Below are positions 1 through 64,000 of a stretch of 64,000 nucleotides of DNA, in pieces. The position numbers and the translations under genes were made by a program. The notes under the pieces are model-generated. The model was given only the letters and a program-made list of their open reading frames with translations, was not told where the DNA came from and made no database searches. Source of the DNA: Anaeramoeba ignava BMAN (lineage: Eukaryota > Protista > Anaeramoebae). The stretch covers positions 62,001-126,000 of the forward strand of contig JAPDFW010000126.1 in assembly GCA_028826165.1 (NCBI GenBank), read 5' to 3'. Positions within the stretch are counted from its first letter, which is position 1, and every line of letters starts with the position of its first letter.

Positions 1-2
1 TT

Positions 3-638
3 TTAATTTGATTTTGATTTTGATTTTTGATTTTGATTTTGATTTTGATTTTGATTTTGATTTTGATTTTGATTTTGATTTTGATTTTGAATTTGATTTT
101 GATTTTGATTTTGATTTTGATTTTGATTTTGATTTTGATTTTGATTTTGAATTTGATTTTCATCTTGATTTTGATTTTGATTTTGATTTTGATTTTGATT
201 TTGATTTTGATTTTGATTTTGATTTTGATTTTGATTTTGATTTTGATTTTGATTTTGATTTTGATTTTCAATTTGATTTTGATCTTGATCTAGAATTTGA
301 TTTTGTGTTTCTTTTGAATTTTCATTTGAATTTTCTTTTTCTTTTTGTATTGGATTTTGTGCTTCTGTTGTTTCTGTTTCTGTTTTTGTTTCATTTTGTG
401 TTTCTTTTGAATTTTGATTTGAATTTTGATTTGAATTTTCTTTTTCTTTTTGTATTGGATTTTGTGTTTCTGTTGTTTCTGTTTCTTTTTCTGTTTCATT
501 TTCATTTTGTGTTTTTGTTTCATTTTGTGCTTCTTTTTCATTTTGTGTTGAATTTTCTTTTTCATTTTGTGCTTTTGTTGGTTTTTCTTTTTCTTTTTCT
601 GTTTCTGTTTCATTTTGTGCTTTTGTTGGTTTTTCCAT
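3..638 (-). CDS. 5' part of a gene with a low-complexity N/Q/E/K/T N-terminus; runs off the window
   Basis: ATG at 638 preceded (minus strand) by the TTTCATTT motif seen upstream of other genes; open frame MEKPTKAQNETETEK...(NQ)n. No domain visible. Confidence 0.45.
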   Translation of the reverse strand: MEKPTKAQNETETEKEKEKPTKAQNEKENSTQNEKEAQNETKTQNENETEKETETTETQNPIQKEKENSNQNSNQNSKETQNETKTETETTEAQNPIQKEKENSNENSKETQNQILDQDQNQIENQNQNQNQNQNQNQNQNQNQNQNQNQNQNQNQNQDENQIQNQNQNQNQNQNQNQNQNQIQNQNQNQNQNQNQNQNQNQNQKSKSKSN

Positions 639-810
639 TTTAAAAAAAAAATGAAAAAAAAAATGAAAAAAAAAATTGTTTTTTTGAAAGAAAAAAAGAA
701 ATTTGAATAAGCATTTATTTGAAGAAGCAAGAGCAAAATTTAAAAAGAAAAAGGAAATTAAAAAGAAAAATGGAAATTAATTAATTAATTAATTATCAAG
801 TTGATTTGCT

Positions 811-3800
811 TCACCAATTAAAGAAATGTTGAATAAAGAATTGGTCTTCTTGGTTTTTAATCCATTCCAATAAATCTTCACATTTTTTTAATGTTTCAGA
901 TTTACTTATTAATGGTGAGAAAACTGTATAAAGTTCATAATCAGGTTCAAGTCGGCCAAGAACTGTTTCTGAATCACTTACACTAAAATTTTGAAATCAA
1001 ATATTAAATTAAATATTAAATTAAATATTAAATATTAAATATTAAATTAAATATTATATTAAATTAAATATTAAATCAAATATTAAATATCAAATCAAAT
1101 ATTAAATCAAATATTAAATTAAATATTATATTAAATTAAATATTAAATCAAATATTAAATTAAATATTAAATATTAAATTAAATATTAAATCAAATATTA
1201 AATATTAAATCAAATATTAAATTAAATATTAAATATTAAATATCAAATATTAAATTAAATATTAAATATTAAATATTAAACATTTTCTAATTACCGGAAA
1301 TATGTTTTGTTTGTAATACTTGATTTAAAACTTGCTAATCGTGTTCTAACTACTTCATATAATCGAAATAATCTTTTACGTTCTTTTGGTATTGTATAAG
1401 GTGGACTTACTTTAGGACAAACAGTTTGATGTGTTAAATTAATTTTGTAAATAAAATGGAGTAATCCATCAATTTTAACATCACCTAATAAAAAGAGAAA
1501 TCAATAAACAAAGAATTGAATTTTGAATTTTGATTTGAATTTTGGATTGAATTTTGAATTTGAATTTTGAATTTGAATTTTGTAAATATACTCATTGTAA
1601 ATTTTTCTGATTCTTGAACTGCATTTCTAACTTCATCTAAAACTTTGTTTTCAGTTAATTGCTGAAAAAGAAGAAGAAATTAAAATTAAAATTAAAAATT
1701 ATAAATTAAAAATTAAAAATACTTTAACAATATTATCATTAAAATTAAATATTGAACAATTCAAAATAATATTTGCTCAAATAATAAATTAATATAAATA
1801 TTAAATATTAATATTAAATATAAATAAATATGAGCAAATTATTAATCGAATATCAAATATTAAAATTGGTTAAATCCAAATATTAAATCAAATATTAAAT
1901 ATTCAATTCAAATATTAAAATCAAATATTAAATTAAATATTAAATTAAATATTAATTTTAAAATTAAATTTTAATTTTAATTTTAAATTAAAATTTTAAT
2001 TAAATATTTAATTTAAATTTTAATTTAAAATTTAAATTTAATTTAAATATTATTTTAAATATTTTAATTAAATATTTTAATTTAAATTTTAAATTTTAAA
2101 TATCAAAATTTTAAATATTAATTTAAATATTAAATATTATATTAAATATTAAAATCAAATTTAAATTAAATATTAAATTAAATTTCAAACATTTTTTAAT
2201 ACCCGAAATAATTTTGTTTTGTAATTTTGATTTTAATTTTAATCGTGTTCTTTAATTTATAATCGAAATAATTTTTATTTTCTTTTTGGTATTTATAATT
2301 TTAATTTTAATTTTAGGACAAACAGTTTGATGTGTTAATTTTAATTTTGTAAATAAAATTAATCCATCAATTTTAACATCACCTAATAAAAAGAGAAATC
2401 AATAAACAAAGAATTGAATTTTGAATTTTGAATTTGAATTTTGAATTGAATTTTGAATTTTGAATTTTGATTTGAATTTTGAATTGAATTTTGAATTTGA
2501 ATTTTGAATTTGAATTTTGGATTTGAATTTTGATTTGAATTTTGAATTGAATTTTGAATTTTGAATTTGAATTTTGAATTGAATTTTGAATTTTGAATTT
2601 TGAATTTGAATTTTGTAAATATACTCATTGTAAATTTTTCTGATTCTTGAACTGCATTTCTAACTTCATCTAAAACTTTGTTTTCAGTTAATTGCTGAAA
2701 AAGAAGAAGAAATTAAAATTAAAATTAAAAATTATAAATTATAAATTATAAATTATAAATTAAAAATACTTTAACAATATTATCATTTGCTGATTGAACA
2801 GCTTCAAAAGCGCGCATATCTCTGCTCATTAATAATAAACAGATATCGTTATCATGATCTAGATAGTTAATATAAGCATAAAGATGAGCAGAATTGTTAT
2901 AATGTGGTAAGCAAATTGGTGTCCAACTTTGACTTGTTTTAAATGATTCATTCTGTGCGAAATTTATTAATAAAAACATATCTATTTTAATTTTAATTTT
3001 AATTTTAATTTTAATTTTAATTTTAATTTTAATTTTAATTTTAATTTTAATTTTAATTTTAATTTTAATTTTAATTTTAATTTTAATTTTAATTTTAATT
3101 TTAATTTTAATTTTAATTTTAATTTTAATTTTAATTTTAATTTTAATTTTAATTTTAATTTTTAATTTTAATTTTAATTTTAATTTTAATTTTAATTTTA
3201 ATTTTAATTTTAATTTTAATTTTAATTTTAATTTTAATTTTAATTTTAATTTTAAATTTAATTTTAATTTTAATTTTAATTTTAATTTTAATTTTAATTT
3301 TAATTTTAATTTTTAATTTTAATTTTAATTTTAAAAATTTTAATTTTAATTTTAATTTTAATTTTAATTATAATATTAATTTTAATTATTTTACCTGTTG
3401 GTGATATTATTTTTTTAAGAACAGCAATATGAACTAATTGCTTTTTTGCTAGTAATATTGAAAATCTAAATGATATTTTTTTTTCGATTTAAAATTAATT
3501 AAATCATTAAATGATTTTTTTTTTGAATTGTTTAATTGACTGATTTACACAAGATGTTGAATTTTTTGTTCAAATAAAATTTGTCCAACTTTTTTCCTAA
3601 TTTGAGGATCAATTTTTAAACAAGGAACACCATTAACAATAAAAGTGAAATTATTATTCATCTCATAAATCACACTATCAAGGAATTTTTCAGTTCCTTT
3701 TAATTTAAATATTAATTTTAATTTTAATTTTAATTTTAATTTTGATTTTGATTTTAATTTTTAATTTTAATTTTAATTTTAATTTTAATTTTAATTTTAA

Positions 3801-6054
3801 TTTTGATTTTAATTTTAATTTTAATTTTAATTTTAATTTTAATTTTAATTTTAATTTTAATTTTAATTTTAATTTTAATTTTAATTTTAATTTTAATATT
3901 AATTTTAATTTTAATTTTAATTTTAATTTTAATTTTAATTTTAATTTTAATATTAATTTTAATTTTAATTTTAATTTTAATTTTAATTTTAATTTTAATT
4001 TTAATTTTAATTTTAATTTTAATTTTAATTTTAATTTTAATTTTAATTTTAATTTTAATTTTAATTTTGATTTTAATTTTAATTTTAATTTTGATTTTAA
4101 TTTTAATTATAATTTTAAATTTAATTTTATTTATAAATATTAATTTTAATTATAATTTTAATTTTAATATTAAACCTGCAAGTAAAATTCTGAGATCATA
4201 ATGTGGTTTCTTTTTTAAAATTTCAATGGCTCGATTTGTAAGAATAGAAATGATTTGACCATATAAAAAATTTAATTGTTTTGTAAGTTGTGAAACTGGT
4301 TCTCCAGTTTTGGAAACACAAACTAAATAAATAGGACCTTTAATAACAAAAACAATTTTGTGATCATCTGCGTGAACCCATCTTTTAATTAAAATATTAA
4401 ATTATTTTTTTTTCAATTTTCAATCATTTGCTTTTTTTTTTATTGAAAATGAATAAGCAAAAAAAAATATACTTAATAGTATCTCCAAAATCAGAAACAA
4501 AAGAAATTAAAGCTTGAGGAACACACATAAATCCAGAAAGTTTTGAATCATCTCCATAACTTAATTAATTTTATAAATAATTTTATATTTAATTTTGTAA
4601 ATAATTTTATAATTAATTTTATATTTAATTTTATAATTAATTTTATATTTAATTTTATAATTAATTTTATATTTAATTTTATAAATAATTTTATAATTAA
4701 TTTTATAAATAATTCTATAAATAATTTTATAAATAATTTTATATTTAATTTTATATTTAATTTTATAAATAATTTTATAAATAATTTTATAATTAATTTT
4801 ATAAATAATTTTATATTTAATTTTATAAATAATTTTATAAATAATTTTATAAATAATTTTATATTTAATTTTATAAATAATTTTATAATTAATTTTATAA
4901 ATAATTTTATATTTAATTTTATAAATAATTTTATTAATAATTTTATAAATAATTTTATAAATAATTTTATATTTAATTTTATATTTAATTTTATAAATAA
5001 TTTTATATTTAATTTTATATTTAATTTTATAAATAATTTTATATTTAATTTTATATTTAATTTAATAAATAATTTTATAAATAATTTTATATTTAATTTA
5101 ATAAATAATTTTATATTTAATTTTATATTTAATTTAATAAATAATTTTATATTTAATTTTATAAATAATTTTATATTTAATTTTATATTTAATTTTATAT
5201 TTAATTTTATATTTAATTTTATAAATAATTTTATAAATAATTTTATAAATAATTTTATAAATAATTTTATAAATAATTTTATAATTAATTTTATAAATAA
5301 TTTTATAAATAATTTTATAAATAATTTTATTAATAATTTTATATTTAATTTTATAATTAATTTTATAATTAATTTTATAATTAATTTTATAAATAATTTA
5401 ATAATTTGAAAAAAAATACCGAGTATAAATTGGTTTTCCAGAACTACTAATAATAAAAAAATGTTTCTTATGTTTAGCCCAACCAGGAGAAGAAGTATCT
5501 TCATTAGAATATTTAGCATATAAACGTTGAAATTTAGTATTAAATTGATTATCATCATGTTTTTCAATCTTAATTTTAGGATTTTCAAAAGAATCATTTT
5601 CATTTTCATTTTGATTTTCATTTTGATTTTGATTTCGATTTTCATTTTGATTTTGATTTTGATTTTGATTTTCAATTTGATTTTCATTATTTTGATCTTC
5701 AATTTGATTTTCATTATTTTGATTTTCATTTAAATTTTGATTTTTAATTTGATTTTGATTGATTTCAAGATCATCATCTTGATTTTGAGAATCAATCTCG
5801 TTGTCCTTAATTTCGCTCATTTTTTCTCGATCGTCAAGTTCTGAACTAGTGATACTTTTGGTGTTATCATCTTGTGGAGCTCCATAAGGATCATCTGGTT
5901 CATAAACGTTAGTATCTTGCTCATTTTCTGCACTTGGATCTTGATTTGGCATCCGAAATGCTACTGCTTCTAATCCAATTCCTGGCGCTGATTTTGTTAC
6001 TCCTGTTGTAGTATTTTCGTTATTGTTTTCTTTATTTTCTTTGTTGTCACTCAT
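811..6054 (-). CDS. MON1: Vacuolar fusion protein MON1 (Rab7 GEF subunit), multi-exon
   Basis: Spliced GT-AG exons (approx. 6054-5420, 4559-4473, 4382-4176, 3697-3550, 3466-3395, 2981-2771, 2694-2625, 1484-1296, 982-811) give KHFFIISSSGKPIYTRYGDD, LQALISFV, KIVFVIKGPIYLVCVS, YDLRILLAGT, SWTPICLPHYN, LHFIYK, YELYTVFSPL and C-terminal FFNW*; these are typical Mon1 motifs. Confidence 0.92.
1295..2940. repeat. Internal ~0.6-0.7 kb tandem duplication within MON1 with partly degenerate copies
   Basis: 1485-1740 closely matches 2383-2788 apart from microsatellite length; 2203-2385 is a corrupted copy of exon 1296-1484; 1740-1870 is a corrupted copy of 2790-2940. Confidence 0.85.
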
Positions 6055-6316
6055 TTTTATTTTTTAAAAAAAAGAAAAAAATGATTTTTTTATTTTTTTA
6101 ATTTTTTAATTTTTTTTTTTGCTTTTTTTGGTTTTTCATTTTTTTTTCCGTTTTTTTATTTCTTAATTTTTCTTTTTCAAAATAATTTAAAAAGTTCAAT
6201 TTTTTTTTAAGCAAAATTACCATTGTAATTTAAAACACAAAATAAAAACAAAATTCAAATAAAAAATAGTATTAATTTTTTTATTTTAAAAAAAAATAGT
6301 TTTGTTTTATTTTTCA

Positions 6317-9300
6317 ATGAGTGAAAGAAGTAAAAGTAAAACTAAAAGTAAAAGTAAAAGTAAACATAGAAGAAATAGTCATAAAATAACTAAAAAAAGC
6401 AATTTAAATGATTCAAATGAAATAAATTCCAAAAAATCCAAAAATCAAATTGAAAATGAAAATGAAAATGAAAATGAAAATGAAAATGAAAATGAAAACG
6501 AAACTAAAAGTAAAACTAAAAGTAGAAGTAAAAGTAAAAGTAAAAGTAAACATAGAAGAAATAGTCATAAAATAACTAAAGAAAGCAATTTAAATGATTC
6601 AAATGAAATTAATTCCAAAAAATCCAAAAATCAAAATGAAAATGAAAATCAAATTGAAAATGAAAATGAAAATGAAAATCAAAATGAAAATGAAAATGAA
6701 AATGAAAGTGAAAGTAAAACTAAAACTAAAAGTAAAAGTAAAAGTAAAAGTAAACATAGAAGAAATAGTCATAAAATAACTAAAAAAAGCAATTTAAATG
6801 ATTCAAATGAAATTAATTCCAAAAAATCCAAAAATGAAAATCAAAATCAAAATCAAAATGAAAATCAAAATCAAAATCAAAATCAAAATCAAAATCAAAA
6901 TGAAAATGAAAGTAAAACTAAAACTAAAAGTAAAAGTAAAAGTAAAAGTAAACAAAGAAGAAATAGTCATAAAATAACCAAAAAAAGCAATTTAAATGAT
7001 TCAAATGAAATTAATTCCAAAAAATCCAAAAATCAAAATCAAAATGAAAATGAAAATGAAAATGAAAATGAAAATCAAATTGAAAATGAAAATGAAAGTG
7101 AAAGTAAAACTAAAACTAAAAGTAAAACTAAAAGTAAAAGTAAACATAGAAGAAACAGTCATAAAATAACTAAAAAAAGCAATTTAAATGATTCAAATGA
7201 AATTAATTCCAAAAAATCCAAAAATCAAAATGAAAATCAAATTGAAAATCAAAATGAAAATGAAAATGAAAATGAAAATGAAAGTAAAACTAAAACTAAA
7301 AGTAAAAGTAGAAGTAAAAGTAAACATAGAAGAAATAGTCATAAAATAACTAAAAAAAGCAATTTAAATGATTCAAATGAAATTAATTCCAAAAAATCCA
7401 AAAATGAAAATCAAAATGAAAATGAAAATGAAAATGAAAATGAAAATGAAAATCAAAATGAAAATGAAAATGAAAATCAAAATGAAAGTAAAAGTAAAAG
7501 TAAAAGTAAAAGTAGAAGTAAAAGTAAACATAGAAGAAACAGTCATAAAATAACTAAAAAAAGCAATTTAAATGATTTAAATGAAATTAATTCCAAAAAA
7601 TCCAAAAATGAAAATCAAAATGAAAGTGAAAATCAAAATGAAAATGAAACTAAAACTAAAACTAAAAGTAAAAGTAAAAGTAAAAGTAAACATAGAAGAA
7701 ATAGTCATAAAATAACTAAAAAAAGCAATTTAAATGATTTAAATGAAATTAATTCCAAAAAATCCAAAAATCAAAATGAAAATGAAAATGAAAATGAAAA
7801 TCAAAATGAAAGTAAAACTAGAACTAAAAGTAAAACTAGAAGTAAAAGTAAACATAGAAGAAATAGTCATAAAATAACTAAAAAAAGCAATTTAAATGAT
7901 TCAAATGAAATGAATTCCAGAAAATCCAAAAATCAAATTGAAAATCAAAATGAAAATGAAAATGAAAATGAAAATGAAAATGAAAATCAAAATGAAAATG
8001 AAAATGAAACTAAAACTAAAAGTAAAACTAAAACTAAAACTAAAAGTAAAAGTAAAAGTAAACATAGAAGAAATAGTCATAAAATAACTAAAAAAAGCAA
8101 TTTAAATGATTCAAATGAAATTAATTCCAAAAAATCCAAAAATCAAATTGAAATTGAAAATCAAAATGAAAATCAAAATGAAAGTGAAAGTGAAAGTAAA
8201 AGTAAAAGTAAAAGTAAAAGTAAACATAGAAGAAACAGTCATAAAATAACTAAAAAAAGCAATTTAAATGATTCAAATGAAATTAATTCAATTGAAAATG
8301 ATAAAAATAAATATAAACAAAATGATAAAGAAATTGAAAATGATGAAAATGATAAAGAAATTGAAAATGATGAAAATGATAAAGAAATTGAAACTGATAA
8401 AGAAATTGAAAATGATAAAGAAATTGAAACTGATAAAGAGATTGAAAATGATAAAGAAATTGAAACTGATAAAGAAACTGAAACAGATAAAGAAATTGAA
8501 AATCAAAATCAAAATCAAAATCAAAATTTAAATCAAAATCAAAATCAAAATTTAAATCAAAATTTAAATCAAAATCAAAACCAAAACCAAAACCAAAATT
8601 TAAATCCACAATTAATGCTATCCTTAAATTTATCGGTTAATTTCGAATCAATATACCAAAATCTTAAAAAAAGAAGTGATTTTACAATTTATTGTGGAAA
8701 ACAAAATACTCCATTATATTGCCACCAACTCATTTTAATATCTGCTTCTTCATATTTCGATAATATTATCCAAGAGAAAAATTTAAAAGAAATTTCTTTT
8801 TCTAATTTTGAAATTAATATCATTGAGCCTGTTATCAAATTCTTATATTCAGGAAAATTGCAATTAGATCTCCAATTTTGGGAATTTTTTTGGCAATTTT
8901 CTCAAATATTAAATTTAATCAATTTAATAGATTCAATAGAAACCAAAATCCAAGAAATGATAAATTTCGAAAATGTTTTACAAATCTACTCAAAAAGCCA
9001 ATTTATTCATTCAAAAAATCTAATTCAAAAATGTTCCAATTTTATCCACCAAAATATTAAGCAATTACAAGAAAAAATAAAAATTGAAGAATTAATTGAA
9101 AAAGATTTACTAAATTTATTAGTAGTAATCTTCTCAAAAAAAGGATTTGATGGATCAAAATTAATTCTAGAAATTGAAAAAAAATGGAATCAAAATCAGA
9201 ATTCATCTCCAAAGAAATCTAACTCAAAAAATTTATTGTTTCGGATTTTCCTTCATTTTAAAAGCAATAAAAAATTAACAGAATCCGAAAATGAAAAGAT

Positions 9301-12300
9301 TAAATTAATAGCAGAAACTTCACCAGAAACTCTTCTTGATTTATTGAATGAAATTTTCCCTAAAAAAACAAAAACAAAAACAAAAACAAAAACTAAAACT
9401 AAAACTAAAACTAAAACAAGAAAACCAACTTTACAAACCCAAATTGAAGATATTTTAAATCAATTCCCAAAATATATAAAGGAAAATGATCAAAGTATTT
9501 AATTTTTAAAAAAGAAAAAAAAAATTTAATCACTTTTTTTTTGCTTATTGATTTCCAAAGGAAAAAGATCTGATTTAATAGAAGAGGCAAAAAAAAAAGA
9601 ATCAAAACTCCAAAGTATTGAAAATTTAAATATTTCAAATGAAGGTAAATTATTTTCTTTTCAATTTGATTTGGTTTGATTTTAAAAAAAAAATATCAAA
9701 AATAAAAACAGAAAATCAATTGGTTGGAAAAATGAAAGAAATTGAATTCACAATTAAATCAATGAATAATTTCCCAAATTCTCAAAAAATACAAACTGAT
9801 GGATGTTCTATTTTAAGAGTTTTAATTGAAGAAAATGAAAGTAAATATTTTTTTTTTCTTTATTAATTATAAGAATAATTAAAATCAAAAATCAAAAAAC
9901 CAAAAAGAAAATGAATTTTATATTGCAAAAATGAAAGGAATTGAATTTATAATAAAATCAATGAATAATTTCCCAAAAATTAAAGAAATACAAATTGATG
10001 GATGTTTTATTTTAAGTAATCTTGTTATTAATAATGAAGGTATTTGATTTTATATTTTGGATCATAATATTTTTTTTTTGTTGGAATTTATTAAAATTGA
10101 TTCTTTTTCGATTTAGAATATCAAAATAAGATTCGAATATTAAAAGGAATTAAATCAATTATTTCATCAATGAATAACTTTCCAGAAAATCAAGACATTC
10201 AATTTTATGCTTGTAGTGCATTATTAAATGTTGCTGTTATTCCTGGTAAAATCAAATTCAAAATCAAAATCAAAATTTAAAAATCAAAATTTAAAAATCA
10301 AAATTTCTATTTAGAAAATCAAAATGAAATCCAAAATTTAAATGGAATTAAATCAATTATTTCTACAATGAAAAAATTTCCAGAAAATCAAGATATTCAA
10401 CAAAATGCAAGTGGAGCTTTATTAAATATTCTTGAAGATAACAAAAGTATTCAATTCAAAATTTTCAATTCAAAATTATTATTTTTTTTTAAATTTTTAA
10501 TTTTTCAAAATTCCAAAAGAAATTCAAAAACAATTTATAAAATTCAATGGAATTGAAAGTTTAATAGAAACTATGAATAATCATAAAAATCATGAAGTTA
10601 TCCATTATTTTATTCTTTTAATTTTCTTCTTTATATTCAAAAAGAAAAGTAAGAAAATATTAATAATATTAATATTAATTTTAATTTTAATTTTGAAAAA
10701 TCACAAGTTAAATTACAAGAATCAACAAACAAGTTAATGATCCAAAATTTATTATCTTCAATGAAACAATTTTCGAAATGTAAAGATATTCAACAAATTA
10801 TATTTGAAATTTTATTTGGATTTGAAGAAAAGATAAAAAGTAAAATCAAAATCAAAATCAAAATCAAATCAAAATCAAATTAAAATTTAAAATCAAATTT
10901 ATTAAAAATAGAACTTGATGAAATTCAAACTATATCAACTCCATTAATTGATTTAATTATTCAAATAATGGAAAATTTCCCAAAAAATGAATCAATTCAA
11001 TTTTTTGGAAGTGGAATTTTATGGAATTTAATAATTTTAGATGGTAAAAGAAAAAGAAATTTTATTTTGGAAAAATTATTAATTAATTTTTATTTTGTTT
11101 TTAAATTTAGCTGATAAATTCCAAAATTCAAAAATAGTTCAAATTATGATTCAAACAATGAATTCTTTTCCAAATTGGAAAGATTTACAATTTTTTTGTA
11201 GTTTTATTTTGTCTAAAATTACAAGAAAAAAATGTAATAATTATTTTTAAAATGAAAATCAAAATTTTAAATATTTTTTTCTTGTTTTTAAAAAAAAGCA
11301 ATTGAAAAAGAAATTAGAGAATTAAAAGTGGATCGTTCTCTTATTGAAACAGTTATAAATTCTATAGATGATTTTTCTGGTAATGAAAGTATTCAAGAAA
11401 ATGGAGCATTTATATTGAAAAATTTTATTAACAATAAAGGTAAAACAAGAAAAAGAAATTCTGTTTTATTTTGATTGATTAATTCAAAAAAAAAAAAATT
11501 TTTTTTGTTCCACTTTTTCTTTTTTAAAAATTAAGAAACTCAAGATCAAATTTCTAAAAAGAAAGGAATTAAAATTTTAACAAGATCAATGTATAGATTC
11601 AAAAAAAATAAAGAACTTCAAAGTTGTTGTTGCGAAATATTTTCCTTTTTAAGTGAAAATCAAGGTAAAAAAAATTATAAAACAAATTTTCAAAACAAAA
11701 AAAAAAGCAATTTTTTATTTTGAAAATTATTTCAAAGATAATTTAGTTCGATTTAAAAAAGAAGAATTATTGAAATTAATATTTAAAGCAATTCGAAAAT
11801 TTTCTCCAGATGAAAAAATACAAGAAAGTTGTCTTATTATTTTACTTAATATTTTTATTTTAAATGGTAAAAAAAAAATAAGAAATGAAAATGAATTGAA
11901 AATTAATTTTAAAAAATAAAAATAAAAATAAAAAAGAAAATGAAAATCAAGATGAAAATAAATTAAAAATTGATAAAGTTGGATTTAAATTAGTGATTCA
12001 ATCAATGAATAATTTCCTAAATAATCAAATTATTCAAGAACAAGGATGTGGAATTTTATCAAGAATAGTTCAAGAAAAAAGTTAATTTCAAAATTATTCC
12101 TTTTTTAATTTAATTTAATTTGATTTATTTAAAGAAAAAATTTTTCATTCCAAAAAAAAAAAAAGCATTTATTCAAGAAATTAAAAATTTAAAAGGAGTT
12201 AATTCTATAACTGAAGCAATGAAAAAATTCCCACAAAATTTAAATATTCAAGAAAATTCATTTGATTTTTTAAGATTAGTTGCTCAAGAAAAAGGTTTTA

Positions 12301-13099
12301 AAAAAAAAGATTTAAAATCAAAACAATTTTTTGAAATTAATTTTAAATTCAAAAAAAAAAAAAAAACTAAAAAAGAAACTCGAATTTTATTAAATTTTTC
12401 AATTAAATTAATATTTAATGGAATATATCAATTTCCAAATCAAGAAAAAATACAAGAAAAAGGATGTGGAGTTTTAGCAAAATTATCATTAGAACAAAGT
12501 AATTTTTTTTTTAAAAAAAAATCGGAAAAAAAAATTTAAAAAAAAATCGGAAAAAAATTTTTTTGAAATAAAGATAATCGAGAAGAAATTACAAAATTAG
12601 GAGGAGTTAATTTATTAATTAATTTACTAACAAAATTTCAAGAAGGAGAGGAATCACTTCATGAATATACATGCACTCTTATAAGATATCTTGCAACAAA
12701 TCCAAGTAAATTTTGATTTAAATTTAAATTTTAATTTAAATTTAATTTTGATTTTGATTTTGATTTAATTTAAATTAGAAAATAAATCGGAAATTGGAAA
12801 ATTGGAAGGAATTCCAAAAATTATATATATAATAAAAAAATTCCCAAAATCTCAACCAATTCAATATCAAGGATGTTGCGCTTTATGGAATCTTTCTGTT
12901 AATAATAGACGTATTTATTTAAAAATTAAAAATTAAAAATTAAAAATTAAACATTTTTTTTTTTGATTTAGAAAATGAAAACAAAATCAAAGAATGGATT
13001 AACAGAAATTTCTTTTCAAAAATTTTAAGTCAATTTCCAGATGATCGTCAAGTAAAACGAGTTGTAGAACAACTTAAAAATAAATATGAAAATGATTAG
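6317..13099 (+). CDS. Protein with N-terminal tandem repeats, BTB/POZ(-BACK) domain and a long armadillo-repeat array (19 exons)
   Basis: Exon 1 (6317-9494) has SDFTIYCG...CHQLILISASSYF...PVIKFLYSGKL (BTB). 18 short GT-AG introns follow, separating ARM-like units (e.g. GIKSIISTMKKFPENQDIQQNASGALLNI, GCCALWNLS); stop TAG at 13097-13099. Confidence 0.85.
6330..8290 (+). repeat. 11 coding tandem copies of a ~55-65 aa unit (SKSK..HRRNSHKITKKSNLNDSNEINSKKSKN + variable (EN)n)
   Basis: Core CATAGAAGAAATAGTCATAAAATAAC recurs at ~6365, 6551, 6755, 6953, 7145, 7325, 7529, 7691, 7853, 8063 and 8225. Confidence 0.95.
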
Positions 13100-13344
13100 A
13101 AATAATTTTTTTTAATCAATTTTTTTTAATCAATTTTTTTTAATCAATTTTTTTTAATCAATTTGAATTAAGAAATTGTTTTTTCTTTTCAATTTTTCTT
13201 TTCAATTTTTTTTAATCAATTTGAATTAAGAAATTGTTTTTTAATCAATTTGAATTAAGAAATTGTTTTTTAATCAATTTGAATTAAGAAATTGTTTTTT
13301 AATCAATTTGAATTAATCAATTTTTTTTAATCAATTTTTTTTAA

Positions 13345-15599
13345 TCAATTTGAATTAAGAAATTGTTTTTTCTTTTCAATTTTCCTTTTTCTTTTTTGAT
13401 CATAAATTGTTTGGAAAGAATTTGAATTTGAATTTGAATTTGAATTAAAAATTTTTGAATTATCAAGTTTATTTTTTCTAATTTTCTTAGTTTTTCCTTT
13501 ATCATAATCTAAATCAAAAGGATCAAGTTGAAATTTTTGTGAATCTTTTTGTAATTTATTTAAAACTTCTTCTTGTTTATTTTTTTCTATTGATTTTCCT
13601 TTCCAAATATTTTTTTGATTTAAAAAGTCTTGAGGATTTGAAATTAGTTTTTGTTTAATATTTAATAAATGATTTGAAGAATTTTTTGAATTAAATTTTG
13701 GATTTGAATTTTTTGAATTTTTTGAATTTTTTGAATTAAATTTTGGATTATGATCAACAATAAAGATTTCTTTATTTGATTTTTTGATTTGAGATTTTTT
13801 AAGTGATTGAGATTTTTGTGTATTATTTTGAGGAATATTTGTTATTTGCCATTTTTTCTGAGAAATTTTATGTTTAGATTGATTTGTTTTTCTTTTTTTT
13901 GGAATTTCTTCAATTTCTTCCATTTTTTCAATTTCTTCAATTTTTGGAATATTTTCATTTTTTTCAATTTCTTCATTTAATCTTTTGATTTTTGTTGACG
14001 ATAAAAAATCATATAAGGTTTTTCTTTTAAAACTGTTTTCAAACTAACTTGTTGAATTTTTTCATCATCAAATTTATACCAAATATTATTTGAGTTTCTA
14101 ACATAAGAAATATAATGACCAGTATTTGCAGAATCTCCTTGATGAATTACTAAAGCATATAATAAATAATTGATAGGTTTTTGAGAAGATTCTGGAATAA
14201 TTGTTGAAAAATTATTAGAATTGAAAACTTCTGGGAATTTAATAAAGGAATTATTTTTGACTACTTGTTTTTGGAAAAAATTATATCTTTTAAGAGTAAT
14301 CACAAGAATCAAAGGGAAATGTGAAATGGATAATTGTTTTGTTGCTAAAACTTGTTGTCGACAAAAGGAACAATAATATCTAAAAAAAATATAAAAATCA
14401 AAAATTGATTTGAAATCAATTATTATGAAAAAAAAAAGAAAGAAAAATAAAATACAAACTGAATTTTTTCTTGTTTTGTAAATGATAATAAACAATCTTC
14501 AAGTGATTTTGATCCAAAAATATTAATTGATAAATCAAGAAAAAGTTCGAAAACTTTATTATTAAAATGACAACGAGAACAAATGATATTATTTTTGAAA
14601 TAACCACCAAAAATACTATGAATTAAAGTAGTTTCTTGAGATCTAATATCCAACAAACTAAAAATAAAATTGAATTTTTGATTTTAAATGAATTTTAAAT
14701 GAATTTTTAATGAATTTGTAATGAATTTTTAATGAATTTTAAATGAATTTTAAATGAATTTTTAATGAATTTTTAATGAATTTTAAATGAATTTTTAATG
14801 AATTTTAAATGAATTTTTAATGAATTTTAAATGAATTTTAAATGAATTTTTAATGAATTTTAAATGAATTTTTAATGAATTTTAAATGAATTTTTAATGA
14901 ATTTTAAATGAATTTTTACCGTTCAAATCCAAAAAGACAACTTTCAATCATTTTTTGAAGAAATTGTATGTAAAATTCATGAGCATCTTGTTCTTGATTT
15001 AAATTAAATTGTTGACCAATTAATTTAAGATTTTTCAATAAAAATAAAAGATCTTTTTCATCTTGATTAACTTGATTTCTAATTTGAAATACAATATCAA
15101 AAAAAGCACAAATTGCACAAAAGAAATTTTGGTTGAAATCATTTGAGGTTCTGTTATGGATTTGACAAGTAGAAGGATGGGGTTCTTGAAGTATGTATTG
15201 AGTAAAAGAAGGAGTATAAATAAAACATTGTAAAATACTATTAATATAAGATGTTTTTCCATGATTATGAAATCCATTTCCAATTTTAAACACTGAATTC
15301 CATTCAATTTCACTTGATAAAAGGTTTGGATTAAATAATCTTCTTTTTGGAAATTGAAAATTTTCTTCTTCTTTTGAATTTGATTTTGAATTTGATTTTG
15401 ATTGATTTGTTTCTTGTAAAATTCCTGAATTATTGAGAATTTCAAATGATTGTCTTTCATTTGAATTTTGATTGTTTATGTTTATGGGTTGAAGTATATC
15501 TGTAAGTTTAGGAGGTTTTTTATAATTAGCTTCTCTAAAAACAATTGTTCTTGGAAGAAGAATTTTTTGATTTTTAAGTGAATCAAATAAATTATTCAT
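13345..15599 (-). CDS. USP36/USP42-like ubiquitin-specific protease; catalytic Cys replaced by Ser
   Basis: Cys box GFHNHGKTSYINSILQC, QEQDAHEF, IHSIFGG, LVITLKRY, His box HQGDSANTGHYISYV...WYKFDD, C-terminal DPFDLDYDKGKTKK. Introns ~14918-14659 and ~14458-14380; one apparent 1-nt frameshift near 13990. Confidence 0.85.
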
Positions 15600-15828
15600 T
15601 TTCTTTTAAATTTAAAATTAAAAATTAAAAATTTAAAAAGGAGAAAAATGAAAAAAAAAATTTTTTTTTAAAAAGGAGAAAATAAAAATTAATTAAATTT
15701 CGTTAAAAAAAAATTTTATTTTTTCATTTTTTTTTCCATTTTTTTCCTTTTTAATTTTTCTTTTTATTCTTTTTAAATTATAAAAATAAATTTAAATTTC
15801 AAAAATAAAAATAAAAATAAATTTAAAA

Positions 15829-18800
15829 ATGAATTCTAACGAAAATAATAATGAAGAAAATAATAATAATGAAAATATTAATGAAGAAAATATTAATAAT
15901 GAAAATAATAATAATGAAAATAATAAAGAAAATAATAATGAAAATAATAATATTGAAAATGAAATGCAACAAGATTTTTTAGAAAATATTGATTCAGATA
16001 TTCAAAATATTCAAAATATTCAAGAAAATTTAAAAAAAAAGAAAAAAAGGAAAAAAAGAAAAAAAGAAGAAACAAATCAAACAAAAGAAAAAATAGAAAA
16101 ACAAGCAGGAATTATTGAAGAATTATTAATGGAAAATTTTATGTGTCATCGAAAGTTAAAAATTCGTTTAAATTCAGGTGTTAATGTTATTTTTGGTTCA
16201 AATGGTTCTGGAAAAAGTGCTATTTTTACTGCTCTTTTGTTTTGTTTAGGTGCTCATACAAGATTAACAAATAGAGGAACTAATTTAAAAGATTTAATTA
16301 GATATGGACAAAAGTAAAAAAAATGAAGGAAAATTCAAATTCAATTCAATTCAAATTCAATTCAAATTCAATTCAAATTCAAATTCAAATTCAAATTCAA
16401 ATTCAAATTCAAATTCAAATTCAAATTCAAATTCAAATTCAAATTCAAATTCAAATTCAAAATCAATTTCAAATTCAAATTCAAATTCAAATTCAATTTA
16501 ATTCAAATTCAAATTCAATTTCAAATTCAAATTCAAATTCAATTCAATTTAATTCAATTTAATTCAATTCAAATTCAATTTCAAATTCAAATTCAATTCA
16601 ATTTAATTCATAAATTCAAAATTAAAATTAAAATTCAAATTCAAATTCAAATTCAAATTCAAATTCAAATTCAAATTCAAATTCAATTCAATTCAATTCA
16701 ATTTAATTTAATTTAATTCAATTCAAATTCAAATTCAAATTCAATTTAATTTAATTCAATTTAATTCATAAATTTAATTCAAATTTAATTTAATTCAATT
16801 CAATTTAATTCAATTTAATCCAATTCAATTCAATTCAAATTCAATTTAATTTAATTCAATTCAATTTAATTCAATTTAATCCAATTCAATTCAATTCAAT
16901 TCAAATCAATTCAATTCAATTCAAATCAATTCAATTCAATTCAATTCAATTCAATTCAATTTAATTCATAAATTCAATTCAAACCAATTCAATTCAATTC
17001 ATAAATTCAATTCAATTTAATTTAATTTAATAAATTCAAATTCAATTCAAATCAATTCAATTCAATTCAATTCAATTTCATAAATTCAATTCAAATTCAA
17101 ATTAAAATTCAATTTAATTCATAAATTTAATTCAAATTCAATTAAATTAAATTTAATTCAATTTAATTCAATTTAATTCAAATTCAATTTAAATTTAATA
17201 ATTCAATTCAATTTAATTTAATTCAATTCAATTCAATTCAATTCAATTTAATTTAATTCAATTCAATTCAATTCAATTCAATTTAATTCAATTTAATTCA
17301 ATTTAATTCAAATTCAAATTCAAATTCAAATTCAAATTCAAATTCAATTCAAAATTAAATTCAATTTAATTCAAATTCAATTCAAATTCAAATTCAAAAA
17401 TTAAAATTTAAATTTAATTTAATTTAAATTCAAATTCAAATTCAAAAAAAATTAAATTTAATTTAATTTTTTAATTCAAATTCAAATTCAAAAAATTAAA
17501 TTCAAATTTTAATTTAATTTAATTTAATTTAATTCAAATTCAATTCAATTCAATTTAATTCATAAATTCAAATTCAAATTCAAAATCAATTCAATTCAAT
17601 TTAATTCATAAATTCAAATTCAAATTCAAAATCAATTCAATTCAATTTAATTCAATTCAATTCAATTTAATTTAATTCAATTCAATTCATAAATTCAATT
17701 CAATTCAATTCAATTCAATTCAATTCAATTCAATTCAATTCAAATTCAAATTCAAATTCAATTTAAATTCAATTCAATTTAATTCAATTCAATTTAATTT
17801 AATTTAATTTAATTTAATTCAATTCAATTCAATTCAATTCATAAATTCAATTCAAATTCAATTCAATTCAATTCAATTTAATTCAATTCAATTTAATTCA
17901 ATTCAATTTAATTCAATTCAATTTAATTCAATTCATAAATTTAATTTAATTCAATTTAATTCAATTCAAATTCAATTTCAATTTAATTCAATTTCAAATT
18001 CAAATTCAAATTCAAATTCAAATTCAAATTCAATTCAATTCAATTCAATTCAATTCAATTCAATTCAATTTAATTTAATTTAATTCAATTCAATTCAATT
18101 CAATTCAATTTAATTTAATTCAATTCAATTCAAATTCAAATTCAAATTCAATTCAATTTAATTCAAATTCAATTCAATTTAATTTCAATTTAATTCAATT
18201 CAAATTCAAATTCAAATTCAAATTCAATTCAATTCAATTCAATTCAATTCAATTCAATTCAATTCAATTCAATTCAATTCAATTCAATATTCAATTTAAT
18301 TTAATTTAATTCAATTTAATTCAATTCAATTCAATTTAATTTAATTCAATTCAATTCAAATTAATTTAATTTAATTCAATTTAATTTAATTCAATTTAAT
18401 TCAATTCAATTCAATTCAATTCAATTCAATTCAATTCAATTTAATTCAATTCAATTTAATTTAATTTAATTTAATTTAATTCAATTCAATTCAATTCAAT
18501 TCAATTCAATTCAATTCAATTCAATTTAATTTCAATTTAATTCAATTTAATTCAATTCAATTTAATTCAATTCAATTTAATTCAATTCATAAATTTAATT
18601 TAATTCAATTTAATTCAATTCAAATTCAATTTCAATTTAATTCAATTTCAAATTTAATTCAAATTCAATTCAAATTCAATTTCAATTTAATTCATAAATT
18701 CAATTCAATATTCAAATAAAATTAAAAAAAAAATAAAAAAGTTCGTGCAAAGTGAGAGTAAAATTATGCAACAAAGGACCAATAGCATTCGAACCAGATA

Positions 18801-21800
18801 AATTCGGAAAGCACATCTACATCGAACACAAAATCACACGAGCATCATCAACATACAAGATTTACAATTCAAAACTTGAGATGATTTCGGGGAAAAAAAA
18901 CACATTGATTCAAATACTTGACAATTTCTCAATTTTCATTGACAACCCAATTGTCATCATGCCACAAGACAAAGTGAGGGAGTTCATCAGCAAAGCGAAA
19001 CCACAGAACTTGTACCGAAACTTTGTGCGCGCGACAGGACTTGAACAGATGCAAAAATCAGTGGAAAATGCTGAGAAGACCATCAAAAACGTTGCAAACA
19101 AAGAAATCAAAAAAAAAGAAGCAATTGTGGAGAAAATCGAGCAGGAAATAAAGATCCTAAACGAGGCCATTGAGCGTGAGCAGAAGTACCAGAGTCTGAA
19201 GAAGGAATATCATTGGGCTCTTATTTCACAGGAAGAGCAAAAAGTCCGCTTGTCAGCCGTTGAAATGAGAAAACGAGCAGATAAACTGAAGCAAATGACC
19301 GAAGGTTTCGAGAAAGCGAAAAAGGATCTGATAGAAGCAGAGAGCCAGATATCCCAATTTCATGAGGAATTGGACAGTATTGAGGCCAAGTCTGAAAATA
19401 TTCAAGAAGAAAAACAAGAAATCCAAAAAAAGAAAAAACAAGTCGAGACCGAAATCCGAACAAAAGAGAAGGAGACTAAGCAAATAAAGACAAGAATGCA
19501 GGACCTCAAGAGACAGGAACAAGGGAAACAAAGGGAGCTTAAACAGGCGGAGGATTTAATGAGGGAGTATGAAGAGCGGGAAAGACGACGAAAAGAGAAA
19601 AACAAAGCGATTAAGCAAAAAATTGAGGAGTTGAATACAAAGTATAATGAGCTCAAGAAGAAGAAACCGACAGAACGGAACGAGACGGTGGAACTTGAGC
19701 GGGCAGTTTCGGAAATGACGGCCCAGCTCCGGAAAAGCAAAGATCTCGAAAATGGATTTTATCGAGAAAAAAAGGAGTTAAAAAATCAAATCAGACAAAG
19801 CGAACTTTCGGAGATGAACGAGGAGAAAAAAAGACTAAGTGCGCTGGGGGAATCTACAGAGAAGATGAAGGAGGTGATAGATAAAAACACACGGCGGTTT
19901 AAAACCGAGCCAATAGGACCACTGGGGTTAAGTATTAAATTAAGAGATGAGAAATGGATGGCAGTTTTTCAAGAAGTTTTAGGAACAGTAATGAAGTCTT
20001 TTATTGTGGGAAGTTTCGAGGACCAGAAGTCCCTTCAGAACCTCTACTACGCGGCAGTGAAGAACTCACGGCTGAAGAACCAAGAGCCAGGAATTTTCAA
20101 AACAAACTTTTCTAACAGCCGTTATAACGTCAAAATGCCAAATATCAATTGCACAATTTTCTTGCAAGTGCTTGAAATTCAGGATCCAATTATTTACAAC
20201 TGCGTGATTGATTGGGTCAAGCCCGAAACAATAGCTCTGGCAGACTCCCTCCCAGAAGCGCGGCAAATACTGCTTAATTCAAGACAATATTCTCTCAAAG
20301 TAACAAAGTGCTATCTTGTCGATGGCACGCTTTGTATGCACAAGAGATCCTTTTCTGTCATGCCTCCCACAAAATCTCGTTTTTTCAATCCAAATCAAAA
20401 TTATAACGTCAAAATTGACAAGCAGGCAATTTTGTCCCGAATTTCCCAAATTGACATCGAAATCCAAAACGCGCAATCCCAGAAGTCCGCCTTCGAGAAT
20501 CAGCTTAAACAACACCGCTCGCAAATCGACAAGATCACAAAAGACATAGAGCGAGCTGAAAGAGAAGCGCGAACTAATATTTCTGACTTGAAATACCAGA
20601 TCCAACGCAAAAAATCAAAAATTAATGAGATCGAAGAGGAACCGCCAAGAACTACCCCAGAAATATCAACAGAGATCGAAGACATCCAGAAGGATCTCAC
20701 AAGGAAAAAGGAAAAAATAGAACGCATTGAAGGAGAAATTTCGCAATCCAAATCAGAGTTGGAAGAAATTAAGAAAAAAGACGAAGAAAACTTCGAAAAA
20801 AAACGCAAATGCGACAAAAAACAAAAGGAAATTAGCACAAAATTCGGAAGAATGCTTCAACAGCAAACAGACGCGCAAAATATTGTTGAGAAAGCAGACA
20901 CCAAACGCTCAGGTTTGTTGAGCGAAATTAGCCATCTTGACACTACTCTAGAAAAAAATCTCAAAAGATTGAAGGACCACACTAAGGAATGCGTGAAAAA
21001 ATCGGGTTCCAGAATCGTCACAGATAAACCTCTTGAAGAGCTTCGAGATTTCATGAAGAAATACAAGGAAGACTCGAAAAAACTGACAAATTTGGATCGT
21101 AAAGAAATTCTTGAAAAAAATGAAGAATTGCAAAAAGTACTCAGAAATATTTCGCAGACAAAATCCGAGATCCAGACCATCGAAAAAAGAACCGAGAATA
21201 ACGCTGGATATTTGAACAAGAAATTCAACATGTTTCGCACGCAGATCCAGCAGAAATTCCAAAAGGTGCTGAGATTGAGAAGAATGAGAGGCTCACTTGT
21301 GATCAATCTTGATGAACAAAAACTTTTTTTGAATCTCAGTTTGACAGAGGAGCAACTATTGCTCTCCTCGAATAAGAACATTGTTTCCATTGAGAGCTCA
21401 CAAATCAATCCAAATTCCCCGAAAACGTCAAAAAAAAGAAATCCAAGTCAAAAAACAAAAAATAATAAAAACCCAAATAATATCAATAATAATATCAATA
21501 ATATCAATAATAATAAACAGGATTCAAGCCAAATTCCTGTTGATTCTCTTGACCAAAAAGTCAAACGGCCAAGAGTTCAATCTCAACTTAAAAATTTATC
21601 TCAATTCCGCAAGACAAAGTCTTTTTCTGGCGGAGAGAAATTGATTGTTACTGTTGCCTATCTTCTTGCTTTGTGGGGTGTTGTTGATTCTCCTTTTTAT
21701 TCGATTGATGAGTTTGATTTGTATTTTGATGATTTAAATCGCTCAATTATGTTTGATTTGTTGATTCAACATTCTTTGACTGTTCCTGATCGTCAATTTA

Positions 21801-21898
21801 TTTTTATTACTCCTCTTGATGTTAGTTTTCTTGCTGATAAAGAGAATGTTACAATTTTCAAGTTGAAAGACAAAAACAAAGAAGCGAGAGATAATTAA
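15829..21898 (+). CDS. SMC6: Structural maintenance of chromosomes protein 6
   Basis: ENFMCH and Walker A GSNGSGKS in exon 1 (15829-16313); intron 16314-18741 restores the frame (GQ|NSCKVRVKL); DNPIVIMPQD, hinge PIGPLG, signature FSGGEK, Walker B SIDEFD, QFIFITP. Confidence 0.92.
16314..18741 (+). repeat. 2.4 kb SMC6 intron made of (AATTC)n/(AAATTC)n/(AATTT)n microsatellite
   Basis: GT at 16314, AG at 18740-18741; the interior is almost exclusively A/T/C pentamer and hexamer repeats. Confidence 0.9.
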
Positions 21899-21989
21899 TT
21901 ATTTTTTTTTTAATCTTTTATTACTAATTGATTAATTAATTAATTAATAAATCAAAACAAAGAGGAATTTTTCATTTCGAATTAAAATA

Positions 21990-22460
21990 TTTAAATTAAA
22001 TTAAATTAAATTAAATTAAATTAAATCAAATTAAATCAAATTAAATTAAATCAAATCAAATTAAATTTAAATTAAATTAAATTAAATTAAATTAAATTAA
22101 TTCAAATATTTAAAATCAAATCAAATTAAATTAAATTAAATCAAATTAAATTAAATTAAATCAAATCAAATTAAATTAAATTAAATCAAATTAAATTAAA
22201 TTAAATTAAATTAAATAAAATCAAATTAAATCAAATTAAATTAAATCAAATTAAATTAAATTAAATTAAATTAAATCAAATTAAATTAAATCAAATTAAA
22301 CTAAATTAAAATAAATCAAATTAAATTAAATTAAATTAAATTAAATTAAATTTAAATTAAATTAAATCAAATCAAATCAAATCAAATTAAATTAAATTAA
22401 ATTAAATCAAATTAAATTAAATCAAATTATATTAATTCAAATATTTTAAATCAAATCAAA
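21990..22460. repeat. (AAATT/AAATC)n microsatellite between convergent genes
   Basis: Direct reading. Confidence 0.9.
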
Positions 22461-22536
22461 TATTTTGTGTTTTTATTCTCCTTTTTCATTCAAAAAAAAA
22501 CAAAGAAACAAAAGAAACACAAAAGAATAAAAAAAT

Positions 22537-22992
22537 TCATTTCTTTTTAACAAGAAAACTTCCATTTGAAAAACCACAATAAGTTTCATCAATTGCTTGA
22601 AGAATTTTCTTTGCTTGAGTTTCAATCGAATCTAATCTTTCAATAATTTTTTTATATTGAGATTCTTTTTCATCTAAATTTTCACTTAAATCATTTTTTT
22701 TCTTTTGAATTAATTCAATTAAAGGGACAATATTATAAAAATCTGCTTCTTTTTCAATTTCTTCAAGAACATAAAAATCATCTGAAAGAGGAAATTCTTG
22801 AATATTTGGATTTTGATATCTTAAAAAATTTAAAATAACTCGGAAATGTTTTGGATCTCTATCAATAAAAATATTTTTTTCATTTAATGGAAAGTTTCCA
22901 CTTAAAAGTCCTGAAAAAAATGTATCTTTATATTTTTGAAGTGTGGATTTTTGTGTTGTAAAACTTTTTCCTCCAACATCAAAATTTATCAT
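22537..22992 (-). CDS. KCTD-type BTB/POZ (T1) domain protein
   Basis: INFDVGGKSFTTQKSTL, IFIDRDPKHFRVILNFLR, EKEADFY. Confidence 0.9.
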   Translation of the reverse strand: MINFDVGGKSFTTQKSTLQKYKDTFFSGLLSGNFPLNEKNIFIDRDPKHFRVILNFLRYQNPNIQEFPLSDDFYVLEEIEKEADFYNIVPLIELIQKKKNDLSENLDEKESQYKKIIERLDSIETQAKKILQAIDETYCGFSNGSFLVKKK

Positions 22993-23249
22993 TATTATTT
23001 TTAAAAAAAAAAAAAGAGAAAAATGAAAAATGAAAAATGAAAAATGAAAAATTAAAATTAAAATTAAAATTAAAATTAAAATTGAAATTATAATTAAAAT
23101 TATAATTAAAATTAAAATTCAAATTAAAATTGAAATTAAAATTCATTTAAAAAATTAAAATTAAAATTAAAATTAAAATTAAAATTAAAATTAAAATTAA
23201 AATTAAAATTGAAATGAAGTTAAATTTTTATTCAGAATAATAATAAAAC

Positions 23250-24191
23250 TCATAAATTTAACTTATTTTTGACAATCTGCCAAAATTCTGACATGATTTT
23301 TACAACAGAATCAATATCCTTTTGAGTATAATCACTTTCCTTATCAGCCAAACCAACAACAACAACAATTCTTTTTTGGTCTGATTCAAAAATAGGGACA
23401 ATAGCGCATCTAGTAATAGGAACATGACCAACAGGAATACCTCTTTTGAGAGGATTAGGTTTCAAGTAGTCATTCTCAATAATAGGTTTTCTCTGCCTAA
23501 TAGCCTCACCCCATAAGCCAGTTTCTTCAAGATTGAAAACAAGGGGTTTATTCAACATTTTGCATTGTTTTAAAGCATTTGTTGACCAACCAAGTGAAGT
23601 GAATTTGTCTTGCGTTTTGTTGACAATACAAACAAATCCCTTTGTTGATTCTGAAGCTTTTATCGCTTCATCCAAACAAAACATTGATATTTCTCTTGGT
23701 GATAAATCAGGTTTTGATAGCAACAATTCAATTTTTGAATATTTCTTATCAAAATCAACTGATGGTCGAAGAATCACTTGAAAATACATTCCATCTTTTA
23801 ATCTCACTGGATGAATCCAAACAAAAATATCAAGTTTTTTATTCTGAATTGTTTTGTATTTCCATTTGTAATTGATTTCTCCTCTTGATAATGCTGTTGA
23901 TATTTTTTCCTTCAATTCTTCAAATGCTTTATCAATATTTTCATATTCAGATTCGTGACTTAATGATAAAAGGTTTTGTAATGTTAAAGTTGCTACTTCT
24001 TTATCTTCAAATCCAAATAATTCTGATAATGGTTCGTTGAATCCAATATAATATCCTTTTGAATCAGTCAATCCAATTGCATCTAATTGATTTGATGTCA
24101 TTTTTAAATACTGTTTTGGTGTGTTTGTTGAATTGTTTTTGATTGCTGCTAGTAAATCTTTACTTTCTGAATTTCCCATTAAATTTCCCAT
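23250..24191 (-). CDS. Intronless PAS + GAF domain protein, probably N-myristoylated
   Basis: MGNLMGNSES start; PAS-like DAIGLTDSKGYYIGFNEPLSELFG; GAF GLWGEAIRQRKPIIENDY..PNPLKRGIPVGHVPITR..IVPIF...VVGLADKESDY. Confidence 0.85.
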   Translation of the reverse strand: MGNLMGNSESKDLLAAIKNNSTNTPKQYLKMTSNQLDAIGLTDSKGYYIGFNEPLSELFGFEDKEVATLTLQNLLSLSHESEYENIDKAFEELKEKISTALSRGEINYKWKYKTIQNKKLDIFVWIHPVRLKDGMYFQVILRPSVDFDKKYSKIELLLSKPDLSPREISMFCLDEAIKASESTKGFVCIVNKTQDKFTSLGWSTNALKQCKMLNKPLVFNLEETGLWGEAIRQRKPIIENDYLKPNPLKRGIPVGHVPITRCAIVPIFESDQKRIVVVVGLADKESDYTQKDIDSVVKIMSEFWQIVKNKLNL

Positions 24192-24467
24192 TATAATTAT
24201 AATTTTTAATTAAATGAAAAATAAAAAAATGAAAAAAAAAAAAATTTTTTAATGAATTTTTTTAATTAAATTTTTAATTATAAAAAAAGGGGATATTTCA
24301 CTTAAAAAATATTAATTTTTAAATTATTAATATTTTTTAAATTTAATTTAATACTTAAAATGTTGAGGTGTTTTTTTTTTTTAAAAGAAATTAAAAAGAA
24401 GAATAAAAGAATTGATCTTTATTAAAAAATTCAATTAAAAAATTCAATTCAATAAAAAGGATTTTAT

Positions 24468-27400
24468 TTAAAATTTTGATTTAAAATTTATTTTAAATTT
24501 AGTTTCTTTTTCTTTTTCTTTTTCTTTTTCTTTTTCTTTTTCTTTTTCTTTTTGATTTCCTTTTGCTTTTGGGAATGAAATTTTTTTTTTTAAATTTTGA
24601 TTTTGTTTTTGTTTGAAATTTTGATTTTGTTTGATTTTTGTTCTTGGTTTTGGAAAATGAGATGGTTTATTAAATTGATTTTGCTTAAATTGATTTTGAT
24701 TTTGCTTAAATTGATTTTGCTTAAATTGATTTTGATTTTGATTAAATTGATTTTGATTTTGATTAAATTGATTAAATTGATTAAATTGATTTTGTTTTGA
24801 TTCATTCTTCAAAATATTCTTTTGTCTTGATAAAGTTGTTTTACTTCGTTTTCTTGTTTCAATTTTTGGAAATTGAACTTGTTCTTTTCGGTTATTTTGC
24901 AAAAAATTATCATCATGAACTCTTTTCACAATAGGTCTTGGAGGAGGTTTTCTTTTAGGCATAGTTGAATCAGGAAGTAATTTCTTAGCCATTTGAATTT
25001 TCCCTAAATCATTAGCAAAAATAGTTGATTTTCTATTTAAATTTTTAAACTTATTTCTTTGTTCTTGTTCTGATAAAACGGACCAATTAGTTTCCTTGAG
25101 TTGATTTAAAATATCAACACATTCATGATATTGTTGTCTTTTTGCTAGTTCAAGTGCTGATAAAAAACTTTCACGATATAACTGAGGATTAGCAGGATAT
25201 AAATTAGCTCCATAATGAAGAAGTCTTTTTAAAGCATAAACATTATTATTCAAAACAGCCGAATGAACTGGAGTAAATCGTGTTCCGTTTACAACATTAA
25301 TATCCACAAATGTATTGAGTAATAACAACTCAAGTATTTCCTCGCTTGTTCCCAAAGATGCAATATGCAAGGCTGTATTTTCATAATCATATTGATTTTT
25401 CCAATCAACTTGTGCTCCATAAACTAAACATTCATACAATTCTCCAAAATTTCCCTTTTTCACTGCTTGATAACATTTCATATTCAATAATTGTTGTTTT
25501 TTTTCCAAATCATTATTATCCTCACAAACAATAAAATTCTTGTTGACAAATTCCTTTTTTCCATATTTTCTTTCAATAAATTCCTTTTTGGCCGTCATAT
25601 CATCATCTGGTTTTGGATGATTGATGGTTTGCATATTTGCCTCCAAAATTGAGTTCAGTTTATTATTGCCCAATTTTTTAATAACACGAACAACTTGCCG
25701 ATCCAAATTGTCAAAAACTAAAGAACGAACAAGCATTCTTTGATTTTCTAAACCGCGCAATATTCCTGCGCATTCAATACACACAAAATTTCCAAAATTA
25801 AATGCACACCATTCTGGTGATTCAACTCCACATTCACTACATCTATTATTTCCTTCAATTTTGAATAATTCTTCTAATACTTGATTTCTTTGTGTATCAA
25901 ATGAGTTCATTTTGTTTTTTTCTGCGAATTTTGTAAATGTTTTTGAAATGTTGTTTTGCACTACTTGAATCCATTTTTGTGTTTCTGCTTCTGTTTCTGA
26001 TTGTAGAATATAAGTTCTTTGGGAAGAGTTGATTTCGAAGCAGTTTCTAAAAAGATATTTAAAATTTTTGATATTTTAAAATTTTATTTAATAATTTTAA
26101 ATTGAATATTTATTTTACTTTCTATTCACATCTAATTTTAGTTTAACTGAACAAAAACTTAAATCTACAATTCCAACTGGTGAAAGATCCTAATATTAAT
26201 TAAAATTAAAAATATAAATCAAAATTAAAAATATAAATCAAAATTAAAAATATAAATCAAAATTAAAAATATTAAATAAAATTAAAAATATTAATCAAAA
26301 TTAAAAATATTAATTAAAATTAAAAATATAAATCAAAATTAAAAATATAAATCAAAAAATTCAATCCACTTTTTTTTGATTTTTGATTTTTGATTTTTGA
26401 TTTTTGATTTTTAATTTTTGATTATTGATTATTGATTATTCATTTTTGATTTTTGATTTTTGATTTTTGATTTTTGATTTTTGATTTTTGATTTTTGATT
26501 TTTGATTTTTGATTTTTGATTTTTGATTTTTGATTTTTGATTATTGATTATTGATTTTTGATTATTGATTATTGATTATTGATTATTGATTTTTGATTAT
26601 TGATTTTTGATTATTGATTTTTGATTATTGATTATTGATTTTTAATTTTTAATTATTCATTATTGATTTTTAATTATTGATTTTTGATTATTGATTATTG
26701 ATTATTGATTTTTGATTATTTTCCAAAATTTACTTTCCAATCACGATAATAAAAAATATGATGATCTTTAATAACAAAAAATCTTTTTTTCCAAGATCTC
26801 ACACCTGAACTCGATAATTTAAAAAGATATCCACTTTTTCGAACATTATCTTTTGTTTTGTGTTGAATAATATCTTGTTTAGAAAGCATCTATTAAAAAA
26901 AAATCCAACAAACAAAATGAATTTTCAATCAGAAAATAAATTATTTGCAAAATCATTTACTTTCTTCAATTTCAATCTTTTTTTTTCTTTACTTTGATTA
27001 AATAAATCAAAATTTCTTTTTTCTTCTTCAATATTTTTTGTTAAATTATCAAGTGATGATTTTTTTGCATTTAATAAATCATAACCTTGATGAAAAAAAG
27101 CAATTTGAATATAAATTAAAGAACAAACTCTTTCAAGAAATTCAAATTTTTGTTTTTGTTGAATTTGTCTTAATTGTGATTCCAAATCAAAAGTTGCGAA
27201 AATATATTTTTCTTGAATTTTATTGTATTCTTTTTTTATATCATTGTATTTTTTTGGATCACATTTTGCAGAAGTTGAAATATATTTTGATAAACTTGAT
27301 TCTTTTTCTATTGCGATTTTATCTAAGTTTTTTCTTGCTTCTTTTGCTAAATTAAAGTCTACATTTAAAAATTCTTCTATTGGGTTAGAAAATGCTTTTT

Positions 27401-28806
27401 CAAATTGTGAGTACTAAATTTTAATTTTAATTTTAATTTTGATTTTGATTTTAATTTTGATTTTAATTTTAATTTAAATTTTAATTTGAATTTTAATTTT
27501 AATTTTAATTTTTAATTTTAATTTTAATTTTAATTTTAATTTTAATTTTAATTTTAATTTTAATTTTAATTTTATAAATTAATTTTAATTTTAAATTTTA
27601 TTTAAATTTTAATTTTTAATTTTAATTTTAATTTAAATTTTGATTTTAATTTGATTTGCAAAGTGGATTTACATTTAAATTAACGCATTCACTAACTAAA
27701 TGCATTATACTTCCAAGCCAAGATAAATTTTTAACTAAAATAAATCATTTATAAAAAAAAGTAAAAGGAAATTTTTTAATTAAAAAAGTTTAAATTGAAA
27801 ATCTTTTTACGTAAATTTTCATCTGCAATTGTAGAAAAACTTTTTCTATAATAAGAACCAATTTCATCAGCAAATTGTTTAGAATATTGACTAAATTCTA
27901 ATTTGAAATAATTTGGAAATAATTTAATAAATAATTTAATAAATAATTTAATAAATAATTGAATAAATAATTGAATAAATAATTGAATAAATAATTTAAT
28001 AAATAATTTAATAAATAATTTAATAAATAATTGAATAAATAATTTTATAAATAAATTAATAAATAATTGAATAAATAATTTAATAAATAATTTAAGAAAT
28101 AATTTAATAAATAATTTAATAAATAATTTTATAAATAATTTAATAAATAATTTAATAAATAATTTAATGGAGAATTTTATAAATAAATTGGAAATAATTT
28201 TATAAATAATTTAATAAATAATTTTTATAAATAATTTAATAATTAAATTGGAAATAATTTAATAAATAATTTTATAAATAATTTAATAAATAAATTTATA
28301 AATAATTTAATAAATAATTGAATAAATAATTTAATAAATAATTTTATAAATAATTTAATAAATAATTTAATAAATAATTTTATAAATAATTTAATAAATA
28401 ATTTAATAAATAATTTTATAAATAATTTTATAAATAATTTTATAAATAATTTAATAAATAATTTTATAAATAATTTAATAAATAATTTAATAAATAATTT
28501 AATAAATAATTTAATAAATAATTTAATAAATAATTTAATAAATAATTTAATGAATAAATTAATAAATAATTTAATAAATAATTTTATAAATAATTTAATA
28601 AATAATTTTATAAATAATTTAATAAATAATTGTATAAATAATTTTATAAATAAATTGGAACCTTTTGCTGTTTTGGAAATTTGAGTTGAAAGTTTAACGA
28701 GTCTAAATAAAAATGATTGTAAATCTTTAAGACTATTTTCTAATTGTCTTATTTCTGATTGAAATTGTGGACTATCTTTAACAATTCTATTCAAATTAAT
28801 TTTCAT
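24468..28806 (-). CDS. ACAP/centaurin-beta-like BAR-PH-ArfGAP-ankyrin protein, multi-exon
   Basis: N-terminal DSPQFQSEI (BAR), PH KSGYLFKLSSSGVRSWKKRFFVI and NCFEINSSQRTYILQ, ArfGAP CSEC-x16-CIEC...R, ankyrin TALHIA / TPVHSA. Confidence 0.9.
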
Positions 28807-28964
28807 AATAATAATAAAAGAGAATAAAAGAGAATAAAAGAGAATAAAAGAGAATAAAAGAGAATAAAAAAATGATTTATTTTTTTTTATTGAAAAATTT
28901 TTTTTAAAATTAAAAAATTAAAAAAAAAAGAAATTAAACAAATTAAACATTTTTAATTTTAATT

Positions 28965-29553
28965 TTAAAGATTAATTTCTTTCTTATTTTTTTCTATTTC
29001 TCCAACTGTTTCAATTAAATGTTGGAATGCTTGTGTAAATGTTGGAATATAACTATCAATTAATCCAACATTTAAATCAAGATCACCAATTAAAGAAAGA
29101 ATAATTGAATTTAATTGAATTTGAACCATAATTTTCTCTTTATAAAATGTTGTAATTGATTGATTTTCTCCAAAACCAAGTTTTGAAGTCTAATTTTTAA
29201 TTATAAAATTGAAATTCATTTATAAAATTAAAATTAAAATTAAAATTCAAATTAAAATTCATTTATAAAATTAAAATTAAAATTAAAATTATATCTAAAA
29301 TTATTACTTGATTTGATAAATTTGCAAAAAGTGGCCCAAAAATAAATTCTTTCTTTTGGATATTTTGGGTTTTTGAAACTATTTTATTTTGTTATTATTT
29401 TTTTATTTATTATTTTTTGAATTAAAAAAATTTTAATAAAATACTTTGATCTAAAACAACTCCTTGATTATCTGTAATATAAATTGTTTCAAGCCCAAAA
29501 ATTTTTTCTAAAAGATTTAAAAGAAAATTTTGAGTATCTTGTAATTGATTCAT
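28965..29553 (-). CDS. LAMTOR3: Ragulator complex subunit LAMTOR3 (MP1)-like, 3 exons; not in the ORF track
   Basis: Spliced MNQLQDTQNFLLNLLEKIFGLETIYITDNQGVVL...FANLSNQ|TSKLGFGENQSITTFYKEKIMVQ...LNVGLI matches the MP1 pattern (I.ITD.DGV; SKLGL..N.SI..Y; N.GLI). Confidence 0.8.
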
Positions 29554-29716
29554 TATTAAATTTAAAAAAAAGAAAAAAAATGAAAAAAATGAAAATAAAA
29601 AAATGAAAATAATTTTTTAAATTTTTAAGAAAAGAAAAGAAAAGAAAAGAAAAAGAAAAAATTAAAAGAAAAAATTCACATTTAAATTGAATTTTTGTTT
29701 ATAATTTGTTTTTTGT

Positions 29717-31094
29717 TTACAAATTTTCCAAATCTTTTTGATTTTTTTCATATTTAATTTGATTAATAATTTTTTGAATTCTTGATAAATTAACTTTTCT
29801 TGAATTTATTACTTGGTTTGTTTGATTTTCTTTAATTGTTTTTCTAATCCTAATAGGATTTTTTTGATATATTTGATTTTTTGGATAATTTTGATTATTT
29901 TGATTTAATTTTGGGAATTTTTTAAAACGAGAATTTTTTTTCAAAATTGGACGAATTATTCTTTGATTTGGAATTAAATCTTTTTTTTCTGGTTCAATTT
30001 CCTTTTTCTTCAAAGAAACCTCTAAATGTTTTAAATAAATTTCTTTTTGATTTAATTCAATTTCTTTTTGATTTAATTGATTTTCTTTTTGAATTAATTG
30101 ATTTTCTTTTTGAATTAATTGATTTTCTTTTTGAATTAATTGATTTTCTTTTTGAATTAATTGATTATTTGGATTTTGATTTGTTTGAATTTGAGTATTA
30201 AAAATGAAAGAATTTCTTTGTAAATTAATTTGAGTAATTTTAGCAAGAATTTCTGAAGCAGAAGGTCTTTTATTTTTCTAAAATTCAAATTAAATTAAAA
30301 TTCATTTTGAATTTAAAATTAAAATCGGATAAAAAATTTACATCAACTTGAAGCATTTCGGAAATTAAATCAAAAAGTTCAGAAGAATAAAAAGAAGGTA
30401 AATTTTGAAATTTTCCTAAAGAAATTTTCTTTCCCAATTCTGTTAAACTAAAAGCCTCAAAAGGAGGAGATAAACAAGCCAACTCATAAATCAAACAACC
30501 TAAAGACCAAATATCAGTTTTATCATCATGAATATTTCCGGCAAATTGTTCAGGTGACATATAAAAAGGAGTTCCAACATGAGTATGAGCAAATTGAGAA
30601 TCAGAATTAAGAGCACGAGCTAATCCAAAATCACCCAGTTTGATATTTTTTTGATTGTCAAGAAAAATATTATCAGGTTTAATGTCTCGATGAAGAATTC
30701 TCTTTCGATGACACTCAAACAAAGCAAGAATTATTTGAGTGAAAATTTTCCAAATTTTTGATTCTTTAATAAATGTGTTTTTTTTCTTATGCTTTTGTAT
30801 CATTTTGTGTAAATCCCCACCTTCACAATATTCCATTACAATAAATAATCTTTTATGTTTTGTATCAAGAACCCTTTCCAAATATCCAACAATATAAGGA
30901 TGTTCAAGTTCGCGAAGAATATTAACTTCTCGAACAATTAATTCTAATTCTTTTTCACACATTCTTCCAAAATATATTTCTTTCCAAACAAATATTTTTG
31001 AATCTGATATTCTTTTGATTTTTTTAACGATTCCAAAACTTCCTTTTCCAATAACTTCTAATTCTTGATATTTTCCAATTTGTAAATCAGTCAT
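29717..31094 (-). CDS. NIMA-related (NEK2-like) Ser/Thr kinase with coiled-coil tail, 1 intron (~30342-30278)
   Basis: GKGSFG, FVWKEI, EVNILREL, IVMEYCEGGDL, HRDIKPDN, DFGLAR, VGTPFYMSPE; frame continues through QLIQKEN repeats into the 29717-30013 ORF. Confidence 0.9.
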
Positions 31095-31399
31095 TAATTC
31101 TTTTTTTTTTTTTGACAATAAAATAAAACAAAAATGAAACAAAAATGAAACAAAAGAAAGAAAGAAAGAAAAATGGAATTGATTTTTTCTTTTTCTTTTT
31201 CTTTTTCTTTTGATTAATTAAAATTGAAATTGAAGAATTAACGAATAATATTAACGTTAATTGAAAAGAAGAAAAAAAAAATGGAAAAAAAGTGGAAAAA
31301 AAACGTTAATATTAAATTTTTTGAAAAGAAAAAAAAAAAAGAAGAAAACTTGAGGAAAATTCTTGTTAGGAATTTTTTTTTGAAAGAATTTTTTTTTCA

Positions 31400-33229
31400 T
31401 CAATTATTTTCATCATCTTTTTCTTTTTCTTTTTCATCATCAGATTTCTTTTCTTTTTCATCATCAGATTTCTTTTCTTTTTCTTTTTCATCATCAGATT
31501 TCTTCTCTTTTTCATCATCATCAGATTTCTTCTCTTTTTCTTTTTCATCATCAGATTGCTTTTCTTTTTCTTTTTCATCATCAGATTTCGATTTCTTTTC
31601 TTTTTCTTTTTCATCATCATCATCATCAGATTTCGATTTATATTCCTTTTCTGTGGAATCTTCATCATCAGATTTCTTTTTATCTTGTTTTTGGACATTT
31701 TCTCTAAAATATTTATGTTTATTCTCCAAAAAAAGGTCAATAAAATTTTGTCTTTCTTCTTTTGAACGGAAAACCAAATGAATATTTTTGGATTGAATAC
31801 TAATTAACAAAGAATTATTAGCTTTTGAGATTGAAATCTGCATATCCTTTTCATAAATAAAAGGAGCATTTCCCTTAGGCAAAGTGACTAAAAGAGATTT
31901 AGGTTTAACAGAAATTGTTCCAAGTTGTTTTGTAGAAATGATATAAATATGAAATTCATTTGAATTAAGTTGAATATTTTTTGTTGGTTGAAAAATCTCT
32001 TGAAAATCTTCCACTTCATTATTAACTTGTTGATTTTCATTATTTTGATTTTTCTCTTCTTTTTCACTACTATAATGATCACTAACTTCTTGTTCTTTTG
32101 AATCAGATAAATCCTCTTCCAAAATTGGTTCTTCTTCTTTTAAACTTTGTTTGAATTTTTTTAAATATTTTATAAAAGCATTTTTCATTTCCGTTGCAAT
32201 TTCTTCTGTTTCAACTTTTAAACAAAATAAACCTTGATTTTTGAGATGAATAGTCCAATGAAGTGGTGATTGTTTGTTCTCTAGTATTTCAATATCTTCA
32301 TCATTTTGTGAAAATTTGTTTTGGAAATGAACAAATTCTCCTTCAACTAACATTAATCCTTTTCGTTTGATAATTAATTTTACTTTTGAAATTTGAAGTC
32401 CAAATGGTGTTGTTAAGACACACTTTTTAATTTTTAATTTTTAATTTTTAATTTTAATTTTAATTTTAAATTAATTTTAAATTAATTTTAATTTTAATTT
32501 TATAAATGAATTTTAATTTTAATTTTAATTTTAATTTTAATTTTAATTTTAATTTTAATATCAAAATGAATTTTATAAATGAATTTTAATTTTAATTTTA
32601 ATTTTAAATGAATTTTAATTTTAATTTTAATTTTAATTTGAATTTTTAAATGAATTTTTAAATGAATTTTTAAATGAATTTTTAATTTACATCAAAAGAT
32701 TTCCTGATTCTTGTTCCAATATATTCAAGTGTTGGTTGTTGTTGTTCTTGTTTTAAACGTTGAAGTTCAGCTTTTTTTTGAGAAATTAATTGACCAAAAT
32801 TACTTGCAAAAGTAGGAGAATCAAATTTTAATTGAAATCTAATAGTTCCACCAATATATAAAAGAATTTGATTAGGTTCTTTTTGATTTAAATAAGCCTA
32901 AAAAAAAAAATTTCAAAGAATCAAAAAAAAAAAGCAAAAAAAAATTTTTAAATTAAAAAAATCGTTTTTTGCTTTTTTTCCGTTATTTTAATTTATAATT
33001 TACAGTTGAATCTGTTTGAATTTTAAATTTTTCTTCTTTTTTAGTTCTTAAATTAAAAAAAGTTAATTGAATTGATTCTATTGTTATTCTGTAATAATCT
33101 GAATCTTTTTTGTTATCAAGAATAATTTGTGCATAAAATGGTAAGTTTTCTTCTGACTTTTTTATATTTTTTATATAAAAAAATTATTATTTTATTTGTT
33201 TTTTTAATTTCATAAATTTTTTTTACCAT
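31400..33229 (-). CDS. Hypothetical protein with possible tandem PH-like domains and an acidic (KKSDDEKE)n tail; 4 exons
   Basis: ATG immediately followed by GT; exons ~33157-33004, 32898-32691 and 32423-31400 splice in frame. Confidence 0.65.
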
Positions 33230-33631
33230 TTTTTTTTATTATTGTAATTTAAATTGAATTGAGGAAAATCTTTAAAAAAAGAAAAATGAAAAAATGAAAA
33301 AATGAAAAAATAAAATTTTTTTTTCTTCATTTTTAATAAAAGAAAAATCAACATTTAATTTTAATTTGAATTTGAATTTAAATTTTAATTTTAATTTTAG
33401 ATTTGAATTTGAATTTTAATTTTAATTTTAATTTTAATTTTAATTTTAAATTGAATTTTAATTTTAATTTGAATTTGAATTTGAATTTGAATTTTAATTT
33501 TAATTTTTAATTTTAATTTTAATTTTAAAATGAATTTTAATTTGAATTTTAATTTTAAATTTTAATTTTAAATTGAATTTTAATTTGATTGGAATTTTTG
33601 GATCTTATTTTTGGATCTTATTTTTTGGATC

Positions 33632-36600
33632 TTATTTTTTTGTGAGAACTTTTTTAAGATCTTCAATCCAAGGAATTAAAGCAGAAAGATATCCATTTGG
33701 AGAACGATAATCACCTTCACCAAGAGGTAATAAACTTTTCTGACTTAATTCTGAAAGTTTTTTGAAAAGTAATTTTCCAGCGATATTGAAATGAGGATAA
33801 AAAGAATCACCAACTCCAAAAACAGCAAATTTAAGTTTATTCAAAGAATTGGGAGACAAAGATTTCAAATGATTCCAAAAGGAAGTGGCATTTTCAGGAA
33901 AAGATCCATTCCAAAAAGTGGAAGTGACAAAAATAATGGTTTTTTCATGTTGAAGTGAAGCGAAATTAAATGAATCCATTTCAAGAACTCGTGATTTTGC
34001 TTTGAAACTGCATTCTTCTCCAATTCGAAAAGCAACTGTTTCGGCATCTCCAGTTTGAGATCCGTAGAGAACAAGAAGACCATTTTTTTGAGGAATATTT
34101 TCATTAATTTGACGTCTTTTTGTTTGCGGTGTTTTTTTTGTTTTAAGAGATGAGTAATGAATCGGATGGAAATTTTGTGTATGGAGATATTCATAAGAAA
34201 TATGAATTGAAGGTGATTTAAAGAAATCAGTATAAAGTGTTTGAACATCTGAATTATCGTTTGGATTTTGAATTGAAAATTTTGAAGTGATTTGATTGGA
34301 ACATACAATTCTTTTTGGAAGAATATTCATTTTTGATTTAGGTTGTCCACCTCCTCCAATACATCCTCCTGGACATGCCATAATTTCAACAAAATCGAAG
34401 TCATGATTTCCTGATTGCACTTTGTTTAAGAATGTTCGAATGCTGGATGATCCATCAATTACTGCTACTTTGATTCTTCTTCCTTCCATCATTAGTGTTC
34501 CTTCTGTCATGTTCGGGATTCCAAAAACTTCATTCATTTCTAATTTTGGAAATTCTTTTCTTGTTTGTGATTCATATAAACAACGAAGAGTAGATTGCTA
34601 TTTTTGAATTTGAATTGAAATTTATTTTTAAAGAATTTGAATTGAAATTTGAATTTAAATTGAAATTTGAATTTTAATTTGAATTTTTTACTAAAACACC
34701 TCCAGCAACAGAGAACGAACATCCAGCTGATGATGTTATAGAAAAAGGTGGATCAAAAGAATCTTCTTCAAGTTTCCGTAAATCAATAGAATGATTTTGA
34801 AGGATTTTTCCAAACTCTCTTACAGTAATTGATAAATCAACATCAGAAATATTTTCAGATTGAATATTTTTCAATTTATTCTGATATTTGTTTGCAATAC
34901 AAGGAGTGATCGTAACACATCGAATATTTTCAGGAGATTTTTCCAATTTTTGAGCAAAATAGCTTTTGACAACTGATCCAAAAATTTGGTTTGGTGATTT
35001 TGTTGTTGATAAATGAGGAATCAAAGAAGGATAAAGTTTTTCAATCATGTAAACCGAAGAAACACAATTTGATGTTAAAATAGGTAAAATAGCTTGAGTA
35101 TCATTAAGTCTTTTCATTAATTCTGTTGAAAGTTCAATAGCATAAATATCTGATGAAAATTGAAGACTAAAAATTGTGTGAAATCCAAGAATTCTTAATG
35201 ATTTAACAATTTGTCCTGGTGTGATTGCACCTAATTCCTTGCCATAAAGTTCACTAATTGTTGTGAATAAGGAAGGATCAATTCCAACAACAAGATGATA
35301 ATCATTTTTTTGAGTTAAGAATTGTTCAAAGATGTGAGTTTCATCAAATTCAGAAAGAGCATCACTTGGGCAATAATAACTATTAGAAAATTTTTAATTT
35401 GATTTAAATATTTTGATTTGATTTAAATATTTTGAATTAATTTGAATATTTTGAATTAATTTAAATAATTTGATTTAATTTGATTTGAATATTTTGAATT
35501 GATTTAAATATTTTAATTTAATTTAAATATTTTAATTTAATTTAAATATTTTGGTTTGATTTAAATATTTTGATTTGATTTAAATATTTTGATTTAATTT
35601 AAATATTTTTGATTTGATTTAAATATTTTGAATTAATTTAAATATTTTGATTTAATTTAAATATTTTTGATTTGATTTAAATATTTTGATTTAATTTAAA
35701 TATTTTGATTTAATTTAAATATTTTGAATTGATTTAAATATTTTGGATTGATTTAAATATTTTGAATTAATTTAAATAATTTGATTTGATTTAAATATTT
35801 TGAATTAATTTAAATATTTTGAATTAATTTAAATATTTTGAATTAATTTGAATATTTTGAATTGATTTAAATATTTTAATTTGATTTAAATATTTTAATT
35901 TAATTTAAATATTTTAATTTAATTTAAATATTTTGAATTGATTTAAATATTTTGAATTGATTTAAATATTTTGATTTGATTTAAATATTTTGAATTGATT
36001 TAAATATTTTGAATTAATTTGAATATTTTGAATTAATTTAAATAATTTGATTTAATTTGATTTGAATATTTTGATTTGATTTAAATATTTTAATTTAATT
36101 TAAATATTTTGAATTAATTTAAATATTTTAATTTGATTTAAATATTTTGATTTAATTTGAATATTTTGATTTGATTTAAATATTTTAATTTGATTTAAAT
36201 AGTTTGATTTGATTTAAATATTTTGATTTAATTTAAATATTTTGATTTAATTTGAATATTTTGATTTGATTTAAATATTTTGATTTAATTTGAATATTTT
36301 TGATTTAATTTGAATATTTTTGATTTGAATTTAAATATTTTGATTTAATTTGAATATTTTGATTTAATTTAAATATTTTAATTTGATTTAAATAGTTTGA
36401 TTTGATTTAAATATTTTGATTTAATTTAAATATTTTGAATTGATTTAAATATTTTGAATTGATTTAAATATTTTAATTTGATTTGAATATTTTGAATTGA
36501 TTTAATTTAAATATTTTGAATTAATTTGAATATTTTGATTTGATTTAAATATTTTTGATTTAATTTGAATATTTTTGATTTGAATTTAAATATTTTGAAT

Positions 36601-39600
36601 TGATTTAAATAGTTTGATTTGATTTAAATATTTTGATTTGATTTAAATATTTAGAATTGATTTAAATATTTTGAATTGATTTAAATATTTTGATTTGATT
36701 TAAATATTTTAATTTAATTTAAATATTTTGATTTGATTTAAATATTTTGATTGATTTAAATATTTTGATTTGATTTAAATATTTTGAATTGATTTAAATA
36801 TTTTGATTTAATTTAAATATTTTGATTTGATTTAATTTAAATATTTTGAATTGATTTAAATATTTTAATTTGATTTAATTTAAATATTTTGAATTGATTT
36901 AAATATTTTAATTTGATTTAAATATTTTAATTTGATTTAAATATTTTGAATTGATTTAAATATTTTTGATTTGATTTAAATATTTTTGATTTGATTTAAA
37001 TATTTTGAATTAATTTAAATATTTTGATTTAATTTAAATAATTTGATTTAATTTGATTTGAATATTTTGATTTAATTTAAATATTTTGATTTAATTTAAT
37101 TCAAATATTTTAATTTAATTTAAATATTTTGGATTGATTTAATTTAAATATTTTGAATTGATTTAAATATTTTGAATTGATTTGAATATTTTGAATTGAT
37201 TTAAATATTTTGATTTGATTTAAATATTTTGAATTGATTTAAATATTTTGATTTAATTTAAATATTTTAATTTACGTGCATAAACCACAATAAATACAAT
37301 CAGAATCACTTAAAGATTTCCCATTTACTTTTAATGTTGATTGATGAGGACCTTCAGTTTCTTCAAGTGAAAAAACAGAAATTCCTTGAATTCTTGAACA
37401 AACTTAGAAAGAAAAAAAGAAAAAAAGAAAAATCAAAAACATGATTTGAATATTTAATTTGGGAAAGATAAAAAAAATATACCTTGTTCACATCTTCCAC
37501 AATCAATACATTTAGATAAATCAAGAGTAACTGCTTGAGTTGAATTATCAATGAAACATTGATTGGAACTTTGCAAAAAATCAGTTAATTCATTTGAATT
37601 TCCCATTTTTTCAGACATTAAATTCATATTTCGTGATTCAATTTTGGAAGTTAAATTCAAAAGACTTTTACGTAAACTTTCCTTTGTAAGATCAGTATCA
37701 GTTCTTATATTCATTCCTTCTCTAATAGGAGTAGCACAAGAACAACATTTTTTGAAGGAATGACCAATTCCTTCAATTTCAACAACACAAAATTTGCAAG
37801 TAGCCAAAGGATGAAGACTAGGATGATAACATAAACTTTGCACATTTGCTCCTGATTTGCGACAAGCCTCAAGAACATTTAAATTGGAATCAACATGACA
37901 TCTTTTGCCATTAATAGTGACAACCACTTTAGTTTGACTGACATTTTTTCCTTTTAAAACAAAATCCTTTTTGAATCGAGTGATTTTTTCTTTTTCTTGT
38001 TGAATCAATGAAAGCGAACGTGAACGTGATTTGGAATATGAACTAACAAGAGGCCAACGGATGATATTCCGATCTTCTGAACCACTAAGAATAGCGCCAC
38101 TTGGGCTTATTTTGATTGTTGATATCGGCGCACTGTGTCCTTCAAGTAAAGATACACAACTTTCGTTATTTAAATTCCATACTTTGATTTTTCCATCAGT
38201 TCCTCCAGATACTAAATATGAATCTTGCATTTGGATTACCCTTACTTTCCCTGCGTGTGCTGATATAAACTTCCCTTTGCTCTTTTTCTCAGAAAATATT
38301 CCAATTTTTCCATCCCATGAACCACTGTAGATTTTATTGTTATAAAGAAGTAATTGAACAACTGCATATTCATGTCCTTCATATGTTTTAATACATTTTC
38401 CTGACTAAATAAATTTTATTTTGAATTTGATTTTGATTTTAATTTTGAATTTGAATTTGATTTTGAATTTACTTTGGTATCCCAAGATTTAATTGTACAA
38501 TCTAAATAATAAAAGAAATTAAAAAATTTATTAAGAATTTTAATTTCAAAAAAATCATAAAAATTATTTTACCATTTGAACCAGTATAAAGAATTTGTTT
38601 TTCTTCATCAAAAGCCATTGAAAGAACCCAATTTTGATGACCTTTAAAAGTTAAAATTTGTTGAGAATTCTAAAAATGAAAGAAAAGATAATAAATATTT
38701 ATTTTGTTTTGAATATTTAATATTTATTAAATATTTATTTAAATATTTGATTTATTTTAAATATTTATTTGATTTATTTTGAATATTTAAATATTTAATA
38801 TTTTGAATATTTAAATATTTGTTTTGTTTTGAATATTTAATATTTATTTAATATTTATTTAATATTTATTTAATATTTATTTTTAATATTTATTTAATAT
38901 TTATTTAATATTTATTTAATATTTATTTAAATATTTGTTTAATATTTTGAATATTTTAATATTTGTTTTGTTTGAATATTTAAATATTTGTTTTTGTTTG
39001 AATATTTAAATATTTAATATTTTGAATATTTAAATATTTAATATTTTGAATATTTAAATATTTGTTTGAATATTTGATTTATTTTAAATATTTAATATTT
39101 ATTTAATATTTATTTTATTTAAATATTTATTTAATATTTATTTTGTTTTTAATATTGAATATTTATTTAATATTTAATATTTAATATTTATTTTGAATAT
39201 TTAATATTTAAATATTTGATTTGTTTGAATATTTGATTTGTTTGAATATTTTTTTAAAATACTTCAACATCCCATAAAATAGCTTGTGAATCCATTGAAG
39301 AAGAAAATAACCTCTTTTGGTCAATTGTTGCATATAATTGACTAATTTGATCAGTATGAGCAAGATATTGTCTAATAAGATTCCCATTTGAAGTATTCCA
39401 TAACTTAATTGTATGATCGACTCCACCTGAAAAAAGAAGGTCATTACGATTGTGAAAAGAAGAAACTTTGCCTTCATGACCCTTAAAAATAGTCAAGGGA
39501 TGATAATTCATAACATCCCAAGAAATCAACACTCCTTTAATATCACAACTATATAAAATTCCTTTATGAATATTAAGTGAATTAACAAATGATTCATGTT

Positions 39601-39960
39601 TAGAAAGTGTTGCAACACATTTTCCAGTCTTTTTTTGAAATGTTGAGAATTTTTTTATTTTTTATTTATTTTATTTAATTTATTTTGAGAAAATTCGTTT
39701 TCAAAATGAAAAATTTTTTTTTTTTTTTGCTTTTTACATCAAAATCCCAACATTTAATAACATTTTCATTTGCGCAAGTATAAAATTGATTTTCATCTGT
39801 TGAAACTTCTATTGAATTTATTGCACTTTCATGAGCTTCAACTTGAAATAACGGTTCAATTGTCTAAATTTATTTAAAAATTTGATTTTAAATTTATTTT
39901 TCCAAAAAAAATAATTATTATTGAGATCTTTACTTGTGTATTATTTGATGAAGTATTCAT
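33632..39960 (-). CDS. WD40-repeat / [FeFe]-hydrogenase-like / flavodoxin fusion protein (~1115 aa, 9 exons)
   Basis: Exons 39960-39934, 39863-39738, 39628-39263, 38669-38573, 38501-38473, 38404-37483, 37402-37276, 35379-34692 and 34597-33632 total 3348 nt, all GT-AG and in frame. ~8 WD40 repeats; 2Fe-2S domain (LCYH..TCKFC..SCATP); 2x4Fe-4S (CIDCGRC..VC; CIYCGLC..YCP); H-domain (TSNCVS, TPCIANK, EIMACPGGCIGGGGQP); small-subunit-like segment; flavodoxin (LYGSQTGDAE, TSTFWNG, FAVFGVGDSFY.HFN). Confidence 0.9.
35380..37275 (-). repeat. 1.9 kb intron of ~19-20 bp minisatellite (TTTAAATATTTTGATTTGA-like) splitting the second 4Fe-4S motif
   Basis: Lies between ...CGLC and TYYCP; GT/AG ends on the minus strand. 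Confidence 0.88.
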
Positions 39961-40041
39961 TGTCGATTTTTGATTAAAGTAATTAAAAAAAAAATGAAAG
40001 AAAAATGAAAAAAATATTTTTATTAATTTTTTATTTAATTT

Positions 40042-43000
40042 TTAATTTTTTTGATTTGAAAAATTTAATGTAAATTCATAAACTGAAACTAAATTCCCTA
40101 ATAAAATTATATTTTTTCGATCAAAATTATTCTTAATTTCATTATAAATTTGGGAATTTTTATCTTTAATTGAAAAAAGTAATAATTTTCTAAATGGATA
40201 AATTGGATCAAATTTTGTTGCAATTTTAGTTATAAATTGTTCTAATAAATCAATAAATTTATCAATATCAATATCAATTCTTTTTAAAGAGTTTTGTAAT
40301 TCATTAATTTGAGACTCTTCCAAACCAGATTTAAATTTTTCTGGAAGTTTTTCAATAATTTTTTTTAAATCATATTTTAAATGATTTTGAAAAAATAAAA
40401 GATGTTTTAATTTTGCTTGTTCTTTAAAAGTAGGTGAAGAAAGTCCAATATCATCAAAAATATCAATTTCCATTTTATTTTGTATAAATTCCATAATTGA
40501 TAATTCTGTTAATTCATTCATTTCATTTGATTCATTCATTTTATTTAAATCTTTCATTTTATTTAAATCTTTCATTTCATTTAAATCTTTCATTTTATTT
40601 AAATCTTTCATTTCATTTGAATTTTCCATTTCATTTAAATCTTTCATTTCATTTGAATCTTTCATTTCATTTGAATCTTTCATTTCAATCATTTTGCAAC
40701 TTGGAATCACAAGTTCAATTAATTCTTTGCATTTTCCATATAACCCATAATTTTCCAATTCATTTTTGATTTTTCTCCAAATTTTAATATCAATTTCTTC
40801 TTGTTTCCAATTTTCATTATTAAGAAATTCAATATCTAATTCTGGTTTTTCATCGTAATAAATAAAATTTTTAATTTTGGAAGATAAAATAAATGGTTTC
40901 TTTAAATTTTCAATTTCTTTTTTAATATAATTTTCAAAAATTTTAAGTTCATTAAATGAATTATTATAATTATTGATTTTCTCAAATTCTTTCATATCAA
41001 AATTGAAAAATTGAATTGAATTGAAATCATTTAAAGAAATTGGATAATTAATTTCTTGATTTTCATAATTCTCTTGATTAATTTTGTTAAAAATTGAAGA
41101 TAGTAATTTTGATTGAATAAATTTGTTATTAAGATTAATTCCATGTTGAATTAATGTTGAAATCATTAAATTATAGTTTTCTTTTCCTGGCAAACAAACA
41201 TCAATAAAAGATTCTTCATTAATTTCAATTATAAATTCATTGATTGGAATTTCATTCATAATTTGTAAATATTTTGTTTCTTTTGAACATAAATTCCAAT
41301 ATTCTTGAAATTGGAAATATAAATCTTGATTTTCATTTTCAATAGTATTTTTGAATTGAATTGTTCTGGATTCTTTTCTTGTTATTTTTTGATTAAATTT
41401 TTGCATTACATAACTTCCAAATTTGATAAATCCTTCAAATAAATTCAATATTTTCAATTCTTGGATATTTTCAATAACAAATTTAACAAATGGAAACATT
41501 ATTGAGTTTTCTTCTTTTTGATAAAATAAATTGATAACATGATATAAATTTGTTTTTGGTAAATCAAATAAATTTAATTTATCACTTGGTTGTTTGAATA
41601 TCTTCTGGATTTTCTTTGTGTTTTTAATAACTTTCTCGATAATTGTTGAATGATTTTTGTTATAAATATTTGAAAAAACTTCTTCAAATTTGTTTCTATA
41701 ATCTAAATCCAAGAAATTGTCTTTTCTGAATAACTTTTCAGGAATCTTATATTGAGAAATCAAATTCAAGGTTTCATGATAATAAAGAATTGTTTGGTAA
41801 TTTGATAAATTTAATAATCCTGATAAAATGGATAAATCATTCCCAATGTGTGATCTTAATTGATTAATTAATTCTTCTTGTGTTTCTGGTTTAAAAACAA
41901 AATTATTAATAAGTGAAATGAAATGTTTGGAAAATTTTTCTGATATTATTGAAATTGAAATAACTGAAAGATGAATAAATAAGCGAATAATTCTGAAAGT
42001 TATTGGATGCATTTTCCTAAATGTAAATGCTGGATTTGTATTTAGGAATTTAGAAACTGAATATGAAGTGCAATTTTCAAAAAATTTGGAATCAATTTTC
42101 TTTTGATTTTGATTTACTTTTAATTTGGATAAACAAAATCCACACCAATTTTGTAAATTAATATGTGAAAATTTAACAAAATTTAAATGATTTTTTTTGC
42201 ATAAAGACCATAAATTGAGTTTATCTTCTTCTTCTTTTTCATTTATAAAATCTGGATAAAATGAATAAGATCCCATTGAAGGCCAATATAATTTTTCAAG
42301 TAATTCTTGTTTTAATTTTGATTCTCCAACTTCGAATATAAGATCTGATGAAAACAAAAACTGAAATGGTTCAATTTTCAATCCACTAATAAACTCAATA
42401 GAATGAATTGCCATTTTGATAATTTCTTCATCTTCAATTTTTTCTTCAATTTTAGATAAATTTTGGAATAATTTGGAATCTAAATAACTTGTTCCATGTT
42501 CACTAACAAATCCAATATGAGATTCTGTAAATTGATTTAATAAATTATTTCCAATTTTGTTTTGTTCATAATAATGTATCAATGTTTTCTCTTTTTTCTT
42601 TCCTTTAATATTAATATCAAGAAAATCTTCTTGAAATTTATTAAGAATCTCTTGTGAAAATTTACATTCTTTAATTTTTTCATCAACAGAATTTTTGATA
42701 AATTTTTTGAGATTATTAATTCCTTGTGTTTTTTGAATTTCATTGTAAATAAATTTCAACCAAGTATCTTGTTTTTTTATTAAACTATTCTTCATTTTAT
42801 TGATAAATTTTTGTGGTTTTTGAATAAAATTTTTTCTTGATTTAAGAAATTTTGCAATTTTTCTAAGTGAAAATCCATCTTTGGAAAAGATTGCTATAAT
42901 ATTTTTGGATTTCTTTTTTTCTTGATCTTCTTTTCTTTGAATAAAATATTTGATTAATTTTTCATTTTCATTAAGAATTTTCATACAACAGATAAGAATA

Positions 43001-46000
43001 ATATTTTCTTGTTGATTTTCCAATAATTTTAAATTTGTTTTTTGTAACATTTCCTCAACAAAATTTATAATATCATCTTCTTCGTTTAATGAAATTAAAT
43101 TTGTTAATAATGGGATATAAACTGAATATAAAATTTCAATGGAATTTAATGATAATAAATAGTTTGTTTTGGGAATTAAATAATTGAAAAATTGTTGAAT
43201 ATTTGTGAAATCAAATTTTCCTTTCATTTTCTTATTGAAAAGTAATTTTTTGAAAATAATTTCTCCATAAAATGCCAAATATTTTATAAAATTTAAAATA
43301 ATAGAACGTATTTTTTTTCTATAATGATCAATATAATTTTCATTTAGAATTGAGAAATGTTTATTATTTTTGTGGAAAGTTTCTTCACAAATTGGACATT
43401 TGTTTTTGATTTTCATCTTCTTCTTTAGATTTAGATTTAGAATTAGAATTTGATTTAGAATTAGATTTAGAATTAGATTTAGATTTAGATTTAGATTTTC
43501 TTTTGGGTTTAATTGTAAGATAAATTTGTAATTTTTCTTTTTGTGATTTTTTGCAAATCAAAATATTATTGCAATTAACATTTTGAGAAAATAATTCTTT
43601 AATCAATTCACTTGTTATTTTGTTAATCATCATTTTATCTTCAATTATTTGATAAGTTTCTTCATTAAAATTTGTTAATTCAATTCCAAATTCATTTTTA
43701 AATAATTCTAAATTCCATTCATCATAAAGAGATTCAATTGATTTTTGTTTTTTTTCTGTTTTTCCTTCATTTTCAATCAAGAAATAAAATAATTCTTCAA
43801 TTTTTTTACTTTTTTCTTTGATTAAAAATTGTTCTTTTTGTAATTTTGGAATTAATTTTTTCATAAATGATAAAATTGAAAAGTGTCTAATTTTAGAAAT
43901 AATTTTAAAATATGAATCAATTTCAATTAAATTAATTAAATTTTGATGAATTTTTTCAAAATAAATTTTGTAAATTTCCATAAAAGAAATATCTTCTAAA
44001 TTTGAATTTTCTGATTTATAATTTTGAACCCATTTTATCAAAAATTCAATTTTAAATGAATTTAAAAAATTTTGTTGTTGTTGATTAAAAGATAGTTTGA
44101 TAAAATCTAATAATATCTTTCCAATAATTTCTTCATTTATTTTTTCTTTTTTAAAAATTTTCTTATTTCTTTTATCATTAAAAGGAATTTGAATAAATTC
44201 AGAAAATGGTATTTTTTGTTCTGAAATTGTTTGATATTGTTGAATTATTGAATAAATTATTGATATAAAAGGAATATCAAGTTCAATAATTTTGTTATTT
44301 TGATTTTCAATTTCAATTTCAAAGCAAGGAATTTCAAACTTATTAAAAAAAGTTTTCCACATATTATTTATAGTTTTTTGATCTGAATCTAATAATTTTA
44401 AATTTTCATTTTGATTAATATTCTTGAAAAATATTCCAATAATAACAATTATCATTTGAATAAATTTATCATATAAAGAAGGAGAAATATATATTTCATT
44501 TTCATTTTCATTTTCATTTTGATTTTCATTTTGTTGAATTATATTTTTAATTTCAGAATCAAATAAGAAATGATTTGTTTTAATTCCCAATTCAATCATT
44601 TCTCTTATTTTTTGTGAAAAGTTAATTTCATTTTTTGATGAAAATAATTCATTTTCAATAAATTTTGTTGTTTGAATAAATTTTTCACTTGTAAAATCTA
44701 TATTTCTTGAAATGGATATTTTCAAAAGTTTTCGATAAATTTCTTTCATTTTATTTTCTTTTTCAGAATCATTAATTGTATCAATTTTATGATTAAATTT
44801 TAAATCATTTATAAGAGGTAAAAATATTTTTGGATAAAGTTTTTCAATATAATAATATTCCCAATTCTTTTCAAAATAAAACGGAACATCTTTCATTTCA
44901 AATTGAGGAGATAAATGAATAAAGATAATTATATATTTTTTTTGATTTAAATTTTGTTCAATAAAAAATTTAATTTTGAAAAATAATTCAATTTCATTTT
45001 GTTGAAAATGAATAAAAAGTATTGATTCCCTATTTTTGATTGAAGATTTGATAATTTCTATCACTTTTTTTTCTGATTGAATATTGATATCTTGGATAGA
45101 ATAATTTTGTATTTTTTCTTGATTTATTTTCATTTTTGTTTCAAAACTTGTTGTAAAAATTATTGAATTTTGAATTTTGTTTCCAATAATTTCTTGATTA
45201 AATAATTCATCAAAATTTTTGAATGAAGAAGAAAAATAATCATTTAAAATATTATTAGTTTTTTCTTCTAAATTTTTTGATTTTGGTTTTGATTTTGATA
45301 TAAATTGTTTAACTTCATTCATTTTATAGAATTTACAAAGTTGAAATATTGTTTTCTTCATTATTTTTTCATTTAAATTTGAATTTAACTTTAAAATCAA
45401 AGAAATGAATAAATTTTCATTAAATCCAAAAATTAAATCTTTTGTTTGAATTTTGTTTCGTGTAATAGTTTCAATTGGATCAAAAAATTTATTAATTTTC
45501 TTGAGGAAATTTTGCTCTTTTTTGGATAAAGAAAAAGAATAATTAAAAAAGGAATTTAAAGAAGAAGTTGTTGATCCATCAATAAAATGTTTTTCAAAAT
45601 GATTTAATAAATTTTGTTCTTTGAATTCGTAATCATTTTCTTTTATTGTAACTAATACTAATCTAAATTTTGGATTGATAAATACTTTTCTTTCCTCATT
45701 ATAAAATTGAATTTTTGTATAAAATTTCCCATTTTCTTCATCAAAATTTTGATTGAGTAAATTGTTTAAAAATGGATATATTTTTTGATAATCAAAAATC
45801 ACTAATATTTTCCCTTCAGAAATACAATATTCAATATTAAATAATTTTTCTTTAATTTTTTCTTCTTTTGGGATTGTAGAAATATTTAATGGTTTATCAA
45901 ATAATAATAAATCTTTATCAAAAATAACAATTGAATCTGGGAAATATTTTTGATAAATAATTGAAAAAATTGAAATGTGTGAAATAATTAGCATTAAATA

Positions 46001-49000
46001 ACGAGATGTTTTCATAAATTCAAAATATGATTGATCTGATTCTTCTTGTAATTTTTTTGTTTTATAAAGATTTTCTGTTATTAATTTTTCTAAATCAAAT
46101 TTGGGAATTGTTTTAAAACCATCAATTTGATTTAATTTTAAAACTTCTTTCAATATTTTTCCTCTAATTCCAAAATTTCTATAAAGAGAATTAAATAGAA
46201 CATCTGAAAAAATTGAATAATTATTTTTTGAGAAATAAAATCCAATATTCTTAAGGAAAAAATAATAATCATAAATCCCATAAAAGTTTTTTGTTAAGTT
46301 TTTTTCTTGAATTTTGATTAAATTTGTTTGTTTTGAGATTAAAATTTTTTGATTTTGACAAATTCCATTAAATATTTTAACAAAATATTTGAAATAATTC
46401 TTTGGTGATTCTCTTGGAAATGAATTTAAAATTTCTTTTGTTATTGATTCTAATTCAGTTTCATTTGGAAGTTCATTATTTAAAATAATTCCTGTTGAAA
46501 TGTAATTCATTTTTGAGAATTGATTTGAAAATAAAATTAATGAAGGTTTTGTTAAAAATGATTCTAATTTTGTTAATTGAATATCTTTTTGAATTTTTTC
46601 AATTTCTAAATTAAGAGTCATTAATGTTTTATCTTTTAAATTTGTAAATTCTTTTAAAATGATAATTGGAATAATTTCTTTTTTATAATTTTGAGATAAT
46701 TTTTCTGAATTGTTAAATTGATTATGAAGTTGAATTGGTGATAAAATTTGAGAACATTCAATTTTGTTAATTTGTAAATTTGGAAGATTTAATTCATTTT
46801 CATTTTCATTAAATAATTTTAAAATGAATTTAAGAGATGTTGATTTTGAAGTTCCTAAAAATAAAAAATAAAAATTAATAATTTTTTAATTGTAAATTAT
46901 ATTATTAATATTATTATTTACCTGAATTTCCAATTATAAATAAAGGTATTCGAGTAAAAAATGAAATGAATATTAATAAAACATTTTCTTTAAATGATTT
47001 AGTTTTGGCAATATTATTTTCTGATAAATAATTATCCATATTTTGAATTAAATTTTCTGAAATTTTATAAAAATTTGTTTCAATATTCATCTTAATTTTT
47101 TCATTCTTTTTCAATTTTTGTTGCTTTTGTTCAAATTTTAATAAAAATTCTTTTCTTTTTCCTTCATTCAAACTTGAAACATAAACAATAAATAAAGATA
47201 ATAAAATAGATGAAGTAATTTGAGTTGATATTTCATTTTCTTTTATCAATTTTTGAGCTATTTTACTTGATATTAACCAATTAAAAATTTTTGAAAAAAT
47301 TAAAACATCTTGAAATGATTCAAAATATTCATTTGAAAATATTATTGATTTTGATTTTGTTTCAATTTGAAGTTTTTGAGTTAATTTTCTTGAAAAGCAA
47401 ATTAATTCTGAAATAATTTGTGATTCACTTTCTATTGAGATTTTAGAATTAAAGAAATTTTGGAGATTCTCTTTTTTTTGTTGAAATAATTGATGAAGTA
47501 TTGATAAAATATATTTCTTTTTTGAAATTTTTGTTAATTTTCCAAAATCATAAATATCTTCATAAAATGAATCAGAAATTAATTGATATTGTGAAATAAA
47601 TTGTGTTTTTTCATTTCTTTCAAATTGATTAGATGAAAAAGATTTAAGAGAAGCTAATAAATGAACATTTCCTTGTAAATTTTTCCCATTAATTGATCTA
47701 TTTAATAAAATTTCTTTGATTAATGATATAGATTCTTTTGATCCTTTATTAAATTCATGAAAATAAATATTAATACGATCAATTGAATTTGGATTTTGGT
47801 TTTGAATTTGTTGAATTTCTTGAATAATTTCTTCTTTTTTTGTTTGAAAATTAACATTGAAAATGATTAATGGTTGTTTCAAAATATCTTCTATTAAATA
47901 TGTAATTAATAATAACTTTTCATATTCATTTCCTCCATTAATAATTACTGGTATTTTTGCCCATAATTTTAATTGAATATAAATCATTTTGAATAAATTT
48001 TCTGATGTAAGAAAATTTCCTCTTTTTTTTTGATTTTCTTCATAATTTTGAATAATTTCATTTGTTATTTCAAATGATTTTGGAATTAATGAATTAAAAA
48101 TTTGTAAAATATCTTTCATTTCAATTTCAATTTTTGTTTCATTTTTTAATTTTTCATGGAAAATTATCATATTTTGATTATTAAAATTTAAACCATTTTG
48201 AAATAATTGTTTGATTTCGGAATTACTTATAAGAAATAATTTATATTCACCTTCTTGATTGTTGTTTTTTTTGTTTCTGAAAAGAATTGGAAAAGATAAA
48301 TTTCTTTTTTTCCATTCAATTTTGTTTTTCAATAATTTTGAAGATTCTTCTAAATTATTTGAATTTTCTAAATTTGAATTAAAATGAAAAAAAGGAGAAG
48401 CAAGTTCAATATTAAAATTTAAACAATTTGTTATAATTTGATTTAAAAAAGAATAATATTTTTCTGAATCATTTTCAAAATTTTTTTGAATAATTTCATC
48501 TTTGTTAAATAATAACCACATAAAATATTGAAGTAAATTTTTCATTAAATATTGGAAATTTGAAAAAGTTCTAAAACTTATAAATTTGGTTTGTAAATTG
48601 TTTTCAAATTGATTTAATAATAAATTGAAATATTCTTTTGAATTTGGTTCTTGATTTAAATTATTGACAATTTCTGTTAGTCCATTTGTATTTTTATATT
48701 CTCTTAAATGATTTTGATTTGATTGAATTAAATTGGCAATTCTTTTTAATTCTGGATTTTCTTCTTTTTCAATTTGAAAATTTAATATTGGATAAGAAGA
48801 AAAGGAAAAATTATCAGAGTTCATTTTACATTCTTTTTCTTTAAAATATTTTAATGGAGGAAAATTATTTAAACCATTTTCTGAACTTGATTTAATATAA
48901 CTTGGAATTTCAAAAACAATTTTAAAAGAATCATCAAAAATCCAAATTAAATTATTTTCTAATTTTCTTTCATCTTCAAATGAATTCCACATTGATAATT

Positions 49001-52000
49001 CCCAAAGAAAATCCAAAGTTTCTAAAATAGGAGAGAAAGTTAAATCAATATGAAGAAATTTAATTTTGTTTTGGAAATTAATTGAATTTTTGTTTAAAAT
49101 TTGATTAATTTCTTGAATAATTTCTGATTTTGTTCCTTTTGAAATTTTGATATATAAATAAATTGCTTTGTTTTCTTGATCTTGATTATATTTTTCATAA
49201 AAATATTTACGAATTTGATGAGTTTTTCCCATTCCTGGAATTTTAGAAGTAAATAATTTAATTCTCTTATAATTTTTGAAATGATTTTTGAAAATTGATT
49301 TTAAATTTTCTTCTGGTATTGATTCAATTTTTTCTGAAATCAAAAAATTAGGGAAATGAGAAACAATATTTGGAATTTGATAATTATCTTTTTGATAAAA
49401 GAAAATGATTAATGGAAAATGAGTTTCAAAAGAAATTTGTTGAATTTTCTGAATTAAAAAATTTGAACAAAGTTGAGATAATTTTTGAACATGTAAAATT
49501 GAAAATAAATGTTTTTCGTGATTAATCTTTGGTTTGTCTTGATTATAAAATTTATAAATATTGAAGAAATTTTCAATATCAGATTGATTTGTATTTTTTG
49601 AATTACAAATCAGAACATTTTCTTTTAATGGTAAATGATTACAATATCCAAAATATAAACTTGTTAATATTTCATAAACTTGAATTTTTTTATCAATTTT
49701 GTAAAAGAAAATTTTTGAATTTTGAACTGATTTTTCATTTTTTTTGAATAAATGATTAAATTTCTTTGTTATTTTTTTTGGAATTTCCTTTTTTTTAAAT
49801 TGTATTAATCTTTGTTGAATTGAATTTTTAAATGAAATTAAATTGCTTAATTGTTCAATAAAATTTTTTAAATTAATTGAAGGATCAAATTCAGGAATAA
49901 TATTAATTCTAAATTCTATTAAATCTTCATGAGTTAAATTTGGATTAAATAAACGAAGAAGAAGAAATAAATTATGGTTATTTTGAAGAGATGTTGAAAA
50001 ACAGAGATTCATAATTTCAAAAAGCTGTTCTTGAGAAAAAAATGAATAAACGAAATGATTTTGTTTGATTAAATCTTTTTCTTTTTTCCAATTTAATAAT
50101 TTTTGAGAAAGTTCTTTTTCGTTTTTGATCAATTCATTTTTAAATTTATCTGATTCATTTATTGAAGAATATTCAATAACTTTTTCATATTTATTATTTG
50201 ATTCAATAATATAAAGTTTCTTTAATTCAACACAAGTTTTGAACATTTTCTTGATTATTGGAAAAATTTTTTGGAATGAATTCAAATATTTTTGTATTGG
50301 ATCATTTTCTGGGAAAAGTTCATTTTGTTTTATATTTTGAGAAATGATTTTAATTTGAAGGAAATTATCAAAATTGAATATTTTATAAGTATTCTCCTTA
50401 TTTTGACAAGAGAATATTAATTCATTTTTTGGTAAATAATTAAATTGAAAGAGCATATTTTTTTTTCCAAAAATTTCAGATAAATTATTTAATATTTTCT
50501 TTTTAAAATTTGAATTATCTTTTGGAAAAAAATTAATTAATTCTTGAGTATCATTTTCACTAAATTGCCAAGGTTTTTGATTTTCTTCAGATTTTTTGAT
50601 AATTTGAATCAAATTTTGGAAAGATTCAAAACTTTCTTGAATTAAAATGTATTCTTTCATTCTTTTTCTTAAATTTTTGATTATATTTTTCATTTTTTTA
50701 AAATGAATAGATTTTTCGATGAACTTATCGAACTTTTTTTCATTTTGAAATTTTTTGGAAAGAGAAATAATATTTGGGATTAAATTTAGAATATTTTGTT
50801 GAGAAAAGAAAATATTAGAAGGAATTTCGTTCAATTCTTTTAATATTCCGTTTAATTTAGATAAATCTTGTAATTTTTGATTTTTTTGCCAAGATTCTTG
50901 GAAAAATTTTGTATAATCTTCATTTTGAAATTTAAAATATGAAAAAAATTGATATTTCCATTTTGGAATTTTTTTGAAGTTTTTGTTATATTCATGGAAA
51001 TTTTGGATTTGATTTGATAACTGTAGAATATTATTCTCTGATTTTTCATTTTGAGATTCTTCTAAAAATATTTTTAATTCATTATTTATCCAATCTATTC
51101 CTTTTTCTAAAGGGAAAAATTTATCAAGTTGACTTAATTTAATTTTTTGATCTGTAATTTTAAATAAAATTTCATTTCTTTTGTTTATCATTTCTTTTAA
51201 TATTTTATGAAAATTATTCATTGATAATTTTTTTTGTTTTGATTTTAATTTTGATTTTAATTTTGGAATCCAAATATAATTAATAAAGATTTCACTTTTT
51301 TCAAATTTCAAAATTTTTTGGAATAAATCAAAATCAATTTCTAATTCCTTAATTGATAATTTGGAGATCTTTGATGTTTTTTGAATTAAAATTTGCTAAA
51401 ACTTTGGGAATTTTTGGATAAGTTTCGAAATGATTCCAAACTATATTTTTGTTTAGTTTTTGATAAAACAGTTTTTCTTTGAAATAATTCTTGATAAAGT
51501 TGTTCAATTTTTTGAAATGAAATTTTTGAATATAAATCCCAAATATTTGAAAAGAAATGTTTTTGTTTAAATGTTTCTTCTAATATTGAAAAATCTATTT
51601 CAATTTTATCTATTTTTTGAATTGAATATTGAATTTCTTTATCATATTTTTGAATTTTTTGGAAAAATTCATTTTCATTTTCATTTTCCTTTTCAATTCC
51701 CTTTTCCTGGAAATTTTTAAATAACTTTAATAATGAAATCCATGAATCTTGATTTTCTTGAGAAATATTTTTTAAAAATAAAATGAAAGTTTGTTTTTCA
51801 TTAGGAAAATTATCTCCAATAAGTGATTCCCAATATAAAATATGTATTCGTAAAGGAATTTCTTTTTCTTTTTCTTTTAAAATTAATTTATATTTTTCTT
51901 GAATAAAATCTTTGATATATTTAGATAAGAATGTTTCAAAACTTGATAAATTATTTAATATTTTTGGATCGTTGATTATATTTAAACATTCAATAGGAGT

Positions 52001-53362
52001 TGCGTTATAAGGAAAATTATTGCTTTGAATATTTTCAATAATTAATAATTCAAGAGAAGAGATATATTCATTTATTTTTATTATTTGGATTTGGTTTTGA
52101 ATTTGATTTGAATTTTCTTTTAGAATTTCGAGTATTTTTTTTGTTCTTCGATAAATTTTATCAAAATTATCAAAATATTCAAGTAAATTTTGAAATTTCA
52201 TTTTTCCAATAATGAAAAAAGCTAATGAAAAATCTTTTATAATCAAATATTCCAGTAAATTATCTTTTTTTTCTTTTAAAAAATCTTTTATAATCTTAAC
52301 AAGAATATCTTCAAATTTTGGGAAAAATATAGGATCAAATAATCTTGATAAAAATAAGAAAATATTCGCTTCAGAATCTAAATATTGTTGAATCAAAATA
52401 TTTATATCTTTTGTAAATTTTTTTGTATCATAATTTTGTGAAATTGTTTTCCAATCTTTTTCTTCAAATAATGTAATAAATAAAGGAAGAAAGAACAGAA
52501 TATTATTTGAATTTGATTCTTTGAAAACGTTAAACAATTTGTAAAAATTTATTTTAACTTTACTAATATCTTGAGTATTACCAGAAACTTCTTCAACTAT
52601 TTGAGATAATTCTTTCATTTTTTGAGGAGATTTCTCTAAAAAATTGAATATATATTGAGTAAAAGGATTGTGAATTTTTGATAATAGTAAATAACAAAAT
52701 ATAGTTTCTTTTGAGAAAGAATCCATAATATTTTCATCTTTTTCAAAAAATTTTTCATAAAGCATTTTCACAATTTCTGTTTTTGTAAAATTTTGACCTT
52801 TTATTTCTCCTTTGCTAACTAATAATTTATTAAATAATGAATCTATTCCTTTATCATAATTGATGATTATTTGTTGTGTATTTAAAGAACTTTGCATTAT
52901 TTCGTTGATAAAAAATGTTTGTAAAAGATCAACAATCATTTCTTGATTTATAGAAATATTCTTTTTTGATTTTTGATGAATAATTCCAAAAAAGAATAAT
53001 ATATTTTGATTTTCTTCTTCTTTGTTTTTTTTCTTGGAATTTTTAATTTCAGTTTGAATTTCTTCTTTATCAACTGTTAAAATAAATTGTCTTTTCAATT
53101 TGTTTTTTGCTAAAGTGATTTCAATTTTGATATTAAAAGAAATTTGAGAATCTTTTTTTGATTGTGAAGTATTTTCTTCTTGTAAATTAATTTGTGTTTG
53201 AAAAGTAGTAAACCAAACATTATTAATTGAATTTGATTTATAAATATCGTAATATTGATTTTTGTATTTTAAAGACATTTTTATAGGTATTTCTTTTTCT
53301 TTTTCTTTTGTATAATAAAGAAAAATTTTTATAAAATATTTTGTGTTGTTTGATAAATTCAT
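40042..53362 (-). CDS. Giant RNF213 (mysterin)-like AAA+/E3 protein, ~4400 aa, highly divergent; one intron and two apparent frameshifts
   Basis: LFTSKIPGMGKT, FLHIDL, KIPVIING, IKEILLNRSING, IYDFGKL, KENVLLIF..RIPLFIIGNSG|TSKS (intron 46921-46855), LLNHFEKH, CPIC, LYWPSM..CKKNH..CGFC, RKMHPITFRIIRLFIHL occur in RNF213 order. Frameshifts near 51390 and 43400. Confidence 0.8.
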
Positions 53363-53467
53363 TTTTGTTATATTTTTTGATAAAATAAATTTGAAAAAAA
53401 AAATGAAAAATGAAAAATGAAAAAAGGAAAAAAAATGAAAAACAAAAACAGGAAAAAAATATATTTC

Positions 53468-55830
53468 TTTTTTAAAATTATAATTTAAAATTTAATTAAA
53501 TGTTTAAATATATATTTTACTTTATTTATTTAATATATATTATTAATCAAAAATTGAAATTAATTTAATATAAAAATATAAATAAATTTAATAACTTTAA
53601 TAAATTAATAAATTAATAAATTATTTTAAAATTATAATTTAAAATATAATTAAATGTTTAAATATATATTTTACTTTATTTATTTAATATATATTATTAA
53701 TTAAAAATTGAAATTAATTTAATATAAAAATATAAATAAATTTAATAACTTTAATAAATTAATTAATAAATAAATTATTTTAAAATTATAATTTAAAATT
53801 TAATTAAATGTTTAAATATATATTTTACTTTATTTATTTAATATATATTATTAATTAAAAATTGAAATTAATTTAATATAAAAATATAAATAAATTTAAT
53901 AACTTTAATAAATTAATTAATAAATAAATTATTTTAAAATTATAATTTAAAATTATAATTAAATGTTTAAATATATATTTTACTTTATTTATTTAATATA
54001 TATTATTAATCAAAAATTGAAATTAATTTAATATAAAAATATAAATAAATTTAATAACTTTAATAAATTAATTAATTAATAAATTATTTTAAAATTATAA
54101 TTTTAAATATAATTAAATGTTTAAATACATATTTTACTTTATTTATTTAATATATATTATTAATCAAAAATTGAAATTAATTTAATATAAAAATATAAAT
54201 AAATTTAATAACTTTAATAAATTAATTAATAAATAAATTATTTTAAAATTATAATTTAAAATTTAATTAAATGTTTAGATATATATTTTACTTTATTTAT
54301 TTAATATATATTATTAATCAAAAATTGAAATTAATTTAATATAAAAATATAAATAAATTTAATAACTTTAATAAATTAATTAATAAATAAATTATTTTAA
54401 AATTATAATTTAAAATATAATTAAATGTTTAAATATATATTTTACTTTTATTTATTTAATATATATTATTAATCAAAAATTGAAATTAATTTAATATAAA
54501 AATATAAATAAATTTAATAACTTTAATAAATTAATTAATTAATAAATTATTTTAAAATTATAATTTATATTATAATTAAATGTTTAAATATATATTTTAC
54601 TTTATTTATTTAATATATATTATTAATCAAAAATTGAAATTAATTTAATATAAAAATATAAATAAATTTAATAACTTTAATAAATTAATTAATAAATAAA
54701 TTATTTTAAAATTATAATTTAAAATATAATTAAATGTTTAGATATATATTTTACTTTATTTATTTAATATATATTATTAATCAAAAATTGAAATTAATTT
54801 AATATAAAAATATTAATAAATTTAATAACTTTAATAAATTAATTAATAAATAAATTATTTTAAAATTATAATTTTAAATATAATTAAATATTTAAATATA
54901 TATATTACTTTTATTTATTTAATATATGTTATTAATCAAAATTGAAATTAATTTAATATAAAAATATAAATAAATTTGATAACTTTAATAAATTAATTAA
55001 TTAATAAATTATTTTAAAATTATAATTTAAAAATTTAATTAAATGTTTAGATATATATTTTTACTTTATTTATTTAATATATATTATTAATCAAAAATTG
55101 AAATTAATTTAATCTAAAAATATTAATAAATTTAATAACTTTAATAAATTAATTAATAAATAAATTATTTTAAAATTATAATTTAAAATATAATTAAATG
55201 TTTAGATATATATTTTACTTTATTTATTTAATATATATTATTAATCAAAAATTGAAATTAATTTAATATAAAAATATAAATAAATTTAATAACTTTAATA
55301 AATTAATTAATTAATAAATTATTTTAAAATTATAATTTTAAATTAAATTAAATGTTTAAATATATATTTTATTTTTATTTATTTAATATATATTATTAAT
55401 CAAAAATTGAAATTAATTTAATCTAAAAATATAAATAAATTTAATAACTTTAATAAATTAATTAATTAATAAATTATTTTAAAATTATAATTTAAAATAT
55501 AATTAAATGTTTAAATATATATTTTACTTTATTTATTTAATATATATTATTAATCAAAAATTGAAATTAATTTAATATAAAAATATAAATAAATTTAATA
55601 ACTTTAATAAATTAATTAATAAATAAATTATTTTAAAATTATAATTTAAAATTAAATTAAATGTTTAAATATATATTTTACTTTATTTATTTAGTATATA
55701 TTATTAATTAAAAATTGAAATTAATTTAATCTAAAAATATTAATAAATTTAATAACTTTAATAAATTAATTAATAAATAAATTATTTTAAAATTATAATT
55801 TAAAATTTAATTAAATGTTTAAATATATAA
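53468..55830. repeat. Tandem satellite, 154-155 bp unit, ~15.3 copies, very low GC
   Basis: Anchor TGTTTA(A/G)ATA recurs at 53501, 53655, 53809, 53964, 54118, 54272, 54426, 54581, 54735, (54889 variant), 55044, 55199, 55353, 55508, 55662 and 55816. Confidence 0.95.
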
Positions 55831-55916
55831 TTAACTTATTCAAAAAAAAAAGCAAAAATATTTTTCCAAATTTTTTTTTTCATTTTTTTTTTTCAAATTT
55901 TAATTTTGTTAACAAA

Positions 55917-58900
55917 ATGAATTTTTTCAGTTTTGATCAACAAAATAATCCAGTTACAAAAATTTTTCCAGAATTTGAAGGGTTTCTAACACCTGAAAAG
56001 GATCAATTCCACACATTGCTTTACAATTTCTATTCAACAAGTGCAGCAAAAGTTGTAATTGATCGAAAAATAAAAGAAATAAAAGAAACCTCAGAAAGAC
56101 AAGAATCAACACTTTGGAGAATGGAGAGCCGTTCACAAACACAATCCAAATATTGTCACGGAAACCATTTAACAGCAAGCGTTACTTACACTGTTGCTAT
56201 TTATGATTCTGATGTTGCGATGAAACTGAACCAAACGTATTCGCAACTGATCCGAAGTTGTCATACTGAGTTGTGTGAGATAACTACCAAAGTGGAGACA
56301 ACAGAAGCGAAGGTTGCGCTTTATTTACAGAGAGTTTTCCAGGGAATTCCTTTTAAAAGCCTTCGAAACGATGAGAATATGAACCTTCAGTTCATCCAAC
56401 AATTGCGTTCTCTTTTGATCAATTTGTTTTTTTTTGAAAGACTTGCGATTGAAACAGGCGAGGTTTATTACGATAAGTTTAACAATTCTCTGCACAAATG
56501 GATCAATACTGTTGCTCTTCGTTTGTATGAAATTGGGTCTAATAATCAAATGCTTTTTGTGTTTTTTCATTTATTAACAACTCCTCATTCAGGAAAATGG
56601 TCCAAAAACTTGATTTATCTTCAAGACAATTTCGATTACGATCAAATGAGTTATCTCAAAACATTATTGAAATTTGTTGTGAATCCCTTGATTAAATCAA
56701 AGACTCTTTCTGATAAGCCTTTCTATCTTCTTGAACCTGATTTTGTTCATCATCTTTCCAATCTTCCTTTTTCCAATTTTTTCGGTTATTTATTCGCAAA
56801 TCCAGGAGAGTTAGGGTTCTCAGTTGCCAGTGAGATTGTTCAGGAGTTTGTGATGATTCTCATTGAAGCGTTAGTGAGATTTGAGAAGTATCTTGATTTC
56901 CGAAAAACAATTGCTGATCTCATGTTCCATTTCTTTTGGCTTTATGATGAGTTTTCGCACCATATCAACACACCCGATGCCGCAAGAGACTACCCCAAGA
57001 TCATTGATGAGCTCACTACGATATCGATTGGAAGAGTCTCTGCTTGTCAAGACAAGTCAATTCTTTTTTATTTCACTGATCTTCCTTTTTATTCTTTATC
57101 TGTTTTTGCTGGATTTCGAATTATGAGTCTTTTCTTCACAGGTTCTGACCAGAATCCCCCACAAAACCCCGAGCAATGGTACCAGCTTATGAATAGTGAT
57201 CCCAGTCTTGTTAGTCGTTTCGGGTCTCTTCTTCAGTCATCTAACGGAGGAGAAAGTATGCTTATCATTCTTGCAAATTTGGCAGTTCTTTTAAATTCGC
57301 CAGATTTTGCTTTGTGTGTTGTTGATTTGATTTTCAGAGTCAGTTGTGTTGTAGATACCACAAAAGACAGAATATTCCCGCATGGAAAAAAACCCTTGCA
57401 ACAATCACCACAGAATATCCCTTTCTGGTTTCAAATATTCTCGCTCTCACTTCCCAATATATTGGTGTTGTCGGTTCTCGCAGTATGGATTTATTTGGTG
57501 CTCTTCCTCTCTCCAAATGGAAACTGAATGACAACGATCTCTCAGTGATTCAAACATATCTCGATATGCCAAACGATTCCGTTCAGTTTGTCTTTGGGTC
57601 TTGGCTTGTGGATAATCTTTTTTGGGGATATTCGCCAGAGATTGATGGCACAGGCGTGCTCAATGATAGTGAGGCGCAGTTCAAAATTATACCGTGTATT
57701 TTGAAAGTGTTTTTACGACAAACCAAGAATAAAAGTCTCATTGATTGGTGTTGGCGTGCTCTTTATCGATTCAATGTTTACAATAAATTTGGCGAACCAA
57801 ATGGAACTTTACTTAAATTTCCCAATGATTCTCGTCTTGATTTGTCCAAGCATATCCCAAAAGGATAAGAAACAATCCCCTGAACCTTTTATCGCATTTC
57901 TCGCCCTGATGTTTTTCGAGATCCGTGACAACTCCACTTGGGATCAATTCTTCCAAAATCTTTTAAAAGCCAAGGAGTATTATTCAATGACGAAAGTTCT
58001 TCATGTCAAAATTCCTCAAATTTTGAAAAATAACAAGGATCCATATTTCAAGAAAGAAGTTGCAACCATTTCAGAATTGGTAAAGCCTTTGCTCAAGATT
58101 GATAAGTTCAATGCTCATGTTGAAGAGAAAAATAAGAGCGTCAATTTCAAAAGATGCAATGCTTTGGCATCAATGATTGAATCATTAATTATGAACAGGA
58201 TGAATGTCAATGTCCCTTTTCATAAACAAGATTTTTCAAATGAAACGAGCACAAGTATCAATGATAATATTGCTAATGTCAATGAGAATATTGCTAATGT
58301 CAACGAGAATATGGATAATACAGTTCAAGGAAATTTGGATCAAAATCAAAATCAAGAAAATTTGAATCAAAATGAAAATCAAAATTTGAATGACAAGGAT
58401 AATCCAGTTCCTCTTGAAAAAATGATTCAATTCTGGTTGCAGTTTTTCGAATCGATCCCGAAATGGAACAAAGACAAGCAAATCATTAAGTATTTTGACA
58501 TCATTTTCCGTTCCGCTTTCATGTGCCGATCACGACCGTTAATCACAAGATTTATAGCAAAAGAATATAGCAAAATTGCGAAAGGCAAAAAAAAAACAGG
58601 AGTTTTTTCAAAAAAAGAAAAACAGGTTACACTAATTGATGTTGGGAAAACATTTGTGCATCGGGGAAGGACAAAAATCATGAACAAATCACCGTGGTAT
58701 TATTTTGAGGTTCTTCTTGTTGAGCTTATTTGGCACGCAGAGAGATTGGATTCATTAGGAATCAAAATCAATAAATCAAAAGATATTCCATTGAAACAAA
58801 TTCTCAAGAAAAATAAAATCAACACAAATTTTGATATCATCAACTGGTGGATTGAGTTTGTCACTGATCTTAAAGAAAACAACCGACTTCTTCCTATTGT

Positions 58901-61900
58901 AATGCAAGTTGTGTGCTCGATTTATTTTCTCTGCACATTCAAAGGAACAACAACATTGGATACTGTGAAAGATTCGGATTGGTTTGGCAAAAATCTTTTA
59001 GAATTGACTGGCAAATCGGTTGATGATATTAAAAAACAAATTGTTGATATTCTTGATTTTGAGCTTGAAGAAGCAACTCAAACAATAAAAGATCCAAAGA
59101 AACACAAGTACAAAGATGGTGCAGTTCGCGATTACAATGCGAATATTGTGCGGATGTATCAATCAATGAAAACTTGGTTTTCGCACAAGAGTCTTCAAAG
59201 ATTGATTCCTGAACCAATTACGCAGAATCACGAAGAATTTCTCAATTTGATTCATTCGAATATTCTGAATCCTTATAAAAGCAAATTCGATCTTAAATCA
59301 CCAACAAACGAAACTCTTCTCAAGCTACACAATTCTCTCTGGTTCCATCTTTTGAGCATGCAGAAAATCATGAACGACATCTACACAAACATGCAACTTA
59401 TCCAGGATCTTCCGAATTACGTGTATTTCCTGATCAATAAAACACTCAAACCTCGACTGCAATTTCCTCCACTTTCTTTGAAAATGGCCTTTTATCAACA
59501 TCTCACTTTCCAAAACTTGAGTCAAATTTCACAATCAAATTTGATGATTCTCAATTCGCCTGTTGTGGACTTTATATCCACTTTTTGTTCTTGACGGGAG
59601 AAATTACAACGAAATTGAGAATGATTTACAAAAAAGATACCCAATTCTTCTTGAATCCTCTTCCAAGTTTGTATCTTTCCGTTCACATCACATTTCTCTC
59701 AATAACGAATATATCTCATCAAGTACTAGTTTATATTCAAATGTCCCAACAACACAAACTGTTCACAAAACCTGTCATTATACAACCACGTCGCGAGATT
59801 CCCACGGACACACACACACTCACCATCACAGTCATCAAGTGGCATTTCATTTCAACATTACGCAAGTGGTTCAAGATTCAAATGTGAATTCAAGAATGAT
59901 CGCAAATCGGGCAACAGCTCAAACATATTTAATCCCATCAAAAAACCCCAATAATTCGCTTGGAAGTAATAATATCTCAACCTACATGGTTTATCTTGAT
60001 TTTGCCGAGCAATGCGCTGATATCGCCAAAAAACAACAGTTCCAACTTCCCGATTATCCGATCGATAATTTATGGAAAGTTTGCATTGAATGGTTTTATC
60101 AGATACTCAATTATGACTCCACTTCCTCAGACGCACAAGAGTTCCCCACAATCCAATTCCTGATCAAAGAATTCACACACATTCTTGGGATGCAATTTAT
60201 CCGCGACAACCACGAACAAATCGATGTGGTTGCACAGATTCTTATTGAGAATCCAAGATACATTCCGAGACTCGCCGCGCTTTTTAATCCCCAATTGATC
60301 CCAGCTCGAACATTGGATTACTACGCGCGCATCATCGAGTCTTATGTCCGAGGCACCGACAACATTTGCGCTCCTGTTTTGATGTCCTTCCAATTCGGAG
60401 AATGGCTCAAATCAAAGCCCAGTTCGGAAGAAATCAAACGAGCGGTTGGAATGTTCTTCCAGTTTTCAAACAAAACAATATCGGCAACATTTCCCAAACT
60501 GGCGAACTTCAATTCACAAGCTCTGTTGACAATGTCGCTCTTTGATTTCCCCACCAATTTCATTCCACTTTTTGAGCAAATTATTGCAATCACTCTTGAA
60601 AAACAAGCAATTCCTTCGTTATGGGATATTTTCGCTAATGCTCCACTTTCCAAATTGGATCCTCAGTTCATACAACAATTAGGCAGTCTTGTTTCCGAGA
60701 GCTTTATGAGCAATCTGACCCAAATCATCACAAGTCAAACTCTTTATGAATATTTTGAACCAGAATTACTTTCATCTTTCATGCGTTTTTTCGAATCGCT
60801 AATTATTTCTCTTTGCCAAAATCAGGCTGTCGCAGAAATCAACACACAATTCCAACCTTGTCTCACTTCACAATTACTTTTTAATCTATATCTTCCCTTC
60901 ATTGGTTTTGTTACCGTAAATTCACAAAATGTGCCGACATTCCGCGAAAACTCTCCTTTTACCAACGAGGCATTCGCATCTTTTTGTCGATCTGTTTCAA
61001 CACTTCAAGCTGCCTATCCATGGACTCTTACAGACTTTATTTCCTTGTTCTTTTCCACTTTATCTCATATTACTATTCCCAACGTAATCGGGAAATATTT
61101 CCAGCATTTATCATCCACAATCAACTGGGAACAAACACAACCAACGCTGGAATCCATGAACCAATTACTCGCTCTCAGCATGTCTCCTCATCACGATCTC
61201 ATCCGTGTTATTATCTCTCGCATTTCCTGGAAACAAGCAGAGCAAATGCTTGTGAATATCCAAAATCCACAATCATTATTTTTCTACCAGCTCTTGTTCC
61301 AGATCATTTTGAACTTGATACAGAGATACCAACGATATTCAGACACAGGATACGCAACATTTTTCCTCAATTTTCTTGATACAGTGACAAAATCACTTTT
61401 CTGGGAAAATCTCAACGCAATGAGTTATCATTCAATTCTCGAATCATTTAGTGTTGATCCAAATTTAGTTCAATACAACCGACAAATTCAACTTGATTTC
61501 AACATTGAATTCGAATCAATGAAATTCCCGACGAATATCACCAATTCTGAGCAGCGCGGATTTGTTCTTCTCACAGCCATCCGCAAAATCGGATTTTTCG
61601 ACAACGATCTCAATTATGATCATATCATCCCGTTTCTTCAATTTGCAACTTACATACTTTCCGTTTCTGCTCCAATTCTCCGTTCTCAACCAATTGAGGA
61701 AAAGGATGATTTTTGGAAATCACTTTTTAGCAAGAAAAAACCACAAGATTCTGGATATAGAATTGTCAAAGTGCCTGATTTTGCTGTTCCCTTTTCGCAC
61801 ACTAATTTCTCTCTTATTTTCGCCGATCTCATCCGTGTTGCTCTTCTCGATGTGACCCAATCCAAGCCCAATCTTGCCTTCGCATTTGATCTTTTCTCAA

Positions 61901-62805
61901 TCCAAAATCCTGAAGCAGTTGTTCTTCTTCTCAAGGCTTGCACAGATTATATGCAAATCAATCCTCGTATTTCACCAAATATTCTTTTTGCTTCATGCGA
62001 AAAAATCCGAAATTTGGATGATTTTGTGGTTCTTTCTGAAAAGGCTCATGATTTCTTCTTTACCTCCAAAGAAAAATACGAAAATCTTCTTGAAAATTTC
62101 ACTTTGATTGATGTTGATGAAAATTCACTTCTTAAATCATCAATTGAAAACTCTTCCTTTTTCACCCTTTTCAGTTTCGTCACAAAAAGAATCAAAGATT
62201 ACAGCAATTCTCTTCCAATTACAGACACATATTCACTTGTTGACAAACTTTTATCTTTACTATCCAGTTCCAATTTGCAATTCAATCAAGAATTCAAGTT
62301 TCTTTTTGTTTTCGATCTTTTTATTCGAGGAATTGATGCTATTTATCAAGAAGGAAATCGTGATTTCAATCAGAAATTCGCCGATAAATTCAAGGCTCTT
62401 TATGTTAAACTTGAGAATTTATCCAAGAAAAAGGGATGGAAAAAGGTTGTTGAAGGAATGGGTAAAAAAGATGAACCTAATCAAAAATATCTCATTTGCT
62501 TTAATCTTTTGAAGATTGCTTATGAACTTGTTTTCCAAACTGCGTTAAAAAACAAAAAGTCAAAAGAATCTGCTCATAAGGATTTCAATACCATTCTTAA
62601 TTCCAAAAAGAGTCTTGATTTAAAAACTCAAATTGAGAAAATTGAATCTATTTATGGTTTTAAATCTCAAGGTGTTTCTCCTCCTCAATTGATTAGTTCC
62701 TTAATAAAAGAGTTTTTTATTCAATTATTTTCTAAAGAGAATAAAAATCTTTGGTCTTTTATTGATGAATCAAGACAATTAGGAGACTGGAAGATTTTGA
62801 AATGA
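55917..62805 (+). CDS. EPG5: Ectopic P granules protein 5 homolog (autophagosome-lysosome tether), apparently intronless, split by ~3-4 frameshifts
   Basis: LFFFER...LHKWINTVALRL...LFVFFHLLTTP..GKW, EPDFVHHLSNLPF, LPFYSLS, LPLSKWKL, HISLNNEY...LYSN...HKTC match EPG5 blocks in order across ORFs 55815-57527, 57344-57868, 57741-59594 and 59563-62805. Confidence 0.8.
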
Positions 62806-62807
62806 TT

Positions 62808-63180
62808 TAAAAATCAATTTCAAATCAATTTCAAATCAATTTTCAAAACATTTCAAATCATTTCAAATCAATTTTCAAATCAATTTTCAAATCAATTTCT
62901 AAATCAATTTTCAAAATCAATTTTCAAATCAATTTCTAAATCAAATTTCAAATCATTTCAAATCATTTCAAATTAAATTTCAAATTAATTTCTAAATCAA
63001 ATTTCAAATCAATTTCTAAATCAATTTTCAAATCAATTTCTAAATCAATTTCTAAATCAATTTCCAAATCAATTTTCAAATCAATTTTCAAATCAATTTT
63101 CAAATCATTTCAAATCAATTTTCAAATCATTTCAAATCAATTTTCAAATCAATATCTAAATCAATTTTCAAATCAATTTT
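62808..63180. repeat. (AAATCAATTTTC/AAATCAATTTCT)n minisatellite downstream of EPG5
   Basis: Direct reading. Confidence 0.85.
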
Positions 63181-63249
63181 CATTCCACTTTTTTTTTCAT
63201 TTTCATTATTTTTTGATTTTAATTTATTCTTTATTTGATAAGAATAAAA

Positions 63250-63292
63250 ATCATTTTTTCATTTTTTCATTTTTTCATTTTTTCATTTTTTA
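63250..63292 (+). promoter_or_regulatory. Tandem TTTTTCATTTT initiator-like elements just upstream of the PSF2 ATG (representative of most genes here)
   Basis: Five TCATTTT copies 12-55 nt before the ATG; the same motif precedes most other start codons in the window. Confidence 0.55.
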
Positions 63293-63303
63293 AAAATATA
63301 AAA

Positions 63304-64000
63304 ATGTATAATATTCAAACTCAATTTGATCCTCGTGAACTTGATTTTCAAGCTCAAAATGAATTAATTTCAATTATTCCAAATTTTGAATCAAAACAAT
63401 TAAAATTTATTCAAGTAAAAAACAAAAGAAAATTTTAAAAGAAAAACTTGAAAGAAAAAGAAATTTTTTTATATAAAATTTTCTCAATTAAATAAAATTT
63501 GTTAAGGGAACATTTGGTCCATTTATTCCTTCTGTTCCTTGTAATGTTCCTTTATGGATGGCTCTTTCTCTTAAAAAACAACAAAAATGTCAAATTAAAC
63601 CTCCTTTATGGCTTGATGTTCAAAAATTAACTCATAAACTTAAAGAAGAAAATGAAAATGAACAAATTACAACAATTCATAAACATTTTATGGAAATTTC
63701 TCTTCAATTATTAACTTAGTATCAAGAATTAAAAATTAAAATTAAAATTAAAAATTAAAATTAAAATTAAAATTCAAATTAAAATCAAAATTAAAATCAA
63801 AATTAAAATTCATTATAAAAATTAAAATTAAAATTAAAATAAAAATTAAAATAAAAATTAAAATTAAAATTAAAATTATAATTAAAATTAAAATTAAAAT
63901 TATAATTAAAATTAAAATTAAAATTAAAAAGTGCTTCTGATGATTTACAAAATCCTGAAGAAATTAGATCTTTAATTGAAGATATTTGGAATATTAGACT
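63304..64000 (+). CDS. PSF2: GINS complex subunit Psf2 (3' partial)
   Basis: Exons 63304-63414, 63507-63718 and 63932->end: ELISIIPNF...GTFGPFIPSVPCNVPLWMALSLKKQQKCQIKPPLWL...HFMEIS...ASDDLQNPEEIRSLIEDIWNIR. Confidence 0.93.

What the first reader, a model, noticed from the sequence alone, without database searches (positions are those of the whole stretch)
33632..39960. WD40 propeller - [FeFe]-hydrogenase-like - flavodoxin triple fusion
Seen: a 9-exon in-frame gene with ~8 WD40 repeats, 2Fe-2S and 2x4Fe-4S domains, an H-cluster domain and a C-terminal flavodoxin. The WD40-to-ferredoxin junction lies inside one exon (38404-37483) and the H-domain-to-flavodoxin junction inside another (34597-33632), so the fusion is not a gene-model artefact. 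Known: hydrogenase-flavodoxin/CysJ fusions occur in anaerobic protists, but I do not know of an N-terminal WD40 propeller on a [FeFe]-hydrogenase. Inference: no obvious organellar presequence, so probably a cytosolic protein coupling Fe-S/FMN redox state (H2, O2 or reductant) to protein-protein interactions. The three modules also parallel the cytosolic Fe-S assembly trio Cia1 (WD40), Nar1 (hydrogenase-like) and Tah18 (FMN domain), so a CIA-like role is an alternative hypothesis.
Basis: partly seen in the sequence, partly recalled or inferred. Interest (0 to 1): 0.92.

Follow-up and report, generated by a model that had tools for sequence, protein, structure and literature searches.

The report
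WD40-propeller hydrogenase-flavodoxin fusion, catalytically degenerate copy
This is a real nine-exon gene of the anaerobic amoeba Anaeramoeba ignava that joins an eight-bladed WD40 propeller to an [FeFe]-hydrogenase and a flavodoxin; the architecture was found only in Anaeramoeba, and this copy has lost residues that hold the hydrogen-making iron centre.

Summary
The minus-strand gene 39960-33632 has nine in-frame GT-AG exons. They encode 1115 aa, identical to GenBank KAJ5067518.1 ("iron hydrogenase", Anaeramoeba ignava).

Domain order: eight-bladed WD40 propeller, helical linker, [2Fe-2S] domain, two [4Fe-4S] motifs, H-domain, small-subunit-like helices, FMN flavodoxin. Both domain junctions lie inside single exons.

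The architecture is a family. A. ignava has four copies. The scan had already flagged another copy on other DNA of this genome (s1-689316). A. flamelloides has at least eleven distinct copies, and one of its transcript contigs spans the WD40-to-ferredoxin junction.

In a maximum-likelihood tree all WD40-bearing hydrogenases form one clade (100/99). Its sisters are the hydrogenase-flavodoxin proteins of Trimastix and Paratrimastix. I found no WD40-hydrogenase outside Anaeramoeba, and no paper describing one. The key 2021 Anaeramoeba paper could not be read.

This copy keeps every Fe-S cysteine and the FMN motifs. It has lost C299, E279, K358, M353, Q325 and A230 (CpI numbering), so it is probably not an H2 catalyst. 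Three paralogues are canonical.

The CIA-trio idea is not supported.

The parts
39934..39960 (-). Exon 1 (27 nt; start codon at 39960; residues 1-9)
39738..39863 (-). Exon 2 (126 nt; WD repeat 1)
39263..39628 (-). Exon 3 (366 nt; WD repeats 2-4)
38573..38669 (-). Exon 4 (97 nt; first part of WD repeat 5)
38473..38501 (-). Exon 5 (29 nt; end of WD repeat 5)
37483..38404 (-). Exon 6 (922 nt). One open frame holds WD repeats 6-8, the helical linker, the [2Fe-2S] Fer2_4 domain, a helical spacer and the start of the first [4Fe-4S] motif.
37276..37402 (-). Exon 7 (127 nt; rest of the 2x[4Fe-4S] motifs)
34692..35379 (-). Exon 8 (688 nt; most of the H-domain, including motifs L1 and L2)
33632..34597 (-). 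Exon 9 (966 nt including the stop). One open frame holds the end of the H-domain with motif L3, the small-subunit-like helices, a disordered linker and the flavodoxin.
38045..39936 (-). Coding span of the eight-bladed WD40 propeller (residues 9-335; includes introns 1-5)
   Evidence: Pfam WD40 3.1e-46. AF2 pLDDT 93, 33 strands. Best fold matches are Tako8, ODA16, FBXW7 and Rsa4, all eight-bladed.
37694..37933 (-). [2Fe-2S] ferredoxin-like domain (residues 373-452; Cys 407, 418, 421, 438)
35349..37534 (-). Two [4Fe-4S] motifs (residues 506-575; Cys 514, 517, 520, 524 and 558, 561, 564, 568; spans introns 6 and 7)
35052..35075 (-). Degenerate motif L1: TSNCVSSV instead of TSCCPxW. C299->N; the cluster ligand C300 is kept.
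34881..34907 (-). Degenerate motif L2: TPCIANKYQ instead of MPCxxKKxE. M353->T, K358->N, E361->Q; the ligand C355 is kept.
34340..34387 (-). Intact motif L3: EIMACPGGCIGGGGQP (M497, C499 and C503 kept)
34175..34294 (-). Small-subunit-like helices (residues 896-935)
   Evidence: Fe_hyd_SSU 1.9e-6
33668..34072 (-). FMN flavodoxin domain (residues 970-1104). Motifs GSQTGDAE, TSTFWNGSFPENA and FGVGDSFYPHFN are present. No FAD/NAD(P)H domain follows.
   Evidence: Flavodoxin_1 1.2e-27; sequence

Best explanation
This is a genuine, intact gene of Anaeramoeba ignava. It belongs to an Anaeramoeba-specific family in which a hydrogenase-flavodoxin fusion gained an N-terminal eight-bladed WD40 propeller once, before A. 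ignava and A. flamelloides split. That fusion type is also found in the Preaxostyla.

Shown:
- The gene structure, the domain order and the eight blades.
- A single clade of WD40-bearing hydrogenases.
- Canonical catalytic motifs in three A. ignava paralogues.
- In this copy, loss of C299, E279, K358, M353, Q325 and A230, while all cysteines of the [2Fe-2S] cluster, both [4Fe-4S] clusters and the [4Fe-4S] part of the H-cluster are kept, as are the FMN motifs.

Inferred:
- The protein is cytosolic.
- It still binds its Fe-S clusters and FMN but cannot hold or operate the [2Fe] subcluster. It would then act as a non-catalytic redox module: an electron wire from FMN through the Fe-S chain, or a pseudo-hydrogenase.
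- The propeller docks the module to an unknown partner or cell structure. In the canonical paralogues the same propeller would place an active, flavodoxin-linked hydrogenase at that partner.
For: Gene model and identity to KAJ5067518.1.

Domains.

Paralogues with the same two junction exons at C1, C104 and C138 (36-42% identity).

A. flamelloides members.

Transcript contig P0407 (568 aa: eight WD40 repeats, Fer2_4 and the start of the F-cluster; 99% identical to P0276).

Careful ML tree: WD40-HydA clade 100/99; sister to Trimastix/Paratrimastix HydA-flavodoxin 96/99.

Residue states against CpI. Roles of these residues: PMC10147833.

AF2 models: full length pLDDT 89.6, with the core matching CpI at TM 0.86; propeller pLDDT 93, matching eight-bladed propellers.

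No N-terminal extension: strand 9-11 is part of the propeller.
Against:
- Loss of activity is inferred from sequence only. S319, E282, R286, P231, S232, P324, M497 and all four cluster cysteines remain, so residual or altered chemistry is possible.
- The propeller's partner is unknown, and 'docking' is the generic role of WD40 domains.
- Cytosolic location is inferred only from the N-terminus.
- Absence outside Anaeramoeba rests on ranked lists (best 120-150 hits) and on databases poor in protist genomes.
Confidence: 0.6

Rival explanations
1. Despite the substitutions, this copy is still an active [FeFe]-hydrogenase. It would be a cytosolic H2-evolving enzyme fed through its flavodoxin, like its canonical paralogues.
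For: - The four [4Fe-4S]H cysteines, motif L3, P231/S232, S319, E282, R286, P324 and M497 are conserved.
- The fold is predicted with high confidence and matches CpI.
- The gene is intact.
Against: - C299 and E279, the first two steps of the proton path, are replaced by Asn and Leu.
- K358 and Q325, contacts of the distal CN ligand, are both replaced by Asn.
- M353, A230 and the CPxW part of L1 are also changed.
- These positions are invariant or nearly so in the 59 other sequences aligned; their roles are listed in PMC10147833.
- From my own knowledge (not checked here), replacing K358 or C299 in CpI or HydA1 abolishes or nearly abolishes activity.
Confidence: 0.15
2. It is a redox or gas sensor. 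The degenerate H-domain and FMN would report the redox, O2 or H2 state, and the FBXW7-like eight-bladed propeller would pass this on by binding or releasing a partner, by analogy with sensory HydS-type hydrogenases.
For: - The proton pathway is altered while the cluster ligands are kept, as in sensory hydrogenases (my own knowledge).
- The propeller's natural fold neighbours include the substrate receptors FBXW7 and Cdc4.
- A similarly degenerate subgroup is kept in A. flamelloides.
Against: - Loss of K358 argues against any [2Fe] subcluster, which HydS-type sensors keep.
- No PAS or other signalling output domain is present.
- No partner is known.
Confidence: 0.12
3. It plays a CIA-like role: a single chain combining the functions of Cia1 (WD40), Nar1 (hydrogenase-like) and Tah18 (FMN domain) in cytosolic Fe-S protein assembly.
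For: - The three module types parallel the CIA proteins.
- Nar1 is itself a degenerate hydrogenase that binds the WD40 protein Cia1 in trans (PMC13451876, listed).
- This copy has lost catalytic residues but kept its cluster cysteines.
Against: - The hydrogenase part nests inside catalytic HydA, next to canonical paralogues.
- It keeps Fer2_4, 2x[4Fe-4S] and the small-subunit-like region.
- The propeller has eight blades. Its best sequence and fold matches are generic WD40 arrays, ODA16, FBXW7, Rsa4 and WDR5; CIAO1 is not among the top 60 sequence matches or the fold matches listed to rank 50.
- No FAD/NADPH domain is present.
- The fusion arose in enzymes that still look catalytic.
Confidence: 0.05
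4. It is an artefact or a decaying pseudogene: either two neighbouring genes wrongly joined, or a dead duplicate of a canonical paralogue.
For: - No expression data exist for this locus.
- The H-cluster pocket is degenerate.
- Two introns are filled with minisatellites.
Against: - Both junctions lie inside single uninterrupted exons.
- All nine exons are open, with eight GT-AG introns.
- Every Fe-S cysteine and the FMN motifs are conserved after divergence to 40-50% identity from the paralogues.
- The same junction is present on an A. flamelloides transcript.
Confidence: 0.04

Closest known systems
Hydrogenase-flavodoxin proteins of Preaxostyla (Trimastix marina EP00771_P001054, 883 aa; Paratrimastix pyriformis KAJ4456293.1, 815 aa)
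   Same: Fer2_4, 2x[4Fe-4S], H-domain, small-subunit-like region and a C-terminal flavodoxin without FAD/NADPH domains. They are the sister group of the WD40 clade in the tree (96/99).
   Different: They have no WD40 propeller, only 54-79 residues before Fer2_4. Trimastix has canonical L1 and L2 motifs; Paratrimastix L1 was a gap in my alignment.
'Fused' NuoG-like-HydA-CysJ hydrogenases of anaerobic protists (Trichomonas vaginalis, Pygsuia, Stygiella, Pelomyxa, Paratrimastix; reviewed in PMC10703272)
   Same: The same hydrogenase core followed by an FMN domain. They are about 44-45% identical to the canonical Anaeramoeba paralogue. Their cellular location and physiological role are likewise unknown.
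   Different: They carry the FAD and NAD(P)H domains (PF00667, PF00175) and are proposed to make H2 from NAD(P)H. They have no propeller. This gene lacks the FAD/NAD part and has lost catalytic residues.
Clostridium pasteurianum CpI and the HydA subunit of bifurcating HydABC (PDB 4xdc, 8a6t)
   Same: The fold of residues ~371-946 matches (TM by target 0.85-0.86; phmmer 277-331 bits). The [2Fe-2S] cluster, two [4Fe-4S] clusters and the four H-cluster cysteines are shared.
   Different: In this gene the His-ligated [4Fe-4S] (FS4C) is replaced by a helical spacer, and C299N, E279L, K358N, M353T, Q325N and A230D are present. It also has the extra propeller and flavodoxin.
Nar1 / NARF / CIAO3 (hydrogenase-like CIA factor)
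   Same: A hydrogenase-derived protein that keeps cluster cysteines but not H2 catalysis, and that works with a WD40 propeller (Cia1).
   Different: Different descent: this protein sits inside HydA. Nar1 lacks Fer2_4, a small-subunit-like region and a flavodoxin. In the CIA system the propeller is a separate protein.
Eight-bladed WD40 propellers (ODA16/DAW1, FBXW7/Cdc4, Rsa4/NLE1; designed Tako8)
   Same: Eight blades closed by an N-terminal strand. TM by query is 0.80-0.89 and rmsd 1.7-2.7 A for Tako8, ODA16 and FBXW7.
   Different: Only 20-29% identity. There is no F-box, UBL or other partner domain. Fusion to a redox enzyme is not seen in any of them.

Membership tests
[FeFe]-hydrogenase, catalytic group A (HydA) | H-domain fold (Fe_hyd_lg_C) with four Cys ligating the [4Fe-4S] part of the H-cluster (C300, C355, C499, C503) | tested here: met
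   Pfam 1.4e-64. C670, C725, C869 and C873 are present. TM 0.86 to CpI.
[FeFe]-hydrogenase, catalytic group A (HydA) | Motif L1 TSCCPxW with the proton-relay Cys299 | tested here: not met
   The motif reads TSNCVSSV. C299->N, P301->V, G302->S, W303->S.
[FeFe]-hydrogenase, catalytic group A (HydA) | Motif L2 MPCxxKKxE with Lys358 contacting the distal CN ligand | tested here: not met
   The motif reads TPCIANKYQ. M353->T, K358->N, E361->Q. Residue role: PMC10147833.
[FeFe]-hydrogenase, catalytic group A (HydA) | Motif L3 ExMACxxGCxxGGGQP | tested here: met
   EIMACPGGCIGGGGQP.
[FeFe]-hydrogenase, catalytic group A (HydA) | Proton pathway R286-E282-S319-E279-C299 | tested here: not met
   R286, E282 and S319 are kept. 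E279->L and C299->N.
[FeFe]-hydrogenase, catalytic group A (HydA) | H2 evolution/uptake activity and a bound [2Fe] subcluster | not testable with these tools
   Needs enzyme assay and infrared spectroscopy.
Protist hydrogenase-flavodoxin / hydrogenase-CysJ fusions | HydA core followed in the same chain by an FMN flavodoxin domain | tested here: met
   Flavodoxin_1 8.9e-27 at residues 970-1104. The junction lies inside exon 9. The protein groups with these fusions in the tree.
Protist hydrogenase-flavodoxin / hydrogenase-CysJ fusions | FAD- and NAD(P)H-binding domains after the FMN domain (CysJ-type members only) | tested here: not met
   No PF00667 or PF00175 hit. The protein ends 11 residues after the flavodoxin.
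WD40 beta-propeller | Tandem WD40 repeats forming a closed propeller | tested here: met
   WD40 3.1e-46. Eight repeats aligned across 18 family members. AF2 pLDDT 93 and pTM 0.89. Best matches are eight-bladed structures.
Nar1/CIAO3 | Descent from the Nar1/NARF lineage; no Fer2_4, small-subunit-like or flavodoxin parts | tested here: not met
   The protein nests within HydA next to canonical paralogues. Fer2_4, Fe_hyd_SSU and Flavodoxin_1 are present. No Nar1 sequence was put in the tree, so this is indirect.
Cia1/CIAO1 | Specific similarity to CIAO1 beyond generic WD40 | tested here: not met
   CIAO1/Cia1 is absent from the 60 best PDB sequence matches and from the fold matches listed to rank 50. 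The model has eight blades.
Tah18/NDOR1 | Diflavin reductase: FMN plus FAD plus NADPH domains | tested here: not met
   Only the FMN domain is present.

The most novel reading that the evidence does not exclude
Anaeramoeba uses the propeller to pin hydrogenase-flavodoxin modules to a defined partner or site, for example a reductant source such as PFO or the hydrogenosome-symbiosome contact zone. Cytosolic H2 or electron flow would then be spatially directed towards its sulfate-reducing symbionts. The degenerate copy studied here would be a regulatory pseudo-hydrogenase or redox sensor that competes for, or gates, that docking site.
Probability: 0.15. Interest if true: 0.85.

Novelty: new variant of a known kind. 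Interest (0 to 1): 0.6.

Why it matters
Multi-domain 'fused' hydrogenases of anaerobic protists are known, but their roles and locations are unresolved. A protein-interaction propeller welded to such an enzyme has three notable features. It has multiplied to four copies in A. ignava and at least eleven in A. flamelloides. It was found only in a lineage that lives in obligate H2 syntrophy inside a structured symbiosome. It has split into catalytic-looking and degenerate subtypes.

Together these suggest that hydrogen or electron metabolism is organised through specific protein contacts. The propeller also gives a direct experimental handle: pull-down with the WD40 domain, localisation, and activity of canonical versus degenerate copies. 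If the degenerate copies are pseudo-enzymes, they would be a second, independent case, besides Nar1, of a hydrogenase recruited to a non-catalytic Fe-S role.

Tried and rejected

2. Joined model. I never typed or assembled the spliced sequence. Exons were searched by reference until the representative search returned the identical deposited protein (P0001), which was then used by id. The script only tested each exon peptide as a substring.

3. Junction search. A word-indexed search with the junction region (P0001 150-560) was swamped by long bacterial and fungal WD40 arrays. Among the 120 rows listed, only three covered both parts, all from Anaeramoeba.

4. ESM Atlas. The feature search gave no usable hit. 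The shape search matched only the hydrogenase core to bacterial A6-type enzymes.

5. Literature. No paper held WD40 with hydrogenase, flavodoxin and HydA, with FeFe hydrogenase and hydrogenosome, or with Anaeramoeba in a relevant sense. Stairs et al. 2021, where Anaeramoeba hydrogenases were first described, is not held. The supplements of the genome paper mention only bacterial hydrogenases.

6. Orthology of the degenerate copies. The hydrogenase-part tree joins this gene to the degenerate A. flamelloides proteins (95/85, long branches). The WD40-only tree does not. I leave open whether the degeneration was shared or independent.

7. Rfam found nothing in the window.

8. The CIA hypothesis and the artefact/pseudogene reading were considered and rated low, as set out under the rival explanations.

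Full report
**Gene model**

On the minus strand between 39960 and 33632 lie nine exons. Every exon is bounded by AG...GT, and their phases add up to 3348 nt, i.e. 1115 codons plus a stop. I searched the model exon by exon, by reference, and never typed or assembled a joined sequence. The exhaustive representative search with exon 9 returned a deposited protein of exactly 1115 aa (P0001). Its source names are KAJ5067518.1 / A0A9Q0L7I9, 'iron hydrogenase [Anaeramoeba ignava]'. Each of my exon peptides sits in it at the expected offset. The window is contig C127 of a 42.8-Mb, roughly 18% G+C assembly.

**Domains**

Pfam on the separate exons and on P0001 gives:
- WD40 repeats (3.1e-46)
- Fer2_4 (residues 373-452)
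- Fe_hyd_lg_C (593-877, 1.4e-64)
- Fe_hyd_SSU (896-935)
- Flavodoxin_1 (970-1104, 8.9e-27)

Exon 6 is one open frame that runs from WD repeat 6 through the linker and the [2Fe-2S] domain into the first [4Fe-4S] motif. Exon 9 runs from the last H-domain motif into the flavodoxin. Neither fusion therefore depends on a splice prediction.

**Propeller and overall fold**

The sequence has eight WD repeats. AlphaFold2 models show 33 strands between residues 9 and 334 (full length: pLDDT 89.6, pTM 0.67; propeller alone: pLDDT 93.1, pTM 0.89). A 25-residue helix follows.

Foldseek places the propeller closest to eight-bladed structures, with TM by query 0.80-0.89: Tako8, ODA16, FBXW7, Rsa4 and Cdc4. 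Seven-bladed propellers score about 0.65. Residues ~371-946 superpose on CpI and on HydA of HydABC, with TM by target 0.85-0.86. The same core matches bacterial A6-type hydrogenases in the ESM Atlas.

**A family, not a singleton**

Six-frame searches of the genome with exon 6 and exon 9 find three more loci, on C1, C104 and C138. Each has the same two junction exons at 36-42% identity. They are deposited as KAJ5077271.1, KAJ5068775.1 and KAJ5066683.1. An earlier scan note had already flagged one of them (s1-689316).

A. flamelloides has many more. At least eleven distinct 90%-identity clusters are represented across two strains, counting P0005, P0153 and P0155 as well. Eight clusters have canonical motifs: P0005, P0153, P0155, P0276, P0277, P0278, P0279 and P0281. 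P0036 and P0161 (1393 and 1466 aa) are degenerate. P0404 (1464 aa) groups with them in the propeller tree, and a fragment from its cluster (P0026) shares their variant L3 motif.

One EukProt transcriptome ORF of A. flamelloides (P0407, 568 aa) contains the eight WD repeats, the linker, Fer2_4 and the start of the F-cluster. It is 99% identical to the genome-predicted P0276. This is transcript-level proof of the fusion for the family, but not for this locus.

**Origin**

I built a careful ML tree of the ferredoxin-to-H-domain part (28 rows, 514 columns, LG+C20+F+G4; one fragment left out). It puts all WD40-bearing proteins in one clade (100/99). Their sisters are the hydrogenase-flavodoxin proteins of Trimastix marina and Paratrimastix pyriformis (96/99). 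The hydrogenase-CysJ fusions of Stygiella, Chilomastix, Carpediemonas, Barthelona and Paratrimastix lie further out. The plain A. ignava hydrogenases (C83, C90) lie outside these.

The propeller was therefore added once to a pre-existing hydrogenase-flavodoxin gene.

Searches for the architecture elsewhere gave:
- Among the 120 best relatives of the canonical paralogue (length 624-1986 aa), only Anaeramoeba proteins carry WD40.
- Among the top 150 representatives for exon 9, the proteins I checked by Pfam or source gave the same result; the rest were judged only by length and match position.
- These are ranked lists, not exhaustive censuses.

**State of the active site**

Aligned to CpI, this copy keeps:
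- all four [2Fe-2S] cysteines
- all eight cysteines of the two [4Fe-4S] clusters
- the four cysteines of the H-cluster cubane (C300, C355, C499, C503)
- motif L3
- P231, S232, S319, E282, R286, P324 and M497

It has changed:
- C299->N and E279->L, the two proton-relay residues nearest the cofactor
- K358->N and Q325->N, which contact the distal CN ligand
- M353->T, A230->D and E361->Q
- the CPxW part of motif L1, which now reads CVSS

The roles of these residues are summarised in PMC10147833. The three A. ignava paralogues and eight A. flamelloides clusters have fully canonical motifs. P0036 and P0161 are also degenerate (K358->V, M497->R and others). The hydrogenase tree joins them to this gene at 95/85, but on long branches, and the WD40-only tree does not recover that grouping. 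Whether the loss is shared or parallel is open.

The FMN motifs GSQTGDAE, TSTFWNGSFPENA and FGVGDSFYPHFN are intact. This gene is 42-56% identical to the canonical family members in the Fer2_4, F-cluster and flavodoxin parts, against 23-44% in the propeller and 5-30% in the linker. This is a pattern of constraint on cofactor binding, not of decay.

The earlier notes s1-689391 and s1-689436 had suggested a catalytically dead domain. My alignment supports that reading.

**Location**

The N-terminus (MNTSSNNTQTIEPLFQVEAHE...) has no basic residue in its first 21 positions. It runs straight into the closing strand of the propeller. A cleavable presequence is therefore unlikely. This is inference only.

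**What it is not**

The CIA-trio idea fails as membership on every count:
- The hydrogenase part is a HydA by descent and keeps Fer2_4 and the small-subunit-like region.
- The propeller has eight blades and is no closer to CIAO1 than to generic WD40 proteins.
- The FAD/NADPH half of Tah18 is missing.

A functional analogy to Nar1, a hydrogenase turned Fe-S carrier that works with a propeller, cannot be excluded for the degenerate copies. However, the fusion arose in, and mostly persists in, enzymes that look catalytic.

**Surroundings**

- Upstream on the same strand, only 81 bp away, ends a long ORF that other notes call RNF213-like.
- Downstream are an unassigned ORF and a protein-kinase exon.
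- Nothing suggests a functional link, and Rfam finds nothing in the window.
- Introns 3 and 7 are AT-rich minisatellites.

**Literature**

The fused NuoG-like-HydA-CysJ hydrogenases are reviewed in PMC10703272, which states that their location is unknown. I found no held paper mentioning a WD40 or propeller on a hydrogenase. The Anaeramoeba genome paper and its supplements do not discuss host hydrogenase architecture. Stairs et al. 2021 could not be read.

**What could not be done**

**Verdict**

The architecture is real, conserved, multi-copy and, as far as I could search, confined to Anaeramoeba and undescribed in print, although the proteins are deposited under a generic name. This particular copy is most likely a non-catalytic Fe-S/FMN module on a docking propeller. 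I rate it a new variant of a known kind, of moderate to high interest.

Noticed in passing
window 35380-37275 and 38670-39262: Introns 7 and 3 of the gene consist almost entirely of AT-rich minisatellites. Intron 7 holds about 97 copies of a 19-bp unit (86% matches). The 3' flank (33354-33586) is a 6-bp repeat.
   Followed up: partly
window 39961-40041: Only 81 bp separate the stop of the upstream same-strand ORF (40042-43416, part of a gene other notes call RNF213-like) from this gene's ATG. The promoter must be very short or lie inside the upstream gene.
   Followed up: no
A. flamelloides proteins P0278 / P0395 (1707 / 1716 aa): In both strains one family member has a B-box zinc finger (1.3e-6) and filamin repeats (6.2e-14) in front of the WD40-hydrogenase-flavodoxin module. 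This is either a TRIM-like extension or a merged gene model.
   Followed up: partly
P0001 residues 453-505 (window 37535-37693): The His-ligated [4Fe-4S] domain (PF10588) of bacterial long hydrogenases is missing from the whole WD40 clade. It is also missing from the listed protist hydrogenase-CysJ/flavodoxin fusions, though some other eukaryotic hydrogenases in the same list keep it. In the model this stretch is a helical spacer.
   Followed up: partly
L029, L030, L031 (G000 C1:1683000-1691000, C104:1007000-1015000, C138:50000-58000): The three canonical paralogues have one large exon from WD repeat 6 to motif L1 and an intron just after L1. This gene has two extra introns in that stretch and none after L1. 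The intron before the last exon (after GGVL/GGVM) is shared.
   Followed up: partly
G000 C1:1678217-1678912 (L005) and C129:27011-27868 (L004): Two further, very divergent hydrogenase-like ORFs (522 and 445 aa) have altered L1/L2/L3 motifs. One lies only about 6 kb from the C1 WD40-hydrogenase paralogue. Whether either is the Nar1 orthologue was not determined.
   Followed up: no
window 30285-31142 (-): A protein kinase domain exon (Pkinase 3.2e-62) lies downstream of the gene. The ORF at 31400-32353 (-) has no Pfam match.
   Followed up: no

What the first reader, a model, noticed from the sequence alone, without database searches (positions are those of the whole stretch)
34370..35290. The hydrogenase domain looks catalytically dead while keeping its Fe-S cysteines
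Compared by eye with Clostridium CpI motifs. P1 TSCCP becomes TSNCV (proton-transfer Cys299 -> Asn). TIMEEATE becomes YAIELSTE (proton-relay Glu279 -> Leu). P2 MPCxxKxxE becomes TPCIANKYQ (Met353 -> Thr, CN-binding Lys358 -> Asn, Glu -> Gln). APS/APA becomes DPS, and GGVMEAA becomes GGVLQST. P3 EIMACPGGCIGGGGQP and all four [4Fe-4S]H ligand cysteines are intact. Inference: it binds the cubane but probably lacks a working 2Fe subsite or proton path, making it a pseudo-hydrogenase (sensor, electron conduit or cluster carrier) apparently distinct from Nar1.
Basis: partly seen in the sequence, partly recalled or inferred. Interest (0 to 1): 0.85.

Follow-up and report, generated by a model that had tools for sequence, protein, structure and literature searches.

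The report
Expressed hydrogenase paralog without catalytic residues
In the anaerobic amoeba Anaeramoeba ignava, one of four WD40-hydrogenase-flavodoxin fusion genes keeps every iron-sulfur cysteine but has lost the residues that hold the di-iron catalytic subcluster and deliver protons, yet it is still transcribed, spliced and under selection, so it is probably a recently evolved non-catalytic "pseudo-hydrogenase".

Summary
The stretch is exons 8-9 of a 9-exon minus-strand gene (33632-39960) of Anaeramoeba ignava. The product is 1115 aa, identical to public KAJ5067518.1 "iron hydrogenase". Domain order: WD40 propeller, 2Fe-2S, two 4Fe-4S, H-domain, flavodoxin.

HMMER alignment to CpI gives C299N, E279L, K358N, E361Q, A230D, M353T and Q325N. 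All 16 Fe-S cysteines are kept, including C300, C355, C499 and C503.

Eleven other family members (3 A. ignava paralogs, 8 A. flamelloides) keep the canonical C299, E279, K358 and E361. Of 225 homologues, only this protein lacks C299, E279, K358 and E361 together.

It is a fast-evolving, species-specific paralog (terminal branch 1.21 versus 0.13-0.32). It scores below NCBI's group-A cut-off (345 versus 406 bits; its paralog scores 477).

It is not a decaying gene:
- The 3345-nt reading frame is intact.
- A transcript-like contig lacks two of its introns.
- Conserved sites are kept preferentially (p=3e-4).
- The AF2 model is confident (TM 0.85 to CpI).

Best reading: a cubane-only H-domain that no longer turns over H2 and acts as a redox or scaffold module. 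It is independent of Nar1, which the genome encodes separately. A low-activity sensory-type enzyme is not excluded. Moderate interest; a new variant of a known kind.

The parts
33632..39960 (-). Whole gene: 9 exons, 1115 codons plus stop. Exons: 39934-39960, 39738-39863, 39263-39628, 38573-38669, 38473-38501, 37483-38404, 37276-37402, 34692-35379, 33632-34597.
   Evidence: Manual GT-AG model. Each exon translation maps contiguously onto public protein P0002 (KAJ5067518.1, 1115 aa).
37925..39863 (-). WD40 beta-propeller, about 8 blades (P0002 residues ~10-365), spread over exons 2-6.
   Evidence: Pfam WD40 and several beta-propeller models. Best PDB sequence matches are generic WD40 and WDR5-type proteins; no CIAO1 among the top 60.
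37694..37933 (-). 2Fe-2S ferredoxin-like domain (Fer2_4). Conserved-Cys columns C396, C407, C418, C421 and C438 are kept.
   Evidence: Pfam PF13510, E=1.7e-12; conserved-Cys columns.
35370..37510 (-). Two 4Fe-4S ferredoxin motifs (C514/517/520/524 and C558/561/564/568). They are split by an 80-nt intron and by the 1.9-kb tandem-repeat intron.
   Evidence: All eight cysteines are in 100%-conserved Cys columns.
35380..37275 (-). Intron 7, made almost entirely of about 97 copies of a 19-nt tandem repeat.
   Evidence: TRF hit at 35388-37273, period 19, 96.7 copies. The intron is absent from the X4 transcript-like contig, whose loose end at 35379 continues into the end of exon 7.
34349..35297 (-). 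H-domain (Fe_hyd_lg_C) with the degenerate active site, interrupted by intron 8 (34598-34691).
   Evidence: Pfam PF02906, 5.4e-47 and 5e-14. CpI alignment. AF2 model pLDDT 90, TM 0.85 to CpI.
35064..35069 (-). P1 motif core: N669 (CpI C299, the proton relay, lost) and C670 (CpI C300, a cubane ligand, kept).
35130..35132 (-). L648 = CpI E279 (inner proton-relay glutamate, lost).
34881..34907 (-). P2 motif: T723 (M353), C725 (C355, kept), N728 (K358, lost), Q731 (E361, lost).
35277..35279 (-). D599 = CpI A230 of the APS loop next to the distal cyanide.
34340..34390 (-). P3 motif, intact: M867 (M497), C869 (C499), C873 (C503), GGGGQP.
34175..34294 (-). Small-subunit-like C-terminal wrap (Fe_hyd_SSU).
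   Evidence: Pfam PF02256, 1.9e-6.
33668..34072 (-). C-terminal flavodoxin (FMN) domain of CysJ/CPR/NDOR1 type.
   Evidence: Pfam PF00258, 1.2e-27. Best PDB match is the NDOR1 FMN domain 4h2d, 2.8e-24. NCBIfam cysJ N-terminal part.

Best explanation
This is a transcribed, selectively maintained paralog specific to A. ignava. It belongs to an Anaeramoeba-specific family with the domain order WD40 propeller, 2Fe-2S, two 4Fe-4S, [FeFe]-hydrogenase H-domain, flavodoxin.

After duplication it evolved 4-9 times faster than its sisters. It replaced the residues that hold the [2Fe] subcluster (K358N, E361Q, A230D, Q325N) and the two innermost proton-relay residues (C299N, E279L). It kept the hydrogenase fold, the [4Fe-4S]H cubane ligands, the whole accessory Fe-S wire and the FMN domain.

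The most likely working state (inferred) is a cubane-only H-domain, as in apo-HydA, that does not turn over H2. The protein would then be a flavin/Fe-S electron-transfer or redox-responsive module, whose WD40 propeller docks it onto partner proteins, possibly the same partners as its catalytic sisters.

Shown here: gene structure, substitutions, phylogeny, constraint, transcription and splicing, and fold retention. Inferred: absence of the [2Fe] subcluster, absence of H2 catalysis, and the electron-transfer or scaffold role.
For: - CpI-registered alignment shows the substitutions.
- The family and outgroup motif table shows only this member is altered.
- Only 1 of 225 homologues lacks C299, E279, K358 and E361 together.
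- All 16 Fe-S cysteines are kept.
- In the tree the family is monophyletic at 100/100. This protein is sister to the three A. ignava paralogs (93/88), with a terminal branch of 1.21 versus 0.13-0.32.
- It changed 27% of family-invariant H-domain columns, versus 1-5% in the canonical paralogs and 15% in its own other domains.
- TIGR02512 (group A) scores 344.9, below the 405.95 cut-off; paralog P0003 scores 477.3.
- It is still constrained. The ancestral residue is kept at 79% of sites conserved in outgroups versus 52% of variable sites (Fisher p=3e-4).
- In a neutral-drift simulation, 0 of 100 runs kept the frame open, with at least 14 stops even at 20% amino-acid divergence.
- All three sequence variants seen between runs are synonymous.
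- It is transcribed and spliced. The run X4 contig lacks intron 8 exactly (34598-34691) and joins exon 8 to exon 7.
- The AF2 model has pLDDT 90 and pTM 0.90, and matches CpI at TM 0.85 over the full length.
- Literature: C299 substitutions other than Asp abolish or severely impair activity, and sensory enzymes keep the [2Fe]-stabilising residues (PMC10055695; PMC6695573).
- From my own knowledge: Knorzer et al. 2012, J Biol Chem 287:1489, reported that exchanging the lysine equivalent to K358 gives protein without an intact H-cluster. The text is not held in the library; the reference is listed.
Against: - No biochemical data exist for this protein or for any member of its family.
- Sensory hydrogenases lacking C299 and the canonical proton path still bind [2Fe] and turn over slowly (PMC8163306, PMC10055695). 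Proton-path loss alone therefore does not prove inactivity.
- Asn or Gln might still hydrogen-bond a cyanide ligand.
- M497, F417, P231, S232, P324, S319, E282 and R286 are retained, so part of the pocket is intact.
- The genome encodes HydF and HydG, so maturation is possible in principle.
- The proposed electron-transfer or scaffold role has no direct support.
Confidence: 0.62

Rival explanations
1. It is still a [2Fe]-containing hydrogenase of low activity, a convergent 'sensory-type' enzyme. It would bind H2 at an H-cluster with an altered second sphere and report through its Fe-S chain, flavodoxin or WD40 propeller rather than carry metabolic flux.
For: - Like group C/D HydS enzymes it lacks C299 and E279 and has a hydroxyl residue at M353 (PMC8163306; PMC10055695).
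- M497, F417, P231/S232 and P324 are kept.
- HydF and HydG are present in the genome.
- It is maintained by selection and expressed.
Against: - Sensory enzymes conserve the residues that stabilise the [2Fe] cofactor by hydrogen bonding. Here K358, its partner E361, A230 and Q325 are all changed.
- Among 225 homologues, 219 have Lys at position 358.
- It has no PAS domain or C-terminal four-Cys sensor module.
- M353T also occurs in the canonical paralog P0152, so it is not a sensory signature here.
Confidence: 0.2
2. It is a cytosolic Fe-S assembly (CIA)-like device. A Nar1-like cubane carrier would be fused to a Cia1-like WD40 propeller and a Tah18/NDOR1-like FMN domain, re-creating the CIA late-acting and electron-donor modules in one chain.
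For: - The best solved-structure match of the flavodoxin domain is the NDOR1 FMN domain.
- The cubane is kept while catalytic residues are lost, which parallels Nar1.
- Nar1 is known to bind WD40 Cia1-containing complexes (PMC13451876, listed).
Against: - The WD40 and flavodoxin domains are shared by all 11 canonical-looking family members. They pre-date the degeneration and are not specific to it.
- The WD40 domain matches generic WDR5-type propellers, with no CIAO1 in the top 60.
- The flavodoxin derives from the Hyd-CysJ fusion clade of other anaerobic protists.
- The genome has its own Nar1 candidate ending in the C-terminal Trp, whereas this protein ends in ...TKK.
- It has an N-terminal 2Fe-2S domain and a small-subunit-like tail, which are not part of the Nar1 architecture as I know it.
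Confidence: 0.08
3. It is a dying gene: a recent duplicate drifting towards a pseudogene, with the catalytic losses being simple decay.
For: - Long terminal branch.
- No orthologue in A. flamelloides and no closer homologue among 1.8 billion representatives.
- Elevated change in all four domains.
- The word depth of its transcript contig is lower than that of a paralog's contig. This is not a reliable expression measure.
Against: - 1115 codons across 9 exons carry no stop or frameshift in a genome where neutral drift creates at least 14 stops by 20% divergence (0 of 100 simulations stayed open).
- All splice sites are canonical, and a spliced transcript contig exists.
- All 16 metal-binding cysteines are kept.
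- Losses avoid conserved structural sites (79% versus 52% retention, p=3e-4).
- The fold prediction is confident.
Confidence: 0.05

Closest known systems
Group A [FeFe]-hydrogenases (CpI of Clostridium pasteurianum; HydA1 of the Thermoanaerobacter kivui HydABC complex)
   Same: - Same fold: TM 0.85 to CpI over 574 residues.
- Best sequence match is 8a6t HydA1, 8e-43.
- It has the 2Fe-2S domain, two 4Fe-4S motifs, the H-domain and the small-subunit-like tail.
- All cubane ligands and the P3 motif are present.
   Different: - C299N, E279L, K358N, E361Q, A230D, Q325N, P301V and W303S.
- It scores below the TIGR02512 cut-off.
- It lacks the His-ligated FS4C cluster, as does the whole protist Hyd-CysJ/Fld clade.
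- It has an extra N-terminal WD40 propeller and a C-terminal flavodoxin.
Its own paralogs: Anaeramoeba WD40-HydA-flavodoxin proteins (A. ignava KAJ5077271.1 = P0003, plus P0151 and P0152; A. flamelloides P0153-P0158, P0005, P0266)
   Same: Identical domain order, 38-45% identity, one monophyletic family at 100/100.
   Different: - All 11 others keep TSCCP, MEE and PCxxKKxE. Ten of the 11 also keep GGVME; P0266 reads SSGVLSS there.
- This member's terminal branch is 4-9 times longer.
- It changed 27% of family-invariant H-domain positions, against 1-11% in the others.
Nar1 / CIAO3 / NARFL, the hydrogenase-like protein of cytosolic Fe-S assembly
   Same: It is a eukaryotic H-domain protein that keeps the four cubane cysteines, and it is presumed not to make H2.
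   Different: - It has a different, much more recent origin, nested in a group-A-derived family specific to one genus.
- It carries a 2Fe-2S domain, two 4Fe-4S motifs, a small-subunit-like tail, WD40 and flavodoxin domains.
- It has no C-terminal Trp.
- A separate Nar1 candidate exists at G000:C90.
Putative sensory [FeFe]-hydrogenases of groups C and D (TmHydS, TamHydS)
   Same: Loss of C299 and of the canonical proton-transfer residues; a hydroxyl residue at the M353 position (PMC8163306).
   Different: - HydS enzymes keep the [2Fe]-stabilising residues and bind the cofactor (PMC10055695). Here K358, E361, A230 and Q325 are changed.
- M497 is kept here.
- It has no PAS domain or C-terminal Cx2Cx4Cx16C module.
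- It belongs to a different phylogenetic group.
HydA-CysJ / HydA-flavodoxin fusions of anaerobic protists (Tritrichomonas P0170, Paratrimastix P0016, P0040, P0159)
   Same: Sister clade at 95/98 support. It shares the 2Fe-2S, 4Fe-4S, H-domain and flavodoxin order, and lacks FS4C.
   Different: Most of those carry the FAD/NAD(P)H reductase half of CysJ and have canonical active sites. The Anaeramoeba family has lost that half and gained a WD40 propeller.

Membership tests
[FeFe]-hydrogenase group A (catalytic) | Whole-domain profile score above the curated cut-off (NCBIfam TIGR02512, 405.95 bits) | tested here: not met
   P0002 scores 344.9 bits. Paralog P0003 scores 477.3 bits.
[FeFe]-hydrogenase group A (catalytic) | H-domain fold with four cysteines ligating [4Fe-4S]H (C300, C355, C499, C503) | tested here: met
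   C670, C725, C869 and C873 lie in conserved Cys columns (C355/C499/C503 invariant; C300 92-100%). AF2 model matches CpI at TM 0.85.
[FeFe]-hydrogenase group A (catalytic) | P1 motif TSCCP with the proton-relay Cys299 | tested here: not met
   The motif reads TSNCV, i.e. C299N and P301V. 212 of 225 homologues have Cys at 299.
[FeFe]-hydrogenase group A (catalytic) | P2 motif MPCxxKxxE with the CN-binding Lys358 and Glu361 | tested here: not met
   The motif reads TPCIANKYQ, i.e. K358N and E361Q. K is present in 219 of 225 homologues and E in 223 of 225.
[FeFe]-hydrogenase group A (catalytic) | Complete proton-transfer path R286-E282-S319-E279-C299 | tested here: not met
   R286, E282 and S319 are kept. 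E279L and C299N break the inner two steps.
[FeFe]-hydrogenase group A (catalytic) | Binds the [2Fe] subcluster and turns over H2 | not testable with these tools
   Needs in vitro maturation with [2Fe]adt, FTIR/EPR and activity assays.
Nar1 / CIAO3 | C-terminal tryptophan that docks onto the CIA targeting complex | tested here: not met
   The protein ends in ...VLTKK. The C90 locus product ends in ...TTNW.
Nar1 / CIAO3 | Phylogenetic placement with the pan-eukaryotic Nar1 clade and the Nar1 architecture (single N-terminal 4-Cys cluster, no 2Fe-2S domain) | tested here: not met
   It nests in the Anaeramoeba WD40-HydA-Fld family at 100/100 and has Fer2_4 plus two 4Fe-4S motifs. No Nar1 sequences were included in the tree itself.
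Sensory [FeFe]-hydrogenases (groups C/D) | Conserved [2Fe]-stabilising hydrogen-bond residues together with altered C299/M353/M497 | tested here: not met
   C299 and M353 are altered, but K358, E361, A230 and Q325 are altered too, and M497 is kept (criteria from PMC10055695).
Sensory [FeFe]-hydrogenases (groups C/D) | C-terminal four-Cys cluster motif and/or PAS domain | tested here: not met
   Pfam finds only the SSU-like region and Flavodoxin_1 after the H-domain.
Anaeramoeba WD40-HydA-flavodoxin family | Domain order WD40 propeller, Fer2_4, two 4Fe-4S, Fe_hyd_lg_C, Fe_hyd_SSU, Flavodoxin_1, and monophyly | tested here: met
   Pfam; collinear tblastn matches to three paralog loci; tree support 100/100.

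The most novel reading that the evidence does not exclude
This is an independent, evolutionarily young replay of the hydrogenase-to-Nar1 transition. A group-A enzyme would have been converted, within one genus, into a cubane-only Fe-S protein that is positively maintained. It would work as a redox sensor, a cluster carrier or a regulatory subunit of its catalytic WD40-HydA-flavodoxin sisters. With canonical paralogs at 40-45% identity as built-in controls, it would be a natural experiment showing which residues must change to switch off [2Fe] insertion.
Probability: 0.3. Interest if true: 0.7.

Novelty: new variant of a known kind. Interest (0 to 1): 0.52.

Why it matters
Hydrogenase-like proteins that kept the cubane but gave up H2 chemistry are known mainly from the ancient Nar1 lineage. 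How such a switch happens is not documented step by step. Here the switch is recent, and it sits next to three canonical paralogs in the same genome and eight in a sister species. The set of changes (K358N, E361Q, A230D, Q325N, C299N, E279L) can therefore be read directly and tested by swapping residues between paralogs.

It also warns that counting "iron hydrogenase" annotations overstates the H2-producing capacity of Anaeramoeba, an organism whose syntrophy with sulfate reducers is thought to depend on H2. A. ignava has at least two such degenerate H-domain genes.

The parent family itself, a WD40 propeller fused to a hydrogenase and a flavodoxin, was not described in the papers I could search.

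Tried and rejected
- **CIA-fusion idea** (Cia1-like WD40 + Nar1-like + Tah18-like). Rejected as the main reading. The WD40 and flavodoxin domains are shared with all canonical paralogs. The WD40 domain matches generic WDR5-type propellers. A separate Nar1 candidate exists.
- **FS4C loss as a sign of degeneration.** Rejected. The His/Cys FS4C motif is missing in the whole protist Hyd-CysJ/Fld clade.
- **M353T as a dead or sensory marker.** Rejected. Paralog P0152 also has Thr and other members have Val.
- **Orthologue-based dN/dS.** Not possible. No orthologue exists in A. flamelloides or elsewhere (next best 45%), and paralog dS would be saturated. The only polymorphism data are 3 synonymous differences, too few for a rate.
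- **Literature searches** for a WD40-hydrogenase fusion or for K358N data found nothing relevant. Stairs et al. 2021 (Curr Biol) and Knorzer et al. 2012 are not held, so I cannot exclude that the fusion family is mentioned there.
- **First hmmalign motif table** had a coordinate bug. It was discarded and redone.
- **Model coordinates** are not exposed, so pocket geometry could not be measured.
- **GC-richer ORF blocks** in the window gave no Pfam hits.
- **Handling of the spliced model.** No typed joined sequence was sent to any search tool. Exons were searched by reference until a search returned the identical public protein P0002, which was used after that. The exons were joined only inside one script, to count stops in a drift simulation.
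Full report
**What is at the locus.** The window is extremely AT-rich (GC 5-39%, mostly about 18%) and the gene lies on the minus strand with GT-AG introns. I built a nine-exon model by hand:

| Exon | Window coordinates |
|---|---|
| 1 | 39934-39960 |
| 2 | 39738-39863 |
| 3 | 39263-39628 |
| 4 | 38573-38669 |
| 5 | 38473-38501 |
| 6 | 37483-38404 |
| 7 | 37276-37402 |
| 8 | 34692-35379 |
| 9 | 33632-34597 |

Exon translations searched by reference gave WD40 repeats, Fer2_4, Fe_hyd_lg_C (5e-47 and 5e-14), Fe_hyd_SSU and Flavodoxin_1. A search of 1.8 billion representative proteins with exon 8 returned a public 1115-aa protein, P0002, that is 100% identical over the exon. All nine exon translations map contiguously onto it. 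It is KAJ5067518.1 / A0A9Q0L7I9, annotated "iron hydrogenase" of Anaeramoeba ignava.

I sent no typed joined sequence to any search tool. After I used the database entry P0002. The exons were joined only inside one script, for a simulation.

**Check of the observation.** The phmmer alignment to CpI crystal structures fixes the register.
- **Replaced:** C299N (with P301V and W303S), E279L, M353T, K358N, E361Q and A230D. GGVMEAA reads GGVL|QST across intron 8.
- **Kept:** C300, C355, C499, C503, M497, F417, P231/S232, P324, S319, E282 and R286.
- All other conserved cysteines, of the 2Fe-2S site and of both 4Fe-4S sites, are also present.
- Against 25 other sequences (11 family members and 14 outgroups), P0002 differs at 27 positions where at least 85% of the others agree. 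Twenty-six of these lie in the H-domain. Eleven are at columns invariant in all others: A230, R234, D267, A272, T275, E279, C299, P301, W303, K358 and E361.
- In an HMM-registered table of 225 homologues, Lys358 is present in 219, Glu361 in 223, Cys299 in 212 and Glu279 in 213. Only P0002 lacks all four.

The one caveat is that M353T is not informative, because canonical paralog P0152 also has Thr.

**Family context.** The A. ignava assembly (42.8 Mb) has at least nine H-domain loci. Three of them (contigs C1, C104 and C138; proteins P0003, P0151 and P0152) are collinear with this gene from the WD40 propeller to the flavodoxin, at 39-50% identity per exon. They carry canonical TSCCP, MEE, PCTxKKQE and GGVMEAA motifs. 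A. flamelloides has at least eight more members, all with canonical C299, E279, K358 and E361; one, P0266, has a partly altered GGVME motif.

A maximum-likelihood tree (LG+C20+F+G4 PMSF, 27 rows) gives these results:
- The WD40-HydA-flavodoxin family is monophyletic (100/100).
- It is sister to the HydA-CysJ/flavodoxin fusions of other anaerobic protists (95/98).
- P0002 is sister to the three A. ignava paralogs (93/88).
- Its terminal branch is 1.21 substitutions per site, against 0.13-0.32 for those paralogs.

No orthologue exists in A. flamelloides, and nothing closer than 45% was found anywhere. P0002 is thus a species- or lineage-specific duplicate that accelerated strongly. Its placement at the base of the A. 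ignava clade could be pulled by the long branch.

**Is it decaying?** Five results say no.
1. The 3345-nt reading frame is open. When I let the coding sequence drift with the gene's own base composition, every one of 100 replicates had at least 14 stop codons by the time amino-acid divergence reached 20%. Observed divergence from the nearest paralog is about 55%.
2. Changes are not spread evenly. I took sites where the ancestral residue can be inferred from the paralogs plus A. flamelloides. P0002 keeps 79% of sites that are also conserved in outgroup hydrogenases, but 52% of variable ones (81/102 versus 35/67, Fisher p=3e-4).
3. The gene is transcribed and spliced. Run X4 (another sample and study, same organism code) holds a 1728-nt contig that skips exactly 34598-34691 (ends CT..AC on the plus strand, which is GT..AG on the gene strand). 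At 35379 the contig continues into the last 30 nt of exon 7, so it also lacks the 1.9-kb repeat intron. The DNA runs X1 and X2 are collinear with the genome.
4. The three single-base differences seen among runs are all third-position synonymous changes. That is too few for a rate, but it points in the expected direction.
5. The AlphaFold2 model of residues 372-945 is confident (mean pLDDT 90, pTM 0.90). It superposes on CpI at TM 0.85 over the whole chain.

**Where the relaxation is.** At columns invariant in the ten other family members, P0002 has changed:

| Region | Columns changed | Share |
|---|---|---|
| H-domain | 28 of 103 | 27% |
| Other domains together | 15 of 100 | 15% |

The difference has p=0.04. 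The same leave-one-out statistic gives 1-5% in the H-domain for the canonical paralogs and 8-11% for the two most divergent A. flamelloides members. The H-domain is the best-conserved domain among the sisters (67-74% identity) but the least-retained one in P0002. The whole protein therefore sped up, and the active-site shell sped up most, while the metal-binding skeleton did not change.

**What the changes mean.**
- C299 is the immediate proton donor and acceptor of the bridgehead amine. Substitutions other than Asp abolish or severely impair activity (PMC10055695; PMC6695573).
- E279 is the next relay residue.
- Sensory group C/D enzymes also lack these residues, yet they conserve the residues that stabilise the [2Fe] cofactor by hydrogen bonding, and they do bind it (PMC10055695; PMC8163306).
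- P0002 additionally lacks the cyanide-binding Lys358, its partner Glu361, Ala230 of the APS loop and Gln325.
- From my own knowledge (Knorzer et al. 2012, J Biol Chem 287:1489; not held in the library, reference seen), exchange of the equivalent lysine gave inactive protein without an intact H-cluster.

Together this makes a cubane-only H-domain the most likely state. By curated criteria P0002 also falls out of the catalytic family: TIGR02512 scores 344.9 bits against a cut-off of 405.95, while P0003 scores 477.3.

**Rivals.**
- *A low-activity, sensory-type enzyme* cannot be excluded without spectroscopy. Part of the pocket (M497, F417, P231/S232, P324) is intact and the genome encodes HydF and HydG. 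I give this 0.2.
- *A CIA-like device* was tempting, because the flavodoxin's best solved match is the NDOR1 FMN domain and Nar1 works with a WD40 protein. Four results argue against it. The WD40 and flavodoxin domains are ancestral to the whole family, canonical members included. The WD40 domain resembles generic WDR5-type propellers rather than CIAO1. The flavodoxin comes from the CysJ-fusion clade. The genome has a separate Nar1 candidate on contig C90 whose product ends in Trp.
- *Plain pseudogenisation* is contradicted by the five results above.

**Novelty and score.** The gene model and protein are public but carry only an automatic name. Full-text searches found no description of a WD40-hydrogenase fusion or of this degenerate member. 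The A. ignava genome paper mentions host hydrogenases only in passing. I could not read Stairs et al. 2021.

Hydrogenase-like proteins without H2 chemistry are a known kind (Nar1, and arguably HydS). This one is an independent, recent instance within group A, in an unusual fusion architecture. Similar sporadic degenerate group-A-like proteins occur in metagenomes, for example E279T/C299S/K358S in a Gemmatimonadota MAG protein, and are likewise uncharacterised.

I rate it a new variant of a known kind, with moderate interest (0.52). Its value lies in the built-in paralog controls.

Noticed in passing
window 33632-39960; G000:C1:~1684050-1688400; G000:C104:~1009600-1013900; G000:C138:~53800-56450: The parent architecture is itself unusual: a WD40 propeller fused to a full [FeFe]-hydrogenase and a flavodoxin. 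There are four copies in A. ignava and at least eight in A. flamelloides. One of the latter (P0156, 1707 aa) has an extra N-terminal extension with filamin and B-box Pfam hits. It was found only in Anaeramoeba among the databases searched and was not described in the papers I could read.
   Followed up: partly
G000:C129:27011-27868 (L004/L016): A second, independently degenerate H-domain paralog. P1 reads SSSCS, P2 reads MRCSLKND and P3 reads CEQGC with the GGGGQP stretch lost. All four cubane cysteines are kept. It is about 28% identical to this gene.
   Followed up: partly
window 35388-37273 and 38707-39217: Two introns of this gene consist almost wholly of AT-rich tandem repeats. One has about 97 copies of a 19-nt unit (1.9 kb) and the other about 21 copies of a 24-nt unit. 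The first is removed precisely in the transcript-like contig.
   Followed up: partly
G000:C104:980194-982917: A multi-exon HydF maturase gene lies about 29 kb upstream of the canonical WD40-HydA-flavodoxin paralog P0151 on the same contig. HydG has two to three copies (C84, and two on C62, one pair about 9 kb apart).
   Followed up: no
G000:C90:248061-249393 (L017:4161-5643): A distant multi-exon H-domain gene whose last exon ends in ...TTNW. A C-terminal Trp is the hallmark of Nar1/CIAO3, so this is probably the true Nar1 orthologue.
   Followed up: partly
G000:C1:1678217-1678912 (L005): An intron-less H-domain ORF (522 aa open frame) with TSCCFS and IGPCFSKKQE motifs, i.e. Gly at the M353 position as in group B/C enzymes. 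It lies only about 6 kb from paralog P0003. It may be a laterally acquired or different-group hydrogenase.
   Followed up: no
window 55815-62805 (+) and 18752-21898 (+): These are GC-richer islands (30-39% against an ~18% background). The first has three consecutive long ORFs (570, 617 and 1080 aa) in shifting frames; the second has one 1048-aa ORF. None has a Pfam match at E<=1e-5. They may be a mobile element or fast-evolving lineage-specific genes.
   Followed up: partly
proteins P0070, P0107, P0045, P0056 (metagenomic; P0070 cluster includes a Gemmatimonadota MAG protein): These are group-A-like H-domain proteins, apparently bacterial (metagenome-derived), that also lack E279, C299 and K358 (for example E279T, C299S, K358S) while keeping the cubane cysteines. 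They form an uncharacterised, sporadic class of degenerate hydrogenase homologues.
   Followed up: partly
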